Shown: positions 1-64,000, numbered from the stretch's first letter. The stretch is 64,000 nt of DNA from an uncultured Nitrososphaerota archaeon (GCA_964408285.1 CAYOYV010000002.1:1-64000), one strand, 5' to 3'. Made by a program: numbers and translations. Notes: generated by a model not told the origin, from the letters alone.

Positions 1-2138
1 GCCAGATAGGGAACTCTCACAAGCACTTCCTTCCTTTCATCAATCGGATTGTAGATTAGGAACGACCTGTTCTCGGGTGGGTATCCAGCGGCTGAATCTG
101 GATCCAGGCAGTCCAAGTTCATGACCATCATTTCCCTGTCCTCTGCATTCGCGAGAGCTTCAAACATGAGGTATAACCAGAGGGTTTCGCCAGCCCCATA
201 TATCTGCTTACCTAGATATCCGGTCTGCTCTTCGGCCTCGAGAAGCTGTAGATTCTCAAACGGAATATAGTCGCACGGATCTCTATGCTTGAATTTTGCC
301 TCATCTGGCAGACATGCAGGGAACATGTAGAAGTCATGTGCCCTCTGGAGGTTGATGAACCGCAGCAATGTCTCCGATGGTTCCGATCCCTTGAAAATCA
401 GTGTCCATGGAAGTATGGAGATCACATTCTCAAACATGGCTGGATAGAGGACGGATGCACATGCCTGAACCATTCCCCTTGTGTCATAGAATTTGCTTGA
501 GGGGAGAGCGCTTTCCCTGAACCAATAGAACATCCTGAGCTCTTGGCAGAGCAAGTATTTCATGATCTCTAGGAACCTTTCCTCTCCCGTAGTCCTCTGG
601 ACAAGGCAGGAGGCAAGTGCGCCAAACGCTAGCTCCATAGGCTCGTGGAAGAGCTTCTCCTCTGGGGCATGGTACAAGACATTTAGCGCTGCTTTCGCCT
701 CTTCCAGCATATCAGCGTTCCCTGTGAACTTGTTTCCCAACATCATGTTGTACGCATAGAGGCCTCCACTTGCGAGGTTCGTGCCGCTCATGGATCTATC
801 CATGCTCTCGCTGTCGAAGAACAACGGAAACAGATAGCTAGTATTCTTGGCAAGTTTCGTCGACCGTCTCATATCTGACATCACCCCCTCAAGAATGTCC
901 TTGTTCCCGCTTAGGAAAGAGAACCACCAAAGCCTGTTAATTCCATAAAGATAGGGCCAAACATCGATAGCCCTGCCTTCGAGCCTTCTCTCCGAATATA
1001 GCTTTTCTACTGTTGATGAAAGCTTCTTCACCACATTGCCCCAGTCACCATTTGGGGGCAGCTTCGAGTAGAGAATCAATGGGTGCAGGACATCAAGGGT
1101 CTCAAAAATGCCGGGTTTTCGTACCTCGGAGAAGTTTCTTTCGGGAAACACGTCCTGCCAAGCTCTCGCGGTGTCCTTGACATACGATCTGAAACCTTCC
1201 AATCCCCCAACCTTCACCCAAGACCAATCCTTCCTCATCATGTCATTCAGACATCTTTCGGAGAAATCAGTCCATGTAGTGGCCTTCTCGGGCCAAGATG
1301 GCTTTGGCGGCACGAGGGGAAGTGCGTTCTGTATCATCTCCACTATTGATTCCTGGTCACTGCGGCCTTGAGTTCTGTAGTTCTCGTAGAGCCAATATTC
1401 GAATATTTGATCTCCTGCCGGGAAGGTCCTGCCACTGAAGCTTCTAGCCCACAGTCCAATCTTGTATCTCCTCTCCCTGTAGTCCCTCATCAATGAGCAC
1501 TCATATTCAAGAAACCTGCGGAGATTTCCGGTCGACATCCAGTTCATTGACCCCATGTCGAAGTACATGATTATCTCGGCCTTCTTGTTGGCATCCCAGA
1601 AGTAGAGGCCGGGGAAATCGTTCCCCCTTGTTCCGTGACAACTTACGGTCGGATTTGAAATTTCAGTCCTGAACCACTCGAAGTGCCCTCTTTCATAAGG
1701 CGGAAGTGGCCCTAGGTCAATCAGTATCGCGGGTTCGGTGTAGCCATCATGATTGATAGACATACTTTTTGGAATCCGAACATTCACCTTTACATGGAAC
1801 CAAGGGCTCGGCCTCCAAGTTTCGACCTTGGCGGCCCAGCCATATGCGAGATTCTTGCCATCGGAGTCAAGAACGCCTTCCTTTTTGCCGCTGAGCAAAA
1901 TCGAGCTATGTTCCGGACTTGAATTCAACACACTACATTCGTTTGCGCACAGGTTGAAACTCGGGCCATTGACCAAGAAGTTGGTGTCTGAGGAAACCTT
2001 GATCCAGTTCCTTCCGTCGTAGACATGCGTTCCAAAAGTGTAGCCTTCATCCGATTTCTGCCTTCGGAATATGATCTTCTGAGTCTTGTTCCAAATCTCG
2101 ACGTTCTCAGGTGAGGAGATGACGCCACAATCACTCAT
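1..2138 (-). CDS. Large hypothetical protein (>712 aa), possibly carbohydrate-active with a helical barrel; 3' end outside window
   Basis: Manual translation from ATG at 2138 (MSDCGVISSPENVEIWNKTQ...) stays open to base 1 (...YIPFENLQLLEAEEQTGYLGKQIYGAGETLWLYLMFEAL...). Absent from the ORF track because there is no stop in the window. Confidence 0.8.
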   Translation of the reverse strand, partial: MSDCGVISSPENVEIWNKTQKIIFRRQKSDEGYTFGTHVYDGRNWIKVSSDTNFLVNGPSFNLCANECSVLNSSPEHSSILLSGKKEGVLDSDGKNLAYGWAAKVETWRPSPWFHVKVNVRIPKSMSINHDGYTEPAILIDLGPLPPYERGHFEWFRTEISNPTVSCHGTRGNDFPGLYFWDANKKAEIIMYFDMGSMNWMSTGNLRRFLEYECSLMRDYRERRYKIGLWARSFSGRTFPAGDQIFEYWLYENYRTQGRSDQESIVEMIQNALPLVPPKPSWPEKATTWTDFSERCLNDMMRKDWSWVKVGGLEGFRSYVKDTARAWQDVFPERNFSEVRKPGIFETLDVLHPLILYSKLPPNGDWGNVVKKLSSTVEKLYSERRLEGRAIDVWPYLYGINRLWWFSFLSGNKDILEGVMSDMRRSTKLAKNTSYLFPLFFDSESMDRSMSGTNLASGGLYAYNMMLGNKFTGNADMLEEAKAALNVLYHAPEEKLFHEPMELAFGALASCLVQRTTGEERFLEIMKYLLCQELRMFYWFRESALPSSKFYDTRGMVQACASVLYPAMFENVISILPWTLIFKGSEPSETLLRFINLQRAHDFYMFPACLPDEAKFKHRDPCDYIPFENLQLLEAEEQTGYLGKQIYGAGETLWLYLMFEALANAEDREMMVMNLDCLDPDSAAGYPPENRSFLIYNPIDERKEVLVRVPYL

Positions 2139-2452
2139 GCAGTAATTGTGAATCTCCCCTGATTCTTAAATCTTGATGGCAAGCGAGACGCACTGAAGGG
2201 TTCCACCGATGCCCGGCCGTCATCTGTTGAAGCACAATTAGCTGTTTCGCCAATCGCTCATATGTAACGCCGGAATTGCCTAGGGACGGATTCCGTTGTG
2301 CTTTCCCGAAGACATCAACCTCCGATTTCAGACGAGTGTCCTCCAACAATGGTTCCTACGGCCGGCGCTAGGAATTCGGGATTTGCGTCCTTGGACCTTC
2401 AAGCTCCTTTTTATTAGCCGTTTCAGCGCAGTTCTTCTGGGCTGCAGGGAGA

Positions 2453-2800
2453 ATGGAAAAGATCGAGAAGGTAAGAATCAGACGACCATTCGACAGGGTT
2501 CCATATCCTCTTCTTTGGGCTTTGCTATTGGATGGCTTGGATCTGGCCTCCAATTCCATTGCAGTGTTCCTCGGGTTCATCTTCATTCCTCTCGGCATAT
2601 TGCCAGATGCGGGAGTAGACATTGTTCAAAGCGTGTTGTCTGCGCTGATCTTCGAGACCCCATTGATTCCACTATTGCAGTTGGTGGACTTTGCGCTAAT
2701 ACCCCCTTTCGACCTGATTCCTTCTAATACTTTGGCTATTCTCGCCGCAGAGCATCCTGGTTTTTTCAAGCTTCTCCGTAGAGAGCCTTCATCCAAGTGA
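2453..2800 (+). CDS. Small hydrophobic hypothetical membrane protein
   Basis: 115 aa with 2-3 hydrophobic segments; GGGAGA just before the ATG. Confidence 0.55.
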   Translation: MEKIEKVRIRRPFDRVPYPLLWALLLDGLDLASNSIAVFLGFIFIPLGILPDAGVDIVQSVLSALIFETPLIPLLQLVDFALIPPFDLIPSNTLAILAAEHPGFFKLLRREPSSK

Positions 2801-5800
2801 ACAACGAAAAGAATCGGGATATTAGGGATCGGGGGCAAGCAGGTGATGGGCGTGGGACCTTAGACTTATGTCCTGCAAGCGTCTTGAGTCAGGGGTGCCA
2901 TTCAACTGTGCCGAATTCGTATGAAGATCTAGTGAACATCTCTGGACCATTGGACCTTTCCCCATATCAGGCGCCTCCTATTACCAGACTCAAGGACCTC
3001 CACATTGGGACTGAAATCGTTTCTCAGGGAAGAGCCCAATCAGCAATCGTGATACCTGAGAAAGGCATCTATGACGAATTCGCACTTGAAATAGTCGATG
3101 AAATTCGGAGGACGACAGGTGTGACAGTGAAGTTGGTGCGCGACTCAGAAGCGACTCTGCCATTTGACCAAAATCTGATCATAATCGGCAATCGCTCGAC
3201 GAACAAGGTCATTGAGCAACTGTACAACTTCTACTACACATATCTTGACCTCAAGTATCCGGGCAAAGGCGGTTATGACATCAGATCCCTGCATAATCCA
3301 TTCGGGAACGGGTTCAATGCGCTCCTCATAGGCAGCAGTGACAGAGATGGGATGGCAAAAGCGACGCGCAAGTTCACCGAGCTGATCCGCGCGAATGCGA
3401 TGGCGAACGAAATCACACTCGGTTGGGTCATGAAGGTGAAACTGGGTGAAGGAATGACTCCACCTGCCGATGCGAAGAATCTGAAGGCTTGGGAGGATTT
3501 CAAGATCGGTCCAAAGGGTCTCTTCTTCGGGTGGAATACCATGAGTTGGAATATGGCGCTCTACTACATGACTGGTGAAGAGAGATTCGCGCGGGGGTTC
3601 ATGCGTCTCTGCTTCCCAGACGAGAAAACCATGGAGTACATATGGGAGGTTGAAGGTGGAGGTATCGAGGAGAAGAAGCATCCTCTATCGAATTGCTATC
3701 ATTATGAGGCGCATATCTCGATCCTCTTGTGGGATCTTATTGAGGAGAGCCCAGTCTTCACCGAAGAGGAACGCCTTCGGATAACTAATGAATTCTCCGA
3801 TCAACTTAAGCATTGGCAGAGCGAGTGGTGCTACACTGGCAAGCGTTATAACGATCCGAACGTTGTTGTTGGAGCCAGGCACGACGAGTACGCTGCGCTC
3901 TCGCTATACTGCCTCGCACACTATTTCTGCACATACTACCCGCACATCGTTTGGCAGAGGAACCTTGAGGCGGCCGAGCAATTCTTCGACTCATTGGGCC
4001 ATTCGATCAATGTCACGGGTGAGATGGATCACCTACCTTGGTTTGCGACTGGCATCGAACCAATCATGTCGTACATGTTGATCAGCGGGGACAGGATACC
4101 TCTTCAAAGCGGAGCCCTGCATACCCTTCTCAGTTCATATGACGCCTTGGTCACTGGGGAGCGCGATGACGAGTACCTGCAATCACAATCGCTGTCGTTT
4201 GCGCACAAGGCTGCCTATCTGGCAAAGGACAACCGTTTCATCTATTACCGCAACCTCACAAGCCTTGACACGAATACATTTCGAATTGGCCAGTCTTTCT
4301 ACCCAGAAGATGACACCGAGCGTATGCCAGTTGAACTCTCAAACAGAATCACAGTAGCCCCTGCTTCGTTTGAGCTCTGGAGTGTCCACACAATGCCCAT
4401 GTACCCTCACTACTTGCCAGTACCGATTCCGGTTCCCTACGAGAGGAGCCACCAGTTCCTTAGCTATCGAACTGGACCTACGGGGAATGACGACTACCTG
4501 ATGATCGATGGATTTCTGGCAGGAGTTCGTAACCCCTACCACTGCCTCGCCATTTACCAACTTCGGATCAAAGATAAGACGCTGCTTCTCGGCCTCGAGA
4601 ATCAGCTGATCGTTCGTCAGGGGGGCATCACTGAACCCTCAATTCCCATCGCATCAGCCGTGAAAGAGAGGGTAGCGTCTGGAAATGTGGCCCACTTGGA
4701 ACTGGAAGTACCAAACTTCTCGCACGGCAGTTGGGTTCGGAGAATACTGCACGTCCCAAGAAGATGGACGCTTGTGATCGATGAGATCATGCCCCGTGAT
4801 GACTACCGCGATCTCGATCTAATCGTTCGGTGGCAAGTTCCCTCCATGCCGAGAATTGCGGAGGAGGGATGGATAGAATACCAAGTGGGCGATGCAAACG
4901 CTGCAATCATCCCATGGGTGCACTCAGATCTGCACGTGGACCAGAAAATCGTGGAATGTTCCACCCGCTACAACGCAAAGAAGGATAGCGCTATCCGAAT
5001 AGCGACCCTTGTTGGCACGCAACCAACCGATGGAATCTTGATGTGCTCGAAGCTAACAGATTCAACTGCTTTCGTGGAATCACCGGGTCCGACCTTGGTG
5101 GCGATAGGCACTTCACAAATGCTGGAGGCCACTGTGGTCATCGAAGCGGACGTCACAGTTGTGGATCAGGATTTCGTGTATACTAATAACGCAACAAGGA
5201 TTGTCTTTGGTGCGCCTCTTCTCGAGTCGAACAAACCTCTCACTATCTCTTGGTCGATGACGGATGATGAGATTAAGGTCTTCTGTCCCGAACAAGCAGC
5301 CCTCGGACTCAGCGTCTCATCAGGCGGCGCGCTGAGGGTTGACGGAAAAACGGCAGATGTCACGCATACGGCTGGAGGGCTGGTTTGGATCCGTCTCGAC
5401 CGCGGAGATCACATCATTAGAGGTGCCAGAGCAAGAGAATCGAATCCCTTCCTATCAATCCTGGGCCAACTCAGGACAAAGATAACAAGGCCGCTGATGA
5501 AGGTAGATATGGATCAGCGATTCTCAGCTCTTCCTCAGCTCAAATCTGTCTTCTCGAGGCAGATCGATGAACCTCTGAAGCGAATCATCGCGGGACCCGA
5601 CGGCGATGGAGAAAGCCAAGCCATCATTATCTCGAGGAAAAGTGCGTACATGCTGTCTCCGGATGGAGGAACAAGTAAGATCGCAGAACTAGAGGCGGAT
5701 ATCATGTCTGCAGCATATTGGCCAGAAGCTAGTCTTCTTCTGCTAGGCGGATCAGATGACCTTGTATATGCCTTCGATCCCTCAGGCCTCCTGAATTGGA

Positions 5801-6726
5801 GTTACCTTTCCGTCACTGCGCCGGAACTGGGAGGAACTATGCCTGCTATCTGGCTCAAGAAAGGCCTGCCCGGGATATCGGGTCTGGCTACGGGGAGGCT
5901 GATCGGGGAGGAAACCCAGGCCTTCGTTGGAAGTGCATGCACAGTCGAGATCGTCAATGCATCTGGCCAGCTTATTAGACGCCTGCCGAGCTTCTTGGGA
6001 AGCAGCTATGCAATGGAAGTCCTGGCAATGCCTGACGGATCGCGCAGGTTACTCATATCGAAGTGGCCGAACAGTGTCAATAGCATAGGTGTCGTTGACA
6101 TTAGGGATTGGTCTATCACCCAAGACTTCACCGGCAAGCACAACTTCACTGGATTACCTACTGGTCATGTGAAGGTACCGGAATGGCATAACATGCAGAC
6201 ATCGCACATCATAGTGACGGACATCAACGGAGACGGAAAGCAGGAGGTCGTTCTCGATATAAATGGGGCTTGGAACAGGGTCTGTGCCTATGACTGCATC
6301 GGCGAGCCGCTCTGGTCCGTCAGCTTTGGACCCGGATTAACCTTTCCCGATCACCTAATCAAAGGATTCTGGCCAAAGTCCCATATGATCGGTCTTCACG
6401 TGGCTGACATAGACGGCGATGGACTGAAGGAAAGCGTGGTTGCTACCGCAGAGGGAACGGTCAACGTCATCGGGGAGGACGGGAGGCGCAAGTGGTATGT
6501 ACAGCCGGGTCGCCTAAGAAGTATGGGGGTCATGCCCACTCCCCAAGGCTTCCTCGTCCTCGCTGGACGAGAGGATGGCCTAGTTGTTGCCTTTGACCCT
6601 CTAGGGAAGCCAATCGCTCGGGCCGAGTTCGGTCAGCCGGTCGTAGCGATTCATCCCTTTGGGAAAGCCAGCTCCAAGGTTGCCATTGGCACTGCGGACT
6701 CTAGGATCACAGTGCTGAATCTATAA
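2797..6726 (+). CDS. Large multidomain protein: GH20/GH67-like N-domain, heparinase II/III-like helical and beta-sandwich core, C-terminal FG-GAP/PQQ-like beta-propeller
   Basis: 1309-aa ORF; NLIIIGNRSTNK..YPGKGGYDIRSLHNPFGNG; DINGDGKQE and DIDGDGLKE Ca-binding FG-GAP-like loops. True start may be GTG 2908 (AGGGGTG upstream). Confidence 0.65.
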   Translation: MNNEKNRDIRDRGQAGDGRGTLDLCPASVLSQGCHSTVPNSYEDLVNISGPLDLSPYQAPPITRLKDLHIGTEIVSQGRAQSAIVIPEKGIYDEFALEIVDEIRRTTGVTVKLVRDSEATLPFDQNLIIIGNRSTNKVIEQLYNFYYTYLDLKYPGKGGYDIRSLHNPFGNGFNALLIGSSDRDGMAKATRKFTELIRANAMANEITLGWVMKVKLGEGMTPPADAKNLKAWEDFKIGPKGLFFGWNTMSWNMALYYMTGEERFARGFMRLCFPDEKTMEYIWEVEGGGIEEKKHPLSNCYHYEAHISILLWDLIEESPVFTEEERLRITNEFSDQLKHWQSEWCYTGKRYNDPNVVVGARHDEYAALSLYCLAHYFCTYYPHIVWQRNLEAAEQFFDSLGHSINVTGEMDHLPWFATGIEPIMSYMLISGDRIPLQSGALHTLLSSYDALVTGERDDEYLQSQSLSFAHKAAYLAKDNRFIYYRNLTSLDTNTFRIGQSFYPEDDTERMPVELSNRITVAPASFELWSVHTMPMYPHYLPVPIPVPYERSHQFLSYRTGPTGNDDYLMIDGFLAGVRNPYHCLAIYQLRIKDKTLLLGLENQLIVRQGGITEPSIPIASAVKERVASGNVAHLELEVPNFSHGSWVRRILHVPRRWTLVIDEIMPRDDYRDLDLIVRWQVPSMPRIAEEGWIEYQVGDANAAIIPWVHSDLHVDQKIVECSTRYNAKKDSAIRIATLVGTQPTDGILMCSKLTDSTAFVESPGPTLVAIGTSQMLEATVVIEADVTVVDQDFVYTNNATRIVFGAPLLESNKPLTISWSMTDDEIKVFCPEQAALGLSVSSGGALRVDGKTADVTHTAGGLVWIRLDRGDHIIRGARARESNPFLSILGQLRTKITRPLMKVDMDQRFSALPQLKSVFSRQIDEPLKRIIAGPDGDGESQAIIISRKSAYMLSPDGGTSKIAELEADIMSAAYWPEASLLLLGGSDDLVYAFDPSGLLNWSYLSVTAPELGGTMPAIWLKKGLPGISGLATGRLIGEETQAFVGSACTVEIVNASGQLIRRLPSFLGSSYAMEVLAMPDGSRRLLISKWPNSVNSIGVVDIRDWSITQDFTGKHNFTGLPTGHVKVPEWHNMQTSHIIVTDINGDGKQEVVLDINGAWNRVCAYDCIGEPLWSVSFGPGLTFPDHLIKGFWPKSHMIGLHVADIDGDGLKESVVATAEGTVNVIGEDGRRKWYVQPGRLRSMGVMPTPQGFLVLAGREDGLVVAFDPLGKPIARAEFGQPVVAIHPFGKASSKVAIGTADSRITVLNL

Positions 6727-6992
6727 AGCGCCTCCACTGATCGCACCAGTCACTCATGCGTCCCAGTCCTGTACCTTCATGAGTCTCTTTGTGAGCACGG
6801 GATCTTAACGATGGTCTGGAGAAAATGATTGGATTAGATCAAAGCTATGAAGTAAGAGAACGCATTCACTCGCCAGGAGGAACGTACACGAAAGATATTT
6901 CTCAGTCCGACTAGCCTTCCATGAAATCAAATTCAACTTGTCCTTCTGTTGTCCGTGTCAAAGCAGATGATATGGCCGTGCGACTTAGTAAG

Positions 6993-7589
6993 CTAGTCTA
7001 TCTTTATGGCTTCGCCCTTGGTCTTTTCTTCCTTCTTCGGGAGAATGGTCTCCAACACCCCATTCTTGTATGAGGACCTTGCCTGCCTATGATCCACCAA
7101 AACCGGGAGGTTTATGACCTTGTGATATTTCCGTTGCGGCGTATCAACGGAGACTGCAAGGCTGTCTTCAGTCGCCTGAAGCCTTATGTCATCCTTCGCT
7201 ACGCCCGGCAGCTCTACAATGACCTTGATTTCTCCATCCGTTTCCACCACATCCACTAGGGGTTCTCGCTCTCCCGTGAAATCCAGCCTTCGTTTCCCAA
7301 GCTCCATCCTAGGCTTCACGTTACCGAATTCTCTGACCTCTGGTTTGCCGTCAGGACCAACGGTAATGCTGTATCCGTACACAAATGGCCCCCATTCTTT
7401 TACCTTGGAACCGTCTGGAAGCACCCTTTCACGTACAAGGTCCTTCGGAAGCGCTTTGGGAAATTCTCTTGAGCCTTCTCCCATCAGCTCTTCCATCTCC
7501 TTCAAGATCTCCTCAAAATCCTCAAAGAAAGAGCCTCTGAAGGGCCATCTTCTCCTTCTGGGCCTCTCCCATCGATCTTCGTCCGACAT
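6993..7589 (-). CDS. hsp20: Archaeal small heat-shock protein Hsp20 (alpha-crystallin family)
   Basis: GPFVYGYSITVGPDGKPEVREFGNV, EPLVDV, ELPGV, YKNGVLE and C-terminal IKID motifs. Confidence 0.93.
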   Translation of the reverse strand: MSDEDRWERPRRRRWPFRGSFFEDFEEILKEMEELMGEGSREFPKALPKDLVRERVLPDGSKVKEWGPFVYGYSITVGPDGKPEVREFGNVKPRMELGKRRLDFTGEREPLVDVVETDGEIKVIVELPGVAKDDIRLQATEDSLAVSVDTPQRKYHKVINLPVLVDHRQARSSYKNGVLETILPKKEEKTKGEAIKID

Positions 7590-7687
7590 ATTATACCACC
7601 GTTATAAAGGTGCGAATCTATAATAAAAACATTACTCAGGAAATCTCCCTTCCGGCAACCCTATGGGCTGACTTTGCTACGGGGATT

Positions 7688-8218
7688 TCAGGCTTCCTTC
7701 GTCTTCTCCTTCCGAATCGGGAAAATCGTATCTGTACCGAGGTAGGAATTGAGTGAGTCCGAGGTCAGAAGGAGAAACAGATTGTCAAACGCCAATATTA
7801 TTGTAGCGAGAGGCAGAAGATAGATCAATGTACGGGTGAACAGGCTGGTCATGCTTGCGTCTGGACTGATCGGCGAAGGACTGAAGACTATCTGCTGCAT
7901 GAAAGGCACTAATTCGTAGACTATGAATATCGTCCCAAATACTCCACATACTGTGAAGGTGAAGATAGATAGGAAAAGGCCAGGATAGCCCCGTATCCTA
8001 TCGAAAATAGTCAGGACTATGAGCAAAAGCAAGGCCAAGAGCAAACCTTCCACCATGGCGTGTTTGAGGCCCTCGACAATGGCATAGGTTGCATCCTTCG
8101 ATTCCAAGGCTCCTGAGAATAGCGCTCCCCTGAGAAACCAATACAGAAGCCAAGATCCTGCCATTAGGTGCGTATTGTCGACGACTTTGGTCAGATCTCC
8201 TGGTTTCTTATCCGGCAT
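7688..8218 (-). CDS. Hypothetical membrane protein (about 4 TM)
   Basis: ORF track 7688..8311; hydrophobic helices; ATG 8218 preferred because a TATA-like ATATAT lies about 30 nt upstream. Confidence 0.6.
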   Translation of the reverse strand: MPDKKPGDLTKVVDNTHLMAGSWLLYWFLRGALFSGALESKDATYAIVEGLKHAMVEGLLLALLLLIVLTIFDRIRGYPGLFLSIFTFTVCGVFGTIFIVYELVPFMQQIVFSPSPISPDASMTSLFTRTLIYLLPLATIILAFDNLFLLLTSDSLNSYLGTDTIFPIRKEKTKEA

Positions 8219-8322
8219 ATTCTCACTTACTAGGGGGAGCAAGGCATGATATATGATTAGCGCGTCCGCCATCCGAACAGAGGCAATCTTCAATAGCTTG
8301 CTGCTGTACAATAGAAGAAAGT

Positions 8323-8838
8323 ATGGCGAGGGGGGAATCGAGTAGCTTCCAAAGAGCCGTGGTCAGCTCATTGCAGAACCTCTTGGTTGTCGCCCTTTTT
8401 GTGTTCGGTTTTGCAACTCTCGCCACGGGATTCCTGTTGTTCAATCCTGGTTTCGTAGCGATCGGTCTGACGCTAATCTTCCTCAGCTGGTATCAAAACG
8501 AGCAATACCTTAAACGAAGGACCGAAGCAAAAGAACCGAAGCCAACTTTGTCAGCCCCTTCAAGACCTGGCTTCCTCAAGGGACTTGTTCTGGACAGTAG
8601 CACTCGCCACCCAGTATCCCAAGCCAAGGTTACGATTTCCGGTCCAACGACAAAGGTGGTTCATTCTGGAAACGACGGCTCCTTCGAGTCAGGAGAGTTG
8701 ACTCACGGACAATACAGAATCCTGATCGAGAGAGAAGGATACTCCACAGCCACTTGGGAAAAGGGAGTCATATCAGGCTTCACATCCTCATTTACCTATT
8801 TCGTCTCATCCTCAAACAAGAAGGGTCAAGATCAATGA
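8323..8838 (+). CDS. Membrane protein with carboxypeptidase-regulatory-like (CarboxypepD_reg) domain
   Basis: Two N-terminal TM helices, then LKGLVLDSSTRHPVSQAKVTI..DGSF..GQYRILIEREGY. Confidence 0.7.
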   Translation: MARGESSSFQRAVVSSLQNLLVVALFVFGFATLATGFLLFNPGFVAIGLTLIFLSWYQNEQYLKRRTEAKEPKPTLSAPSRPGFLKGLVLDSSTRHPVSQAKVTISGPTTKVVHSGNDGSFESGELTHGQYRILIEREGYSTATWEKGVISGFTSSFTYFVSSSNKKGQDQ

Positions 8839-8898
8839 CCTCCCCGAACTACTTGAGCTGCAAGATATGCTCCCCCACATATTTGCCATAACCAACAA

Positions 8899-9399
8899 CT
8901 AGACATTCCTCTGGAATGAAATGTAATTCGGCTTGAATCCGAAGCTCCGGTAGAACTTCACAGCAGGCTTGTTCGATGCCAGGGCTTCAACTCGTATTGT
9001 TCTGATTCTCCTGGCCTTGAACCAGCCAAATGCCTGACGCATTATCTTCCTACCGATTCCCTGGCCCCTCCACCTATCAACGACATAGATCTCGTTGATC
9101 TCCCCATAGCTGCCCCCTTGGAAGAATTCATTTCGATGAATTTTCAACCAGGACCAAGCTACCACTTCACCAGATATCTCCCAGACGAACATGCCATCTT
9201 TTCCGGCCAAGTATTCGCTCCGTAGTCCCGTGATGTAAACAGGGGAACCATCCTCCTTCGACCTTCTGAGCGATTTGAGGTACTGATCCTTCGACATGTA
9301 CCTCGGCCCTGTGTTGCTTATCATGATATCCTCATGGAACCTCACGATCAACCTCGAGTGATCTCTCCATGAGAATCTTCTTTTAACTAACCTGGACAT
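8899..9399 (-). CDS. GNAT family N-acetyltransferase
   Basis: IYVVDRWRGQGIG acetyl-CoA motif A, N..AVKFYRSFGF; ORF track extends to 9498. Confidence 0.88.
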   Translation of the reverse strand: MSRLVKRRFSWRDHSRLIVRFHEDIMISNTGPRYMSKDQYLKSLRRSKEDGSPVYITGLRSEYLAGKDGMFVWEISGEVVAWSWLKIHRNEFFQGGSYGEINEIYVVDRWRGQGIGRKIMRQAFGWFKARRIRTIRVEALASNKPAVKFYRSFGFKPNYISFQRNV

Positions 9400-9564
9400 G
9401 TGTGAGCCCCCTGAAACGAGACATCTCCAATCCACCACGAAGGTCGATCTTTCATCGTAGTCTTGCTCTGATTCATGGTAATCCCTACTATGGATCAAGC
9501 TGGACTTTCAGATTTGCGTATCCTTGGTCTGCCTCTACTTTCCATTTCGGCATGCTTTTTGGTA

Positions 9565-9747
9565 CTATCCGGTCAATATCTTGAAGACTATGATGATAGT
9601 CGAGAAAAGCACTATTACTGCGCCGCCGACTATGCCAAGAATCGCTTCTGCGAACCTGCTCGTGAGATAAGCGTTGTAACCAACCCACAGATACGCGCTT
9701 CCAATGAGCATTGAGAGAAGGTTGAACCTTACGGATTTTAGTAGCAT
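9565..9747 (-). CDS. Small two-TM hypothetical protein (about 60 aa)
   Basis: Two hydrophobic helices; TTAAAA about 24 nt upstream of ATG 9747. Confidence 0.45.
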   Translation of the reverse strand: MLLKSVRFNLLSMLIGSAYLWVGYNAYLTSRFAEAILGIVGGAVIVLFSTIIIVFKILTG

Positions 9748-9934
9748 TATTCGGAAGGCGTCTCCTGCTCTTTTAAGTCTCCCGTTCATAAAATCTGTAT
9801 TTCGTCTGAATGAGAAATCGACCGGGACCAGCACACTTTGCCTTCAATGACTTCAGGTTCTGCTAGCGGCATGACGAACTCAACCGCACAGGGCATAGTA
9901 TCTGCCAAAACGACAGTATCGCCCTACTACTGAC

Positions 9935-11143
9935 CTAGCATTCTATTGGATAGCCACCATATTTCACGCCGAAATTGACGATACTCCTTATGTTTGCTAA
10001 TGGCGTATAGGCGTGAATGGAGTCGGACGAGCTTAAGATGAACCCTCCCCCTCGAGCAGCTGCCCCTATGGATTCCCTGATTTCCCCCTCGATACGGTCT
10101 GTTGTTTCAAATCGGACTGTGTCAGGATCTATGCCTCCCTTCAGGCATACCCTGTCGCCGATGGTCAGCTTCATCTGTTTGAAGTCGTTGCCGAATCGAC
10201 TGGGGGCGATAGTCAGTACATCTGGTTGGATCTCCTTGAGTCCTCCAAGGAGCTTCATAAGGTTCCCGTCATCATAGTACTGGAAAATGCCGCCCATTGC
10301 TTTCACCAGATCTCGGTTTGACTTGATCATCGGCTTGAACAGCCCATTCCATATGTTTGGATTCCACCCTGCACTTGCGCCTCCCATGTAGTTTCCGTGG
10401 AATATGATTTCGGCGCCCCTCTCAAGGAGTGACCTTGTCACAGCAAGCGAGTGTTCGAAGAATATTCTCAGCAGGATCTCTAGGATCTCCCTCTGTCTGT
10501 AATACGCGATAATCCCTTCGCGTAGTCCGACTGCGTACAGCATCTGATCTATCGGGTTCACTATATAGGCGATCAGACCATCTCTGCCTAAGTATCTGTT
10601 CGCTTGGTCAATCTCACGCTCGTCGACTCCGTCAGGATCAGGAAGTATGAACCTGATCTTCTCAGCGTCCTGAGCGGTCTTGACAAGCCTTTCTACAGTG
10701 AAGGGAACAGCATCTGGAAACCAACTAGGCGGGCATGTGCTATTCCAGCTCTCTCTCATTTTTGCGAGCTTGTCCGGCTTCGGAACCTTGATTCTGTCTC
10801 GTAGAATTCCTTCGGGTGTCTTGATGGTTCTTGTCACAATTTCGTACTCAAGATCAAATTCATGAACTTCGACTTCGACTGAGACCCCCTGAAGTCCCGG
10901 CGGTACGTGTGATGTGGGCCAGAAGCTGGGAAGAATGGGAATGCCCTCGAGGCCAGGCGGTGGGACTCCCTCAACATACGGATCGAAGCCGAATTGCTTG
11001 AACATTTCGTATTCTCGCTTCCAATGAGGTCCGTCTTGTGGACGAAGCCATGGGACGAGCCTAGCGCCAATTCTTGGGGCAACTGGCACCCTGTCTGGCT
11101 CCTCGTGATGAATCGCCTTAAGCAGTCTATCCCTTGAGTCCAT
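9935..11143 (-). CDS. Uroporphyrinogen decarboxylase / MtaA-CmuA superfamily protein
   Basis: MDSRDRLLKAIHHEEPDRVP N-terminus; CLKGGIDP; GGGFILSSSDSI. Confidence 0.82.
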   Translation of the reverse strand: MDSRDRLLKAIHHEEPDRVPVAPRIGARLVPWLRPQDGPHWKREYEMFKQFGFDPYVEGVPPPGLEGIPILPSFWPTSHVPPGLQGVSVEVEVHEFDLEYEIVTRTIKTPEGILRDRIKVPKPDKLAKMRESWNSTCPPSWFPDAVPFTVERLVKTAQDAEKIRFILPDPDGVDEREIDQANRYLGRDGLIAYIVNPIDQMLYAVGLREGIIAYYRQREILEILLRIFFEHSLAVTRSLLERGAEIIFHGNYMGGASAGWNPNIWNGLFKPMIKSNRDLVKAMGGIFQYYDDGNLMKLLGGLKEIQPDVLTIAPSRFGNDFKQMKLTIGDRVCLKGGIDPDTVRFETTDRIEGEIRESIGAAARGGGFILSSSDSIHAYTPLANIRSIVNFGVKYGGYPIEC

Positions 11144-11264
11144 CGCCTTGGACTATCGGGCATGACTGAAAAGCTTTGAGAGTTATCTCGTTGTACGCCG
11201 CATGAGAATCTAGCAATTACAGATTATGGTTTGCCCTTGGGATGATGGCAGCTTCAGGCTATTC

Positions 11265-12152
11265 TCACTTCGTCTCCGTTTTCTCCTGTTGGTCGGAACC
11301 TGGCGAAGTTGGCGCTTCTGGTCCCTGTGGCTTTGGAGGTGACTCCCCTATCACTTTTTCTATCTCTTTCTTTGTTTCATCCTGAAGCTTTCTGATTTCG
11401 TCCAACTTCTCCTGGACTTTTGTAAGCCAATCCTTGCTTGACTCAATTCCTCTGTGAGCAAAGAAAGCGATACCCTCATTTCTGCTCCTGAAAACGCCTG
11501 CATCCACAAGTGCGTCGATGAGGCTAAGATCCGCTTGGGGCAATCTCACCGAAGACACTATTGCTGATGGCACCCCGGTCCATGCTTTCGACAATGATTC
11601 CTCAATCAAGTGTCCAACGTCTGGTATCCTTATCTCGGGTATTCTGATCTCTGGAACTACAACATTCGACCTCATCGTGAAGTGGCCTGGAGGTCGGGGT
11701 GGAATCACGTAGGCCCTCCCTTCCCTAAGCCTCTCCTTGATCCTCTCCTCGGTTTCCTCGACCCTGTCTGTGAATGAGTCAATCCTGTCCTCAATTTCAT
11801 CAAATCTATCGTCGAGATAGTCCTTGGCATCTTGCAAATCGTCTTGAAGGTCGTCAACGAGATCCTCATCCTCAGATGAGGGCAAGTCGTCGATCCTACC
11901 TTCGAACTCATGCAATTGACGTCTCAGAGCCTCCTTTATTGCCCCTCTCTCATGCTTGATTGTCCTCACCATCCCCTTCAGAGCAGCTATGTCCTGCCAG
12001 AAGTCCTCTCTGCCCTTCTTTTCCTGCAACCTAGTCTCAAGTGTGGCAATCGTTGACTCCTCTGCAGCAATGAGATCTGAGATCTTGGTCGCAGCTCTAT
12101 CGATCTCCTGTCTAAGCCTTTCCAATTCCTCTCCCAATGTACTGGAAGACAT
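11265..12152 (-). CDS. Coiled-coil protein with C-terminal ribbon-helix-helix (CopG/MetJ-like) domain
   Basis: Long acidic heptad region; SVRLPQADLSLIDALVDAGVFRSRNEGIAFF RHH signature; TTAAATA 27 nt before ATG 12152. Confidence 0.7.
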   Translation of the reverse strand: MSSSTLGEELERLRQEIDRAATKISDLIAAEESTIATLETRLQEKKGREDFWQDIAALKGMVRTIKHERGAIKEALRRQLHEFEGRIDDLPSSEDEDLVDDLQDDLQDAKDYLDDRFDEIEDRIDSFTDRVEETEERIKERLREGRAYVIPPRPPGHFTMRSNVVVPEIRIPEIRIPDVGHLIEESLSKAWTGVPSAIVSSVRLPQADLSLIDALVDAGVFRSRNEGIAFFAHRGIESSKDWLTKVQEKLDEIRKLQDETKKEIEKVIGESPPKPQGPEAPTSPGSDQQEKTETK

Positions 12153-12178
12153 AATGTAACGATACAATACAATGCCGG

Positions 12179-12185
12179 TATTTAA
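12179..12185 (-). promoter_or_regulatory. Archaeal TATA box (TTAAATA)
   Basis: 27 nt upstream of ATG 12152; spacing typical of a leaderless transcript. Confidence 0.55.
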
Positions 12186-12472
12186 GCCTATGCCCGTCAA
12201 TGAACGGAAGCGATTCCAGCCCTCTCCAAGCCGATTGGGGCAAGAGTCGAAGCTGCTGGCCTCCAGCTCTGTTCAGCTTAGGTGGCATGGGATTCTTTCC
12301 ACTTCAAGTCAACAGCCTCGCAGCCATAGACCAGATCTCTTCAATGGCAGAAAAAGGTTCACGTGCCCTCGTTCGAGAAGCCCCCGGAAGTCGCCGCCTC
12401 TCTCGATATGGCAGATTCGCTGTGAAGTATGGGAAAGATTAATTCCGGCACGAAAAGAGGAGGTTTGGTACA

Positions 12473-14572
12473 ATGACCCATTGGTGGGAAAAAGAGCCCT
12501 TGAGGATCATCGAGATCTGCAATGCGCTTGATCTGAATGCTATTGCCCCTCGCCAGGAAATTGACGCGGTGTTGAGACTCGGAGGAAATGCCCAGCATTT
12601 TCACTGCATGAATCAGGTTGGAGGACTCGATGACACCGGATTTTACTTCAAGACGAGCATGTCAAGGCGTGATAATCAAGATAGGCTCGGGGCGTACCTT
12701 CCTCTTGCTCACCGTAAGGGAATCAGGGTGATCGTTTACTTCAACGTGCATTGGTACACGCGTGAATTCGGTAAGCAGCACCCGGATTGGCAGCAAATAA
12801 AAGAGGGAGGAAATCCCATTGACGACGTATATACCACAGGCACATCATTCTGTGTCAATAGTCCGTATAGGGAATGGGTCTTCCAAATAGTTGAGGACCT
12901 GTGCAAATATGAGCTCGATGGTATCTTCTATGACGGTCCGGTTTTCTTCGATTCTACATGTTACTGTGGGTCGTGCCAGCGATTATTCATGGAAAGGACT
13001 GGACAAGATCTCCCGCTAAAATCAAATCGCACCATGGCGCTTTGGAGGGAGATGATTGAATTCCAGTCTGATTCCATAGCTAGGTTCTTGGCCGACTCGA
13101 ATTCGATCATAAAGAAGGCGAATCCAGAGATCCTATTCTGCATGAACGGAAACAGCAACTGGCCACATTGGCCGAGTGGAAGAGACAACCATAAGATAAT
13201 CTTGCACACGGATTTGCTCGGCGCCGAAGGAGGTTTCATCTACGGTGATCTAAACCAGACTCCAATCTATAAGCCAGGCATAGCGGCCAGACTTCTAAGG
13301 AACCAAGCTGGCCACAAACCTGCCTTGGTGTTTGATTGTGCCGGGCATAAGCCTTGGTCTTGGTATTTGCTCCCGCGCCGAGAAATCGAAATATTACTCG
13401 CAGAGACCTTGGCAGGCGGGGCCAATTTCTGGATTCCCTTCTTCCCAAGTGACCTTTCTCAGCCTGAATTGGCAACCGTCGCCGAGTACTGCAGACTGGT
13501 AAAGAAACATCGTGAAGCGTTCTTCAATACTGAATCCTTGGCCAAAGTGGCCCTTCTGTGGCCTTCGACCTCAGCTGAGGTATATGAGGGATCCTCTGTC
13601 CCGCTGACTGATTTCACAAAGGAGATGCACGCGAAAGCCATTGGCGACATCGCACAGGAGTTCCTCGGTTTCTACGAAGGTCTGGCCAGGGCTCAAGTTC
13701 CGTTCGACGTGATAGACGAGCAGAACTTCTGTGATCTGTCAAAGTACGACCTCCTGATATTTCCGAACGCCGCAGCTCTGTCGAAGGACTCGTGTCAAGA
13801 CCTCAGGGATTTCGTCAGAACTGGTGGGAACGTCGTCGCAAGCTTCGAAACATCGCTATACGATGAATACGGGAAACGACAAGAAGATTTCCAACTATCT
13901 GATGTCCTAGGGGTGAATTTCAACCAGAGAGTATTTGGCCCGATGAACTGGGATTATGTATACCTTGATCTCGAGAGGAACTCGAAATTCCTCAATGGTC
14001 TGACAAAGGACTTAGTGCCAGCGCCGCTCTACGGCATTGAAGTCCGCCCCACAGTCTCGACAGTTCTATCGCGCTATTGCTCGAAATTGATCGGATGCTA
14101 TGATCACACTCCTCAGATCTCCGCCATGCCATTCTTGGTCTCCAACAAGTACGGCAAGGGCCAAGCGGTCTATGTGGCAGGTACCTTTGGAATATCGGTT
14201 GCGAATTTCAGGTTCCCGGAGTACCTTACTATGGTTCGCAACCTTGCCTCGGCATTGAGTAAGAGCACGGTCAAGATATCGAACGCCCCTTGGATCGAAG
14301 TCAGCCTAAGACGTGCTAACAATGAGATTTTTCTCCATCTGATCAATCAAACCTGTGGTCTGAAGAGGCCGATTACGCATGTTCAGCCAATGGCCAATCT
14401 GTCCATAGAACTGCCAAGAATACGGGCTCAAGGGGCGCGGGCGTTGATCTCGGATAGGAAATTAGCTGTTCGGAAATCAAAGGACGGAACTTCCGTCGTT
14501 CTGCCATCGATCGAGGAGTATGAGGTCATTGCTCTAAAGCTTAAACACTCAGCAAGCTCATCGGTCGCTTGA
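12473..14572 (+). CDS. Glycoside-hydrolase-like protein (GHL6/GHL10-type TIM barrel with GH42-type trimerisation domain)
   Basis: HPDWQQ, FCVNSPY, DGIFYDGP, CYCGSC Zn motif, VPFDVI..YDLLIFPN..GGNVVASFETSLYDE; GAGGAGG SD. Confidence 0.8.
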   Translation: MTHWWEKEPLRIIEICNALDLNAIAPRQEIDAVLRLGGNAQHFHCMNQVGGLDDTGFYFKTSMSRRDNQDRLGAYLPLAHRKGIRVIVYFNVHWYTREFGKQHPDWQQIKEGGNPIDDVYTTGTSFCVNSPYREWVFQIVEDLCKYELDGIFYDGPVFFDSTCYCGSCQRLFMERTGQDLPLKSNRTMALWREMIEFQSDSIARFLADSNSIIKKANPEILFCMNGNSNWPHWPSGRDNHKIILHTDLLGAEGGFIYGDLNQTPIYKPGIAARLLRNQAGHKPALVFDCAGHKPWSWYLLPRREIEILLAETLAGGANFWIPFFPSDLSQPELATVAEYCRLVKKHREAFFNTESLAKVALLWPSTSAEVYEGSSVPLTDFTKEMHAKAIGDIAQEFLGFYEGLARAQVPFDVIDEQNFCDLSKYDLLIFPNAAALSKDSCQDLRDFVRTGGNVVASFETSLYDEYGKRQEDFQLSDVLGVNFNQRVFGPMNWDYVYLDLERNSKFLNGLTKDLVPAPLYGIEVRPTVSTVLSRYCSKLIGCYDHTPQISAMPFLVSNKYGKGQAVYVAGTFGISVANFRFPEYLTMVRNLASALSKSTVKISNAPWIEVSLRRANNEIFLHLINQTCGLKRPITHVQPMANLSIELPRIRAQGARALISDRKLAVRKSKDGTSVVLPSIEEYEVIALKLKHSASSSVA

Positions 14573-14581
14573 AGTCGCGTT

Positions 14582-16621
14582 TTGAGATACTCCAATGAGG
14601 ATATTTGGGAGTTCGTTGGAGAGGAATTCGATGAAAAACTACCTCGTAGGACTGCGATATTGATAAAGGAAGAGGACTTCTGTCTGCCGTTTGCCTATCC
14701 GTCCGACTTTGGAAGCATTGGTTGGCTGCTCGACAATCGAGATGAAACGACATATGATGAGTCGCCGATTGCATCGATAAGATTCGCTGAATATTCGTAT
14801 CCTGATCTGACAGGGAAACGGTTGGCCAAGAACACCTTCTACTTCAATTCGATGAGATACTACCCTTCCCTTGCAAGAAGGGAGATCGTCTTCTCTAACC
14901 TAGGCTTGGAAGTCTCGGAGCAATTCGCCCAGATCGCTGATGGAGGCGGATTCGTCTGGATGCTTGACCTCTCATCGCGCAGCCATGTTCCTTACCTGCT
15001 TGAGAAGCGATTCTATACTACAGTCTCGCTGCGCGATCCGAAGGCCCGAATAGAGAAAATGCATCACGCAAAGGTCATGCGGATTCACATCGGCAAAAAG
15101 AACTTGTTCATCGCGTCCAACCATGAAGCTCATGGCATATACGCCTCTGTCGAAGAGTGTATGGATGACTTGGAGAGAGGAAGGCTTTCCAATGGAGAAG
15201 GCAGAGGAAGATATCTCATCTTCGAGAACAAGGTGAGCCTGAGCAGTAGACAGAAGGAGAGGATTGCCTTTGGGCTGTCATTTCGATCCTCCAAGAAGGC
15301 GATTCTTGGATTGAAGATAGGGGATCCGCGTGAAGGAATCAAGAGGAAGTGGAACCGTTGGTTCGCGGATCTTCCGAAGATGGATTTCGATTCTGAAGAA
15401 GAACGTAAGGCCTATTACAAATGCTGGTGGACAATCAGGCTCAATTACTATAGGCATCCTCGTTGGGGCAAGACAGTGATTGAAGCGCTTCCTGTCTATC
15501 GCGGTTACTGGCAATGGGCTCTGCCGGCCGTTGAGTGGCATTCTGTTCTCAATCCTGAGATAGGCCCAGCTTTTGTCAAGACCCTTCTTGACCTTTTCCT
15601 ACGATACCAAAGAGATGACGGCTACGTTACGCATGCCATCTATCTGAATGAGAAGGAACCGGGAATGGAATGGGGGAAGAAAAACATCATTCAGACTCCC
15701 CACATTCCTTGGGTCGCCCTAAGGTACTATTATGCCACTGGGGATCTAAGAAGCCTGAGAAAATGGTATCCCCGGTTAGTGAAATACTACAGATACCTGA
15801 ACGAATCGAGAGACAACGGATTCCTCGGGCTCCATCTGTGGGCCATAATCGCCTCATTCGATACTGGATTGGACACAACATCCGCGTTCCAGAAGGTCAC
15901 CTATGGAGAAGACGGAGAAAGGGAGAATTTCTGTTATCCCGCGATATTCGCCTCCGAGAGATGTCGCTTCGAGCAATCAATGGCCAATATTGCCAGTGTA
16001 TTACAGAATATGGATGACGGGTTCTGGAATCAGGAATCCGAGATCACCAGGGGTGCCATGAATCACTATCTTTGGGATGAGAAGAAGCATTGGTATGGGG
16101 TCCTTCACGAGAATAGATCCTTGGACACAAGAGTAGGAGTAGATGGCCTATTCCCCTTCGCGTACGCGCTAGTCGACAAGGAGCGAGCAATGCTCGCAAA
16201 GACGAACTTCCTTAAGCTGATTGGGGATTTTGGTGTGTTTACCGTAGCACCAGACGAACCAGCATTCGAAGAAGAAACGTATTGGAGGGGCCCAGCTTGG
16301 AGCAAATCGTGTTCATTGGCAATGGCGACAGCGAGGAATTACTATCCAAAGCTGCTCGCTAGCATCAAGGATGGCTTGATAAGATTCCTCCTTGAATATC
16401 CAAACGTCTGGGAGTGCATGAGTGCAAGGACAGGTAAGATCGCTCGCGGGGATGTTGGGATAATGTCAACGCCTGTTGTTTCCTCAAACGTAGGCGCCGG
16501 AGAAGCTATCGGAGCGTTTCTTATCTATCATGGCATCAATGTCTTCTCGATAAGTCCAGAGACAGGAGTCTCGGGAAGAAAGCCAATGGCAGATGCTAAG
16601 TCGGGAGGCAAATCGATGTGA
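14582..16621 (+). CDS. GH63/MGH1-like (alpha/alpha)6 glycoside hydrolase
   Basis: YWQW, FDTGLD, LWDEKKHWY, YWRGPAW, VWEC motifs; 9 nt downstream of the previous gene. Confidence 0.8.
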   Translation: MRYSNEDIWEFVGEEFDEKLPRRTAILIKEEDFCLPFAYPSDFGSIGWLLDNRDETTYDESPIASIRFAEYSYPDLTGKRLAKNTFYFNSMRYYPSLARREIVFSNLGLEVSEQFAQIADGGGFVWMLDLSSRSHVPYLLEKRFYTTVSLRDPKARIEKMHHAKVMRIHIGKKNLFIASNHEAHGIYASVEECMDDLERGRLSNGEGRGRYLIFENKVSLSSRQKERIAFGLSFRSSKKAILGLKIGDPREGIKRKWNRWFADLPKMDFDSEEERKAYYKCWWTIRLNYYRHPRWGKTVIEALPVYRGYWQWALPAVEWHSVLNPEIGPAFVKTLLDLFLRYQRDDGYVTHAIYLNEKEPGMEWGKKNIIQTPHIPWVALRYYYATGDLRSLRKWYPRLVKYYRYLNESRDNGFLGLHLWAIIASFDTGLDTTSAFQKVTYGEDGERENFCYPAIFASERCRFEQSMANIASVLQNMDDGFWNQESEITRGAMNHYLWDEKKHWYGVLHENRSLDTRVGVDGLFPFAYALVDKERAMLAKTNFLKLIGDFGVFTVAPDEPAFEEETYWRGPAWSKSCSLAMATARNYYPKLLASIKDGLIRFLLEYPNVWECMSARTGKIARGDVGIMSTPVVSSNVGAGEAIGAFLIYHGINVFSISPETGVSGRKPMADAKSGGKSM

Positions 16622-16623
16622 AG

Positions 16624-17442
16624 TCAGACCATCTGAAGCACGGCAAGCAACCCGAAAGTGACAATTGAGCCGGCGATTAGACCCAAGGATGTGTAATGCT
16701 CATGTCCCAATATTTGCTGGTACTCTTTTCGGTCTTGACCACCCCGATGGCGTCTTCGGTGAGGCCTGCGAACGAAGCTCTTTCCCGTCGGAATCAATTC
16801 ATCTATCGTTATGAAAACCATCACTCCAGCCGCAAAGGCTAGGCCAATCGGGACTAGATCAGGGAAATGCTCTAAGAAAAGCACACTGATCAAAGCACCC
16901 AAAGGTTCAGCCAATCCAGAGCCAACCGCCCACATCAACGCGGTTAGTCTAGAGGCTCCCGCTACATAGATCGGGAGAGCCGTCGCCATTCCTTCGGGTA
17001 TGTTATGAATGCCTATAGCAATGGCCAAGAGCAACCCGAGTTTGGGCATGTGTTCATAGCCCATAGCTACAGCTAAGCCCTCTGGGAAATTATGTAGAGA
17101 AATGCCTATCGCTATCAGGATGCCCGCCCTGAACAGCCTTCCATCGATCACCCCCTTCTCAATCACAGCAAACCTGGTATGAGGCAACAGAGAATCCAAC
17201 GTGAACATCGTTAACGAACCTCCCACGAAACCTGCTGCTGCCACTAGTATGCCCGAAATCTCTATTGATTCTATCATCAATTCCAGAAAGGAGAGCAATA
17301 GCATTATGCCAGCAGCAAAGCCCATGCAAAAGGCACAGAAGCGCCTGCTTGGCCTCCTTAACAGAACTAGAAGTCCGCCCAGTCCAGTGGCCAAGCCGGC
17401 TAGACCGCTCAGAAGCAGGACTTCTATGACATGACTCTCCAT
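16624..17442 (-). CDS. zupT: ZIP family divalent metal transporter (ZupT/GufA)
   Basis: LHNFPEG and IHNIPEG metal-site motifs; AGVMVFITIDELIP. Confidence 0.92.
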   Translation of the reverse strand: MESHVIEVLLLSGLAGLATGLGGLLVLLRRPSRRFCAFCMGFAAGIMLLLSFLELMIESIEISGILVAAAGFVGGSLTMFTLDSLLPHTRFAVIEKGVIDGRLFRAGILIAIGISLHNFPEGLAVAMGYEHMPKLGLLLAIAIGIHNIPEGMATALPIYVAGASRLTALMWAVGSGLAEPLGALISVLFLEHFPDLVPIGLAFAAGVMVFITIDELIPTGKSFVRRPHRRRHRGGQDRKEYQQILGHEHYTSLGLIAGSIVTFGLLAVLQMV

Positions 17443-17600
17443 TACCTCTTCATCTCTGAGGCCAACTAACGGACGCCAATTGAGATATTTATCCCTACTT
17501 CTGAATTTTGGGTCGTTGCCGGTGATTCTGGCAATTCGTGAGAATGCAAGGTCGCCACGCGTGAATCACATATTTCTTCGAGAGACCGTCAGGTGGTTTG

Positions 17601-18941
17601 TCATCTACCTGCTACGTTGCTAGTGCTCCATCGTCCGAAGCCCTGTTCCGTTTTCTCATCCCCTGGAAGTAGCTCGTCATAACAGCGTGCAACCTTTTTG
17701 AAAGCCTGCGCGTATTCGGATATTATCTCCGGTCTCTGCCGTTTGAACCAAGGAATCCTGAACACCCTGTAGTTGATGTCTTCGGAGACTGGCAGGGATC
17801 CTTCAGGTTCTCGTATGTCGAATGCTGACTTGAGATTAGCTATCCTTGTCGGCTTTCCTTCATTGTAGATATCGGTTTCCCTGAAAACAGGATGTGTGTG
17901 TAAAGGAAGATTACATCCTGGATAGCAGGAGAGTACTCCTTCTGCCCTTACCGCCTCGCAGAATCGACCAACGGAAAGGCCTCCCAGTTCCTCTGGACAA
18001 TAGAGTCCAACTGGACTATACCAGCCTCCCTTCGTCATCATTGAATCCCGTGGTGGCCTGTGCCCTCTCATCCCCGGAGCCCCCTCAATTAGATCCCAGA
18101 AATGATTCATTGCCCTGTCTATCTCTGCCATTCGCGCAGGATAGTGCCTTAGTTGGACCCGTCCCACAGCTGAAGTCAGTTGGTGCATCCTGTACTTGTA
18201 GCCTCCCCAAGGCAATCCAGATGCCTTCTTCAGATCTTCGAACGTGATCTCTGACCCATGCCTTTCGTAATGTCCGAACAACACTGCCCGCTCATACAGC
18301 CTCCTGTCATTCGTGGCAAGAATCCCACCTTCACCGGTAGCAAGTGATTTCCCAGACATAAGCGAGAAGGCAGAAACATCTCCGAATGTTCCAACCATCT
18401 TCCCCTTGTACATACTTCCGTGTGCATGTGAGCAGTCCTCGAGAACCTTGAGATTGTGTCTGCCGGCCACTTCCATTATCTCATCCATGTCTGCCGGATA
18501 GCCGAGATAGTGAACTACGACAATGGCCCTTGTCCTCTCTGTAATCCTCTTCTCAAGATCTTTCGCATCTATACAAAGCGTTCTGGGATCGATGTCGGCA
18601 AAGACCACTGTTCCTCCAAGTGAGTAGACCGGTAGACAAGAAGCCCAATAAGTTATGCTGGGGCAGATTATTTCATCTCCATGTCCGATACCAAGGGAAA
18701 AAAGGGCGCTATGTATTGCGGCTGTTCCGTTGTTATGTGCGAGAGCATACTTAACTCCTAGCCAGTCGGCAAATTCCTGCTCGAATTTCTGAGTGACATC
18801 TATCCCAGACATCTTCCCCGCTCGAAGCACCTCTAGGACTGAGTCCTCATCCTCCTTCGTTATTATTGGCCAATCGAAGACATCTTGCCCATCGGATTTG
18901 ACCGCCTTCGGTCCTCCAAGAAGCGCCAGTTCACTTGTCAT
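17601..18941 (-). CDS. DegT/DnrJ/EryC1/StrS PLP-dependent sugar aminotransferase
   Basis: NNGTAA, VVVHYLG, EDCSHAHG, FSLMSGKSLATGEGG (PLP lysine). Confidence 0.92.
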   Translation of the reverse strand: MTSELALLGGPKAVKSDGQDVFDWPIITKEDEDSVLEVLRAGKMSGIDVTQKFEQEFADWLGVKYALAHNNGTAAIHSALFSLGIGHGDEIICPSITYWASCLPVYSLGGTVVFADIDPRTLCIDAKDLEKRITERTRAIVVVHYLGYPADMDEIMEVAGRHNLKVLEDCSHAHGSMYKGKMVGTFGDVSAFSLMSGKSLATGEGGILATNDRRLYERAVLFGHYERHGSEITFEDLKKASGLPWGGYKYRMHQLTSAVGRVQLRHYPARMAEIDRAMNHFWDLIEGAPGMRGHRPPRDSMMTKGGWYSPVGLYCPEELGGLSVGRFCEAVRAEGVLSCYPGCNLPLHTHPVFRETDIYNEGKPTRIANLKSAFDIREPEGSLPVSEDINYRVFRIPWFKRQRPEIISEYAQAFKKVARCYDELLPGDEKTEQGFGRWSTSNVAGR

Positions 18942-19068
18942 TGTACCAGGTTGGAATGCTCCAGTACATATATTCTTGACGGAATGCCATCATAAATGCC
19001 GCATTAATCAGACGGTAATCAATGCCTTCGCGGACACATGCGGCGATGTCCACACCGAAGTCGGGAGA

Positions 19069-19932
19069 CTAGAGTTTTCTGGACAGGGCGTTGCTCAAGA
19101 CACAATCCTCTATTGCCTTGACGACCCTTACGGGTTCGATCATCGCCTCCCCGGACAAGGGCCATTGTCTTTTATCGAGCATCTCCTTTATTTTCAGCAT
19201 TCCCTTCTTGTAACAACCCTCCATGTCGACCTTCTTGAAAAAGTAGGACTGCTTCGTCAATCCCTGAATTGCGAAGATATATGGCATTATGGGCGCCATC
19301 TTGAGATCCGCCAACAGGTGCTCATGCATCACTGTCGCAGCTATATCCCATTCCTTGGCTCTCGCGACGACCTCGATGGAGCCACAGCCTGCCACTTCAT
19401 TTAGTATCTCAGATAGATGAATTCCGTAGAAGACTAGCCCACCGTATTCGCTTTTCACATCTGCTGGGCCTGAGGCCGACATGAAGATTGGTTCCTCCCT
19501 CGAGAAAATGCTCCTCAGCTCCTGGACTGCATCTGTGAATCTGAGAGTTGAGAAGCTCGTGAATGGAATACCCATGTCAACGGCCATCTTCACCATCCTC
19601 CTTGCTTCATCAACAGTTGAAGCTAGGGGCTTGTCCACGAAAACGGGAATTCCGCTTTCGATGAATGGTCTAGCGTACTCCAAATGCAGGCCGCCATGCC
19701 TGAACTCTATGAAAGCAATGTCGATTTCTCCTATCATCTGGTTCGGGTCGGACACAATTCTCGCGATCTTCCCCTTCTCCGCGACTTCCTTTGTCCTGTC
19801 ATCGTCAAGGCCGAAAATGTGCGTGGCCTTGAATCCAGGAACGTGATTGATCTGATCAATTCCATTGGCAATCTGAGAGAATGTTATGGCATGCGAATTG
19901 TCGGATCCAACGAGACCAATTCGATATTCCAT
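19069..19932 (-). CDS. Gfo/Idh/MocA family oxidoreductase
   Basis: IGLVGSDNSHA, FVDKPLA, FYGIH. Confidence 0.85.
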   Translation of the reverse strand: MEYRIGLVGSDNSHAITFSQIANGIDQINHVPGFKATHIFGLDDDRTKEVAEKGKIARIVSDPNQMIGEIDIAFIEFRHGGLHLEYARPFIESGIPVFVDKPLASTVDEARRMVKMAVDMGIPFTSFSTLRFTDAVQELRSIFSREEPIFMSASGPADVKSEYGGLVFYGIHLSEILNEVAGCGSIEVVARAKEWDIAATVMHEHLLADLKMAPIMPYIFAIQGLTKQSYFFKKVDMEGCYKKGMLKIKEMLDKRQWPLSGEAMIEPVRVVKAIEDCVLSNALSRKL

Positions 19933-19985
19933 CGGCTAGCTAGATTTGACAGATTCATAACCTTTCTTGTGGAAGTCCTCTCGGG

Positions 19986-20105
19986 CAGATCGCCATATGA
20001 GACCCCTAATCCTCCGGCAACGCTTGATCAGCCGACTGCCTCCTGATGAATTCGTCAGAGGGCAGTACTCTGGCAGTGTAATCAGGATCAACCATATGGG
20101 ATCTG
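19986..20105. repeat. Nested inverted repeats, possible structured RNA element
   Basis: Outer arms CAGATC(G)CCATATG / CATATGGGATCTG; inner 32-bp imperfect palindrome ACTGCC-TC-CTGATGAATTCGTCAG-AG-GGCAGT at 20035-20066. Confidence 0.5.
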
Positions 20106-20112
20106 TGCTGAC

Positions 20113-20889
20113 CTACGTTTTGTTCTCTTGGATGCCAAGCCCGAGCAGATCTGAGGCATTCTTCCAGAGTATCCTTTCCTTTATCTCTTCTGGCTCCCGC
20201 AAGTGCTTCACCTTTAGAATCGCAGGTGTCACATACTTGAGCGGCACCCCAGAACCGAACATCAACCTCGAGGGACCGATCGATCTGATGAGCTCAGGCA
20301 TTTCTTGGAGAACTGAAGGCATTCTTGAGATTTCGAAGTAAAGATTTTCGTGATTTACCAGAGATGATTTCGCGACATCTCTCGATTCAAGGATTACTAT
20401 TTTCACATGAGGTGACTTGGTGGCCAAGGCTTCTATCTCATGAAAGCCTATGTCCCTGGCTGAATCCATCCAATGACGGCCCCTTCGGTCCCTTAGTCTC
20501 ACGGGGATAGATATCACTAGACCCAACTCTGAAGCTTCAGATACGAGCTTCAAGCAATCTTCATCGTCAAGGAGATAATTGTGGTATTGTGGATAGAGTC
20601 GGATTCCTTTGAAACCACTTTCAACGCATTGTGCTAGGTCCTCCGCCCAACCGGGATATTTCGGGTTCAGGACAGCGAATGGGATAAACCTCTTGCTGTA
20701 ATTCCTTACTTCCTCTATGAGTTCTAGATTCCCCTCATTCGTATCGGCATAGAGAACCGAGTTGAGGGATGACACAACGGCGATGTCCACCCCAGCTCTG
20801 TCGAGTAGTTTCACCACTTCATCGGAGGTTGTGGCAGGGAGTCTTCTGAATGGCCAGTTCCCCAAGTAAGCATTGATATCTATTATCAT
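20113..20889 (-). CDS. Amidohydrolase_2 family protein, degenerate metal site
   Basis: TIM-barrel amidohydrolase pattern, but DINAY replaces DxHxH and FGSG replaces FGSD; ATGA overlap with the upstream paralog. Confidence 0.82.
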   Translation of the reverse strand: MIIDINAYLGNWPFRRLPATTSDEVVKLLDRAGVDIAVVSSLNSVLYADTNEGNLELIEEVRNYSKRFIPFAVLNPKYPGWAEDLAQCVESGFKGIRLYPQYHNYLLDDEDCLKLVSEASELGLVISIPVRLRDRRGRHWMDSARDIGFHEIEALATKSPHVKIVILESRDVAKSSLVNHENLYFEISRMPSVLQEMPELIRSIGPSRLMFGSGVPLKYVTPAILKVKHLREPEEIKERILWKNASDLLGLGIQENKT

Positions 20890-21659
20890 CCAGATCGCCT
20901 CTTCAAGATCCTCATGAAGTTTCCGCCGAATATTAGCTGTCTTTGTTCCTCAGTTATGTTTGCATCGAGTATCTTGCCCACACCCTCCTCCAGGCTGAGA
21001 TCAGTGCCGAACAGCAGACGATTTTCTCCTACATATCTTATGGCTTTCTCTATGACGCCGCAGTCAATGACGCTCCCACTTGTGTCCACGAAAACATTCT
21101 GGACATTCCTAAGAATCTTCAGGGCCCATTCCCAATCGCCGCCGCCCGGAACATGAGCTTCTATCAGAATTGCCTTAGGGAAAAGGGAGGCCAATGAGGC
21201 AAGATCCCTAGCATCTGATATGTTGGGCTGCTTGGCGGCCTCCATGGGATCGGTCAAATAGCCGGCGTGTTGGAGAATAGGAACCTCAAGTTCTATTGTC
21301 TTCTGTACGATCGGATAAACTACAGGATCAGAGCATTTGTATTGGTTGTAGAGCTTCACCCCGATCATTCCATCTTCAAGAATTCTCTTCTCTATCTCCT
21401 CCAATGCCTCCTTCTGGAATCCGGGGTCTACGAAACAATACCCCAAAATCTTGCCAGGATACTCTTTCATGGCCTTGAGCAGGTCCTTGTTGCAGGCCCG
21501 GAATTCTTCTGGAGCTGCGGCACGTCCCCCTATGGGAATCGAACAGCAGAGCGAGTCTATTCCGAGTCTGTCAGCAGCTTCAACAAGCCATTTCGGCGAA
21601 GGACTTCCAATGTCCCATGGTCCTCCCCTGACATGCGAATGGCAATCTATCCGAAACAT
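20886..21659 (-). CDS. Amidohydrolase_2 family metal-dependent hydrolase
   Basis: DCHSH, GVKL, LQH, EAH, LFGTD metal and catalytic motifs intact. Confidence 0.88.
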   Translation of the reverse strand: MFRIDCHSHVRGGPWDIGSPSPKWLVEAADRLGIDSLCCSIPIGGRAAAPEEFRACNKDLLKAMKEYPGKILGYCFVDPGFQKEALEEIEKRILEDGMIGVKLYNQYKCSDPVVYPIVQKTIELEVPILQHAGYLTDPMEAAKQPNISDARDLASLASLFPKAILIEAHVPGGGDWEWALKILRNVQNVFVDTSGSVIDCGVIEKAIRYVGENRLLFGTDLSLEEGVGKILDANITEEQRQLIFGGNFMRILKRRSG

Positions 21660-21752
21660 GAGAAGAGGGCCCTCCTCGCTTATTTATGATTAATCTACCT
21701 TGGACAGAGATGAGTATGAAACGCATGAGTGAAATACTGAAATTCGAGATTG

Positions 21753-22649
21753 TCAGTCTGGGAAAAAGGCCGTTAGGAAATCATTCAATGGGCCATCATA
21801 GGTCGCTTCCGCTAAGAACTCGATTCCCTGTTGATTCCCCCAACTGTAGTAGATTTTGGTTTTCCCCCCAAACTCGCACAAATCCAAATCGGAATTATTC
21901 AAATTGACTGCGCTTGCGATTCCATTTCTTTGCTGAACGGTAAGTCTCGGATTCGCGATCAGCTTGTCATCTGCGGACGGGGTCATCACAGGATTGAAAA
22001 TGCTCCCCTCCCAATGGACTAGGTCCCTAGAGCGCACAATGTACGGCTCATATCTTGGACCCTGCATGGCTTCCAGATAGATCATATAGTAGTATCCCTC
22101 CAGGAAGCGAATCGCTGGGCATGCGGTGTATCGATCTTTGGAGTATACGCATTCGGACGGGGTCAGACGCCATTGTGAGAGATCTGGAGACTCTGCAAAA
22201 CGAATTGTGAAGCGGACACCAACTTCCTCCGGGGGTTCCCCAAGCTCAATTGCCATTACGTAGCGATTTCCAGCTTTGCAGACCGAAGTGTTGTAGATGC
22301 CCCACCTAGGAAGGTCAAGCAAAATATTCGACGACCACCTATCTAGGTCAGTGGAACGGAAGCCATAGATTTTTGAGTCTCCCCATAGGCCGACTCCGTA
22401 GACATAGACGGTTTCCTCCTCCACAAACGCACTGCCGAGATGATATCCTTGGGCAAAAGGGGCTGTTGGTGTGTGCGACCCAATGTCTATGAATCGAAAA
22501 TAGGAAGAGCCAGTTGTATTGGGCTTGTAGTTATTTCTTACGTATTCAAATAGAAAAAGCTTGTTCCTGAAGACGACTGGAGTGGTCTCAACCATATCAC
22601 AATCTATTGTACCCAATTTTCTAATCAGGGGCTTATTCTTCAATCTCAT
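21753..22649 (-). CDS. Five-bladed beta-propeller glycoside-hydrolase-like protein
   Basis: Repeated blade motifs ETTPVVF, NTSVCK, ACPAIRF and S.DL..W loops (STDLDRW, SPDLSQW, SRDLVHW); ORF track start 22673. Confidence 0.7.
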   Translation of the reverse strand: MRLKNKPLIRKLGTIDCDMVETTPVVFRNKLFLFEYVRNNYKPNTTGSSYFRFIDIGSHTPTAPFAQGYHLGSAFVEEETVYVYGVGLWGDSKIYGFRSTDLDRWSSNILLDLPRWGIYNTSVCKAGNRYVMAIELGEPPEEVGVRFTIRFAESPDLSQWRLTPSECVYSKDRYTACPAIRFLEGYYYMIYLEAMQGPRYEPYIVRSRDLVHWEGSIFNPVMTPSADDKLIANPRLTVQQRNGIASAVNLNNSDLDLCEFGGKTKIYYSWGNQQGIEFLAEATYDGPLNDFLTAFFPD

Positions 22650-22725
22650 TTCCTTGATGACAAGCGTACACAATTCTTAAGCCTTAATGCATCCAAGATG
22701 GCAGTGACCATAGACACGACGGTTC

Positions 22726-24663
22726 TCAGCTGAATACTCCTCCACTTTCGCTGAGCTTCTTTCTAACCATCGAGACGGCCACTATCAGGGCGATTACTAT
22801 TATCACAGGGGCGCCATACATCCATAGGGGTATGTTTACTGCAAATTGCTGTGTACTGGTTCTTGCGAGATTCCCGAACGAATCAGATGCCTCTACGTAG
22901 TATTGTATTGTCAATGGCGAACCCTGAGCAGGAATAGTGGCTTCATAGATTTCTCCTTGTGGCGTCATCGATGTCGTTTCCCACTTTGACCCGCCATCTG
23001 TCGAATAGCACAGGCTCACCTGCTTGACTCCAGAGATCTCGTCCCTAATCCAAGCAGAGACTTTAATCTGCTCATACATCACGGGCGATTCGGGAGACAC
23101 CGCCGTCTTCCATATTATCGGAGGTTCGACATCGACTATCAAAACGAATTCAACACTCGGTGTCTCAGCTAGATTGCCTAGATTGTCTATTGCCTTTGCC
23201 TTCCAATTGTGTTTGCCGGGTGACACACCAATCGTCTGTATATAGGTGCTATTCTGTTTTTTCATCGTTCCTTGGCTTGCTCCATCGAAAAACAACTCCA
23301 CATTCGCTACCCCTGACCCGTTGTCTCGAACAATGACTTTGAAGTCCACTGAGACGGATTTCCTCATGAGCGTGCCAGTCGGTTCAGATATCGTCATTGA
23401 TGGAGCCGTATTGTCCATGAATACTCTGAAAGTTCTTTTGACCTCGGAATTGCCGACGTTATCTATGCTGTAGTATTCAATGGTCTGGTTCCCATCATGA
23501 GGATTGATGCCGAATGCAAGCCCTCGCGAATAGGTCTGCCAGTCACCTCCATCGACTCTATATTTCGTCTGGTTGACCCCACTGCCCTCGTCCTTGGAAC
23601 TCAAGGAGAAGGTGGTGTTTCTATTTACATACAGAATACCAGACACCTGAATCGACGGCCCAATCACCGTTATGTTAGTGACGGGAGGTATCGCGTCCAA
23701 GACGAACGTCTGCCATCTCGTATCCTCTCCGTAGTATTCGTAGTCCGTTGTCCAAGCCCTCACTGTCCATTGACCAGGCTGGTCGTCGTAATACCAGAAC
23801 TCCTTTGACGTCTCTCCATCAGCTATCACGATTTCGTTAGTTGCAGGGCCTCTTGGAGTAAGCGAGAATTTCTTGTTTGCTGATTTCGAATCGGAACTCA
23901 GCTTCACCTCTAGGACTCCTCGGGAAATGGGATTTCCACGGATATCCCTTCTGTGAACTTTCATCATGACCCAGGTATTCACGAAAGCTTGGCTGACTGC
24001 CTCAAGGCGAAGATAGGGAGGATAATAGCTGACAATCAGTGTGGGACGGTGAATGCTGTCGCTGGATTCCCTGGATCGGAATCTCGCGGATATTGCATTG
24101 GGCGGAGGTGCGTTCTCGATGTCGTCAATAATTCTCCAACCATAATTAGGGAGATAACTGGCCTCGTCCCTTCCTAGGAATTTCTGAACCCAATATGTTT
24201 CATTCCAGTTCATCCATCCGGGCAAAGTGCTGCTGGAATTAGTTGAAGAAAACGCGGCATCTACTGAGGGTTGTCCCTCCCATGTCAGGGCAGGAGCACT
24301 TTGGTCTCCTGCTTCGCTCCAAGGTCCATTCACTCGACTGGAGGTGTATGTGCGTGAAGTCGCTGGCGCCTCGAACATATATATGAGCATTGAAGCTTGA
24401 TTCACCACACAACCGGGTGGCAGAGTGCTTAGATTAAAGACTAGAAAGGTTCTGGCATTTGCTAAGGAGTAACTCTGAACCCAAAGGTAGTCCTGAGAGC
24501 CATAGGCGACACCCGGCATTGCGCTGTGGACATAGGCATCTGCCCTAGGATTGAGATAGGCGATCCTCAACTGGGTTTCGCCAAGGGATTCATGAGGCGA
24601 AACCATGGACAGAAGGAATAAGACACCCAGAACAACAGTCCATTTTCGCAGAGCAAGCACCAT
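22726..24663 (-). CDS. Secreted, C-terminally anchored DNRLRE-domain protein with Ig-like/OmpL47-type repeats
   Basis: Signal peptide; ADAYV..YGSQDYLWV..RTFLVFNLSTLP..PTLIVSY; SGVNQTKYRVDG, YYSIDNVGN; C-terminal TM plus RKK. Confidence 0.8.
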   Translation of the reverse strand: MVLALRKWTVVLGVLFLLSMVSPHESLGETQLRIAYLNPRADAYVHSAMPGVAYGSQDYLWVQSYSLANARTFLVFNLSTLPPGCVVNQASMLIYMFEAPATSRTYTSSRVNGPWSEAGDQSAPALTWEGQPSVDAAFSSTNSSSTLPGWMNWNETYWVQKFLGRDEASYLPNYGWRIIDDIENAPPPNAISARFRSRESSDSIHRPTLIVSYYPPYLRLEAVSQAFVNTWVMMKVHRRDIRGNPISRGVLEVKLSSDSKSANKKFSLTPRGPATNEIVIADGETSKEFWYYDDQPGQWTVRAWTTDYEYYGEDTRWQTFVLDAIPPVTNITVIGPSIQVSGILYVNRNTTFSLSSKDEGSGVNQTKYRVDGGDWQTYSRGLAFGINPHDGNQTIEYYSIDNVGNSEVKRTFRVFMDNTAPSMTISEPTGTLMRKSVSVDFKVIVRDNGSGVANVELFFDGASQGTMKKQNSTYIQTIGVSPGKHNWKAKAIDNLGNLAETPSVEFVLIVDVEPPIIWKTAVSPESPVMYEQIKVSAWIRDEISGVKQVSLCYSTDGGSKWETTSMTPQGEIYEATIPAQGSPLTIQYYVEASDSFGNLARTSTQQFAVNIPLWMYGAPVIIVIALIVAVSMVRKKLSESGGVFS

Positions 24664-24800
24664 GTATAGCCATTCATCTGGAAAACATATAAGGGTTTAA
24701 AGCTGCCAGTTTTGTTTCTCGAAAGTAAAATGCCGCATTAGAATGATGTCTGAGAGATAAATACCCGTTACTCATCCATTTCGAGAGAGGGTTTGCGCAT

Positions 24801-26714
24801 TTATGAGATCAAGAGTTCACCTTCCGTCGTTAGATTCTGGATTTCATTCAGGACGAGTTTCGTATCAGAAATGGTGATCAGATGATTGCCTATGTATAAT
24901 ATGCGTTTTATGTAACGAGAGGAATCCAAGCGGTAACCGGTTCTGGTAGCTTCGTAACATCTGTCTAGGTGAGTTATCTCGCCTTTTCTGATCAAGCCAC
25001 CATCGCCGGATAAATCAAATACGTAAGCGCCCTGGAAGACAATATCTCCGAATGCATATGGTGGCGCTCCATTTGGGAATTTGCTCCTGTCGATTATGGC
25101 AAGCATGATAGGAATAACGAGCAGCCCTCTCTCTTCGTCTAGCAGGAATGCCTTGTGGTCTTCTAGGATGGGGGACCAAGTCCCCCTGTCGCCAATCAAG
25201 GATTTGCTTATCTCTATAGGATTAGATAGGTCGGTCACATCGAACAAGGAGATCTTTATTCCCTGATACCAAGAGAAGTCTCCCTGCTCCGCGGGCACTG
25301 CATCTTTTCCTATGCCCAAAAGGTGACTCTCACCATAGGGATGAAGGTAATCTGAGTACCCCGGTATCTTCAGCTCGCCAAGGACAGTTGGAATATTCGG
25401 ATTGGAGATATCGATGACAAAAAGTGGATCGACTTTCCTAAAGGTCACAACATAGCATCTCGAACCCATGAATCTGGCGGAATATATTTTCTCCCCAATG
25501 GCGAGTCCCTCGAGCCTGCCAACAACCACTAAGTCCTCCATCCGAAGCACATACAGATTGTTTCTAGAGCTCGCCTCCTCGCTGTTCCGGGACAGATGTC
25601 CAGTAGTCGTCGCTAACCTCAGGAATCCCTGGTATTCGTCAACTGAGAATTGATTCAGCAGATATCCTGGAACCTTTCCACTTGCCTCAAACGCGATTCC
25701 TTTCCTGCCGATTCCTATTCTGTTTATGAACGTGAACTGACCACTTTCTCCAGTATAGCGAAGCTTTGGGGAACTGCTGATCCCTGTCATATATGAGGGG
25801 ATTGCCAGATAGATGTTGTCACGTGAGACGTAGATTGTTGTCGCGCTCCCAGTCAAGGCCACCTTACACGAGGCATCTTCCGGCAGCGATCTGATGCCCA
25901 CGGAGAGGATGACAGTGAAAGAATACGAGATGTCCTGGTCGTCCGGGCAGTAGTTGATATCGGTCACTGGTATCTCTGAGGTGGACCCATTCCTAGAGAT
26001 CCTCGGCAACGAGATATTGCCATTCTTCCCAATCGAAAGATAGGCGGGGCTAGTCGTGATGACATAAACATAGTCCTCGATGAGCCTTGAATCCAAGTAT
26101 TGGCCAGTGACGTTCAGAAAGCTAGCCAATCTCGGGCTGCTCGGGTCCTCTATGTCAAATATCTCGATCCATGTCATTGAGGGATAACGATCAGATTCGC
26201 AGTATCGTCCCAAGTAACCCATATCTGACAGCAGGACAACCAATCTATTGCCAGCTACGAAGAGGCCGACAGGTCTATTGACAAGCTTCAGCTTAGATAG
26301 GATTTCTGGCTTGTTTGGGGGATACGCCTTCACTATGAGAAGATTCTGACCTGACAACAAGTAGACGTATCTACCGTCAGTCTTGACGATGTCAGCCTCA
26401 TCAACGCCTTCAACCTGTATATTAGTACGAGAATATGGCATAGAGGCAACCTCGCCATCGCCGAATGCCACTTGCTTTGTCATTGCACCCGCAAGGGCGG
26501 GAAATGTATAGTCTAGAATCGAACGACTTTCTGTTTTTCTCGTGACAAGGAAATCTTTCAACTCGACAAGAGAGACAAATGGCCTATACTCTGAATCTCT
26601 CTTCGGAGGAGTCTGGCAAATAATTGTCGCCGAACCAAAACAGGCTATTGCATATGCGAGAACGACAAACATTACACGAACATAGGACGTAGTTGTGGGT
26701 CTCTTTAATGCCAT
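24801..26714 (-). CDS. Secreted beta-propeller domain protein (Beta_propel, COG4880-like)
   Basis: YSRTNIQVEGVDEADIVKTDG, LNQFSVDE, GEKIYSARF, TFRKVDPLFVID, GELKIPGYSDYLHP. Confidence 0.9.
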   Translation of the reverse strand: MALKRPTTTSYVRVMFVVLAYAIACFGSATIICQTPPKRDSEYRPFVSLVELKDFLVTRKTESRSILDYTFPALAGAMTKQVAFGDGEVASMPYSRTNIQVEGVDEADIVKTDGRYVYLLSGQNLLIVKAYPPNKPEILSKLKLVNRPVGLFVAGNRLVVLLSDMGYLGRYCESDRYPSMTWIEIFDIEDPSSPRLASFLNVTGQYLDSRLIEDYVYVITTSPAYLSIGKNGNISLPRISRNGSTSEIPVTDINYCPDDQDISYSFTVILSVGIRSLPEDASCKVALTGSATTIYVSRDNIYLAIPSYMTGISSSPKLRYTGESGQFTFINRIGIGRKGIAFEASGKVPGYLLNQFSVDEYQGFLRLATTTGHLSRNSEEASSRNNLYVLRMEDLVVVGRLEGLAIGEKIYSARFMGSRCYVVTFRKVDPLFVIDISNPNIPTVLGELKIPGYSDYLHPYGESHLLGIGKDAVPAEQGDFSWYQGIKISLFDVTDLSNPIEISKSLIGDRGTWSPILEDHKAFLLDEERGLLVIPIMLAIIDRSKFPNGAPPYAFGDIVFQGAYVFDLSGDGGLIRKGEITHLDRCYEATRTGYRLDSSRYIKRILYIGNHLITISDTKLVLNEIQNLTTEGELLIS

Positions 26715-26894
26715 CTCTCACCAGATCCTAGGAGAATGGAGTCAGCCGATTCCCATTAATCCTATTGTCTGGGACAAGATATTCACAGATTAGAACAGCA
26801 CGATTGAGGCAAAGAACACATTCGATCGTGCCAGAGGATAGAAAAAGCGAATCAACCCTTAAATACATTGAGCTTCTGCTGTCCAAGAGTCAAA

Positions 26895-27494
26895 ATGGAA
26901 ACCGAGGAGATAATGGGTGGTATCGGTGCACTTCTGATCGCTGTCGGATTCTCCAATTGGATATTGATGCTGGCCGGGATAGTGATGACTCTAATCTCTT
27001 TAAGGCGCTTGGCCGACCTATTCAAGGAGGAGAGGATTTTTCGGGATGCCCTGATCGGGCTGGTTGCAGGCGGAGTGGGCCTTGGCATAGCGTTTGTCTG
27101 TTTTCTAGCGATAATTCTGTCGATAGTATTTTCCTCCATGGCAACCTATGGGGCTCCCAAGCCCCCAATGACGGTCTATTCACCACTAAGGGAACTCTAT
27201 GCCCTTTTGCTGGGCCCGAGGCCTTTCCAGATACTGCTGGCATTGATCATTCCTTTACTGATAGTGTTCATCAGCCTGATGGTTCAGGGCGTATTCCTCA
27301 GAGAGGCCTTTAGGCTGCTCTCTGCCAGATCAGGTGAAAGGCTGTTCGATACTGCTGGCACTGTATTGCTCATAGGCTCCGTATTGACCGTACTACTTGT
27401 CGGATTCATGGTACTTCCAATTGGTTGGATTATTGTCGCAATTGCATTCTTCTCGCTGAAGGCGCCCGCTCAACAACCTCCTGTCCAAGCATAA
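26895..27494 (+). CDS. DUF996 family membrane protein
   Basis: GGIGALL..LISLRRLAD..IF; SGERLFDTAG..IGSVL..GWIIVAIAFFSL; TTAAATA 30 nt upstream. Confidence 0.8.
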   Translation: METEEIMGGIGALLIAVGFSNWILMLAGIVMTLISLRRLADLFKEERIFRDALIGLVAGGVGLGIAFVCFLAIILSIVFSSMATYGAPKPPMTVYSPLRELYALLLGPRPFQILLALIIPLLIVFISLMVQGVFLREAFRLLSARSGERLFDTAGTVLLIGSVLTVLLVGFMVLPIGWIIVAIAFFSLKAPAQQPPVQA

Positions 27495-27586
27495 CAGGCA
27501 GCATGACTTATTCTCGATATTGCGTCGGAGTAATGAAATCGGGGTGCTGAACAACTCTGATATGGACTGCCATCCGTACCTAGAAG

Positions 27587-28456
27587 ATGAATGATTATAT
27601 ACATAAGGAGGATGTTCATCATGATTTCGGGAGAGGTACTATGTCATCCGTTGGTGTAATGAGAAGACTCAGTCAATTGATGCCTTCGGAAGAAGGCCGA
27701 TGCGTTCTCGTACACGCTGCTGCCGACTGGTGCTCAGTAACGGGGGAGAATCAGGGGGCAAACTCAATGGCCTCTGACATTGCCCGATGCGGAGTGGATG
27801 GCATCATCTTTAGCATCAATGATGGAATTCGTCCGCTCGATGTTTTCCTCGGCAAAAAAGCTCCGGCAATACTGATGCACGTTAAGTCAGAGAATCTGCC
27901 TCACCAAGATTCGTCCAATCCGGTGGGGCTCAACTTTGCAGGGGGCGACTTCGATCAGGCCGTTATGCAGGCATTCAGATTCGGTGCTTTGGTTCTAGTC
28001 ACAGATTTCACGGTAGGACATGATACCGATGAAGGAGAGGCCAACAATTTCCATGCTGTATCCCGAATGGTCTCCAAATCTGAGGAGTTGGGCCTTCCCT
28101 GCCTAGTGACCGCAATACCGACGGGGAACAGGATAACAAAGGAAACTTACGCTGACTGTGTGGGTCTGGCCTCCAGAATGGCCTCGGAAGCTGGTGCGCA
28201 ATGCTTGGCAATACCTTACCCGGGAAACAAGGATTCCACGACTAGAATATTGGAGGCAACAGGGGTTCCTACTTTCCTGCTACAGCTACCGAAAGAATTC
28301 TCAAGATCACAACCAGAGTGTGACGTTGCAGAACTTGTCGATATTGCCCTTGGCACAGGAGCTTGTGGAGTCATTTTGTCTTCTCCTAAGGCAAAGAGCC
28401 AGATTAATGACATAAGGTGGGCAGTCAAGACAATTCATGGAGCTGAACCAGAATGA
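27587..28456 (+). CDS. Class I (DhnA/FbaB-like) aldolase paralog lacking the Schiff-base lysine
   Basis: Colinear with the downstream aldolase, but GAQCLAIPYPG has Ala (28208-28210) at the Lys position, and the DHG and GRN motifs are lost. Likely start ATG 27641 (GGAGAGGT SD). Confidence 0.8.
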   Translation: MNDYIHKEDVHHDFGRGTMSSVGVMRRLSQLMPSEEGRCVLVHAAADWCSVTGENQGANSMASDIARCGVDGIIFSINDGIRPLDVFLGKKAPAILMHVKSENLPHQDSSNPVGLNFAGGDFDQAVMQAFRFGALVLVTDFTVGHDTDEGEANNFHAVSRMVSKSEELGLPCLVTAIPTGNRITKETYADCVGLASRMASEAGAQCLAIPYPGNKDSTTRILEATGVPTFLLQLPKEFSRSQPECDVAELVDIALGTGACGVILSSPKAKSQINDIRWAVKTIHGAEPE

Positions 28457-29682
28457 TCGATGGGAAGAGAATCAGGCTCAGTAGGATAATAGACCCAAGC
28501 GATCAAAGGGCGATCGTCGTTGCATCCGATCATGGCATGATGTTGGGACCTATACCCGGGGCGGCGAAGCTGGAGTCAACATTGAAGGAGGTGATAAAGG
28601 GAAGGCCAGATGCAATACTAGTCTCCCCTGGGGAGGCCAGAATGCTGTCCCACCTTTTCAAAGGCAAGGAGTCTCCGGCTTTGCTCATCAGGGCAGACTG
28701 GACAAACGCATTTAGAGACAGGACTTATACTCTTCCAGCTAGATCGACGCAATTCTGTGCAGTCGCAGGAGTGAAGAGAGCCGCATCCCTGGGAGCTGAT
28801 GCGATAACAATATACCTGTTTGTTGGATACAATGACGCCGAACAGGAAGCTCTGCATTTCAAACAAGCAGTGGATTTCTCCAGGCAATCTTCAGAGTATG
28901 GGATCCCCCTAGTCATTGAACCGATCCCCATGGGCCCGAAAGTGACAAAGACGAACTACGAGGAACTTGTCAGGAAATCCGTGGAGCTAGCAGTTGAGGC
29001 GGGGGCGGACGCGTTGAAAGTGCCCTATACTGGAGACCCTGAGACGTTCAGTTCCGTGGTCAGTGCGGCGAAGGGTGTTCCACTACTCATATTGGGAGGG
29101 TACAGGGCTCTTTCTCCAAGGGAACCACTGGAGGCAGTGGAGGAGGCCTTGAGTGTCGGGGCTTCAGGAGTTGTTTTCGGGAGAAATGTGATCCAGTCAG
29201 AGGAACCAGCACAAGTACTAGAATTGATAAGGAGAGTCGTCCATGAAGGCAAGTCTGCAAGAGAAGCTCTCGCTGGAACTCTTGCGGGCCCAATAGTATT
29301 GAAGACAAACCCAGATCTCTGCACTAACTGCAGACTCTGTCTCTCTGCATGCGCAATGGCGCACGAGAGGGAATCCGACCTCGCGAAATCAAGGCTGAAG
29401 GTCCATATGGCCTGGCCGAAGGCAGTGGAATTGGCAACGTGTACTCAGTGTGGTCTTTGCGTTTCAGCTTGCCCAACAGAGGCGTTGGCATTGGATCAGA
29501 AGATAGGGGGCCTCAGGTATGTCCGCGAGGTCTGCAATCTGTGTGGAGAATGCAAAAAGGCATGCCCCTATGACCTGCCAATCATCAAAGATGGCGAAGT
29601 GCTAGTGTGTGACATGTGCAACGGATGGCCGGAATGTGTGGATTGGTGCCCGACTAGGGCCATCGGGGTCACAACGAGGTGA
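28453..29682 (+). CDS. Class I aldolase (DhnA family) fused to a C-terminal 4x[4Fe-4S] ferredoxin domain
   Basis: ASDHG, GADALKVPY (Lys at 29017-29019), LILGG, FGRNV; then CTNCRLCLSAC, CTQCGLCVSACP, CNLCGECKKACP, CDMC..ECVDWCP. Confidence 0.88.
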   Translation: MIDGKRIRLSRIIDPSDQRAIVVASDHGMMLGPIPGAAKLESTLKEVIKGRPDAILVSPGEARMLSHLFKGKESPALLIRADWTNAFRDRTYTLPARSTQFCAVAGVKRAASLGADAITIYLFVGYNDAEQEALHFKQAVDFSRQSSEYGIPLVIEPIPMGPKVTKTNYEELVRKSVELAVEAGADALKVPYTGDPETFSSVVSAAKGVPLLILGGYRALSPREPLEAVEEALSVGASGVVFGRNVIQSEEPAQVLELIRRVVHEGKSAREALAGTLAGPIVLKTNPDLCTNCRLCLSACAMAHERESDLAKSRLKVHMAWPKAVELATCTQCGLCVSACPTEALALDQKIGGLRYVREVCNLCGECKKACPYDLPIIKDGEVLVCDMCNGWPECVDWCPTRAIGVTTR

Positions 29683-31541
29683 ATGACGTGACCCTATCTG
29701 GTTCTGGATATGTGGGGAGAATCCTGCACATTGACCTGACGAGTGGAAAGACAACCGAAGAGGAGCTTGGGGAAGACAGAGCTCACGCATTCCTAGGGGG
29801 AAAAGGACTAGGCGCTTTTCTCTTGTTCAGGAACACTCCATCAGGGGCTGATCCGCTTTCTGAACAGAACACTTTGATCTTCTCAACGGGTCCGCTGACT
29901 GGCACAATCGCCCCAACAGGAAATCGATTCGCAGTGGTCACCAAGAGCCCAGCGACCGGCGCATTCTTGGACTCTCACTGTGGGGGGCCTTTCGGTGTCG
30001 GCCTAAAGAAATTCGGCTATGACGCGCTCTCGATCGGTGGATCCTGTGATGAACAATCCATTCTGATCCTTCAGGACGGTAAGGTCAATATGGAATCCGC
30101 CAAAGAAGTCTCAGGCAAGAGCACAATCGATACCGAGGCCGCTTTGAAGAATCGGTTTGGGAAAGATGCCGCAATTGCTTGCATAGGTCCAGCTGGAGAG
30201 AGGCTAGCTCGGTTGGCATGCATTTTCAGCGGACTCAGAGCAGCTGGGAGAGGAGGATCGGGTGCCGTCATGGGATCTAAGAAACTCAAGGCAATAATTG
30301 CGAACGGAACTGAGAGACTCTTGGTCAGGTATCCTGAGCTGTTCATGAAGGCCGCATGGCTGGCTCACAGGTCGATCAGGATGCATGAGACTACAGTCAG
30401 ACAGCTCCCGAGATACGGCACCAATAACATCTTGGAGACCATCAATGCAACAGGAGGGCTCCCAGTGAATAATTTCCAGAGCGCTGGACTGGAGAATCCC
30501 CAGGACATAACCGGGGAAAGCTGGAGGAAATTGGTATGGGTCAAGGATACTGCTTGCTTCAATTGCCCAATCGGCTGCAGCAAGATGGCCATTTTGAGAT
30601 CCGGAAAATACGCGGGTACAATCGTTGATGGACCAGACTATGAAACCACCTGGGCCCTTGGACCGAATTGTGGGGTCACGGAAAGGGACGCCATAGTGAA
30701 GGCCAACGAGTTGTGTGATCTCTATGGCGTTGACACGATCTCCACTGGGGGAACAATAGCATTCGCTATGGAATGCTTTGAGAAGGGAATCCTGCCAAAA
30801 GACCGTCTGGATGGAATTGAAGCTAGATTCGGAAATGCGGACGCAGTGGTCATGCTTACTGAAAAAATATGTAGGGGAGAGGGCGTGGGAAGAATTATGC
30901 AGAACGGCGCAAGGATTTTCGCCGAATCTCTCTCTATGCTGAGGCAGAACAAATCCCTAGCAGATTACGCCATGCAGAGCAAGGGGCTTGAATTGCCAGC
31001 CTACGAGCCAAGGGCCGCCCAAGGCATGGGTCTCGGATATGCCACTTCGGACAGAGGAGGCTGCCACCTGAGGGCATATACTGCGAATCAGGAGCTGCTC
31101 GGTCATGGAGGTGGTGTCGATCCGCGCACTACGAAGGGAAAAGCCCAGCTTGTCATTGACAAGCAGAACGAAAAAGCGGTCGTCGATTCAGTTGGCATAT
31201 GCTTCTTTTCATTGTATGCCATCTCACTGAAAGACATAAGGCGGATGGTCGTCACAGCCACCGGACTTGACTTCAAGACGACAAAGGACCTCGAATCAGT
31301 GGGAGAGAGGGTCTACAATCTGACTAGGCTTTTCAACATCCGTGAGGGTCTCTCATCGAAAGACGACAGCCTCCCACATAGGTTCACAAATGAGCCTCTG
31401 CCTGGCCCAGTCGCCAAGGGGGAGGTCTCGAAGCTTTCCGAAATGCTTGCCGAATACTATTCCCTAAGAGGGTGGAATGAGGACGGAGTTCCAGAGAAGG
31501 AGAAGCTGATGGAACTCGGTTTGCTGAGCTTTCTAACTTGA
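29679..31541 (+). CDS. aor: Tungsten-dependent aldehyde:ferredoxin oxidoreductase family large subunit
   Basis: GGKGLG, KSPATG, IGPAGE, GRGGSGAVMGSKKLKA, CFNCPIGC, GPDYET, DTIS, RGGCHL, DSVGIC, YYSLRGW. Confidence 0.93.
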   Translation: MNDVTLSGSGYVGRILHIDLTSGKTTEEELGEDRAHAFLGGKGLGAFLLFRNTPSGADPLSEQNTLIFSTGPLTGTIAPTGNRFAVVTKSPATGAFLDSHCGGPFGVGLKKFGYDALSIGGSCDEQSILILQDGKVNMESAKEVSGKSTIDTEAALKNRFGKDAAIACIGPAGERLARLACIFSGLRAAGRGGSGAVMGSKKLKAIIANGTERLLVRYPELFMKAAWLAHRSIRMHETTVRQLPRYGTNNILETINATGGLPVNNFQSAGLENPQDITGESWRKLVWVKDTACFNCPIGCSKMAILRSGKYAGTIVDGPDYETTWALGPNCGVTERDAIVKANELCDLYGVDTISTGGTIAFAMECFEKGILPKDRLDGIEARFGNADAVVMLTEKICRGEGVGRIMQNGARIFAESLSMLRQNKSLADYAMQSKGLELPAYEPRAAQGMGLGYATSDRGGCHLRAYTANQELLGHGGGVDPRTTKGKAQLVIDKQNEKAVVDSVGICFFSLYAISLKDIRRMVVTATGLDFKTTKDLESVGERVYNLTRLFNIREGLSSKDDSLPHRFTNEPLPGPVAKGEVSKLSEMLAEYYSLRGWNEDGVPEKEKLMELGLLSFLT

Positions 31542-31671
31542 ACCCTGACCGAAGGAAATCTGAATCCAGCCAATCTTAGGAGATATCCTCAACAATCTCT
31601 AGGAAAAGGGCCCTGCCTCCGGTTGAAAGCTTCTGGCGATTCTCTGATTGCTTTGCCTTTTCTTTCCGTGT

Positions 31672-32439
31672 CTATGTTATTTCCTTCCTCTTTATGATGC
31701 GCTCCAAGAATTTCCTGAGCCTTTGGTTGCTCGGGTGGTGAAGCATGTCCTCCTTCGATCCGACTTCCATTATCTTGCCACCCTCCATGAACACCACGAT
31801 CGTCGCAACATCTTCAGCGAAATCCATTTCATGGGTGACTATGAGCATCGTCATCCCTGTTCTTGCGATTTCCTTTAGAATGTCTAGTACCTCTCCTGCG
31901 AATTCAGGATCAAGAGCCGATGTCGGTTCGTCCAAAAGAAGTATCTTTGGTTTCAGCGCCAGAGCTCTCGCTATGGCTGCCCTCTGCCTCTGTCCGCCAC
32001 TCAGCTCAAGCGGATACCGCGATATCTTATCCGTCAGTCCGACTGAATCCAGTGTCTCCCTAGCCATATCCTCTGCCTGGTCCCTAGGTGCCTTCTTGAC
32101 CTTTTCAATGGGGAAAGCGACATTGCGCAGGACCGTCATGTGTGGAAATAGCGTATAACTCTGAAAAACCAATGCTAGCTCCTGCCTGACCAGCGAGGCA
32201 GTCTTCTCAGTCAGTTCACTCCCTTCTATGAATATTCTCCCCTTGGAGGGCTTAACCAAATACAGCAATGATTTCAGGAGAGTGCTTTTTCCAGATCCGC
32301 TAGGACCTATTATCACAGCCTTCTCATTCTTGTGTATTTCAAGATCGATTCCGCATAGTGCCTCCGCTCCTCCGTAGGTAACATGGAGATCCTCGATTAC
32401 TATCATTGGCCTTTCTGGGGGAGGGAGAATCTGGTTCAC
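31672..32439 (-). CDS. glnQ: Polar amino-acid ABC transporter ATP-binding protein (GlnQ-like)
   Basis: GPSGSGKS, LSGGQRQR, LLLDEPTSALDPE, VTHEM. Confidence 0.92.
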   Translation of the reverse strand: MNQILPPPERPMIVIEDLHVTYGGAEALCGIDLEIHKNEKAVIIGPSGSGKSTLLKSLLYLVKPSKGRIFIEGSELTEKTASLVRQELALVFQSYTLFPHMTVLRNVAFPIEKVKKAPRDQAEDMARETLDSVGLTDKISRYPLELSGGQRQRAAIARALALKPKILLLDEPTSALDPEFAGEVLDILKEIARTGMTMLIVTHEMDFAEDVATIVVFMEGGKIMEVGSKEDMLHHPSNQRLRKFLERIIKRKEIT

Positions 32440-32441
32440 GA

Positions 32442-33110
32442 CTACCTCTTCCGTATGTAGCCGGGAATTGATAACTTCTTCTCCATCGAAGCAGAGGCCC
32501 TTGACAGCGTGAAGCAGATCGCGAAGTATATCGCTGCCACAAGCAAGTAGACCTCAAGTGGTAAGAAGGTCCAGGCCATTACATACTCCCCCCTTCTTGT
32601 CAACTCGGCTACGCCAATCACTGAAACGAGGGAGCTCTCCTTTACGAGTGTGACAAGCTCATTCGTCAATGAAGGCAGGACATTCCTCAAAGCGAGGGGA
32701 AGGATAATGTGATAGCCTATCTGAAAGCTAGTCAAACCCAGAGACTCCGCGGATTCGAGGTTCTCCTTGGGAATGGATTGAATTCCAGATCGTACTATCT
32801 CGGCTTGGTATGCTCCGCTATTGAACCCAACTGCGACTATGCCGGCGGTTATTGGATCGAGTGAGATGCCGAAGGAAGGAAGGCCAAAATACACCAACAG
32901 GATCTGAACTAGTAAAGGAGTCCCCCGTATTGCTTCAACATACACGGACGAGATCAGATTCAGTACTCTATCATCGGACATACGGCCAAGGCCGAATAGA
33001 AGCCCAAGCAGGAATCCGAGCGCGAAACCGGCAACGCTGATCTGGATCGTCAGTGGAACCCCTTGTAGCAAGTAGGGTACTATTGAGGTGAGAAAATCAA
33101 TCTCTGGCAT
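32442..33110 (-). CDS. glnP: Polar amino-acid ABC transporter permease (GlnP/HisM-like)
   Basis: YVEAIRGTPLLVQ, AYQAEIVRSGI, KESSLVSVIG. Confidence 0.92.
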   Translation of the reverse strand: MPEIDFLTSIVPYLLQGVPLTIQISVAGFALGFLLGLLFGLGRMSDDRVLNLISSVYVEAIRGTPLLVQILLVYFGLPSFGISLDPITAGIVAVGFNSGAYQAEIVRSGIQSIPKENLESAESLGLTSFQIGYHIILPLALRNVLPSLTNELVTLVKESSLVSVIGVAELTRRGEYVMAWTFLPLEVYLLVAAIYFAICFTLSRASASMEKKLSIPGYIRKR

Positions 33111-33125
33111 TCCTATTTGCCCCTA

Positions 33126-33929
33126 TCAGGAACCGAACCACTTTTCGACCATTGTCTCGTACTTTCCGCTCGTCTGCAGATTTGCTATTACCTTGTTCAC
33201 CAGGTCCAACAGGTCCCTTGATTGCTTGCTGACGGCTGCCCCATATTGCTCACCGGTACTTATAGCGAAGTTGAATTGCAGTCCAGCAACTTTCTTGACA
33301 AACATCCTTCCGACGGGTTCATCCAGAAGAAGGACATCAACGTCTCCTTTCTGTAAGGCCAATAGAGCCACAGGCCATCTGTCGTAACCAATCACGTTCG
33401 CCTCTGGAATTGTTCCGTTTGCAACCAGATTATCCATGACCCACGCTTCTCCTGTCGTACCCGTCTGAACTCCTATCTTTTTGCCAGCGAGCGATCCGAT
33501 GTTCTTTCCAGCCAAGGATATCACTGCCTGACTGGCGTTGAAGTAGGGTTTTGAGAAATCGACCACTTGCTGCCTCTCCGGATATATAGATAAGCCAGCC
33601 AACACTAGGTCTATCTCATTGTTTTTCAAGGCAATTATGAGTGCATCGAAACTTATGTCCCTTATCTCCAGTTTCACGCCCAACTCCTTGGCTATTTCAT
33701 TCGCTATGTCAATGTCTAGCCCGACTACCGTATTGGACTCATCGACGAATTCGAACGGGGGAAAGTCAAGTGAGGTCCCGACGATCAACTTACCCCTGCT
33801 CTTGATCGTGGTAATGGTCGGGTATGCTGTTGATAGGTAGAGATTGTATATTGCCCAACCCGCAAGTATTATTACGACCACTCCGATCCCTGCATATATC
33901 CATTTATTCTCCATCTTTGATCGTAACAT
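33126..33929 (-). CDS. Polar amino-acid ABC transporter substrate-binding protein (SBP family 3)
   Basis: N-terminal TM anchor; GTSLDFPPFE, GLDIDIA, IGVQTGTTG, KWF. Confidence 0.92.
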   Translation of the reverse strand: MLRSKMENKWIYAGIGVVVIILAGWAIYNLYLSTAYPTITTIKSRGKLIVGTSLDFPPFEFVDESNTVVGLDIDIANEIAKELGVKLEIRDISFDALIIALKNNEIDLVLAGLSIYPERQQVVDFSKPYFNASQAVISLAGKNIGSLAGKKIGVQTGTTGEAWVMDNLVANGTIPEANVIGYDRWPVALLALQKGDVDVLLLDEPVGRMFVKKVAGLQFNFAISTGEQYGAAVSKQSRDLLDLVNKVIANLQTSGKYETMVEKWFGS

Positions 33930-34020
33930 ACAGGCGAGGAGAGATCCAATTATGATTTATGTAACCCGCGTCACAATCTCCCATCTTTGTGTTCCAAGCA
34001 CAACATCGTCCGTGACTTTG

Positions 34021-34719
34021 TCAAGATTCGAATCGTCGAATTCCTAGGATGGTGTTCTCCAGGAGCGAATAGGCCAGAAGCGCTTGTTTCCTATCGATAA
34101 TAAGAACAGTGTCGGTGTGGCATGACATTATCTGAGTTATGTTTATTCCACGCCTAGCCAGAGAAGAGATTATGTATGAGATAACACCGGGGGTTCCTAT
34201 GATGTCCCTAGAGCTTATCATCACTATGGCTGACTGATCAAGCACAACATCCTTGACGTTTGCCTTGGGGAAGACTTCCTTGAGATCATCATACAGATCG
34301 GAATCCAACGCAATCGTTACGGACGATACTCCTTGTGTGAGTTGCATGAACCTGCTCCTGTCGACAGCATGCATCACTTGCATGATGTTCTCTTTGAATG
34401 ATTCCGTGCCGACAGTCAAGACCACTATTTCGTTCTTAAGCTCCAACTTGCTGTTTTTTATTATGTCAGTTATCCTTTTCTCTGAAATTGCTGCCGATTC
34501 CTCTCTCACATCTTCCTTTAGTCTTATGAGGGCCATCTTTATCGCATCAGGGCTGACATCCTTCTTTCTGAGGGTGATTTCGACTTCTGGAGCCAAGAAA
34601 TCCGCGACGGAGCTATAGTTCAGAAGATCCATCACTAGGCAGTCGTGGATAGAAGGGTGATAAGAAACGACTTCCTTAACGGACGACGCTACGGATCTTT
34701 CCTCACTTGATGTAACCAT
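34021..34719 (-). CDS. Archaeal ACT-domain-containing protein
   Basis: N-terminal LLNYSSVA..AIKMALIR helical domain; TPGVISYIISSLARRGINITQIMSCHTD ACT motif; TTAAATA 30 nt upstream. Confidence 0.8.
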   Translation of the reverse strand: MVTSSEERSVASSVKEVVSYHPSIHDCLVMDLLNYSSVADFLAPEVEITLRKKDVSPDAIKMALIRLKEDVREESAAISEKRITDIIKNSKLELKNEIVVLTVGTESFKENIMQVMHAVDRSRFMQLTQGVSSVTIALDSDLYDDLKEVFPKANVKDVVLDQSAIVMISSRDIIGTPGVISYIISSLARRGINITQIMSCHTDTVLIIDRKQALLAYSLLENTILGIRRFES

Positions 34720-34852
34720 TGAGACCAACGTAGACAGCTGCCTGAGGATATTTAACATCAATACCTAGAAGTGAGCGTGAGAACAGGATCCGGCAGTCCT
34801 AGTTTCAGCATGAATTACGCGATCTGATTAAGCTTATCTTTTCGTAAATCAC

Positions 34853-35872
34853 ATGATTGCGAGAATGCAAGTACTTACGGCAGGATTCTTGGTGGCGGAC
34901 ATAATAGCTGCCGACCTGCCTAAGCTAGCTGATGAGGGCGAACTGCTATTTGCGCCGAAAGGTATCCAGTTGAGCATCGGAGGGCATCCGGCAAACGTCT
35001 CAATTGACCTGAGGCAACTGGGGATTCCACCAAAGGAGGTCGCACTCGTTTCGGCGATAGGAAGAGACATGTTCGGGAATTTCATCAAGGACACTCTGGA
35101 AGCTCATCAGATTGTAACGCGGCTTCAAATAGTAGAGAATATTGACACGACGAAGAATATCATAATGGTAGTCAAGAACGAAGACAGAAGATTCCATCTC
35201 GATCTCGGTGCGAGTTGGCATTTGGATCCAAGGATGGTCGAGGCATTTCTCAAGGAGACTAGACCGGATATATTCTACGTGGCTACTGGCATAGTACGGA
35301 AGCTTGATGAACGACTACCACAAGTCTTGAAGACCGCCAAGGAGATGGGCTGTCTGACATTCGTAGACATAGTAAGGCCATACATGAAGGGCTGGGATTT
35401 CGTGATTCCTTCCTTCAGATCCACCGATATTTTCCACTGTAACGATTATGAAGCGACAGAAATAACTGGAAAGAACCAACTAATCGAGTCACTCGGTTTC
35501 ATTATCAAGGCAGGCGCACGCGCAGTCTTTGTCACGACCGGCCAAGGAGGCGCTACTGCAATGACTTCAGAAGGGGGCCTCGTTCGACAACCGGCCTTGA
35601 GAGTCACCGCCGTTGATCCAACAGGAGCAGGAGATGCGTTCTGCGCAGGCATCGTACGCGAGCTCTTAAGAAGGCGCGTCACGAAGGATCCGAAGGAAGC
35701 TCTCTCCATATCAAGCCTGCCGGAGATATTGCTCTATGGTCAGGCGGCAGGAGCCGCTTGCGTCACCGGAATAGGAACAACGACCAACGTGACAAGGGAA
35801 GTCGTGCAAGGACTCATGGACAGGCAAGGCAAATCAATTCTTAAGGCGACAGAATCCAGAGAGTTAGGATAG
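34853..35872 (-). other. No credible minus-strand gene here; see the plus-strand PfkB kinase
   Basis: Minus-strand ORFs in this interval are short shadows of the kinase gene. Confidence 0.05.
34853..35872 (+). CDS. PfkB/ribokinase family carbohydrate kinase
   Basis: GGHPAN, IGRDMFG, CNDYEA, DPTGAGDAF signature. Confidence 0.92.
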   Translation: MIARMQVLTAGFLVADIIAADLPKLADEGELLFAPKGIQLSIGGHPANVSIDLRQLGIPPKEVALVSAIGRDMFGNFIKDTLEAHQIVTRLQIVENIDTTKNIIMVVKNEDRRFHLDLGASWHLDPRMVEAFLKETRPDIFYVATGIVRKLDERLPQVLKTAKEMGCLTFVDIVRPYMKGWDFVIPSFRSTDIFHCNDYEATEITGKNQLIESLGFIIKAGARAVFVTTGQGGATAMTSEGGLVRQPALRVTAVDPTGAGDAFCAGIVRELLRRRVTKDPKEALSISSLPEILLYGQAAGAACVTGIGTTTNVTREVVQGLMDRQGKSILKATESRELG

Positions 35873-35941
35873 ACATTCATTAGAGATGCACTAGCGTGCC
35901 AGATTTATTAGCCTAGGTTCGGACGTGGAGGACGAGCTTCC

Positions 35942-37066
35942 ATGATCAGGGATATCAGGAGTCAAGGTAGGTTGAGAAGCAAGGATCAATTGGTGAAGCA
36001 TCTCGACGAGTTTAGATTGATGCCAAAATTCTCCGCCGGAGTTTGGTACTTCTTTCCATCCGGCAGTAGATTCCACGAAAGATATGGTGCTCCCGGCTCA
36101 ATAGAAGACACTCTCGGCATTGTCTCGAGACTCCATGATGAGGAAGCAATTGACAGCAGTTTCAGGCTTGAAGCGCACTACCCAAATGAAGTAAACAGAG
36201 ACAATGTTGATGATTACAGGGCAATCAAAAAGGAAACGGGAATCGGTCTTATCACAGTTGTGCCAAACCTGTTCTTCGAGAGGGAGTTCGAGTTCGGATC
36301 TCTATCAAGCCCAATCAAGGAAGTCAGGGACCATGCGATATCAAGGACCGTTGAAGCATTGACGCTTAATAGGGAATTGGATACTGATTTCATGATAGTT
36401 TGGCCCGGAATCGATGGCTACGAGAACCCATTCGCTACTGATTTCATCGGGATGTGGAATAGGTTTGAGGGGGGCTTGGCCTATGCGATGGATCAGGTTC
36501 CAGGAAGAAGAGTCGCAATAGAACCAAAGCCGTATGAGCCAAGGGGAAATAACATCTACAGGAATACCTCTAACGGGATACTGATGGCGCACAAGGTGGA
36601 GAGACTCCTGTTATCTAGGGAGAACAGAGAATTAATAGAAAAGGGGCACGCACTTGTAGCTCTCAATCCAGAAGTGGGGCATGTCCTGATGGGGCATGAA
36701 GAACTCGCGTATTCGCTTGCATCAATTCTAAGGGAGGGTAGGCTGGCTCACACCCACTGGAATAGCCAACCCTTGGGAAACTACGATCAGGATCTTAACG
36801 TCGGTGTCCTCGGACTGGATCAGCTGTATTCTGCACTTTTCACCCTGAAGATGCAGGGATATGATGGATATTTCGGCATCGACATCAATCCGGAAAGGAT
36901 GCCAGTTGATACAGCCCTGAAATTGAACATGAAGGCCATCAGGACCGCTTGTGACAAACTCAACCATATTCCGTATGAGGATTGGGTGAACTTGGTAGAA
37001 GCGATGATCAATCCATCAGCAAACAGGGGAATGATAGAAGAGACATTTCTGAGAAATCTCCTTTGA
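35942..37066 (+). CDS. Xylose-isomerase-family sugar isomerase (XylA/L-rhamnose/apiose isomerase-like)
   Basis: FSAGVWYF, VWPGIDG, IEPKPYEPR, LNPEVGH, YDQDL, DINP metal-binding motifs. Confidence 0.88.
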   Translation: MIRDIRSQGRLRSKDQLVKHLDEFRLMPKFSAGVWYFFPSGSRFHERYGAPGSIEDTLGIVSRLHDEEAIDSSFRLEAHYPNEVNRDNVDDYRAIKKETGIGLITVVPNLFFEREFEFGSLSSPIKEVRDHAISRTVEALTLNRELDTDFMIVWPGIDGYENPFATDFIGMWNRFEGGLAYAMDQVPGRRVAIEPKPYEPRGNNIYRNTSNGILMAHKVERLLLSRENRELIEKGHALVALNPEVGHVLMGHEELAYSLASILREGRLAHTHWNSQPLGNYDQDLNVGVLGLDQLYSALFTLKMQGYDGYFGIDINPERMPVDTALKLNMKAIRTACDKLNHIPYEDWVNLVEAMINPSANRGMIEETFLRNLL

Positions 37067-37123
37067 TGCCAATCCGGTCTAATGAGCATCTAGCTGTTGC
37101 GAAGGAGCCATATAGGCACAATT

Positions 37124-37137
37124 GAAGAAAAAGAAAG
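37124..37137 (-). terminator. Oligo-T archaeal terminator candidate
   Basis: Minus strand reads TTTCTTTTTCTTC just after the stop codon at 37143. Confidence 0.4.
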
Positions 37138-37142
37138 GTGAG

Positions 37143-38303
37143 CTAGAAGCTCACCACCATCCTCTTACCGGTAGATGCCGATTCTAGTATCGAGTCGAGT
37201 ATCACCGCATTTTTATATCCATCCTCGAATGTTGCACCTATCGGGGCTATCTGCCCATCATTGACGATTGCGTTTACGAAGTGATAGATTTCATTGATGA
37301 AGGTGTGTTCCCATCCTATTATGTGTCCTGAAGGCCAATACCTTTCGATGTACGGTTGCGTTTTCTCCGTCACCAGTATCTCGGTCCAGCCTCCTATAGC
37401 TTTCTGTTCTCCCGCCTTGTCGTAGAATCTGAGCTCATTCAACCTCTCCAAGTTGAACTCAAGCGATCCCTTCTCCCCATTCACTTCAAAGTTATTGTAG
37501 TTCTTTCTTCCAGTTGCGAATCTTGAGGCCTCTAGAGTGCCTATCGCTCCATTGGCGAATTCCACAGTCGCCTCGAACGCATCCTCGACGGTCACCTTTC
37601 CCCTTCTGGACGGTTGTGCAGGCAGCGGCCTTTCCTCAATGAAGGTCCTCGTGATTCCTGATATGGCAACGGGCTCTCCTATGACGAACCTTGCCAAGTC
37701 AACTATGTGGCTTCCGAGGTCTCCTAGTGGGCCACTTCCTGCACTGTCCTTCTGTAGCCTCCATACGAGGGGGAAGTCAGGGTCTACTATCCAATCCTGT
37801 AGGTACCTTGCCCTGAAGTGATAGATTTTTCCCAAGACTCCGGACTTCACGATGTTTCGGGCCAACTGAACTGCCGGAACAAATCTGTAATTGAATGCAA
37901 CCATTGTCTTCACTCCGTGTTTCTTGGATACCTCATACATGGCCTTCGCCTCTTTCGCATTTCTCGCCAAGGGTTTCTCGCAGATCACATGTTTCCCATT
38001 CTCAATCGCAAGTATGCTCGGCTCGGGATGCATGTCATTTGGCAGGCAATTGTCTATTATCTGGACCTCAGGATCAGCCACCGTGGCCTTCCAGTCCGTG
38101 GAATGTCTCCTGAACCCGAAGTTCTGGGCAGCCTCTTCTACCTTGTTTTGCGTCCTGCCGAATATGACGATCAACTCAGGAACCGCGGGCGGTGGGTAGA
38201 AGAAGTGGGGCATGCTCTTGAACGCGTGTGAATGAGACTTGCCCATGAAGGCATAACCCAACATGCCAACTCCGATTTTCCTGATGCTGGACATTCGTTT
38301 CAC
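37143..38303 (-). CDS. Gfo/Idh/MocA dehydrogenase, levoglucosan-dehydrogenase-like
   Basis: GYAFMGKSH, CEKPL, FNYR, YLQDW, WRLQK..AGSGPLGDLGSH. Confidence 0.9.
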   Translation of the reverse strand: MKRMSSIRKIGVGMLGYAFMGKSHSHAFKSMPHFFYPPPAVPELIVIFGRTQNKVEEAAQNFGFRRHSTDWKATVADPEVQIIDNCLPNDMHPEPSILAIENGKHVICEKPLARNAKEAKAMYEVSKKHGVKTMVAFNYRFVPAVQLARNIVKSGVLGKIYHFRARYLQDWIVDPDFPLVWRLQKDSAGSGPLGDLGSHIVDLARFVIGEPVAISGITRTFIEERPLPAQPSRRGKVTVEDAFEATVEFANGAIGTLEASRFATGRKNYNNFEVNGEKGSLEFNLERLNELRFYDKAGEQKAIGGWTEILVTEKTQPYIERYWPSGHIIGWEHTFINEIYHFVNAIVNDGQIAPIGATFEDGYKNAVILDSILESASTGKRMVVSF

Positions 38304-39281
38304 CTACCACCAGGGCTTGACCTCGGGGGGCTTTATCTTCACAAGCGGCTTGAGGAAGGCTATTGCCTGTTCAACGCCAGAGTCCCTGCTGAAACACGGA
38401 TCCTCGTGTTCGACGCTGAGCGCGTAGTCGTACCCTGTTTCCAATAGCGCAGTTATGACTTGCTTCCATGGAACCTGACCCCAGCCAACTGTTCTGAATC
38501 TGACGCCTCTCGCGACTCTCGTCCAAGGGCCAGGAATGAGAACGCCGGTCCTAGAGACAACGTGGGGGATGACCTCAACATCCTTCGCATGGGCGTGATA
38601 TATCCTGTCATGTAGTTCGTAAATGAACTGCGCAGTGTCCATCCCTTGCCACACAAGATGCGACGGATCGTAGTTGAAGCCAAGTGCAGGATGCCCATTG
38701 CCTGCCTCGACCAATGCCTTAGCAGTGTCGAGATTGTGATTCAGTTCCTGGGGATGGGTTTCAAAGGCGACTTTCACTCCATGGTCTTTCGCAAAATCCA
38801 ATACTGGTAGCCATCGCTCCTTGAACAGGTTCAGGTAGCCATCCCAGATCTTCTGATTAGCTGGAGGGAAAGGGAACCACTTACCCCATTCTGGCACACC
38901 TGTGAAACCATTTACGACTCGAACTCCCAGAGACTGTGCTGCTTCTATTGTTCGCATCATCCTTCTGGTGCCGTACTTGACCTTTTCAGACGGAGTGCCC
39001 TTGAACCAATCGTCTGTGGATTCGTCGTGAGGACCTAGTATCAATTGGCCTTCAAGATGATTGCTCAATGCAGAGATCTCCAGACCATGTTTCCCCATCT
39101 CCCTAAGATATTCCTGCGACCCTCCCTCCACGACGCTATCTATGTCGATATGGTTGCTTCCTTTCCACGCAGCTATCTCAACCATCTCAAATCCGATAGT
39201 GGCAACGTATGACAGGACCTGATCTAAGGGTTGGTCATTGTATAGAGCTAGGAAAATTCCAACTTTCATTTCACTTTGCAC
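38304..39281 (-). CDS. Sugar phosphate isomerase/epimerase family TIM barrel (AP_endonuc_2)
   Basis: FETHP, NYDPSHLVWQG, HAHAKD, SVEHED; abuts the dehydrogenase gene. Confidence 0.9.
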   Translation of the reverse strand: MQSEMKVGIFLALYNDQPLDQVLSYVATIGFEMVEIAAWKGSNHIDIDSVVEGGSQEYLREMGKHGLEISALSNHLEGQLILGPHDESTDDWFKGTPSEKVKYGTRRMMRTIEAAQSLGVRVVNGFTGVPEWGKWFPFPPANQKIWDGYLNLFKERWLPVLDFAKDHGVKVAFETHPQELNHNLDTAKALVEAGNGHPALGFNYDPSHLVWQGMDTAQFIYELHDRIYHAHAKDVEVIPHVVSRTGVLIPGPWTRVARGVRFRTVGWGQVPWKQVITALLETGYDYALSVEHEDPCFSRDSGVEQAIAFLKPLVKIKPPEVKPWW

Positions 39282-39494
39282 CCTTCGCTAATAAAGCTCT
39301 GTCAAGAAATATAAAGCTGAGCTGAAGTCGGCTCCCGAAATCATAGATGCATTCTGACGATCTTTGCCGGTTCGGAGAAGATGACCTATCCTATCCGTGT
39401 AATCCATTCCGAACATTGGTGATGCCGCTTTCGAGGTAACCAGATAACGGCAAGAGAATAACGTAAAATAGGGGGCCCTCTTCATCTCCTACGG

Positions 39495-41564
39495 ATGAGA
39501 ACAGAGGTCTTTAGCACAGGATTCCAAGTTGATGGCAATAGGATCGACTTCCTTTCCGGAGAATTCCACTACTGGCGAGTCAAAAGGGGAAATTGGGAGT
39601 CCATCTTTGATCGCCTAATAGCCATGGGACTCAAAGCCGTCTCGACATATGTCCCATGGAACTTCCATGCCGTGCATGGCTCATACGACTTCCGCGGCGA
39701 GACCGATCCGCAGAGAGACTTGGCCGGCTTCATAGATCTGGTGAAAAGCAGAAATCTTTGGATGATGATCAGGCCAGGGCCTTACATCTATGCCGAATGG
39801 AAATATGGCGGAGTACCAAAAGAGGCGTTTCAACTTCACAGATTTGATGGTCGATTCAAGTCACTTGCCTCCAAATACATATCAGCAGTTTGCGGTGATT
39901 GCATTGTCCGCAATCTATCAACTAGAGGCGGGCCTATATTCGTGTTGCAGGCGGATAACGAGATAGACCCTTGGATAAGGTTTTACCGAGAGCAATTAGG
40001 GCTGTCGAAGACATGGGGCCCCTTCAAGGATTTCCTTGCGGGTAAGTACAAAACTATAGTGGAGCTGAATAGGGCTTGGGAGTCACAACACCATGGCTTC
40101 GAGGACGTATGGCCCTTCGAGGAACATCCACTCAAGACAGAGCTGCCAATCGGCAAGGGGATCTTCACAAGATATCTTGACTATAGGTCGTTCCTGGATT
40201 GGGCAGTAGAACAAACACTGTCATGGGTGGTTGAGGAATACAAGAGGAATGGAGTTGATGTACCCATAATAACAAACACTTACGACGATTTTGTTTTCCA
40301 TGATTTGACGAAATTGACAAGGATAGTTGACCTTCCTTGCATGGACATCTATCTATCCAAACATCTTCCCGAAGAGGAATTCCTCAAGCTTTCGTACTGG
40401 GTGAGGGTATATTCCGCATATTCCAAGTTGCCCGTTGCAACCGAATTCCAATCGGGGATATGGACCGACTCCCTGTATTCCACTGGGCCGATAGATGGCA
40501 GACATGAGAAGCTCTTGGGGTTGGCCGCCATGGCTTGGGGGCTCAAGGGATGGAACTGGTACATGGCAGTTGGGCGAGACAATTGGACATGCGCACCGAT
40601 CAACGAATGGGGGCTGATAAATCCGGATGTCTATGAAGCCCTTACGCATCTCTCTTCCTTATACCAGAAGGTCAGGCCCTGTCAGCTGATCAGACTCACA
40701 GGCCTTGCGTTATGCCACTATAGACCACAGCTTCTGTTGGGACTTCCTTCTGAATTGTTTTCTGAGCATTGGGGAACTTGCTTCAGAAGCCTGCATAAGA
40801 CCGGCCTTGATTTCACTTTCTACAATCCTGAGATTGACGCCGAGAGGAGGCCTCTCGTGCTATACGCCGGAAATGAGATGATGTGGAAGAAAGATGCAGC
40901 AAATCTATTGAGGTCATGCAAAGGCGGGACGCACGTGGTTTTCTTCCGGAGCTTTCCAAGCAGGGATTTCTCAGGAGAGGAATTGGATGAATTCAACTTC
41001 ATGCCAAGGCCGATTGGAACCAGGGGAGAACCGAGGGGAAGACAGATGCTGGTAGAGCTATCATTTCGGAATTCAATTGCGACATCACTCATAGATGGAT
41101 TCGGTTTCTACGATGGAGACTGCGGCGAGAAGATCACATTGCATGGCATTTCAAAAGCCTCTGCCTATACCGATTCGGAGCCAGTCCTCGGTGAACATGT
41201 GGTAGGATCCTCCAAAGAGATTGGGAGCGGGCGAGCGACGATCTTGGGACTTGAACCCACAGCGGACATCATCGAATTCCTTGTGCGAGGGTTCTCTGTT
41301 TCCTTGCCAGGCAGGGCCCTGACTCCAGATACGCATGTTGCCGTACATCATGACACAGGTGACAATTCCAGATATGTCGTTTTCATGATAAATAACTCCT
41401 CCCGACCTCAACTTGCCTCCATGAAGTTGAATCTACCCTTGGGAAGGTATAGGTTCGCAGCCATTCAATCCAAGAATGAGGGGGTGATCGATGGTGACGG
41501 AGAATTGCACCAGTTCATCGATTGGAAGGACGGAGAGATAATCGAACTAGCGCAGATTCGGTGA
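39495..41564 (+). CDS. GH35/GH42-like beta-glycosidase (beta-galactosidase family)
   Basis: GEFHYWR, TYVPWNFH, RPGPYIYAEW..GG, QADNE (acid/base), TEFQSG (nucleophile), NWYM. Confidence 0.88.
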   Translation: MRTEVFSTGFQVDGNRIDFLSGEFHYWRVKRGNWESIFDRLIAMGLKAVSTYVPWNFHAVHGSYDFRGETDPQRDLAGFIDLVKSRNLWMMIRPGPYIYAEWKYGGVPKEAFQLHRFDGRFKSLASKYISAVCGDCIVRNLSTRGGPIFVLQADNEIDPWIRFYREQLGLSKTWGPFKDFLAGKYKTIVELNRAWESQHHGFEDVWPFEEHPLKTELPIGKGIFTRYLDYRSFLDWAVEQTLSWVVEEYKRNGVDVPIITNTYDDFVFHDLTKLTRIVDLPCMDIYLSKHLPEEEFLKLSYWVRVYSAYSKLPVATEFQSGIWTDSLYSTGPIDGRHEKLLGLAAMAWGLKGWNWYMAVGRDNWTCAPINEWGLINPDVYEALTHLSSLYQKVRPCQLIRLTGLALCHYRPQLLLGLPSELFSEHWGTCFRSLHKTGLDFTFYNPEIDAERRPLVLYAGNEMMWKKDAANLLRSCKGGTHVVFFRSFPSRDFSGEELDEFNFMPRPIGTRGEPRGRQMLVELSFRNSIATSLIDGFGFYDGDCGEKITLHGISKASAYTDSEPVLGEHVVGSSKEIGSGRATILGLEPTADIIEFLVRGFSVSLPGRALTPDTHVAVHHDTGDNSRYVVFMINNSSRPQLASMKLNLPLGRYRFAAIQSKNEGVIDGDGELHQFIDWKDGEIIELAQIR

Positions 41565-41589
41565 TACCACCCCACTCTCCCTAACTGTT

Positions 41590-42057
41590 TCAGAATTCGT
41601 AGAGTCTATATCCGAGCAGACGAGTTCCATCCCGGTCGAAGTGAAATACACCGCGAAATCTCTTTCCTGCAATGAGAAGTGGAAGCCAGAACTTGTCGTC
41701 TTCCCACATTTGTCCATAGGGTATCTCCTGTAGACTAAACCATCTGATCTCTCCCTCAGAACTGGATTTGATCGATCCGCTGAATGAATCGACAAGGAAA
41801 ACGTAGACTATCCAGTCAACTTGCTTTTTGTGTCCGAAGTAGAATTTCAACACTCCATGCTGATTGATGCTGGAGACACTAAGTCCGGTTTCCTCGCGGA
41901 CTTCCCTAATGGCGCAATCTCCAGGTGTCTCTTTCTCTCTCAATTTCCCTCCTGGGCCGTTCCATCTACCTTCGCCGAACAGCCCCTTTGACTTCCTAAG
42001 CAACAGCACTTTCCTGTCGGAGATTATGTGGCAGAGCGTCGCGTAGATTGTTGCCAT
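41590..42057 (-). CDS. Nudix hydrolase (8-oxo-dGTPase/MTH1-like)
   Basis: GGKLREKETPGDCAIREVREETG Nudix box; MWEDDKFWLP. Confidence 0.9.
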   Translation of the reverse strand: MATIYATLCHIISDRKVLLLRKSKGLFGEGRWNGPGGKLREKETPGDCAIREVREETGLSVSSINQHGVLKFYFGHKKQVDWIVYVFLVDSFSGSIKSSSEGEIRWFSLQEIPYGQMWEDDKFWLPLLIAGKRFRGVFHFDRDGTRLLGYRLYEF

Positions 42058-42186
42058 GTGCGAGGCATTTACTTGGCAAAGCTGGTATTATGTTTTGCAC
42101 GAAGCCGAGACCTCAGGCTCAACGAATGCGCCCACGCGAGCGCTTTGTCAGATAGCGATATTAACTATTACGTGGCCTGTCAACCG

Positions 42187-42840
42187 ATGGCATCTTGGGA
42201 TGACATGTTTCGCGCAGGCCATTTTCGCCTTGAAGAACCTCAAGAACAAGTAGTGAAAATCGTCTCGGCTCTCAGAGAAAACAATGTAATAAGGGTATGC
42301 GATCTGGGCTGTGGACCTGGGCGCAATCTGATTTTCCTCGCAGATCAGGGATTCGAGGTCTACGGAGTTGACATATCCGAAACCGCACTTGAGATGACCC
42401 GGCAGAAGGCAGCCAAGCTGGGATTGAAGGTGAATCTGATGAAAGGCGACATGACCTCCCTGCTCTTCCCTGACCTTTTCTTCGACGCCGTCATATGTGT
42501 ATATGTCATTTATCATGGCACATTGTATTCGATCAAAAGGACTCTCCTCGAAATCAGAAGGGTTCTGAGACCCGGCGGATTTGTTCTTGTAACATTCCAG
42601 ACAAGGAGAAGTCACAAGTATGGATCCGGAAAGGAAATAGAACCGAATACCTTCGTTCAGCAGGAACCCCCTGAACTCGGAATCATTCACCATTTTAGCG
42701 ACGAGACAGAAGTGAGATTGCTGATGGAGCAATTTCAAATACTGAATGTGGAGCTCGAGGAATTGTCGACAAAGAACGGGAACCAACACAGCCATTGGCA
42801 GGTCTTGGCGAGGAAATCTCAAACTGGCAGGGGACTATGA
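42187..42840 (+). CDS. Class I SAM-dependent methyltransferase
   Basis: DLGCGPGRN, GVDIS, FDAV, LRPGG; ORF track start 42028. Confidence 0.9.
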   Translation: MASWDDMFRAGHFRLEEPQEQVVKIVSALRENNVIRVCDLGCGPGRNLIFLADQGFEVYGVDISETALEMTRQKAAKLGLKVNLMKGDMTSLLFPDLFFDAVICVYVIYHGTLYSIKRTLLEIRRVLRPGGFVLVTFQTRRSHKYGSGKEIEPNTFVQQEPPELGIIHHFSDETEVRLLMEQFQILNVELEELSTKNGNQHSHWQVLARKSQTGRGL

Positions 42841-42925
42841 CCGAATGCGATTACGCATATCTTTCCGTTCTTCGTTTGTTTTATCAATTACCCCAATCAT
42901 ATCCACGACACATTAATTAACAAGC

Positions 42926-43546
42926 TTGGACTGTCTAGTCAGAGAAACAGTGGATACGCACATCATCATCGACAAGGCAATACCCTTTGTGATAATGATA
43001 GCACTTTGGCTCAATGGGTGGTTCTATCCCCTGTTACTCGTTCCTATACTATATGTGATGGTATTCGAAAAGAGAGGCCCATACTTCATTGGATTCGAGC
43101 TGAGCAAAATACGGAGATCAGCGGCTCTGGGCTTGATCGCGGGCAACTTGCTGTCATTGGTGTACCTTGGCTTGTTTATCTTTTGCCGAGTTGTGGTTCA
43201 ACCTCTCGGTGATATTGATTGGTCTGTTCTATTCACAAGCATGGTGTGGTTTTCATTCTATGATGAAATCGTCTACAGAGGGTTTTTCATCTCTCACTTT
43301 TCAGATGCTAATGAATCGATGTTCTCACCTAGGGGGCTTGTCGTCAATCTCCTACAGACCTTAATGTTCATTTCGACGCCGATCAAAGTGCTGTCAATAG
43401 GGCAACCTTTAGTTCTTCTCTTTTTCTCTCTTTTGGGATTCACGAATGGATTAGTATTCATGAGAACTAGGAACCTCGCTGGCTGCATTCTATCGCATTC
43501 GATCGTGATAGGTTCGACCTGGCTGTTCCCAAGGATATTCGGTTAG
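42926..43546 (+). CDS. CPBP (Abi/CAAX) family intramembrane protein, degenerate
   Basis: DEIVYRG and RTRNL..CILSH motifs; multi-TM. Confidence 0.7.
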   Translation: MDCLVRETVDTHIIIDKAIPFVIMIALWLNGWFYPLLLVPILYVMVFEKRGPYFIGFELSKIRRSAALGLIAGNLLSLVYLGLFIFCRVVVQPLGDIDWSVLFTSMVWFSFYDEIVYRGFFISHFSDANESMFSPRGLVVNLLQTLMFISTPIKVLSIGQPLVLLFFSLLGFTNGLVFMRTRNLAGCILSHSIVIGSTWLFPRIFG

Positions 43547-43618
43547 AATTCGCGGTCTAGATGACTCCATTCGCGTTGCGACCCACGAAGTGGCAAGATT
43601 CGCCAAGGCGACTCCCAT

Positions 43619-44413
43619 CTATACTACTCCTCCTAATAGGGCACCAGTCAAATATGCTGCCCCAGCCGCAAGTGAGCCTACCATTGTCATTTCGACCCCA
43701 GCTATGTACCATTTTTTGCCCGTTACGTATGATCTGGCTGAGCCCGCTGCGAACACTGCTAACGCTGTCAAAGCAAGTGAAATCCCGAAATCCGCATCGG
43801 AGAGTGAGGGTAAGGCATAGGTCAGAATGAATGCCAGTAAAGGTATGATCCCTGCTATTATGAAGGCAAGGAAGGTGGCTAGGCCACTTTTCACTGGTGA
43901 CTTGTCTTCAGGCACCATGTAGAGCTCCTCAAGCATCATCGTGTCCACCCAATTTTCTCTGTTAGATGTCAGAAGATCTATGACTTCTTCGAGAACATGA
44001 CCTCGTAATCCCTTTTTCTCATATATCTGCCGGAGCTCTTCCCTTTCTTCGGCTGGTATGTTTTCTATCTCCCACGCCTCTCTGGCCCTCTCCGCACTCT
44101 TGTATTCCATTTCGGATTTCGTACTTAGATAGTTCCCCATAGCCATCGACACGCCATCTCCCAGCAAATTGGCAAAGCCCAAGATCAAGATGACGGCCGG
44201 CGACAGCGCCGCTCCTGCGGCTCCCGCGACAACTGCGAACGTCGTGATTATTCCGTCCAACGCTCCATATACCAGGTCGCCTACGTATGTTCCTTCCGTC
44301 TTCCTGTGGTATACATCCTCGTGTATCCTCTTTTCCCCATGAGCTTTTCTCGAGGCCAAAACATCTTTTCCTGAATAGGCTCTTTTTGCCTCCTCAATCC
44401 TTTCCGAAGGCAT
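43619..44413 (-). CDS. VIT1/CCC1 family Fe/Mn transporter
   Basis: VYGALDGIIT, DGVSMAMGNYLS, E-rich cytoplasmic loop, MMLEEL; ORF track start 44440. Confidence 0.92.
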   Translation of the reverse strand: MPSERIEEAKRAYSGKDVLASRKAHGEKRIHEDVYHRKTEGTYVGDLVYGALDGIITTFAVVAGAAGAALSPAVILILGFANLLGDGVSMAMGNYLSTKSEMEYKSAERAREAWEIENIPAEEREELRQIYEKKGLRGHVLEEVIDLLTSNRENWVDTMMLEELYMVPEDKSPVKSGLATFLAFIIAGIIPLLAFILTYALPSLSDADFGISLALTALAVFAAGSARSYVTGKKWYIAGVEMTMVGSLAAGAAYLTGALLGGVV

Positions 44414-44562
44414 CCTGTTGGGGAGCGATAAGGTTGCCACATTAAAGGATTATCATGCGCTACTTCTGATCTATCTTGAAGGTTGCGTATCGGAATCTTG
44501 CCAGAGGAGTCGCTCGCGAACGAAATGCTTAAGACAACGCGGATTCGGGGATGGCACCTTGA

Positions 44563-45114
44563 ATGATAGAAGACCTGCTGGTACCTCTCGTTTCAGTCGC
44601 CATCGCGGAGCTGGGCGATAAGACGCAGCTATCGATTCTTTTGCTATCCTCAAAGACCGCGAAGCATCTCCAACTGCTTCTTGGTATTATCCTTGGGTTC
44701 TTCATAACTGATGGAGCTGCTATCTTGGCTGGCTCGTTCATGGCCACGATTCTTCCGATGGACTTCATCAGATGGCTCTCAGCTGCGCTGTTCATGATGT
44801 TTGGAATCCTGACCTTGAGGTATGGCAGCACAGCAGAGAAAGAAAAGATTCACCTAGGTAATCCTTTCCTCTCAGGATTCACGTTGATCTTCTTTGCAGA
44901 ATGGGGAGACAAGACACAGATAGCGTCTGGCGTATTTGCGACTAGGTATGATGCGATCTTAGTCCTGTCTGGAACGCTCGCAGCCTTGACATTGCTTTCC
45001 GTTGCGGCCGTCTATCTAGGTAAGCTAATCTCGGACAGGATCGACAGGCGACTCGTGACTTTGACAGCTGGAATCTACTTTATAGTGATTGGCATTTCAT
45101 TTCTTATTATGTAG
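44563..45114 (+). CDS. TMEM165/GDT1 (UPF0016) family Mn/Ca transporter
   Basis: Two signature repeats AELGDKTQ and AEWGDKTQ. Confidence 0.93.
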   Translation: MIEDLLVPLVSVAIAELGDKTQLSILLLSSKTAKHLQLLLGIILGFFITDGAAILAGSFMATILPMDFIRWLSAALFMMFGILTLRYGSTAEKEKIHLGNPFLSGFTLIFFAEWGDKTQIASGVFATRYDAILVLSGTLAALTLLSVAAVYLGKLISDRIDRRLVTLTAGIYFIVIGISFLIM

Positions 45115-45174
45115 CATCGGCGATTCTTTGGGAACTTGCTTGAGATACCAAGGGCTTCGTACCGGTTTCCGACT

Positions 45175-46476
45175 CTATGTAGAGGCCAATTTCCCGGCCC
45201 TTTCGATGAGTTCTTTCCTTTTCCACTCGATATCCTTCGGTATCAAAATCGAAGTGACCCCCAGGAGAACAGCGCATAGGAACCAAGTCACGGTTACTAT
45301 GACTAAAATAGCACTTTCAAGACCAATGGTGTCTGCAAGATAGCCCGTTAGTAAGGGGGCTAATGCGGATCCAACATTCTCGAAGAAGACTAACGTGGAT
45401 AGTCCAGAACTTCTCACCTCCGGGAGTGAGACGTCTTGGACAGAAGCCGACACTGAAGGTCCCGCCATTGGTATGAAAAACCCTGTCAGGCCTCCGAGTA
45501 CCAGAAACACTAGCATTCCCCCCTTCACGAGAATTGTCAGATCGAAGAGAATCAAACCGACTGCAACCGTTATGGATGCGAATATCATCCTCCCCTTCAA
45601 TGATCTCCGGAAGGACCAATCCCCCATTATCCCCGCAGCTATGTTGCCCAATGCCATGGCGATCAACGCCACGAACATCACCAACATCCTTTCATCTGGG
45701 TTGAATCCCCTAGCCAATTCCATGTATAGGAGCAGCCAATATGAGAGAATCTGCCAAGGAAAGACCCCGAAGAAGCCCTGGGCGAACAAGAGAATCGCTG
45801 ATTTCCTCTCGAATAGCTTCTTGATCGAATCCCTTGAGAACGTCTCTCTCAACTTGTCCTTCACTTCGGCAAGCTCCGGTTCAGTTCCACCTCTAGGCTT
45901 GTCCTTCACGGTTAGCAGAATCACTGCTGCTAGAATCAACCCGGGGACAGCAGTTATTATGAACGCCCCTCGCCAACCGAGGATGCCGCCCGCAATCGTC
46001 CCGACCAAGACTCCAATCAGAGTTCCGAAGGCATTCGAAGTGTTAACTAGGCCTATCGCCGTTGCCCTTCTCTCTGGAGGAAAATAATCCCCCAAGAACG
46101 AAATTATGCCACTTGTCGCCTCATTGTCTATTCCTGTAGTGGCTCTAGTGAGCAGTAGCTGCAAATAGCTTGTCGAGAATGCTGAGAGGACGGTCGTAAC
46201 TCCCCAGATCGCACTCGCCATGGAAACCATGAAAGGCCTCGCATAACGATCAAACACATATCCCCAGAAGGGCATGAACGCCACGGCAACAAAGATGGAA
46301 CCCGTCTGTATTGCTCCCAATTCCGTAAACGAAAGACCAAACTCTGACTGGATCAATGTAAGAAGAGGCGAGATCAGGAACTTGTCCGCGTTGTGTAGCA
46401 ACATGAAAAGGAAGAACATGAATGCAACATACCAAGATTCCCTAGGGATTCTCGATTCGCGATTGCCTTCAGGCAT
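45175..46476 (-). CDS. MFS transporter (Spinster-like)
   Basis: About 12 TM; GYVFDRYAR, DYFPPERRATA, GWRGAF; TTTATAT 28 nt upstream of ATG 46476. Confidence 0.9.
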   Translation of the reverse strand: MPEGNRESRIPRESWYVAFMFFLFMLLHNADKFLISPLLTLIQSEFGLSFTELGAIQTGSIFVAVAFMPFWGYVFDRYARPFMVSMASAIWGVTTVLSAFSTSYLQLLLTRATTGIDNEATSGIISFLGDYFPPERRATAIGLVNTSNAFGTLIGVLVGTIAGGILGWRGAFIITAVPGLILAAVILLTVKDKPRGGTEPELAEVKDKLRETFSRDSIKKLFERKSAILLFAQGFFGVFPWQILSYWLLLYMELARGFNPDERMLVMFVALIAMALGNIAAGIMGDWSFRRSLKGRMIFASITVAVGLILFDLTILVKGGMLVFLVLGGLTGFFIPMAGPSVSASVQDVSLPEVRSSGLSTLVFFENVGSALAPLLTGYLADTIGLESAILVIVTVTWFLCAVLLGVTSILIPKDIEWKRKELIERAGKLAST

Positions 46477-46613
46477 GGCTCCGGAACTGATAACCATGAT
46501 GCAAATATAAATTACTCGTCAGGAGCATGCAAAATTGCAGAAAATGGACGTTGTTTCACATGAGTATCTGAACGATCAGGAGCCTTCAAATGTTGAGGAT
46601 ACGTCTCAAGCCT

Positions 46614-47435
46614 TCAGCAGAGCGGCTCAAGAATGGCTTTTGCACTTTCGATGTCCTTGATCTGCTGAGGGCCAGCGATTTCCCGTTCAATTGTGAGAGC
46701 CCCGTCGAAGCCGCATGACTTCAATTTGGGGATGAGGGCAGGGAAATTAACCTTGCCTTGCCCCAAGGGCTTTTCCATGCCCAATCTCCTTCCATCCGTC
46801 GGATATTCACCATCTTTCGCATGCACTCCACGAACGTATCTGCCAATTGCATCTAAGGCGTCAACAGGATTCGCCTTGCCATACATTATAAGATTCGCAG
46901 GATCGAGATTTATCCCAAGATTATCTGCTCCTACATCCTGTATCGTCCTCAGGAGAGTCACTGGCGTCTCTTGACCACTCTCGAACCAGAAGCTCTCACT
47001 ATTCTCTGAACAAAACTGCGATATCTCCTTCAGAAGGGGAACGAGGCTGACATATAGACTATCCTGTGGATTCTCGGGTATGAAGCCGACGTGTGTTGTG
47101 ATACTCTCGACGCCGACCATCTTTGCAAAACTTGCCCCCTTCTTGAGAGCTGCGAGTCGGATTTCCCTTGTGTCAAATGGAACAAGCCCTATTGTAGCCG
47201 GTCCTTCCAAGAAGTCCCAAACATAAGTCCCTGGGAGACCAGTCCAGATAGTTGTGATCTCGACGTTGTTCTGCTCCGCCGAAATCCTCAGGTCGTTTGC
47301 CACTTCCCTCGTCAGTAAGTCGGGATTCCAGCATGAAACTTGGCAAGTCGGGAAGCCGAACTCACTAACCTTCTTCATCTCCTCCATTGGGCCGCTTTCC
47401 AAGGGGACTATCACTCCAAGTCTTAGTTTTGTCAT
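46614..47435 (-). CDS. Sugar phosphate isomerase/epimerase family TIM barrel (AP_endonuc_2)
   Basis: THVGFIP, FESGQE, NLDPANL, VHAKDG, IERE; ORF track start 47555. Confidence 0.9.
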   Translation of the reverse strand: MTKLRLGVIVPLESGPMEEMKKVSEFGFPTCQVSCWNPDLLTREVANDLRISAEQNNVEITTIWTGLPGTYVWDFLEGPATIGLVPFDTREIRLAALKKGASFAKMVGVESITTHVGFIPENPQDSLYVSLVPLLKEISQFCSENSESFWFESGQETPVTLLRTIQDVGADNLGINLDPANLIMYGKANPVDALDAIGRYVRGVHAKDGEYPTDGRRLGMEKPLGQGKVNFPALIPKLKSCGFDGALTIEREIAGPQQIKDIESAKAILEPLC

Positions 47436-47611
47436 GCACATGGCGAAGCAACACGCAGTATTTATGTTATGTAACGCATATCGAGTCAAAAGCATTTCAA
47501 TACATAACCGAAAAGGGGATATCTTCACGAGAGCCATGACCGAGACCAACATCATTGAGTTGCTATTTTATATAGAAGTTGTGAGGCCTTGAACTCGAGG
47601 CTTCCGGCGGG

Positions 47612-48289
47612 ATGTTTGGCCCAACGCATGCGCTCCTGGGATATCTTGTTGCCTATTTCGCTGTGAGGAATTCCAAATCAATTGATTTCAGAGATGGTGT
47701 CTTTGCTTTGGCTTGTGGAATCGCACCGGACATTGATTTCCTATCTCCTCTTCCTTTCGGAACTCCCTTTGGTCATCACGGTCTGGCTCATTCGCCTCTA
47801 CTATTACTCACGATCTCGAGTCCGTTTCTCGTGAAACGCAGATCAAACGCATTACCATATTTTTTGGCTTTGGTGTCGCACGTGGTGTCCGATTTCGTTG
47901 ACAACACAATCCCACTGTTCGGTCCCCTCTCCTGGGGAGAATTCGGTCTTCGCCTTTCTTATCAGGAGCAATTGGTGCCATTGGCTCTCTCCATAGAGCT
48001 GATCATCTGTTTTGCTTTCATATGTCTCGTTATCAGAAGGCCTAACGATCTTCCGATATCAATTCCAGAAAAATATGACAAGCTTGCCACATCTTCGTTG
48101 ATGATGATGCTTCTTGCTGGTCCCATAGTATCTTGGTACCTTGCCTCTTCATTCCAGATTTCTGTTACTCTCCCTCAGGCCTTTGTCTGGGCCTCGTCAT
48201 CGGTACTTGTTCTGTATTCTATAGCCTGTAACAGCTATCTTATCTTGGGAGCGATTTCGTCAGGAGTCAAAGAAAGAAAGCGGTCCTGA
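47612..48289 (+). CDS. YdjM-like metal-dependent membrane hydrolase
   Basis: THAL, APDID, HHGLAHS, SHVVSD motifs. Confidence 0.82.
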   Translation: MFGPTHALLGYLVAYFAVRNSKSIDFRDGVFALACGIAPDIDFLSPLPFGTPFGHHGLAHSPLLLLTISSPFLVKRRSNALPYFLALVSHVVSDFVDNTIPLFGPLSWGEFGLRLSYQEQLVPLALSIELIICFAFICLVIRRPNDLPISIPEKYDKLATSSLMMMLLAGPIVSWYLASSFQISVTLPQAFVWASSSVLVLYSIACNSYLILGAISSGVKERKRS

Positions 48290-48378
48290 GGAAGGAAATC
48301 CGCATGATTGGGACAAGCGTCGATTGACCATCGAGAGGAAAAGCATTCATATTCTCTTGATTGGTGTGGATTCGCCAT

Positions 48379-49674
48379 ATGAAACGGAAAGTAATCCTGA
48401 TCATAATCGATGGCTGCAGACAGGACTACCTCCAGATGGGAGGCATTGATACAATCAGGCAACTCATGGATGAGGGAGCGTGTGCGCAGGATTGCAGGAC
48501 GGTTTTCCCTTCCATGACGCATCCAGCACATACCAGCATCGTGACCGGGCTCTACCCCTCTGGCCATGGCATTCTAGCGCATCATTACTTTGATAGGCGA
48601 TGTGGAAGATTGAGGGATTTCCTTTCATATAACAAATTCAGCGGGAATTCAATAGCGGAATTAGTCAAGTCAGCTGGAGGAAGGGTTGTTTCGATCGACG
48701 AATTCACAGCCCTTGGACGAGGATCGGATCTTTACGTGAACGTGCCATCCCATGACCCTCAGGAAGTTGCCTATTGGGCAGTTGATGCGATTTCGAGAAA
48801 AAGCCCTGACTTGTTGATCATGACGTTCTTCGACTCCGACAACATCGGAACGCGATACGGACCGCAGAGCGCCGAAGTGAAGACTTGCATGAGAAACATA
48901 GACGATCACATTGGCACCATACTCGGAAAGGCCAAGCAGTGCTACAAAGACGACGAATTGCTTGTTGTGTTGACCTCAGATCACGGAATGGCAAGCACCG
49001 GAAAATGTATACTCCCTGATGTTAGGAAGATGGCGCAGGCATCCTTGGGAGATTCTACAATCCTTGCCGAAGGACTCTATGCCCAGGTCTATTTCGATGA
49101 GATTCAAGCAAGACATATCGCCGAATTTGCCGAGATCCCTGGAGTAGATGTGATGCTGGAGGACAGAGAACTGCTGGCGTTGAACTGCCTAAATGAGAGT
49201 ATCGGTGATCTCGTTGTCTCATGCAAGGAGGGATACAACTTGATAGAGCAGGATGGCGGGGGACCTCAGGGCCTGCATGGCAGCCTAGTTGACGAGTGCA
49301 TGAGGGTTCCCCTCGTTCTATGGGGGGCCGGAGTGGTTCCTGGGAGGATGACCTTTTGCGAGGTGGTTGACATTGCCCCCACCATAGCACATTTCATGGG
49401 CATCAAATACCCACATTTCGATGGCAGATGGTTGGCCGAGTGCTTCACCGAATCACTCAAGATCACAACCGATAAGGTAACCGGAGCAGTCCGGGAGCTT
49501 CGGCTAGAGTACAGAACCAGAATTCAGATTATTCGGGAAATGATGGATGTCAGAAAAGCCGAGGCTGAAGGTAGGCTGAGCGAGAAAGAATGCTCAAGCA
49601 TCATTGGCGAATCAAAACAATCGCTACTGAAAGCCGTGTCAGAATACGAAAGGATAAAGAAACCATTGAAATGA
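48379..49674 (+). CDS. Alkaline phosphatase superfamily, nucleotide pyrophosphatase/phosphodiesterase-like
   Basis: IIDGCR, FPSMTHPAH..TGLYP..HGI, TSDHG, GLHG, DIAPTI. Confidence 0.85.
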   Translation: MKRKVILIIIDGCRQDYLQMGGIDTIRQLMDEGACAQDCRTVFPSMTHPAHTSIVTGLYPSGHGILAHHYFDRRCGRLRDFLSYNKFSGNSIAELVKSAGGRVVSIDEFTALGRGSDLYVNVPSHDPQEVAYWAVDAISRKSPDLLIMTFFDSDNIGTRYGPQSAEVKTCMRNIDDHIGTILGKAKQCYKDDELLVVLTSDHGMASTGKCILPDVRKMAQASLGDSTILAEGLYAQVYFDEIQARHIAEFAEIPGVDVMLEDRELLALNCLNESIGDLVVSCKEGYNLIEQDGGGPQGLHGSLVDECMRVPLVLWGAGVVPGRMTFCEVVDIAPTIAHFMGIKYPHFDGRWLAECFTESLKITTDKVTGAVRELRLEYRTRIQIIREMMDVRKAEAEGRLSEKECSSIIGESKQSLLKAVSEYERIKKPLK

Positions 49675-49755
49675 AAACCGACCTTCGGTCTGTCTTTGAA
49701 GCGGCTTGAGACGCTCAGATTTAAATCCAGTTGGCTGGTTCAATGAACCATACTG

Positions 49756-51378
49756 ATGTCAGAAAGCGCTTGGTGGAAGGAAGGAGGGAGGTTGATTTTT
49801 GCCATCGTCATTTTGGTCATATTAGCATCCATAGTGGCAACGGCATACACGATCTTTTCACCGTTTACCCAGCCCATCATAGCCACGGTTAGTATAGATT
49901 ACTACATAGAGAGTGCCAGCGCCAGGAACTATGTCATGAACATGATTGACTATGCAATGAAAAACGACTCGATAAAAGCAGTTGTTGTAAAACTGGATTG
50001 CCCCGGCGGCTGGGCTGACGCAGTCGAGGAGATATATCTGGGGCTAGTCAGATTGAAAAGCAAGAAACCTGTCGTGGCCTCTGTAATAGGCTACGCGCTT
50101 TCTGGGGGATACTACATCGCCGTGTCATCCAACTACATATACGCAGTTCCAACTTCGTTCGTCGGAAACATAGGCGTTATAGGATTCGCACCCTCAAAGG
50201 GATACCCAAGCGAGCAAATCGTTGAGACTGGTCCAAATAAGGTCAGAGGTTTCTCCGAGAGAGGCTTCATATATATGCTTCAGGGCGCTCTGGAGAATTT
50301 CGTGGGCGCGGTAGTTGCTCAGAGGGGAGCCAAGCTTCTTGTGAACAAGACAGAACTATGCACAGGATCGATATATCTTGGCAGCCTAGCTGTTCGCAAC
50401 GGGATGGTTGATTCAGTGGGTTCATCGGAACATGCGATCGAGAAGGCCGCTTCTCTCGCCGGGATAACGCAATATGAGTTGGTTGACCTGAACAAAATAA
50501 CACAGGCGCCATCAGGTCTCATGACAATGAGCGGCAATGAATCAAAGGCAAGTGAGTTCAGCATCTCAAAACTCAGGGAACTGAGGCCGGCCCCAATATT
50601 CTATTACGTTTACCTGCCCCCGCAGTTGGGTAACATTTCAGGAGCGGAACTACTGAGGACTTGGGAGGCTGGAACGGAGACACCGACAGCGCCAATGACA
50701 GATGCTGGAGGGAAGAAAGTCGTCCTTATCGATCTCTCTCACCAGAACGCGTTCCTTAGGGACGAGCTTGTCATGCTGGTGTCGGAGATCGTGTCTAGGG
50801 ATGCCGTTGTTAGATATCTCAGCTCATCTATGGACTTCAGGTTCGCTTTGCAGGAGGCCACTTCGCTTCTGATAATCTCTCCGACTCGCGAATTCTCCAA
50901 CGATGAATTGACCGCTATCAGGGACTTCGTGAAGAAAGGAAAAAGACTGCTTATCATGAATGAGCCAACAAGGGCATTTCCTACCGCTGCAAACGGGTTA
51001 TCTGGCGATTTCGGCATAACATTCGGGAACGACTATCTCTACAGCTTGAATGAGTACGACGGGATATACAGGAATATATACGTGACTCATTTCGGGGCCT
51101 CAGAGCTCACTGATGGCCTGAATAAGATTGTCCTGTATACCGCTTCGAGCGTTTACTCAAAAACTGGCAGAATCGCGTTCACAGACAATGAAACGTTCTC
51201 CTCAGAAGCCGAGAAGCCAAGCGAATACGCGATCATGGTGTTCAAGGAGGGTGAAGGGATCGCTGCAATAGGGGATATGACCTTCCTTACGGAGCCTTAT
51301 TGCTACGTAGAGGATAATTACAGGCTACTGACCAACGTTGCCGCATTCCTGACGGGTCGTGGCGGATCCCCAGGATGA
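49756..51378 (+). CDS. S49 (SppA-like) peptidase fused to C-terminal DUF4350/GIFT-like domain
   Basis: TM anchor; DCPGG, ALSGGYYIA, VGNIGV, GPNK; then VLIDLSHQN..LLIISPTREFS..FVKKG. Confidence 0.85.
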   Translation: MSESAWWKEGGRLIFAIVILVILASIVATAYTIFSPFTQPIIATVSIDYYIESASARNYVMNMIDYAMKNDSIKAVVVKLDCPGGWADAVEEIYLGLVRLKSKKPVVASVIGYALSGGYYIAVSSNYIYAVPTSFVGNIGVIGFAPSKGYPSEQIVETGPNKVRGFSERGFIYMLQGALENFVGAVVAQRGAKLLVNKTELCTGSIYLGSLAVRNGMVDSVGSSEHAIEKAASLAGITQYELVDLNKITQAPSGLMTMSGNESKASEFSISKLRELRPAPIFYYVYLPPQLGNISGAELLRTWEAGTETPTAPMTDAGGKKVVLIDLSHQNAFLRDELVMLVSEIVSRDAVVRYLSSSMDFRFALQEATSLLIISPTREFSNDELTAIRDFVKKGKRLLIMNEPTRAFPTAANGLSGDFGITFGNDYLYSLNEYDGIYRNIYVTHFGASELTDGLNKIVLYTASSVYSKTGRIAFTDNETFSSEAEKPSEYAIMVFKEGEGIAAIGDMTFLTEPYCYVEDNYRLLTNVAAFLTGRGGSPG

Positions 51379-51631
51379 TGCCAACCAGAACGAGATAGGC
51401 ACCTTCTATGACGGAACTGCTTCTCGGAGGGGTGCATCATGACGAAACAAAGCGAGAGCACATATTGGTCACATGACTTGTTCCTAGAAGAATCTAAACA
51501 AGATCCGTAGCAACAAGCATGAGATTGGTCTCTGGAATTCCGAGATTGAATTACTCTCATCCTAGCGTTGTCTGAGAGTGAGCAGTCACTAACTAAATTT
51601 ATCTAGAGGTAGTATCAATCAAGGGAGCAAT

Positions 51632-52435
51632 ATGTGCAGGATGTTAGGTCTCTTGTCGACTAGGCCGGTTCCGGCCTCGAAGTACCTGAGGGATGCTGAC
51701 TGTTCACTGTACAGACTCGCCGTACTAGGGCAACAAGGGGACGGATGGGGCATCGGCCACTATGTGAACGGAAAGCTAAGCATCTTCAAGAGTGAGAAAC
51801 CAGTCTATGAGGAGGAGCCACTCTTCCGAGACATGATTGACCAGATCAAATCCGTGGCCATCGTGGCTCATGTCAGAAAGGCGAGTAATCCTAGGAACTT
51901 ACCGAGGACTTCGTTAATCTCAAAGGAGAATTCCCAACCCTTCTATCACATGGATATTGTATTTGTCCACAACGGTACACTTTTCATTCCAGATCAAGTG
52001 ATGAATGAACTTGGCGAGTATAGGGGTCTTGTGCAAGGCGCCAACGACAGTGAGGTGCTTTTCGCGTATCTTCTTCTTAATCTGAAGAAGGAAGAAACAT
52101 TCGAGGAAGCCCTTAAGGGCCTAGAGAAGGGTTTGAGAGATATAAAGGAAAGAAGTGGATATCAGAGACAGCATCCGTATAGCAGTCTTAACCTCATATT
52201 CAGCGACGGCAGAGAGCTCCATGCGTACGAGAAATATCTCATAGAACCGGGAATCACCTCGTACTGCAGTCCAGCACCCTATTTCCAGATGCACTATTTT
52301 GCGGAGGACAACGGGATCGTTGTAGCTTCTGAGAAAATGAGTTCCACAAACTGGAAACCTCTAGGGAACGGGGAACTGCTAAGTGCAAGGGCAATTGATG
52401 ACAAGGTCGTATATGACATTCGCAGAATAAGCTGA
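51632..52435 (+). CDS. Class II glutamine amidotransferase (YafJ/EgtC-like)
   Basis: N-terminal MCRM nucleophile Cys, DGWG, AHVRKAS, FVHNG, DSE, VASE. Confidence 0.9.
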   Translation: MCRMLGLLSTRPVPASKYLRDADCSLYRLAVLGQQGDGWGIGHYVNGKLSIFKSEKPVYEEEPLFRDMIDQIKSVAIVAHVRKASNPRNLPRTSLISKENSQPFYHMDIVFVHNGTLFIPDQVMNELGEYRGLVQGANDSEVLFAYLLLNLKKEETFEEALKGLEKGLRDIKERSGYQRQHPYSSLNLIFSDGRELHAYEKYLIEPGITSYCSPAPYFQMHYFAEDNGIVVASEKMSSTNWKPLGNGELLSARAIDDKVVYDIRRIS

Positions 52436-52527
52436 ATCTGAACAGTCCGAGGATGAAACGCGCTCTGATCTAGCACTTGTTATCCATGTACAGCTATAGA
52501 GCTTAAATCGCTCTGGACTTCCCCAAG

Positions 52528-52638
52528 CCATGGGATGCACGAAAATTCGTGAATGAAATCGAAGAAAGATTGAAGGTTCCAGTCACATTAATATCAACTG
52601 GACCAGAGATGGAAAGCACTATAGATAGAAGGGCCTAG
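52528..52638 (+). pseudogene. purA: C-terminal remnant of adenylosuccinate synthetase
   Basis: Translates [36 protein letters not shown]; in-frame TAA at 52504 and no start codon before the homologous part. Confidence 0.7.
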
Positions 52639-52812
52639 TCGAGACCCCACAGTTCGGCGAGAAAGCCAGTAGAAGATGGTGTTCGTGCTTGATTCATCAC
52701 CCATGGCGAATCTGTGCGATACAACGAATAGTGAAGCAATATCACAGGCGGCATTTTGATGATGTAGGTTAGGCAATATCTATATTAATTCAAGACACCT
52801 GCCCTTTCAAAC

Positions 52813-54099
52813 ATGCTCGACATCAAGCTGATCAGGGAAAGTCCTGATAGGGTTAGAGAGAACCTCTCTCGGAGAAACGACAGTACTATCTTGGATTTGC
52901 TTGACAGGGTCATCGTGGCAGACAAGAAATGGCGCCAATTGCAGACCGATTTGAATACGTTGAGGCATGATAGGAACGAGATTTCATTGAAGATATCCGA
53001 TCTGAAGAAGCATGGAAAGGACGCTTCGAGTGAGCTACTCGAGGCAGAGAGAATCTCAAAGACGATATCGGGTCTGGAAGGCGAGTCTGACGAATTATCG
53101 GGGTCAATTCACTATTGCTTGATGAGGCTCCCGAATCTTCTGGACGAGGGCGTTCCATATGGGAAGGACGAGACGCAGAATGTCGTGATCAGGGCCTGGG
53201 GGAGGCCCCCGAAGTTTGATTTCGCCCCCAAAGACCATCTTTCAATATTGCTTGATCTAGGATTAATAGACGTAGAGAGGGGTGCGAAAACAGCCGGCGA
53301 GAGATTCTACTATTTGAAGAAGGATCTTGTCCTTTTGGATTATGCGATATTGGACTTTGGATTGAGGTTCATGATAGACAAGGGCCACATACCAATAGAG
53401 CCGCCCTACATGATGAACAGAAAGGCCTACGAAGGCGCAACAGATTTGGCCGATTTCGAGAATGTGATGTACAAAATAGACGGAGAGGATCTATACATGA
53501 TAGCTACAAGCGAGCATCCGATGTTGGCGATGTTCATGGATGAGGTGCTTCTGAAGGATGCCCTTCCGATGAGATTCGTCGGAATCAGTCCTTGTTTCAG
53601 AAAGGAAGTGGGAGCGCATGGGAAATACACAAAGGGACTTTTCAGGATGCATCAGTTTCATAAGGTGGAGCAATTCATATTTTGCGTCCCCGAGGAGTCT
53701 AGAAGATTCCATGAGGAGTTGCAGCAGAATAGTGAGCAGATGTATCAGAAACTCGGCATCCACTACAGGGTCTCATTGGCTTGCACTGGGGACATAGGAA
53801 CAATCGCTTCAAAGAGGTATGATGTCGAGATGTGGATGGCTGATGGCAATTATAGGGAGATAGGGTCGAACTCTAACTGCACTGACTATCAGGCCAGAAG
53901 GTCAAACATAAAATATAGGGAGAAGGAAGGGCAACCTCCTGTCGGATTTGTGCACACCTTGAATAATACGGCGCTTGCGACCAGCAGGACACTCATCGCG
54001 ATGCTGGAACAAAATCAGAATGCTGATGGTTCAGTGACCATACCAGAGCCCTTGAGGGATTACATGGGAAAGGATAAGCTCGCTAGATCAGAAAAATAA
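52813..54099 (+). CDS. serS: Seryl-tRNA synthetase
   Basis: MLDIKLIRE, ATSEHP, FRKEVGAHG..GLFRMHQF, SNCTDYQARR, HTLNNT. Confidence 0.97.
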   Translation: MLDIKLIRESPDRVRENLSRRNDSTILDLLDRVIVADKKWRQLQTDLNTLRHDRNEISLKISDLKKHGKDASSELLEAERISKTISGLEGESDELSGSIHYCLMRLPNLLDEGVPYGKDETQNVVIRAWGRPPKFDFAPKDHLSILLDLGLIDVERGAKTAGERFYYLKKDLVLLDYAILDFGLRFMIDKGHIPIEPPYMMNRKAYEGATDLADFENVMYKIDGEDLYMIATSEHPMLAMFMDEVLLKDALPMRFVGISPCFRKEVGAHGKYTKGLFRMHQFHKVEQFIFCVPEESRRFHEELQQNSEQMYQKLGIHYRVSLACTGDIGTIASKRYDVEMWMADGNYREIGSNSNCTDYQARRSNIKYREKEGQPPVGFVHTLNNTALATSRTLIAMLEQNQNADGSVTIPEPLRDYMGKDKLARSEK

Positions 54100-54138
54100 G
54101 GCGGCAGTCGAATCAGCGCTATAGTCAGATGGCCTAGT

Positions 54139-55155
54139 TCATTCCAGTGAGATTGGATGACCTGACTCGGCAGATTTTATTATCGAACTGATGACCTTGG
54201 TTACTGCAAGACCATCTTCTCCGAGCACAGGAGGTTCAACGCCTTCCGCAACAGATCGAACAAAGCTTTGAAGACCCTCTCGAACAAAGCCACTTACACC
54301 TTCATCAGGAAGGACATAGACATCCGGGAATTCTGCTTTGCCCTCGCCAATAATCTTGAGACTCCCATGGTGGGATCTATCAATCCTTATGGCCGCTCTT
54401 TCCCCAAATACGTCCATCTTGAAATCGACAACAAACGGTTCCCCCCTCGGTAAGATCCAACTATTTTCCATGACTGCAACACCTCCTCCTCGGAACTCTA
54501 TGAGGCTTTCATAGAAGTCCTGGACCGGGATGCCCATTGATTCCAATACGGTTGATCTTGAAACTCCAAACACCTTCTTGGCCTCATCGTTGAAGAACCA
54601 CCTTAGCAGATCAAAGACATGGCTACCGAGGAACCAGAGGACACTTGTCTGCCTCGACCATTTTATCATCTCCGTTGGAACAAAAATCGTGTCGCTTAGT
54701 CTTGCATATGCATGTATGAGCTTCCCCGTTTTCCCTTCCTCTATCGTTTTCCTAGCCAATCTGAAGGGGGGACTCCACCTATTGCTGAAATTCAACATTA
54801 GCTTGACTCCATGTTTTCTTGCCTCGCTCACAATTCGCTCGGCTTCTGATACCTCAGTTGCAAGGGGTTTCTCCACCAACAGGTGTTTTCCATTCTCAAT
54901 TGCTGAAATAGATGGTTCGAAATGCAGATGATCCGGCGTACAAACTGAAACCAGTTCTATCTCTGGATCTGCAGCAAGGTCGTGATAGTCTCCGTAAGTC
55001 TTTGGAACGTGATATTCTTCAGCAATCTTTTTGGCTCTTTCGACGTTACGATCAGAGACCGCAACTAGATCAGCGTTCGTAATGCTCCTGAAGCATTTTA
55101 CCTGATGTTCTCCTTGGATGCCAACCCCGATCACGCCGATGTTGACCTTCTTCAT
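54139..55155 (-). CDS. Gfo/Idh/MocA family oxidoreductase
   Basis: IGVIGVGIQG, TPDHLH, VEKPL, FLGSH; ORF track start 55206. Confidence 0.9.
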   Translation of the reverse strand: MKKVNIGVIGVGIQGEHQVKCFRSITNADLVAVSDRNVERAKKIAEEYHVPKTYGDYHDLAADPEIELVSVCTPDHLHFEPSISAIENGKHLLVEKPLATEVSEAERIVSEARKHGVKLMLNFSNRWSPPFRLARKTIEEGKTGKLIHAYARLSDTIFVPTEMIKWSRQTSVLWFLGSHVFDLLRWFFNDEAKKVFGVSRSTVLESMGIPVQDFYESLIEFRGGGVAVMENSWILPRGEPFVVDFKMDVFGERAAIRIDRSHHGSLKIIGEGKAEFPDVYVLPDEGVSGFVREGLQSFVRSVAEGVEPPVLGEDGLAVTKVISSIIKSAESGHPISLE

Positions 55156-55284
55156 GTAGCAAGCGCCGGCCTCGAAAATTATAAGTCTGAGCTGGCAGGC
55201 ATCCAACGAAACCGAATTCGACTATACTTCTGGTGCGCAGTCCCATAACTCTAATTAGGGGTCTGCTGCCACTTCAATACAGGG

Positions 55285-56421
55285 TTGAACTCTCGGGAAA
55301 GGGTCGTGCGAGCACTCGATCTGGGGGAAGCTGACAGGGTGCCGCTTTTCGAGATGCATATACCACCGAAGATATCCTCGAGGATCCTAGGCAGAGACGA
55401 AGTATTTGTCGGGAATACAGATCTTGTGCATGACCTGATTGCCAGAGGATACGACATCGATAGGTTGAATGAGAAGATATCCGATGAACTGGTTGAGGTC
55501 CACGCAAGGGCAGGACTTGATTGCATTAGGGTTCCGGGGGCATATGGGAAAGTAGGGGAGATCCGCAGAGAAGGAGACGGTATCTGGGTGATAGATGGAA
55601 AGCATTACAGATATTCAGCTGACTCGCTTTGGGACCTAGATGAGCCCAAGAGCTATGATCCTGATGAAGTGTTAAGTGAAAGTCACGAAATGGCAAACAG
55701 CCACTTCACAGATGGAGCGATATTCTCCATTCTCGAGAGAATCGCGAAAGAAGTAAAGGGATCTTCGTTCCTTTCTTTTGACGCCGACGGGTCTTGGGGG
55801 CCGATTGTCTCGAAACCATATCTTCTGCTGAGTGTCATGGGTTGGGTATATACTAGGCCAGATGTCGTGGAAGCCCTTATTGATGTTTTCACTCGGCAAG
55901 CCATAGAAAGAGGAAGGACGGCCATAGATCTCGGAGCCGATGCCATATTGATGTGCGTGGATTACGGTCATAGCAGTGGTCCATGGATTTCTCCCGAGAT
56001 GTTCAGAAGATTCGTTAAGCCTGCCCTGATCAGACAGGTCAACGCGTTCAATGATAAGGGAGCCTACGCAGTTCTTCACTCAGATGGCAACATCGCAAAG
56101 ATTCTGCCAGATGTGGTAGACGCAGGAATAGATGCCTATCAGGGTATAGACGTGATGGCTGGAATGGATCTGAAGACAGTGAAGGAGCAATATGGAAAGA
56201 GGACATGTCTCATAGGTAACGTCAATCCAAGCATAATCGAGTTCGGAACCAAGGAACAAGTATGTTTGGAGGTATCAAGGTGCATTCGGGACGGAGCTCG
56301 AGAGGGCGGTTTCATTCTTTCTGCTTCTGCGAATGTCTCGATCAATACGAACTTCGAGAACTTCAAGCTTATGTTGGACTATGCCAAGAAGATAGGAAGA
56401 TACCCCTTGTCTCTCAGTTGA
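55285..56421 (+). CDS. Uroporphyrinogen decarboxylase / MtaA-CmuA superfamily protein
   Basis: MNSRERV..EADRVP, DYG..GPWISPEMF, LHSDG, LIGNV, GGFILS. Confidence 0.85.
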   Translation: MNSRERVVRALDLGEADRVPLFEMHIPPKISSRILGRDEVFVGNTDLVHDLIARGYDIDRLNEKISDELVEVHARAGLDCIRVPGAYGKVGEIRREGDGIWVIDGKHYRYSADSLWDLDEPKSYDPDEVLSESHEMANSHFTDGAIFSILERIAKEVKGSSFLSFDADGSWGPIVSKPYLLLSVMGWVYTRPDVVEALIDVFTRQAIERGRTAIDLGADAILMCVDYGHSSGPWISPEMFRRFVKPALIRQVNAFNDKGAYAVLHSDGNIAKILPDVVDAGIDAYQGIDVMAGMDLKTVKEQYGKRTCLIGNVNPSIIEFGTKEQVCLEVSRCIRDGAREGGFILSASANVSINTNFENFKLMLDYAKKIGRYPLSLS

Positions 56422-56558
56422 TGGTGCGATTCCATGTTCTCCATTGGTTTGTCAAACGCCGGGGATCGAAAGTCCAGTATCGATCGTAGAGAGAATCAAT
56501 TTTAGATCCGGAATAACCTTGAAGAATCCTTTAATCCAACCGAAATTGCTCACTACAT

Positions 56559-57458
56559 GTGAAGGTACTAGTAACTGGAGCCAACGGCTTCGTGGGAAGG
56601 AACATAGTTCCTTACCTCAGGAAAATGGGCCATGTAATCCTCACCACTGATCTTGATTCAGGGGGAGCTAGAGGTGACATAACCGATAAGGGCTTCGTTC
56701 TTCAGACCCTGATGAGACATGATTTCGATTCCATAGTCCACCTTTCAGCTGTAGCAGACGTTAGGAGATGTATAGAGGATGCCCATAGATGTTATGAGGT
56801 CAACTCATTTGGAACTCTGAATCTCTTGGAATTGGCAATCAGAAAGCGAGTCAGGAGGTTTATCTATAGCTCGAGCGCCAATGTCTATGGCGTGCCTCTG
56901 GAACTCCCGGTGCACGAGACAACTCCATTCAACCCAAGAACCCCCTATGATGATTCCAAAGTCATAAGCGAGAATCTCATCAGAAGCTACGGCAAGCACA
57001 AGGGTTTGCGATTCGTGATATTGAGGTCGTGGAAGCTGTTTGGTGAGTATGACATCCCAACCACTGCAGTCAGCAGATTCATTCTTGCCTGTCTCAGAGG
57101 TAATCGGATCGAATTGTACAACGGGGGAAAAGATACTACCGATCCATACCACATTGAGAATTATTGCATGGCAATTCAATTGTGTCTAGAGAAGGATGAA
57201 GCAGTGGGTCAAGCATTCAATGTTGGAACGGGAAACGAGGTATCTATAAGACAACTCGCGGAGCTCATAAAAAGTCTAACGAAATCCGGTTCAGAAGTCG
57301 TTGACCTGCCGCCAAGGAGCGTTGCTGAGTCACAGCCAATGAGGAGCTATCCCTCGATAGACAAGATCAGGAAGACTCTTGGCTATAAACCAATGATAGG
57401 TATTGAGGAAGGCCTCAGGAGAACCATCAGATATCACATTGACCATCCCAACTCATAA
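56559..57458 (+). CDS. NAD-dependent epimerase/dehydratase (extended SDR)
   Basis: TGANGFVG, SSSANVYG, YDDSK, FNVGTG. Confidence 0.9.
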   Translation: MKVLVTGANGFVGRNIVPYLRKMGHVILTTDLDSGGARGDITDKGFVLQTLMRHDFDSIVHLSAVADVRRCIEDAHRCYEVNSFGTLNLLELAIRKRVRRFIYSSSANVYGVPLELPVHETTPFNPRTPYDDSKVISENLIRSYGKHKGLRFVILRSWKLFGEYDIPTTAVSRFILACLRGNRIELYNGGKDTTDPYHIENYCMAIQLCLEKDEAVGQAFNVGTGNEVSIRQLAELIKSLTKSGSEVVDLPPRSVAESQPMRSYPSIDKIRKTLGYKPMIGIEEGLRRTIRYHIDHPNS

Positions 57459-57486
57459 GCATCGAATCCCCTGGGGCGTCCGTGGC

Positions 57487-58170
57487 TCATGCCAAGAGGA
57501 CAGCCATGATTCCGCTCAGGAATACACCGTCGAATGTTCCAGCTCCACCTATGCTCGCCATCCTTGCACCAATGCTGGGTATGGCAGGCAAATTGGTCAG
57601 ATCAGCTCCTATCAGCGTGCCTAGAACGCCCGATACGTAGGCTATTGCATAGGGTGCGTTTGAAGGAATAAGGATGGCCGTAAGAGCTGCGACAATCGGA
57701 GGCACAAAAGCAGGCGTAACTATCCCGACGCCACGCGTTGGCCTAGCAACCAAGTGGGCCACGATAGCAACGATGAATATTCCAAGAACGGCCTGAGGCA
57801 AAATGGAGATGTAACTGTATAGGACATAGAATGACAGGAGCGAGGGAACCAGAGCTCCTCCTACGTTTATGGCAATTATCGTGGTTTGGACTTTAGTTGT
57901 GGTGCGCGGAACCCTGTAAAGTACGCCAAAAACCTTCACGTATTCATCAACGACATCATAATGCTCAGCCGGAATCCGTGCTATAGGTATGTTGACATAG
58001 CTTCCCAAGAGACTGGATCCTATTATCAGGATAGCGCTCAGAGGACTCAGCCCGATTTCTCTAAGGGCGGCTCCAACGAAACCAAGAAGAAGAAAAACAA
58101 GAGCTATTGTTGCGATGACCCCAAGCAGGAAGAGGAAGGAAGGATGGACTGGCGAATGCAGGGATTTCAT
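57487..58170 (-). CDS. DUF1614 family membrane protein
   Basis: GSYVNIP, AINVGGA, GTLIGADL, SIGGAGTFDG. Confidence 0.9.
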   Translation of the reverse strand: MKSLHSPVHPSFLFLLGVIATIALVFLLLGFVGAALREIGLSPLSAILIIGSSLLGSYVNIPIARIPAEHYDVVDEYVKVFGVLYRVPRTTTKVQTTIIAINVGGALVPSLLSFYVLYSYISILPQAVLGIFIVAIVAHLVARPTRGVGIVTPAFVPPIVAALTAILIPSNAPYAIAYVSGVLGTLIGADLTNLPAIPSIGARMASIGGAGTFDGVFLSGIMAVLLA

Positions 58171-58470
58171 GATCTAGAGGCATCACCTTGTTTGGTCTTT
58201 GCATTTAATTGTTTCCGGGTCATTTCAATATGAGTCGGTGTACTCTTTCATTGGCCGGGCGCTCTGACAGCCAATAGACCGAGACCTCTATTGTATCATC
58301 CAATCGCGCCCGTCTTGTTCGTGGGTCTGGCAGACTCCCTAGGATCGGCCGCAACGAATGGCGAGCCCGTTCCGCCTATAGTACGGATTGCCGTGTTAAC
58401 TGATGCTAGTCCTATTTGCCGGCATTGAGGAAACCTCTCACACTTAAATTCATGTCCGATAGAAATACTG

Positions 58471-59448
58471 GTGTTGGCCAAGGACCACATTGTCCGCGTA
58501 GGAATAGTCGGGTATGGTGGTATGGGAAAGCTGCATGCCGACAACGCAAGAAAGCTCGGCCTTTTTGGGATAGAAGCAATAGCTGACATATTGGCTGAGA
58601 GAAGGAAGGAAGCTAAGGCCGAATTGGGGGTAGCAACTTACGGGGACTATCGGAGAATGCTGGATTTAGAGGAAATCGAAGCGGTCTTTGTCACAACCCA
58701 ACCCAACACTCACGCCGAGATTAGCATCGAAGCGGCACGAAGAGGAAAGCACATCTTCTGTGAAAAACCTTTCACTCCCTCTCTTGTTGAGGCTAAGGAT
58801 GCCCTGAAAGTGATCAAGAAAAGAAAGGTAGTTTTCCAACTTGGGTTGGTTCTGCGATATACGGAATGCTACGGTCTCCTGAGGAGAGTCATCTCAAATG
58901 GAGAACTCGGGGACATCTTTGGTGCTCAGGCCAGATATGGAGGATATATGTTGAGTTACAAGCCCCACTTCGACAGGGGACATGACAGGGGGATGGTCAA
59001 TGGCAACACGATTCACATGATAGACATGTTACGGTTTCTATTCGGGCCGGTGAAGGAGGTGTGGGCAAGATTCGACAGAGGTTTCCCAAAGGGAACTGAA
59101 CTCGCTGGAGTGATTTCGTTCAGTCACCTGAACGGAGTCATGAGTGATCTCTACGCCTCAGGAGCGATGAGGGTTGGTTCATTCCTGTTCGTAAACGGCT
59201 CAGACGCAGATGCCGTCATTGAGAACAATACTGAATTGACCAAATTGAATAAGGAAGGATCACACAAGCTACTGCGGGCGAACGTTGGATTCCAAGAGGA
59301 ATTAGAGGCCTTTTGGAGGAATATTGTACTCGGAGAGCAGAACTTGGCTGGGCAGTCCGAAGCCTTGGAACTATCCAATCTGATGGAGTCGATATATCTG
59401 GCCGCTATCAAAAGAGCCGCGGTGCGGGTTCCTAGAGCTACCCTGTAG
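58471..59448 (+). CDS. Gfo/Idh/MocA family oxidoreductase
   Basis: GIVGYGGMG, CEKP, IHMID. Confidence 0.9.
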   Translation: MLAKDHIVRVGIVGYGGMGKLHADNARKLGLFGIEAIADILAERRKEAKAELGVATYGDYRRMLDLEEIEAVFVTTQPNTHAEISIEAARRGKHIFCEKPFTPSLVEAKDALKVIKKRKVVFQLGLVLRYTECYGLLRRVISNGELGDIFGAQARYGGYMLSYKPHFDRGHDRGMVNGNTIHMIDMLRFLFGPVKEVWARFDRGFPKGTELAGVISFSHLNGVMSDLYASGAMRVGSFLFVNGSDADAVIENNTELTKLNKEGSHKLLRANVGFQEELEAFWRNIVLGEQNLAGQSEALELSNLMESIYLAAIKRAAVRVPRATL

Positions 59449-59510
59449 ATGACTGGACGAGATCCCGCGGAAACGAATCAGGCTTATTAGAGAGCCAGAT
59501 CATAGATGCG

Positions 59511-60014
59511 ATGGGAATGAGCGAGGAGGCAAGATATCGAATCAGAGTGAGGTTCGGCACAACTGAGATAGAGGTCCAGGGAGACAAGGAGTTCGTGGAG
59601 AAGAAATACAGCGAGCTATTCGAGAAGCTTTCAACAGAAAGCCCAATGGCAAGACCGTCTGCCCCGACTAAGTTAGAGGCCCCAGTTGGAAAAACACCGT
59701 TCCCAGAGTTCATAGCGGAGAAGTCTAGGAGCGTGAACAAAGATCCAGACGATCTAACTGGCTCGCAGAAAATGATGGTAATCGCATACTATGAGTACAG
59801 GTACAGGGGAAAGGACTTCTCATACGATGATGTCGCGGCGAGCGCTTCTGAGGCAAGGCTGAGTGGTTTGACTAATCCTAGACAATACACATCCGACCTA
59901 ATCAAGAAGGGTTACCTACAGGAAGTTCAATGCCCGCAGGAAGAGAAGAAGAAATGTTTTAGGATATTGAGGAGAGGAATCCAATACGTGGAAAGCGACT
60001 TCCAGATCGAATAA
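59511..60014 (+). CDS. Hypothetical protein, possible winged-helix C-terminal domain
   Basis: 167 aa; RIRVRFGTTEIEVQG N-domain; NPRQYTSDLIKKGYL..FRILRRG wHTH-like end. Confidence 0.6.
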   Translation: MGMSEEARYRIRVRFGTTEIEVQGDKEFVEKKYSELFEKLSTESPMARPSAPTKLEAPVGKTPFPEFIAEKSRSVNKDPDDLTGSQKMMVIAYYEYRYRGKDFSYDDVAASASEARLSGLTNPRQYTSDLIKKGYLQEVQCPQEEKKKCFRILRRGIQYVESDFQIE

Positions 60015-60116
60015 GTCTGAAAATGATGGAGAGTTGAGATGACTGGCATCACGACGAGATAGATGCCTGTCGAATTTCCAGATAACATTAAAAACGGGAC
60101 CAGATATTCCTTGTTC

Positions 60117-60926
60117 ATGAAAGTGTATGTTGTGACTGATTTGGAGGGAGTTGACTGCGTCGTTCTTCCCAGGCAAGTCGGTCTCAGTGGTACAGAGGAC
60201 CCCATGTACCAAAAAGCTAAGCACCTCCTTACACAGGAGGTGAATGCGGCCGTAGAAGGAGCATTCAGCGCAGGGGCGGAACAAGTACTGGTTCTCGACG
60301 GACATGGGGCAAACTCCGCATACAATCTGGTCGTTGAGGAGCTCTCAGAGAAAGCGCACTATGTCCTCGGTTCTCCATGGGACAAATACCTGCCTCAGTT
60401 CGACAGGACGATAGATGCCGTCTTCATTGTTGGTCAGCACCCCATGGCAGGGACTAGGAATGGCGTGCTGGATCATACCATGTCTTCGGAAACTTGGGTC
60501 AACGCCTATATCAACAATGTGAAAGTGGGGGAGATAGGTTTCATAGCATATTATGCCGGATACTACGGAGTGCCTGTGGTACTTGTCACAGGGGATCATG
60601 CCGCCTGTGAGGAAGCTAAGACTTTGATAGGGCCTGAGGTGGAAGTCGCACCTGTGAAGTTCGGCCTGAGTCGCACAAGTGCGAGATGTCTATCCCCAGC
60701 AAAGGCCAGGAGCCTCATACGGGAAAAGGCAGAAGCGGCTCTGCAGAATCCAAAGTCCGTGAGGCCACTTCAGACAAGCTCTCCTGTTGAAGTAAGAATT
60801 GAGCTTCTGAACACGGCAGCAGCGAAAGGATTTCTCTCTAGGAAGTCCTCAAAACTGATTGATGAAAGAATTGTGGTCTTCACCGGGGACAGCATAGCTC
60901 AAGTATACGAATTCATGTTCGGTTGA
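60117..60926 (+). CDS. dppA: M55 family D-aminopeptidase (DppA-like)
   Basis: TDLEG, DGHG, GQH, LDHT, GEIG, VTGD; ORF track start 60063. Confidence 0.9.
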   Translation: MKVYVVTDLEGVDCVVLPRQVGLSGTEDPMYQKAKHLLTQEVNAAVEGAFSAGAEQVLVLDGHGANSAYNLVVEELSEKAHYVLGSPWDKYLPQFDRTIDAVFIVGQHPMAGTRNGVLDHTMSSETWVNAYINNVKVGEIGFIAYYAGYYGVPVVLVTGDHAACEEAKTLIGPEVEVAPVKFGLSRTSARCLSPAKARSLIREKAEAALQNPKSVRPLQTSSPVEVRIELLNTAAAKGFLSRKSSKLIDERIVVFTGDSIAQVYEFMFG

Positions 60927-61131
60927 GCCCTTAACATTTCTTGTTTATCGAGGACTGCATCGCAAAAGGACGTTACGAATGTCTCCTATGTAATCCTTCT
61001 AGTTGCTGCAAGGAGCATGACCTGAGTGCTCTTGAAGCGAATTCAGTAGTCGGTGAGTGCCTTGTGGACCCCTCACTCTAGCAATGCCAACAAAGAATAC
61101 ATAGAACCATCCAACCCCTAGTTTAGGGAGA

Positions 61132-64000
61132 ATGGTCACAGACGAACCTGGCCCGGACTCTGCCATTCTTGGGCTCCTACCCAAGCCAATGAGACATTCG
61201 CTCAAGGTCTTGGGGATCAAGGAATTGACCGAACCTCAGAGGAGAGCAATCCCTTCAATCATGAGGGGTGAAAACACGCTCTTGATAGCCCCGACCGGAA
61301 GCGGGAAAACAGAGGCTGCCATGATGCCAATACTCAGCACCATGATGGAGTCAAAGAAGGGAGGGGGGATATCATTGCTCTACATTACTCCACTGAGAGC
61401 ACTCAACAGGGACATGTTGAGGAGATTGATCAGTTGGACCAGCAGATTCAGTCTGACCGTTGAGGTAAGACATGGCGATACTCCTACCAAAGAAAGAAGG
61501 AGGCAGGCACTCAAGCCCCCGGACATCCTGATAACGACCCCGGAAACCCTGCAGGCCATCCTCCCTGGAAAGAGAATGCAGAGGAACCTGAAGCGCCTGA
61601 AATGGGTTGTCATTGATGAAGTGCATGAGATAGCCGAAAGCAAGAGGGGCAGCCAACTCTCAATTGCGCTGGAGAGACTTCAAAAGGTAGTCGGAAAGGA
61701 ATTTCAACGCATAGGCCTTTCTGCCACTGTCGGAACTCCGGAAAAAGTAGCTGAGCTTCTTGTCGGCAACGGGAGAAGAGTCAAGACAATTCATGTCCAC
61801 ACGAAAAAGGGGTATAGATACTGGATAAGGTGGCCTCAACCTTCTGAGGAGGACTTTGAACTTTCAACGACGCTATGCACCTCACCAGAGGCCGCTGCAA
61901 GGATAAGCACAATCAAGGAGCTTTCTGACCTGCATCTGTCCACCCTAATCTTCGTCAATAGTAGGCAAATCGCAGAGATGATGTCGCTCAGGCTGAATAC
62001 GATTGACCCGAGGATAGGTATTCACCATGGTTCACTTTCAAGACAGGAAAGGGAGAACATAGAAGATAGTTTCAAGAAAGGAGGTACAAAGGCCATCGTT
62101 TGCACCTCAACTCTCGAATTGGGCATAGACATTGGAACGGTTGACCTCGTCATACAGTACCTCTCGCCACGCCAAGTCGGACCCCTTATACAACGGGTAG
62201 GTCGATCCGGACATAAGCTGGGGTTGACGTCCGAAGGAGTGATAATAACGGCCTTCACGGATGATGCGATTGAGGCCATTGCAGTTGTCGAAAGGGCGGA
62301 AAAGGAATTGGTGGAACCGACTAGAATACACGAGATGGCCCTCGATGTCTTGGCTCACCAGACAGTAGGGCTTGCCCTTGACCAAGGCGGGATCAGGATT
62401 CACGATGCATTCCGGGTCATCTCGAGGGCCTATCCGTTCAGATTTCTGAAGGCCAGGAAATTCAGACAATTCCTAGATTTCCTTTCTGGCCTCTGGCTTG
62501 TCAGGATCCGCGGTGACATCATAATGCCAACCAGGAGATCGAGGCAATTCTACTTCACCAACCTATCCATGATACCAGACGAGAGGAGATACCCGGTAGT
62601 TGATCTCACATCCGACAGGGTGATAGGAATTGTGGGGGAGGAGTTCGTATCGATTAGGGCTAGGTTAGGGCTTCACTTCATCTGTAGGGGAAGAGTGTGG
62701 AACATCGAGCAAATCTCAGACGATGGTCAAATCTATGTGACTCCTATTGAGGATCCTAGAGCGGCTCTGCCCGGTTGGGATGGAGAGATACTCCCGATTC
62801 CATTCGATCTAGCCAATGAGGTGGGAGGTCTAAGACGCGAGATCGCGGATCGCCTCAAGATGGAAGAAGCGGAGAAGGTCGCGGAATACCTCAGAGAGAG
62901 GTTCCATCTGGAGAATTATGCCGCGAAGAGCATAATTCAAGAGATACAGGAGCAAACGAGATCAGGTGCCGCGATCCCAACGGACAAGACCGTCCTGATC
63001 GAAGGTTTTGACAGATATCTGATCATCAATTGCTGTCTGGGTGAGTTGGCAAATCGTGCTCTTGGATACATAATAGATCAGAGGCTTTCAGAAAGAGGTC
63101 TGATAAGGAATTGGTGGGCTGACGGATATAGGATCCTCTTGGAGCTCCCAATCGAGGTAACTGAACTGGACTTCGACCATCTCGCCAAAGGAATACTTCC
63201 ATCGAGTCCAGAAGAGGCAGAACGGGACTTCGCCTCAAGGATGGCTGCGAGATTTCCATTTGGCTATTACATGAAGTTCATTGCTGAGAGGTTTGGTGTC
63301 ATTCAGAGAGGGTTGGCGATGAGTGAGGACAGATTGCTTGATTTGTATAGAAGGTACAATAAGACTCCAATATACGACGAGACGATACGTGAGGTGCTCC
63401 AAGAGAAAGTGGACCTCGAAGCAGTCAAATGCCTGATAGAAGCGGCACAAGAGAAAAGGATTCGTGTTGTGACGCATATATCCAAAGAGAAGCCGACCCC
63501 AATATCCTATCACATATTGAACAGATTCGCTGAGCTGCCTGAGATCATTTCTCCCGAGGGCATGCAAGGGGATTCGCTGGAAAGGATCAGGAACACAATT
63601 TTGCATTCGGAGGTCGAGTTGCTCTGCATGAATTGTGGCAAGAGGTCTGAGCAAAAACACATCTGCGATCTATCTGAAAGGCCAAGTTGTTCATCCTGTG
63701 GTTCAACCCTCCTTGGGATCTTGCCAAGATACAAGAAGTACGTTGAGAGTATTGTCGAAAAAAGGCTGAAGGGAGAGCGCCTTGTGGGCGCGGAACCAAA
63801 TCTCCTTGCTGAGCTCAGAAGGAGTGCGGACATCGTTCATTCATATGGTAGGGATGGGATATTCGCATTGTCCGTCTACGGCATCGGGCCTCAGACTGCT
63901 TCCCGAATACTCTCAAGGATGCATTACAGTCAGGAAGAACTCCTGAAGGATCTGATGGAAGCGAAGCTGAAATTCATTCAAACCAGGCCATATTGGGATT
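61132..64000 (+). CDS. lhr: ATP-dependent Lhr-family DEAD/DEAH helicase with C-terminal Cys motif; stop beyond window
   Basis: Manual translation: APTGSGKT, TPLRAL, RHGDT, TTPETL, IDEVHE, SATVG, HHGSL, LELGIDIG, QRVGRSGH; CMNC..CSSC; ends ..TRPYWD at the window edge. Confidence 0.93.
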   Translation, partial: MVTDEPGPDSAILGLLPKPMRHSLKVLGIKELTEPQRRAIPSIMRGENTLLIAPTGSGKTEAAMMPILSTMMESKKGGGISLLYITPLRALNRDMLRRLISWTSRFSLTVEVRHGDTPTKERRRQALKPPDILITTPETLQAILPGKRMQRNLKRLKWVVIDEVHEIAESKRGSQLSIALERLQKVVGKEFQRIGLSATVGTPEKVAELLVGNGRRVKTIHVHTKKGYRYWIRWPQPSEEDFELSTTLCTSPEAAARISTIKELSDLHLSTLIFVNSRQIAEMMSLRLNTIDPRIGIHHGSLSRQERENIEDSFKKGGTKAIVCTSTLELGIDIGTVDLVIQYLSPRQVGPLIQRVGRSGHKLGLTSEGVIITAFTDDAIEAIAVVERAEKELVEPTRIHEMALDVLAHQTVGLALDQGGIRIHDAFRVISRAYPFRFLKARKFRQFLDFLSGLWLVRIRGDIIMPTRRSRQFYFTNLSMIPDERRYPVVDLTSDRVIGIVGEEFVSIRARLGLHFICRGRVWNIEQISDDGQIYVTPIEDPRAALPGWDGEILPIPFDLANEVGGLRREIADRLKMEEAEKVAEYLRERFHLENYAAKSIIQEIQEQTRSGAAIPTDKTVLIEGFDRYLIINCCLGELANRALGYIIDQRLSERGLIRNWWADGYRILLELPIEVTELDFDHLAKGILPSSPEEAERDFASRMAARFPFGYYMKFIAERFGVIQRGLAMSEDRLLDLYRRYNKTPIYDETIREVLQEKVDLEAVKCLIEAAQEKRIRVVTHISKEKPTPISYHILNRFAELPEIISPEGMQGDSLERIRNTILHSEVELLCMNCGKRSEQKHICDLSERPSCSSCGSTLLGILPRYKKYVESIVEKRLKGERLVGAEPNLLAELRRSADIVHSYGRDGIFALSVYGIGPQTASRILSRMHYSQEELLKDLMEAKLKFIQTRPYWD

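Follow-up and report, generated by a model that had tools for sequence, protein, structure and literature searches.

A class I aldolase fused to a polyferredoxin domain and encoded with an AOR-family enzyme: a candidate three-protein complex in an uncultured Nitrososphaerota archaeon

Why would an aldolase, an iron-sulfur electron carrier and an AOR-family oxidoreductase be encoded as one unit, with the first two joined in a single polypeptide? The question is raised by a locus of an uncultured Nitrososphaerota, a sediment archaeon, which we analyzed within a stretch of 64,000 nt (GCA_964408285.1 CAYOYV010000002.1:1-64000; hereafter the window). The answer that we favor, and hold to be moderately probable, is that the locus encodes one three-protein complex, in which cleavage by the aldolase would be followed by oxidation of the released aldehyde and reduction of ferredoxin.

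A three-gene cassette with a fused middle gene

The cassette consists of three open reading frames on the + strand, at positions 27587-28456, 28453-29682 and 29679-31541. Genes 1 and 2 overlap by the sequence ATGA (28453-28456) and genes 2 and 3 by GTGA (29679-29682), so that the couplings described in the first-pass annotation of this DNA were recovered exactly. Gene 2 encodes a protein of 409 amino acids with two parts. Pfam DeoC, alignment with MJ0400 and an AF2 model all identify residues 1-273 (28453-29271, + strand) as a class I (Schiff-base) aldolase domain of the DhnA type. A short linker without a stop codon (residues 274-289; 29272-29319, + strand) then leads, in one continuous reading frame that contigs bridge, into a WorS/AorA-like polyferredoxin domain (residues 290-409; 29320-29682, + strand). 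The Cys positions in the latter (290/293/296/300, 330/333/336/340, 361/364/367/371 and 386/389/395/399) bear out the earlier description of 16 cysteines in four [4Fe-4S] motifs.

Residues 289-390 match many Fer4 families in Pfam, and the domain aligns end to end with residues 13-132 of the WOR5 small subunit (6x6u_B; E = 2.7e-21), with the Cys motifs all in register. It is also homologous to AorA (8c0z_C; E = 3e-15) and to 9mqx_E (E = 1.4e-12), and the initial likening of this region to an AOR small subunit is hence supported by homology over its full length. Across 70 fusion sequences 14 of the 16 cysteines are invariant, and the other two are retained in 68. Homology with solved pairs of WorL and WorS leads us to infer that this domain would dock on the AOR-type subunit (WorL), bind it physically and relay electrons.

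The junction itself was covered by independent contigs from three other sediment runs (X2, X3 and X4), which span positions 28958-29734 with 0 gaps and bridge the two domains without indels. The linker block (residues 271-280) is modeled by AF2 with a pLDDT of 83. A homolog search retrieved 194 matches, and both DeoC and Fer4 domains were found in 113 of the 120 matches listed, named from Bathyarchaeia, Brockarchaeota, Thermoproteota, Sigynarchaeota, KSB1 and Anaerolineae; the domain architecture is thus widespread. The first-pass annotation had held that relatives with a stop codon between aldolase and ferredoxin would count against a genuine fusion. We found no relative carrying such a stop, and this objection therefore falls away.

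We compared 79 distinct loci from species genomes, archaeal and bacterial. Of these, 35 were fused, and since the same arrangement recurs in this manner the architecture is not due to chance. The anticipated synteny with AOR was evident as well: an AOR gene lies directly downstream in 34 of these 35 loci, and the 35th ends 180 bases past the fusion. A full-length fusion is present in 9 of 26 genomes of the class, and most of the 26 have a separate aldolase of about 272-296 amino acids, as the host genome also does (a separate DhnA aldolase); the cassette is therefore accessory. In bacterial and some archaeal loci the flanking genes are related to carbohydrates, including FGGY and PfkB kinases, xylose-isomerase-like TIM barrels, GFO/IDH/MocA proteins, a class II aldolase, alpha-galactosidases and a sulfatase. 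These flanks are not conserved between loci (no neighbor cluster is shared by more than 7 of the 36 sources, among which we count the window), and those of the closest archaeal loci are uninformative.

A predicted active aldolase domain and its dead paralog

Residues 22-248 of gene 2 match the Pfam DeoC/LacD family (PF01791) with 109.6 bits against a cut-off of 23.8, and residues 4-273 align with MJ0400 (2qjg; E = 4.3e-33). The AF2 model (pLDDT 90.8) has a TIM-barrel fold, with a target-normalised TM of 0.89 to 2qjh. The residues on which the first-pass annotation based its reading of an intact class I aldolase are all present in the translation: D26-H27-G28, Lys189 (codon AAA at 29017-29019, + strand) and GRN at residues 243-245. 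Lys189, the predicted Schiff-base lysine, is aligned with the Lys of the GAD..K motif in MJ0400 and the Thermoproteus tenax aldolase, which we take to be the catalytic residue of those enzymes. The G-G and G-R-N loops line up with their counterparts in 2qjg and 1ojx, and presumably bind the C1 phosphate.

D26, H27, G215, G216, G243 and R244 are kept in all 70 fusion homologs, and Lys189 in 67 of them; position 245 carries N in most (52), with Q in 17 and K in 1. Because Lys189 is replaced by Glu in 3 of the 70 (P0078, P0079 and P0081) and in locus L008, catalysis is not universal among the fusions. Judged by its predicted residues, gene 2 is likely a catalytically competent DhnA-type class I aldolase (NCBIfam PRK07226 subfamily). 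The aldolase domain is the slowest-evolving and most conserved part of the cassette, with a median pairwise identity across 25 loci of 55.2%; the AOR follows at 52.7%, the Fe-S domain at 39.5% and the gene 1 paralog at 32.7%.

Gene 2 resembles the MJ0400 ADH synthase (2qjg), the T. tenax FBP aldolase (1ojx) and E. coli LsrF (3gkf) in its TIM barrel (target-normalised TM 0.88-0.89), and shares with the DhnA aldolases the aligned D-H, Lys, G-G and G-R-N positions. Unlike these three enzymes, it lacks the Tyr of the S-Y-P-R-G stretch and has a near-invariant Glu156, an R-A-D-W-T-N-A-F-R motif with an insertion that is specific to the fusion family, and the fused Fe-S domain. This Tyr of the T. 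tenax and MJ0400 aldolases, which in T. tenax presumably acts as proton shuttle, corresponds to position 158. All 70 fusion homologs have I, L, V or M there, so that the chemistry may differ from that of known members. Two residues before it, E156 is kept in 67 of 70, and the position aligned with the Arg of the T. tenax W-S-Y-P-R-G is mostly hydrophobic (Arg in 1 of 70). Three NCBIfam equivalogs were considered for gene 2 and rejected, namely ADH synthase (162.2 against a cut-off of 299.45), archaeal class I FBP aldolase (158.3 against 430) and LsrF (104.2 against 297). Gene 2 falls below every equivalog cut-off, and no substrate can therefore be assigned. A search of the host genome (93.7% complete) did not find a type II DHQ synthase.

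Gene 1 (27587-28456, + strand) had been left uninterpreted in the first-pass annotation. It encodes 289 amino acids from the ATG at 27587, but the database form has 271 and would hence begin at the ATG at 27641, a correction to the upstream start. Its match to Pfam DeoC is weak (35.1 bits). The Schiff-base Lys position is occupied by Ala208 (codon at 28208), and the D-H and GRN motifs are missing, their positions having changed; with all three signatures gone, we rejected gene 1 as a catalytic member of the DhnA family. The Schiff-base Lys is missing in all 29 formally aligned paralogs, the window's included, and by inspection in seven further ones. Gene 1 can thus be read from its residues as a conserved, catalytically dead aldolase paralog, and its product is probably the third subunit.

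A complex model of the fusion with this paralog reached a median score of 0.70, versus 0.00 for the best control; 58 of 80 solved complexes attain the 0.70 mark, as do 2 of 110 mismatched pairs. Contact agreement between runs was at least 85%, partner pLDDT was at least 77, and the modeled contacts were restricted to the aldolase domain (residues 26, 28-29, 58-64, 83, 85 and 93-109). The modeling supports binding of the paralog to the aldolase domain of the fusion, but its outcome may echo the likeness to solved homo-oligomers of DhnA aldolases.

A dedicated AOR subunit and related systems

Gene 3 (29679-31541, + strand; GTG start, 620 amino acids) encodes the AOR-family pterin subunit, WorL. 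As the first-pass annotation proposed, the enzyme is complete, matching AFOR_N (233.7 bits) and AFOR_C (443.2 bits) over its full length. Among PDB entries it scores best against 9mqx_D (485.8 bits) and 1aor_A (482.6 bits); the score against 8c0z is 417.1 bits. It lies closer to AOR proper than to WOR5, for which the score is 237.2 bits. A CxxCxxxC motif at residues 293-300 (30555-30578) provides Cys 293, 296 and 300, which together with Cys 508 we assume, by analogy with the P. furiosus AOR, to be [4Fe-4S] ligands. An assignment as GAPOR was rejected (40.1 bits against an equivalog cut-off of 1300). The cassette AORs form a single clade (SH-aLRT 100) apart from the three other AORs of the host genome. 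Two other AOR paralogs of the same genome have stand-alone polyferredoxins of 169 and 185 amino acids (16-17 Cys) in the corresponding position. The genome also has a TupA-like gene (183.4 bits, cut-off 400) and a TupB-like gene (163 bits, cut-off 320) at G000:C5, both below the curated cut-offs, and the genome search did not find WtpA. The TupA/TupB-like transporter would speak, indirectly, for tungsten rather than molybdenum in the pterin site.

A classification of tungsten oxidoreductases from 2026 recognizes five classes, of which Class II comprises WorL and WorS (PMC13328260, main text). The cassette is like Class II systems, such as P. furiosus WOR5/ASOR (6x6u, 6x1o) and the Caldicellulosiruptor bescii GOR, in that a pterin subunit adjoins a four-[4Fe-4S] subunit. 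However, the Class II WorS is a free protein of about 150-190 amino acids, whereas here it is the C-terminal domain of a 409-residue aldolase, and a dead aldolase paralog is the third conserved gene of the cassette. AorABC of Aromatoleum aromaticum (8c0z) and the WOR of 9mqx likewise have a similar WorL and homologous polyferredoxins, but in the cassette our neighborhood survey of loci found neither an FAD/NAD subunit (AorC/WorN) nor WorABC genes, and the small subunit bears an aldolase instead.

Coupling of an aldolase to an aldehyde-oxidising enzyme, with the reactive aldehyde handed on directly, is known from DmpFG and HsaFG (1nvm, 4jn6; passages of PMC12041015). The likeness lies in the coupling logic only, and is a functional resemblance rather than membership: these systems combine metal-dependent, pyruvate-forming aldolases with NAD/CoA-dependent dehydrogenases of the GapDH superfamily, proteins unrelated to those of the cassette, which pairs a Schiff-base DHAP-type aldolase with a pterin/Fe-S enzyme expected to reduce ferredoxin. 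We rejected a DmpFG-type assignment, as Pfam matches were solely to DeoC, Fer4 families and AFOR, with no homology to class II HOA aldolases or acylating dehydrogenases. An archaeal precedent for oxidation of an aldolase product by an AOR-family enzyme is the non-phosphorylative Entner-Doudoroff branch of T. tenax, where an aldolase releases glyceraldehyde that an AOR-type enzyme then takes up; there the enzymes are separate and unfused, and the aldolase is pyruvate-forming and of another family.

The proposed complex and its alternatives

In the three-protein complex that we favor, WorL would be held by the four-cluster WorS domain at the C-terminus of the aldolase, and the dead paralog would pair with the aldolase domain as third subunit. 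Through a Schiff base at Lys189, the aldolase would cleave a ketose 1-phosphate, giving DHAP together with a free aldehyde that is probably unphosphorylated (for example glyceraldehyde, lactaldehyde or glycolaldehyde). The adjacent WorL would convert this reactive aldehyde into the acid, probably as soon as it is made, and two electrons would travel to ferredoxin, first via the [4Fe-4S] cluster of WorL itself and then along the four clusters of the WorS domain.

The direction of the reaction cannot be read from the sequence, and the same complex might run in an assimilatory manner, with reduced ferredoxin enabling WorL to make an aldehyde from a carboxylic acid and the tethered aldolase condensing it at once with DHAP, thereby pulling a very unfavorable reduction. 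The architecture fits this equally well, aldolases are reversible, and a tether would be most useful where the aldehyde is kept very low. Moreover, no enzymes but AORs are known to use low-potential donors for the reduction of non-activated acids (abstracts of PMC9295118 and PMC10816221). However, the informative flanks are catabolic (glycosidases, sulfatase, sugar kinases and isomerases), and our neighborhood survey of loci found no dedicated low-potential electron source encoded in the cassette; we thus regard this direction as unlikely.

Slightly less probable still is a glycolytic bypass, with a fructose-1,6-bisphosphate aldolase feeding glyceraldehyde 3-phosphate to an AOR that acts like GAPOR and GOR. 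The C. bescii GOR, a Class II WOR that oxidizes GAP with a WorS subunit (PMC13328260, main text), would be its precedent, and the aldolase domain does match the archaeal class I FBP aldolase model and the T. tenax structures. Nevertheless, its score of 158 is far under the cut-off of 430, the T. tenax Tyr and Arg positions are changed as described above, WorL scores far below the GAPOR cut-off, and its nearest solved relatives are the broad-specificity 1aor and 9mqx_D. The separate DhnA aldolase in the genome and the presence of the cassette in just 9 of 26 class genomes also speak against such a role.

We give a similarly low standing to the idea that the aldolase fold is a scaffold, with the fused domain and the dead paralog forming an oligomerisation platform for a Class II WOR without metabolic coupling. 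The paralog does appear clearly non-catalytic by its residues, Lys189 is lost in 3 of 70 fusions, and known AOR small subunits can build higher-order assemblies (abstracts of PMC10413684 and PMC12318220). Yet Lys189 is retained in the other 67, D26, H27, G215-G216 and G243-R244 are retained in all, and the aldolase domain evolves most slowly within the cassette, unlike the paralog, which lost the same residues. Finally, an artefact of assembly or gene calling is exceedingly improbable, given the 113 of 120 listed clusters with both domains, the 35 fused loci and the 0-gap contigs from three other runs.

The cassette could represent a sixth, as yet undescribed class of tungsten oxidoreductases, a tentative proposal to which we give rather less than an even chance. 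The DhnA aldolase family presumably forms decamers. In such a class, a hetero-oligomeric core of active and dead DhnA proteins would extend Fe-S arms that each hold a WorL, wiring sugar-phosphate C-C cleavage to ferredoxin via a private aldehyde channel; the paralog would shape the channel or the stoichiometry, and the cassette would have passed between archaea and bacteria of at least three phyla.

Our literature searches brought up no description of an aldolase-WorS fusion, and the word "aldolase" is absent from the main text of PMC13328260, in agreement with the first-pass annotation, which knew of no characterized example. According to that main text, just 5 of 92 clades of tungsten oxidoreductases have a member of defined physiological role. 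The fused aldolase would name the step feeding one such enzyme, and its substrate range is therefore directly testable with ketose 1-phosphates. Since AORs also reduce acids to aldehydes, this self-contained three-gene module could serve biocatalysis. The cassette is, in addition, a clean example of an active enzyme accompanied by a conserved dead paralog. As a counterpart of the NAD-linked aldolase-dehydrogenase channeling complexes, the complex would be the first to be linked to ferredoxin, and would supply Bathyarchaeia and Anaerolineales with low-potential electrons from the cleavage of sugars.

The cassette and its fused aldolase subunit

The three genes of the cassette lie on the forward strand and are coupled by short start/stop overlaps, as the first-pass annotation had described: gene 1 (27587-28456) and gene 2 (28453-29682) share an ATGA at 28453-28456, and gene 2 and gene 3 (29679-31541) share a GTGA at 29679-29682. 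Gene 1 is an ORF with a weak match to the Pfam DeoC/LacD aldolase family (DeoC, 35.1 bits); its database form of 271 aa implies a start at ATG 27641. In a Pfam scan gene 2 (409 aa) matched DeoC over residues 22-248 (109.6 bits) and, at residues 289-390, many Fer4 families. The residues previously read in its aldolase half are in place (D26-H27-G28, the Schiff-base Lys189 with its codon at 29017, and G243-R244-N245), and the chain does run on into 16 cysteines in four ferredoxin motifs between residues 290 and 399. Gene 3 (620 aa), the AOR-family pterin subunit WorL, is likewise complete, with AFOR_N (233.7 bits) and AFOR_C (443.2 bits) both matched over its full length, a CxxCxxxC at residues 293-300 and Cys 508. 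Its subunit content places the cassette among the Class II WORs of PMC13328260.

For the C-terminal part of gene 2 (residues 274-409), the small subunit of Pyrococcus furiosus WOR5 (6x6u_B) aligned over its residues 13-132 at E = 2.7e-21, Cys motif against Cys motif; Aromatoleum AorA (8c0z_C; E = 3e-15) and 9mqx_E (E = 1.4e-12) also matched. The polyferredoxin MvhB, which is longer, outscores these small subunits solely through its repeats. Judged from these alignments, the fused Fe-S domain is an AOR small subunit, in agreement with the proposal that here the electron-transfer subunit carries an aldolase. Two AOR paralogs elsewhere in the genome, at 279405-281798 of contig C1 and 880-3335 of contig C35, each have an adjoining stand-alone polyferredoxin (169 or 185 aa, 16-17 Cys) with 28-30% identity to the fused domain; a further AOR on contig C12 has no small subunit alongside and is followed by an 80-aa ORF. 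In the cassette, unlike beside the C1 and C35 AORs, the C-terminus of the aldolase occupies the place of the small subunit. The C1 pair adjoins Cys-rich ORFs resembling a hydrogenase cluster.

The aldolase domain can be aligned with the ADH synthase MJ0400 (E = 4.3e-33) as well as with LsrF and the FBP aldolase of T. tenax. When the whole gene 2 protein was modelled with AF2 (pLDDT 90.8, pTM 0.84), the model superposed on 2qjh (target-normalised TM 0.89), and a Foldseek search found no solved chain spanning both domains (best query-normalised TM 0.59). Across 70 fusion homologs no substitution occurs at D26, H27, G215, G216, G243 or R244; K189 is kept in 67 and replaced by Glu in 3. Where the T. 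tenax and MJ0400 enzymes have the Tyr of their S-Y-P-R-G stretch, every one of the 70 homologs has I, L, V or M, and 67 of them have a Glu two residues before it. The family also carries an R-A-D-W-T-N-A-F-R motif of its own, along with an insertion. From its sequence, the aldolase domain is predicted to be competent yet atypical, and it scores below every NCBIfam equivalog cut-off. A small fusion subclade (P0078, P0079 and P0081) carries G28N, E156T and G194Q in addition to Glu for Lys189.

Since the window's genome (93.7% complete) yielded no type II DHQ synthase, and since contig C3 encodes a separate 276-aa DhnA aldolase, the fusion appears to be neither an ADH synthase nor a housekeeping aldolase. 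The first of these roles, in the DKFP pathway, is further rejected by the sub-threshold score and by the occurrence of the cassette in bacteria as well; a housekeeping FBP aldolase is unlikely also because the cassette is patchy across the class.

Distribution and co-inheritance of the fusion

A search of 5.8 billion clustered proteins returned 194 matches for the fusion. Among the 120 matches listed, 113 carry DeoC and Fer4 on one protein, and the other 7, of 275-284 aa, consist of the aldolase alone; sources named in the listed matches include Bathyarchaeia, Brockarchaeota, Thermoproteota, Sigynarchaeota, KSB1 and Anaerolineae. An Atlas search gave two DeoC + Fer4 clusters, with 96 and 87 members, mostly from Chloroflexota. 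When contigs from one genome per species were examined, the full-length fusion was present in 35 of 79 distinct loci. We searched the 79 loci for a split form, with separate aldolase, WorS and WorL genes adjoining, and saw none.

Contigs from the other sediment metagenome runs X2 (28967-29707), X3 (28958-29701) and X4 (29043-29734) each cover the domain junction and the gene 2/3 overlap with 0 gaps, and indels are listed nowhere in the mapping; contigs from a fourth run, X8, leave the junction unbridged, with pieces that stop at 29187 and resume at 29452. An artefactual fusion is therefore ruled out by the homologs with both domains, the 35 fused loci and the bridging contigs from three runs. 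In each of the four runs contig depth rises three- to sevenfold at 30240-30376, and loose contig ends are numerous at 30260 and 30292-30296; this looks like an AOR stretch conserved enough to attract contigs of other organisms.

Of the 35 fused loci, 34 have the AOR gene directly after the fusion, and the exception (L026) stops 180 bases past the fusion. When flanking ORFs from these loci and the window (36 sources) were clustered, the aldolase cluster drew members from 35 sources and the AOR cluster from 34, with no other cluster represented in more than 7. The cassette AORs form a single clade (SH-aLRT 100), separate from the three other AOR paralogs of the window's genome and from the second AOR of L023, a Chloroflexia locus. 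In that locus (8037-10341) the second AOR lies 1 kb downstream of the cassette AOR and precedes a separate polyferredoxin-like ORF. In the AOR tree, a quick search with a midpoint root only, the archaeal sequences branch at the base, and two groups of bacterial sequences fall inside them. Across 25 loci the four parts give correlated pairwise distances (Spearman r 0.69-0.83, from related and hence non-independent sequences), as expected under co-inheritance. Within the class of the window, the full-length fusion was present in 9 of 26 genomes, the window's own included, and within its family in that genome only (1/6), which makes the cassette accessory.

On a Phycisphaerae contig (L040:1504-3233) a Lys-less paralog is followed by a fusion gene whose match comes in two pieces (residues 4-169 and 210-334) and overruns the contig end, which may reflect a frameshift or an assembly gap. 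Overall, the earlier observation is confirmed, and its interpretation is supported as far as computation reaches.

A degenerate aldolase paralog as probable third subunit

Gene 1, which the first-pass annotation left uninterpreted, is a catalytically dead aldolase paralog that probably serves as a subunit. The paralog was found in all 32 fused loci in which its presence could be judged (31 upstream of the fusion; L012 downstream of the AOR), the others being L005 and L007, which begin at the fusion, and L029, in which the upstream region is masked. In a formal alignment of 29 paralogs, that of the window among them, the Lys position is A, I, V, T or M and the D-H and G-R-N positions are lost too; 7 further paralogs, 3 of them from partial loci, were Lys-less by inspection of the GAD motif. 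The L008 locus (5992-7221) encodes the fusion type with Glu for Lys189, and its upstream paralog also lacks the Lys, so that neither copy there looks catalytic.

The paralog is the fastest-evolving part of the cassette, with a median pairwise identity over 25 loci of 32.7%; the Fe-S domain (39.5%), the AOR (52.7%) and the aldolase domain (55.2%) are all better conserved. In the nearest relative the fusion is 92% identical and gene 1 is 70% identical, and a word-based search with gene 1 retrieved itself and one relative at 70% identity, nothing else.

Complex modelling of the full fusion with the paralog gave a median score of 0.70 against 0.00 for the best control; among solved complexes 58 of 80 come up to this mark, and among mismatched pairs 2 of 110. 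The pass may reflect likeness, because the aldolase family has solved homo-oligomers. Contact agreement between runs was at least 85% and partner pLDDT at least 77. The modelled contacts of the paralog are confined to the aldolase domain and include D26, G28, W83, N85 and the family-specific insertion at 93-109. The model supports, but does not show, binding of the paralog to the aldolase domain.

Genomic surroundings and proposed coupled reaction

We looked for conserved neighbours that might point to the substrate, in the 36 sources and by Pfam scans of 38 flanking proteins, and found nothing firm. The informative flanks are carbohydrate genes, including FGGY and PfkB kinases, xylose-isomerase-like TIM barrels (the largest non-cassette cluster, in 7/36 sources including the window) and GFO/IDH/MocA oxidoreductases, along with a class II aldolase, alpha-galactosidases and a sulfatase. 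Bacterial loci carry mixed sugar genes, L006 has adjoining mevalonate genes, and the surroundings of the stand-alone aldolase in L037 are uninformative. In the window, a PfkB kinase (34853-35872, forward strand) lies 3 kb downstream of the cassette, followed by a xylose-isomerase-like TIM barrel (35942-37066, forward), a GFO/IDH/MocA oxidoreductase (37143-38303, reverse) and a second TIM barrel (38304-39281, reverse). This set (34853-39281) resembles inositol or rare-sugar catabolism, with a putative link to the cassette. Upstream, the stretch 22726-27494 holds two large reverse-strand ORFs (645 and 637 aa) with hydrophobic N-termini, and a DUF996 membrane protein of 208 aa is encoded at 26868-27494 on the forward strand.

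Six Anaerolineales loci (L024, L027, L033, L034, L041 and L054) have a TauE/SafE-family exporter and UPF0261 after the cassette in 6/6, a PEP-hydrolase-like protein after it in 4/6 and a LarA-like gene close upstream in 5/6; a creatininase-family gene occurs in four loci. Together these genes may form a larger, fixed operon whose product is anionic and possibly sulfonated.

Among solved chains, WorL scores best with the broad-specificity AORs (9mqx_D, 485.8 bits; 1aor, 482.6; 8c0z_A, 417.1), lower with WOR5 (237.2 bits) and only 40.1 bits with the GAPOR model, which favours an unphosphorylated aldehyde as substrate. A candidate tungstate ABC transporter is encoded at 13216-15755 of contig C5 (L088:717-3256); TupA is the sole NCBIfam match of its binding protein (183.4 bits, cut-off 400). 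Next come a permease resembling TupB (163 bits, cut-off 320) and an ATPase; a WtpA search gave no match.

We propose that the cassette would act as one complex, in which the aldolase would cleave a ketose 1-phosphate to DHAP and an aldehyde, and WorL would oxidise the aldehyde released. In a rival, less likely reading the same parts would run in reverse, with acid reduction pulled forward by aldol condensation. A second unlikely rival, the pairing of an FBP aldolase with GAP oxidation, would suit the alignment to the T. tenax enzyme and sits less well with the low GAPOR score. A third, a purely structural role of the aldolase fold, is also unlikely and has to be set beside a domain that reads as competent.

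The DmpFG/HsaFG aldolase-dehydrogenase complex, as outlined in PMC12041015, is a functional analogue of the cassette with unrelated sequences. The first-pass annotation knew of no characterised example of the fusion, and our literature search, outside which most subscription papers fall, likewise turned up no account of an AOR small subunit that carries an aldolase. The word "aldolase" is absent from PMC9246946 and from the main text of PMC13328260, whose supplementary gene-context tables may list the architecture. The parts belong to known families, but their fusion, the inclusion of a dead third subunit and the coupling this implies are undescribed. In the proposed aldehyde-oxidising complex, electrons would exit via five clusters to ferredoxin.
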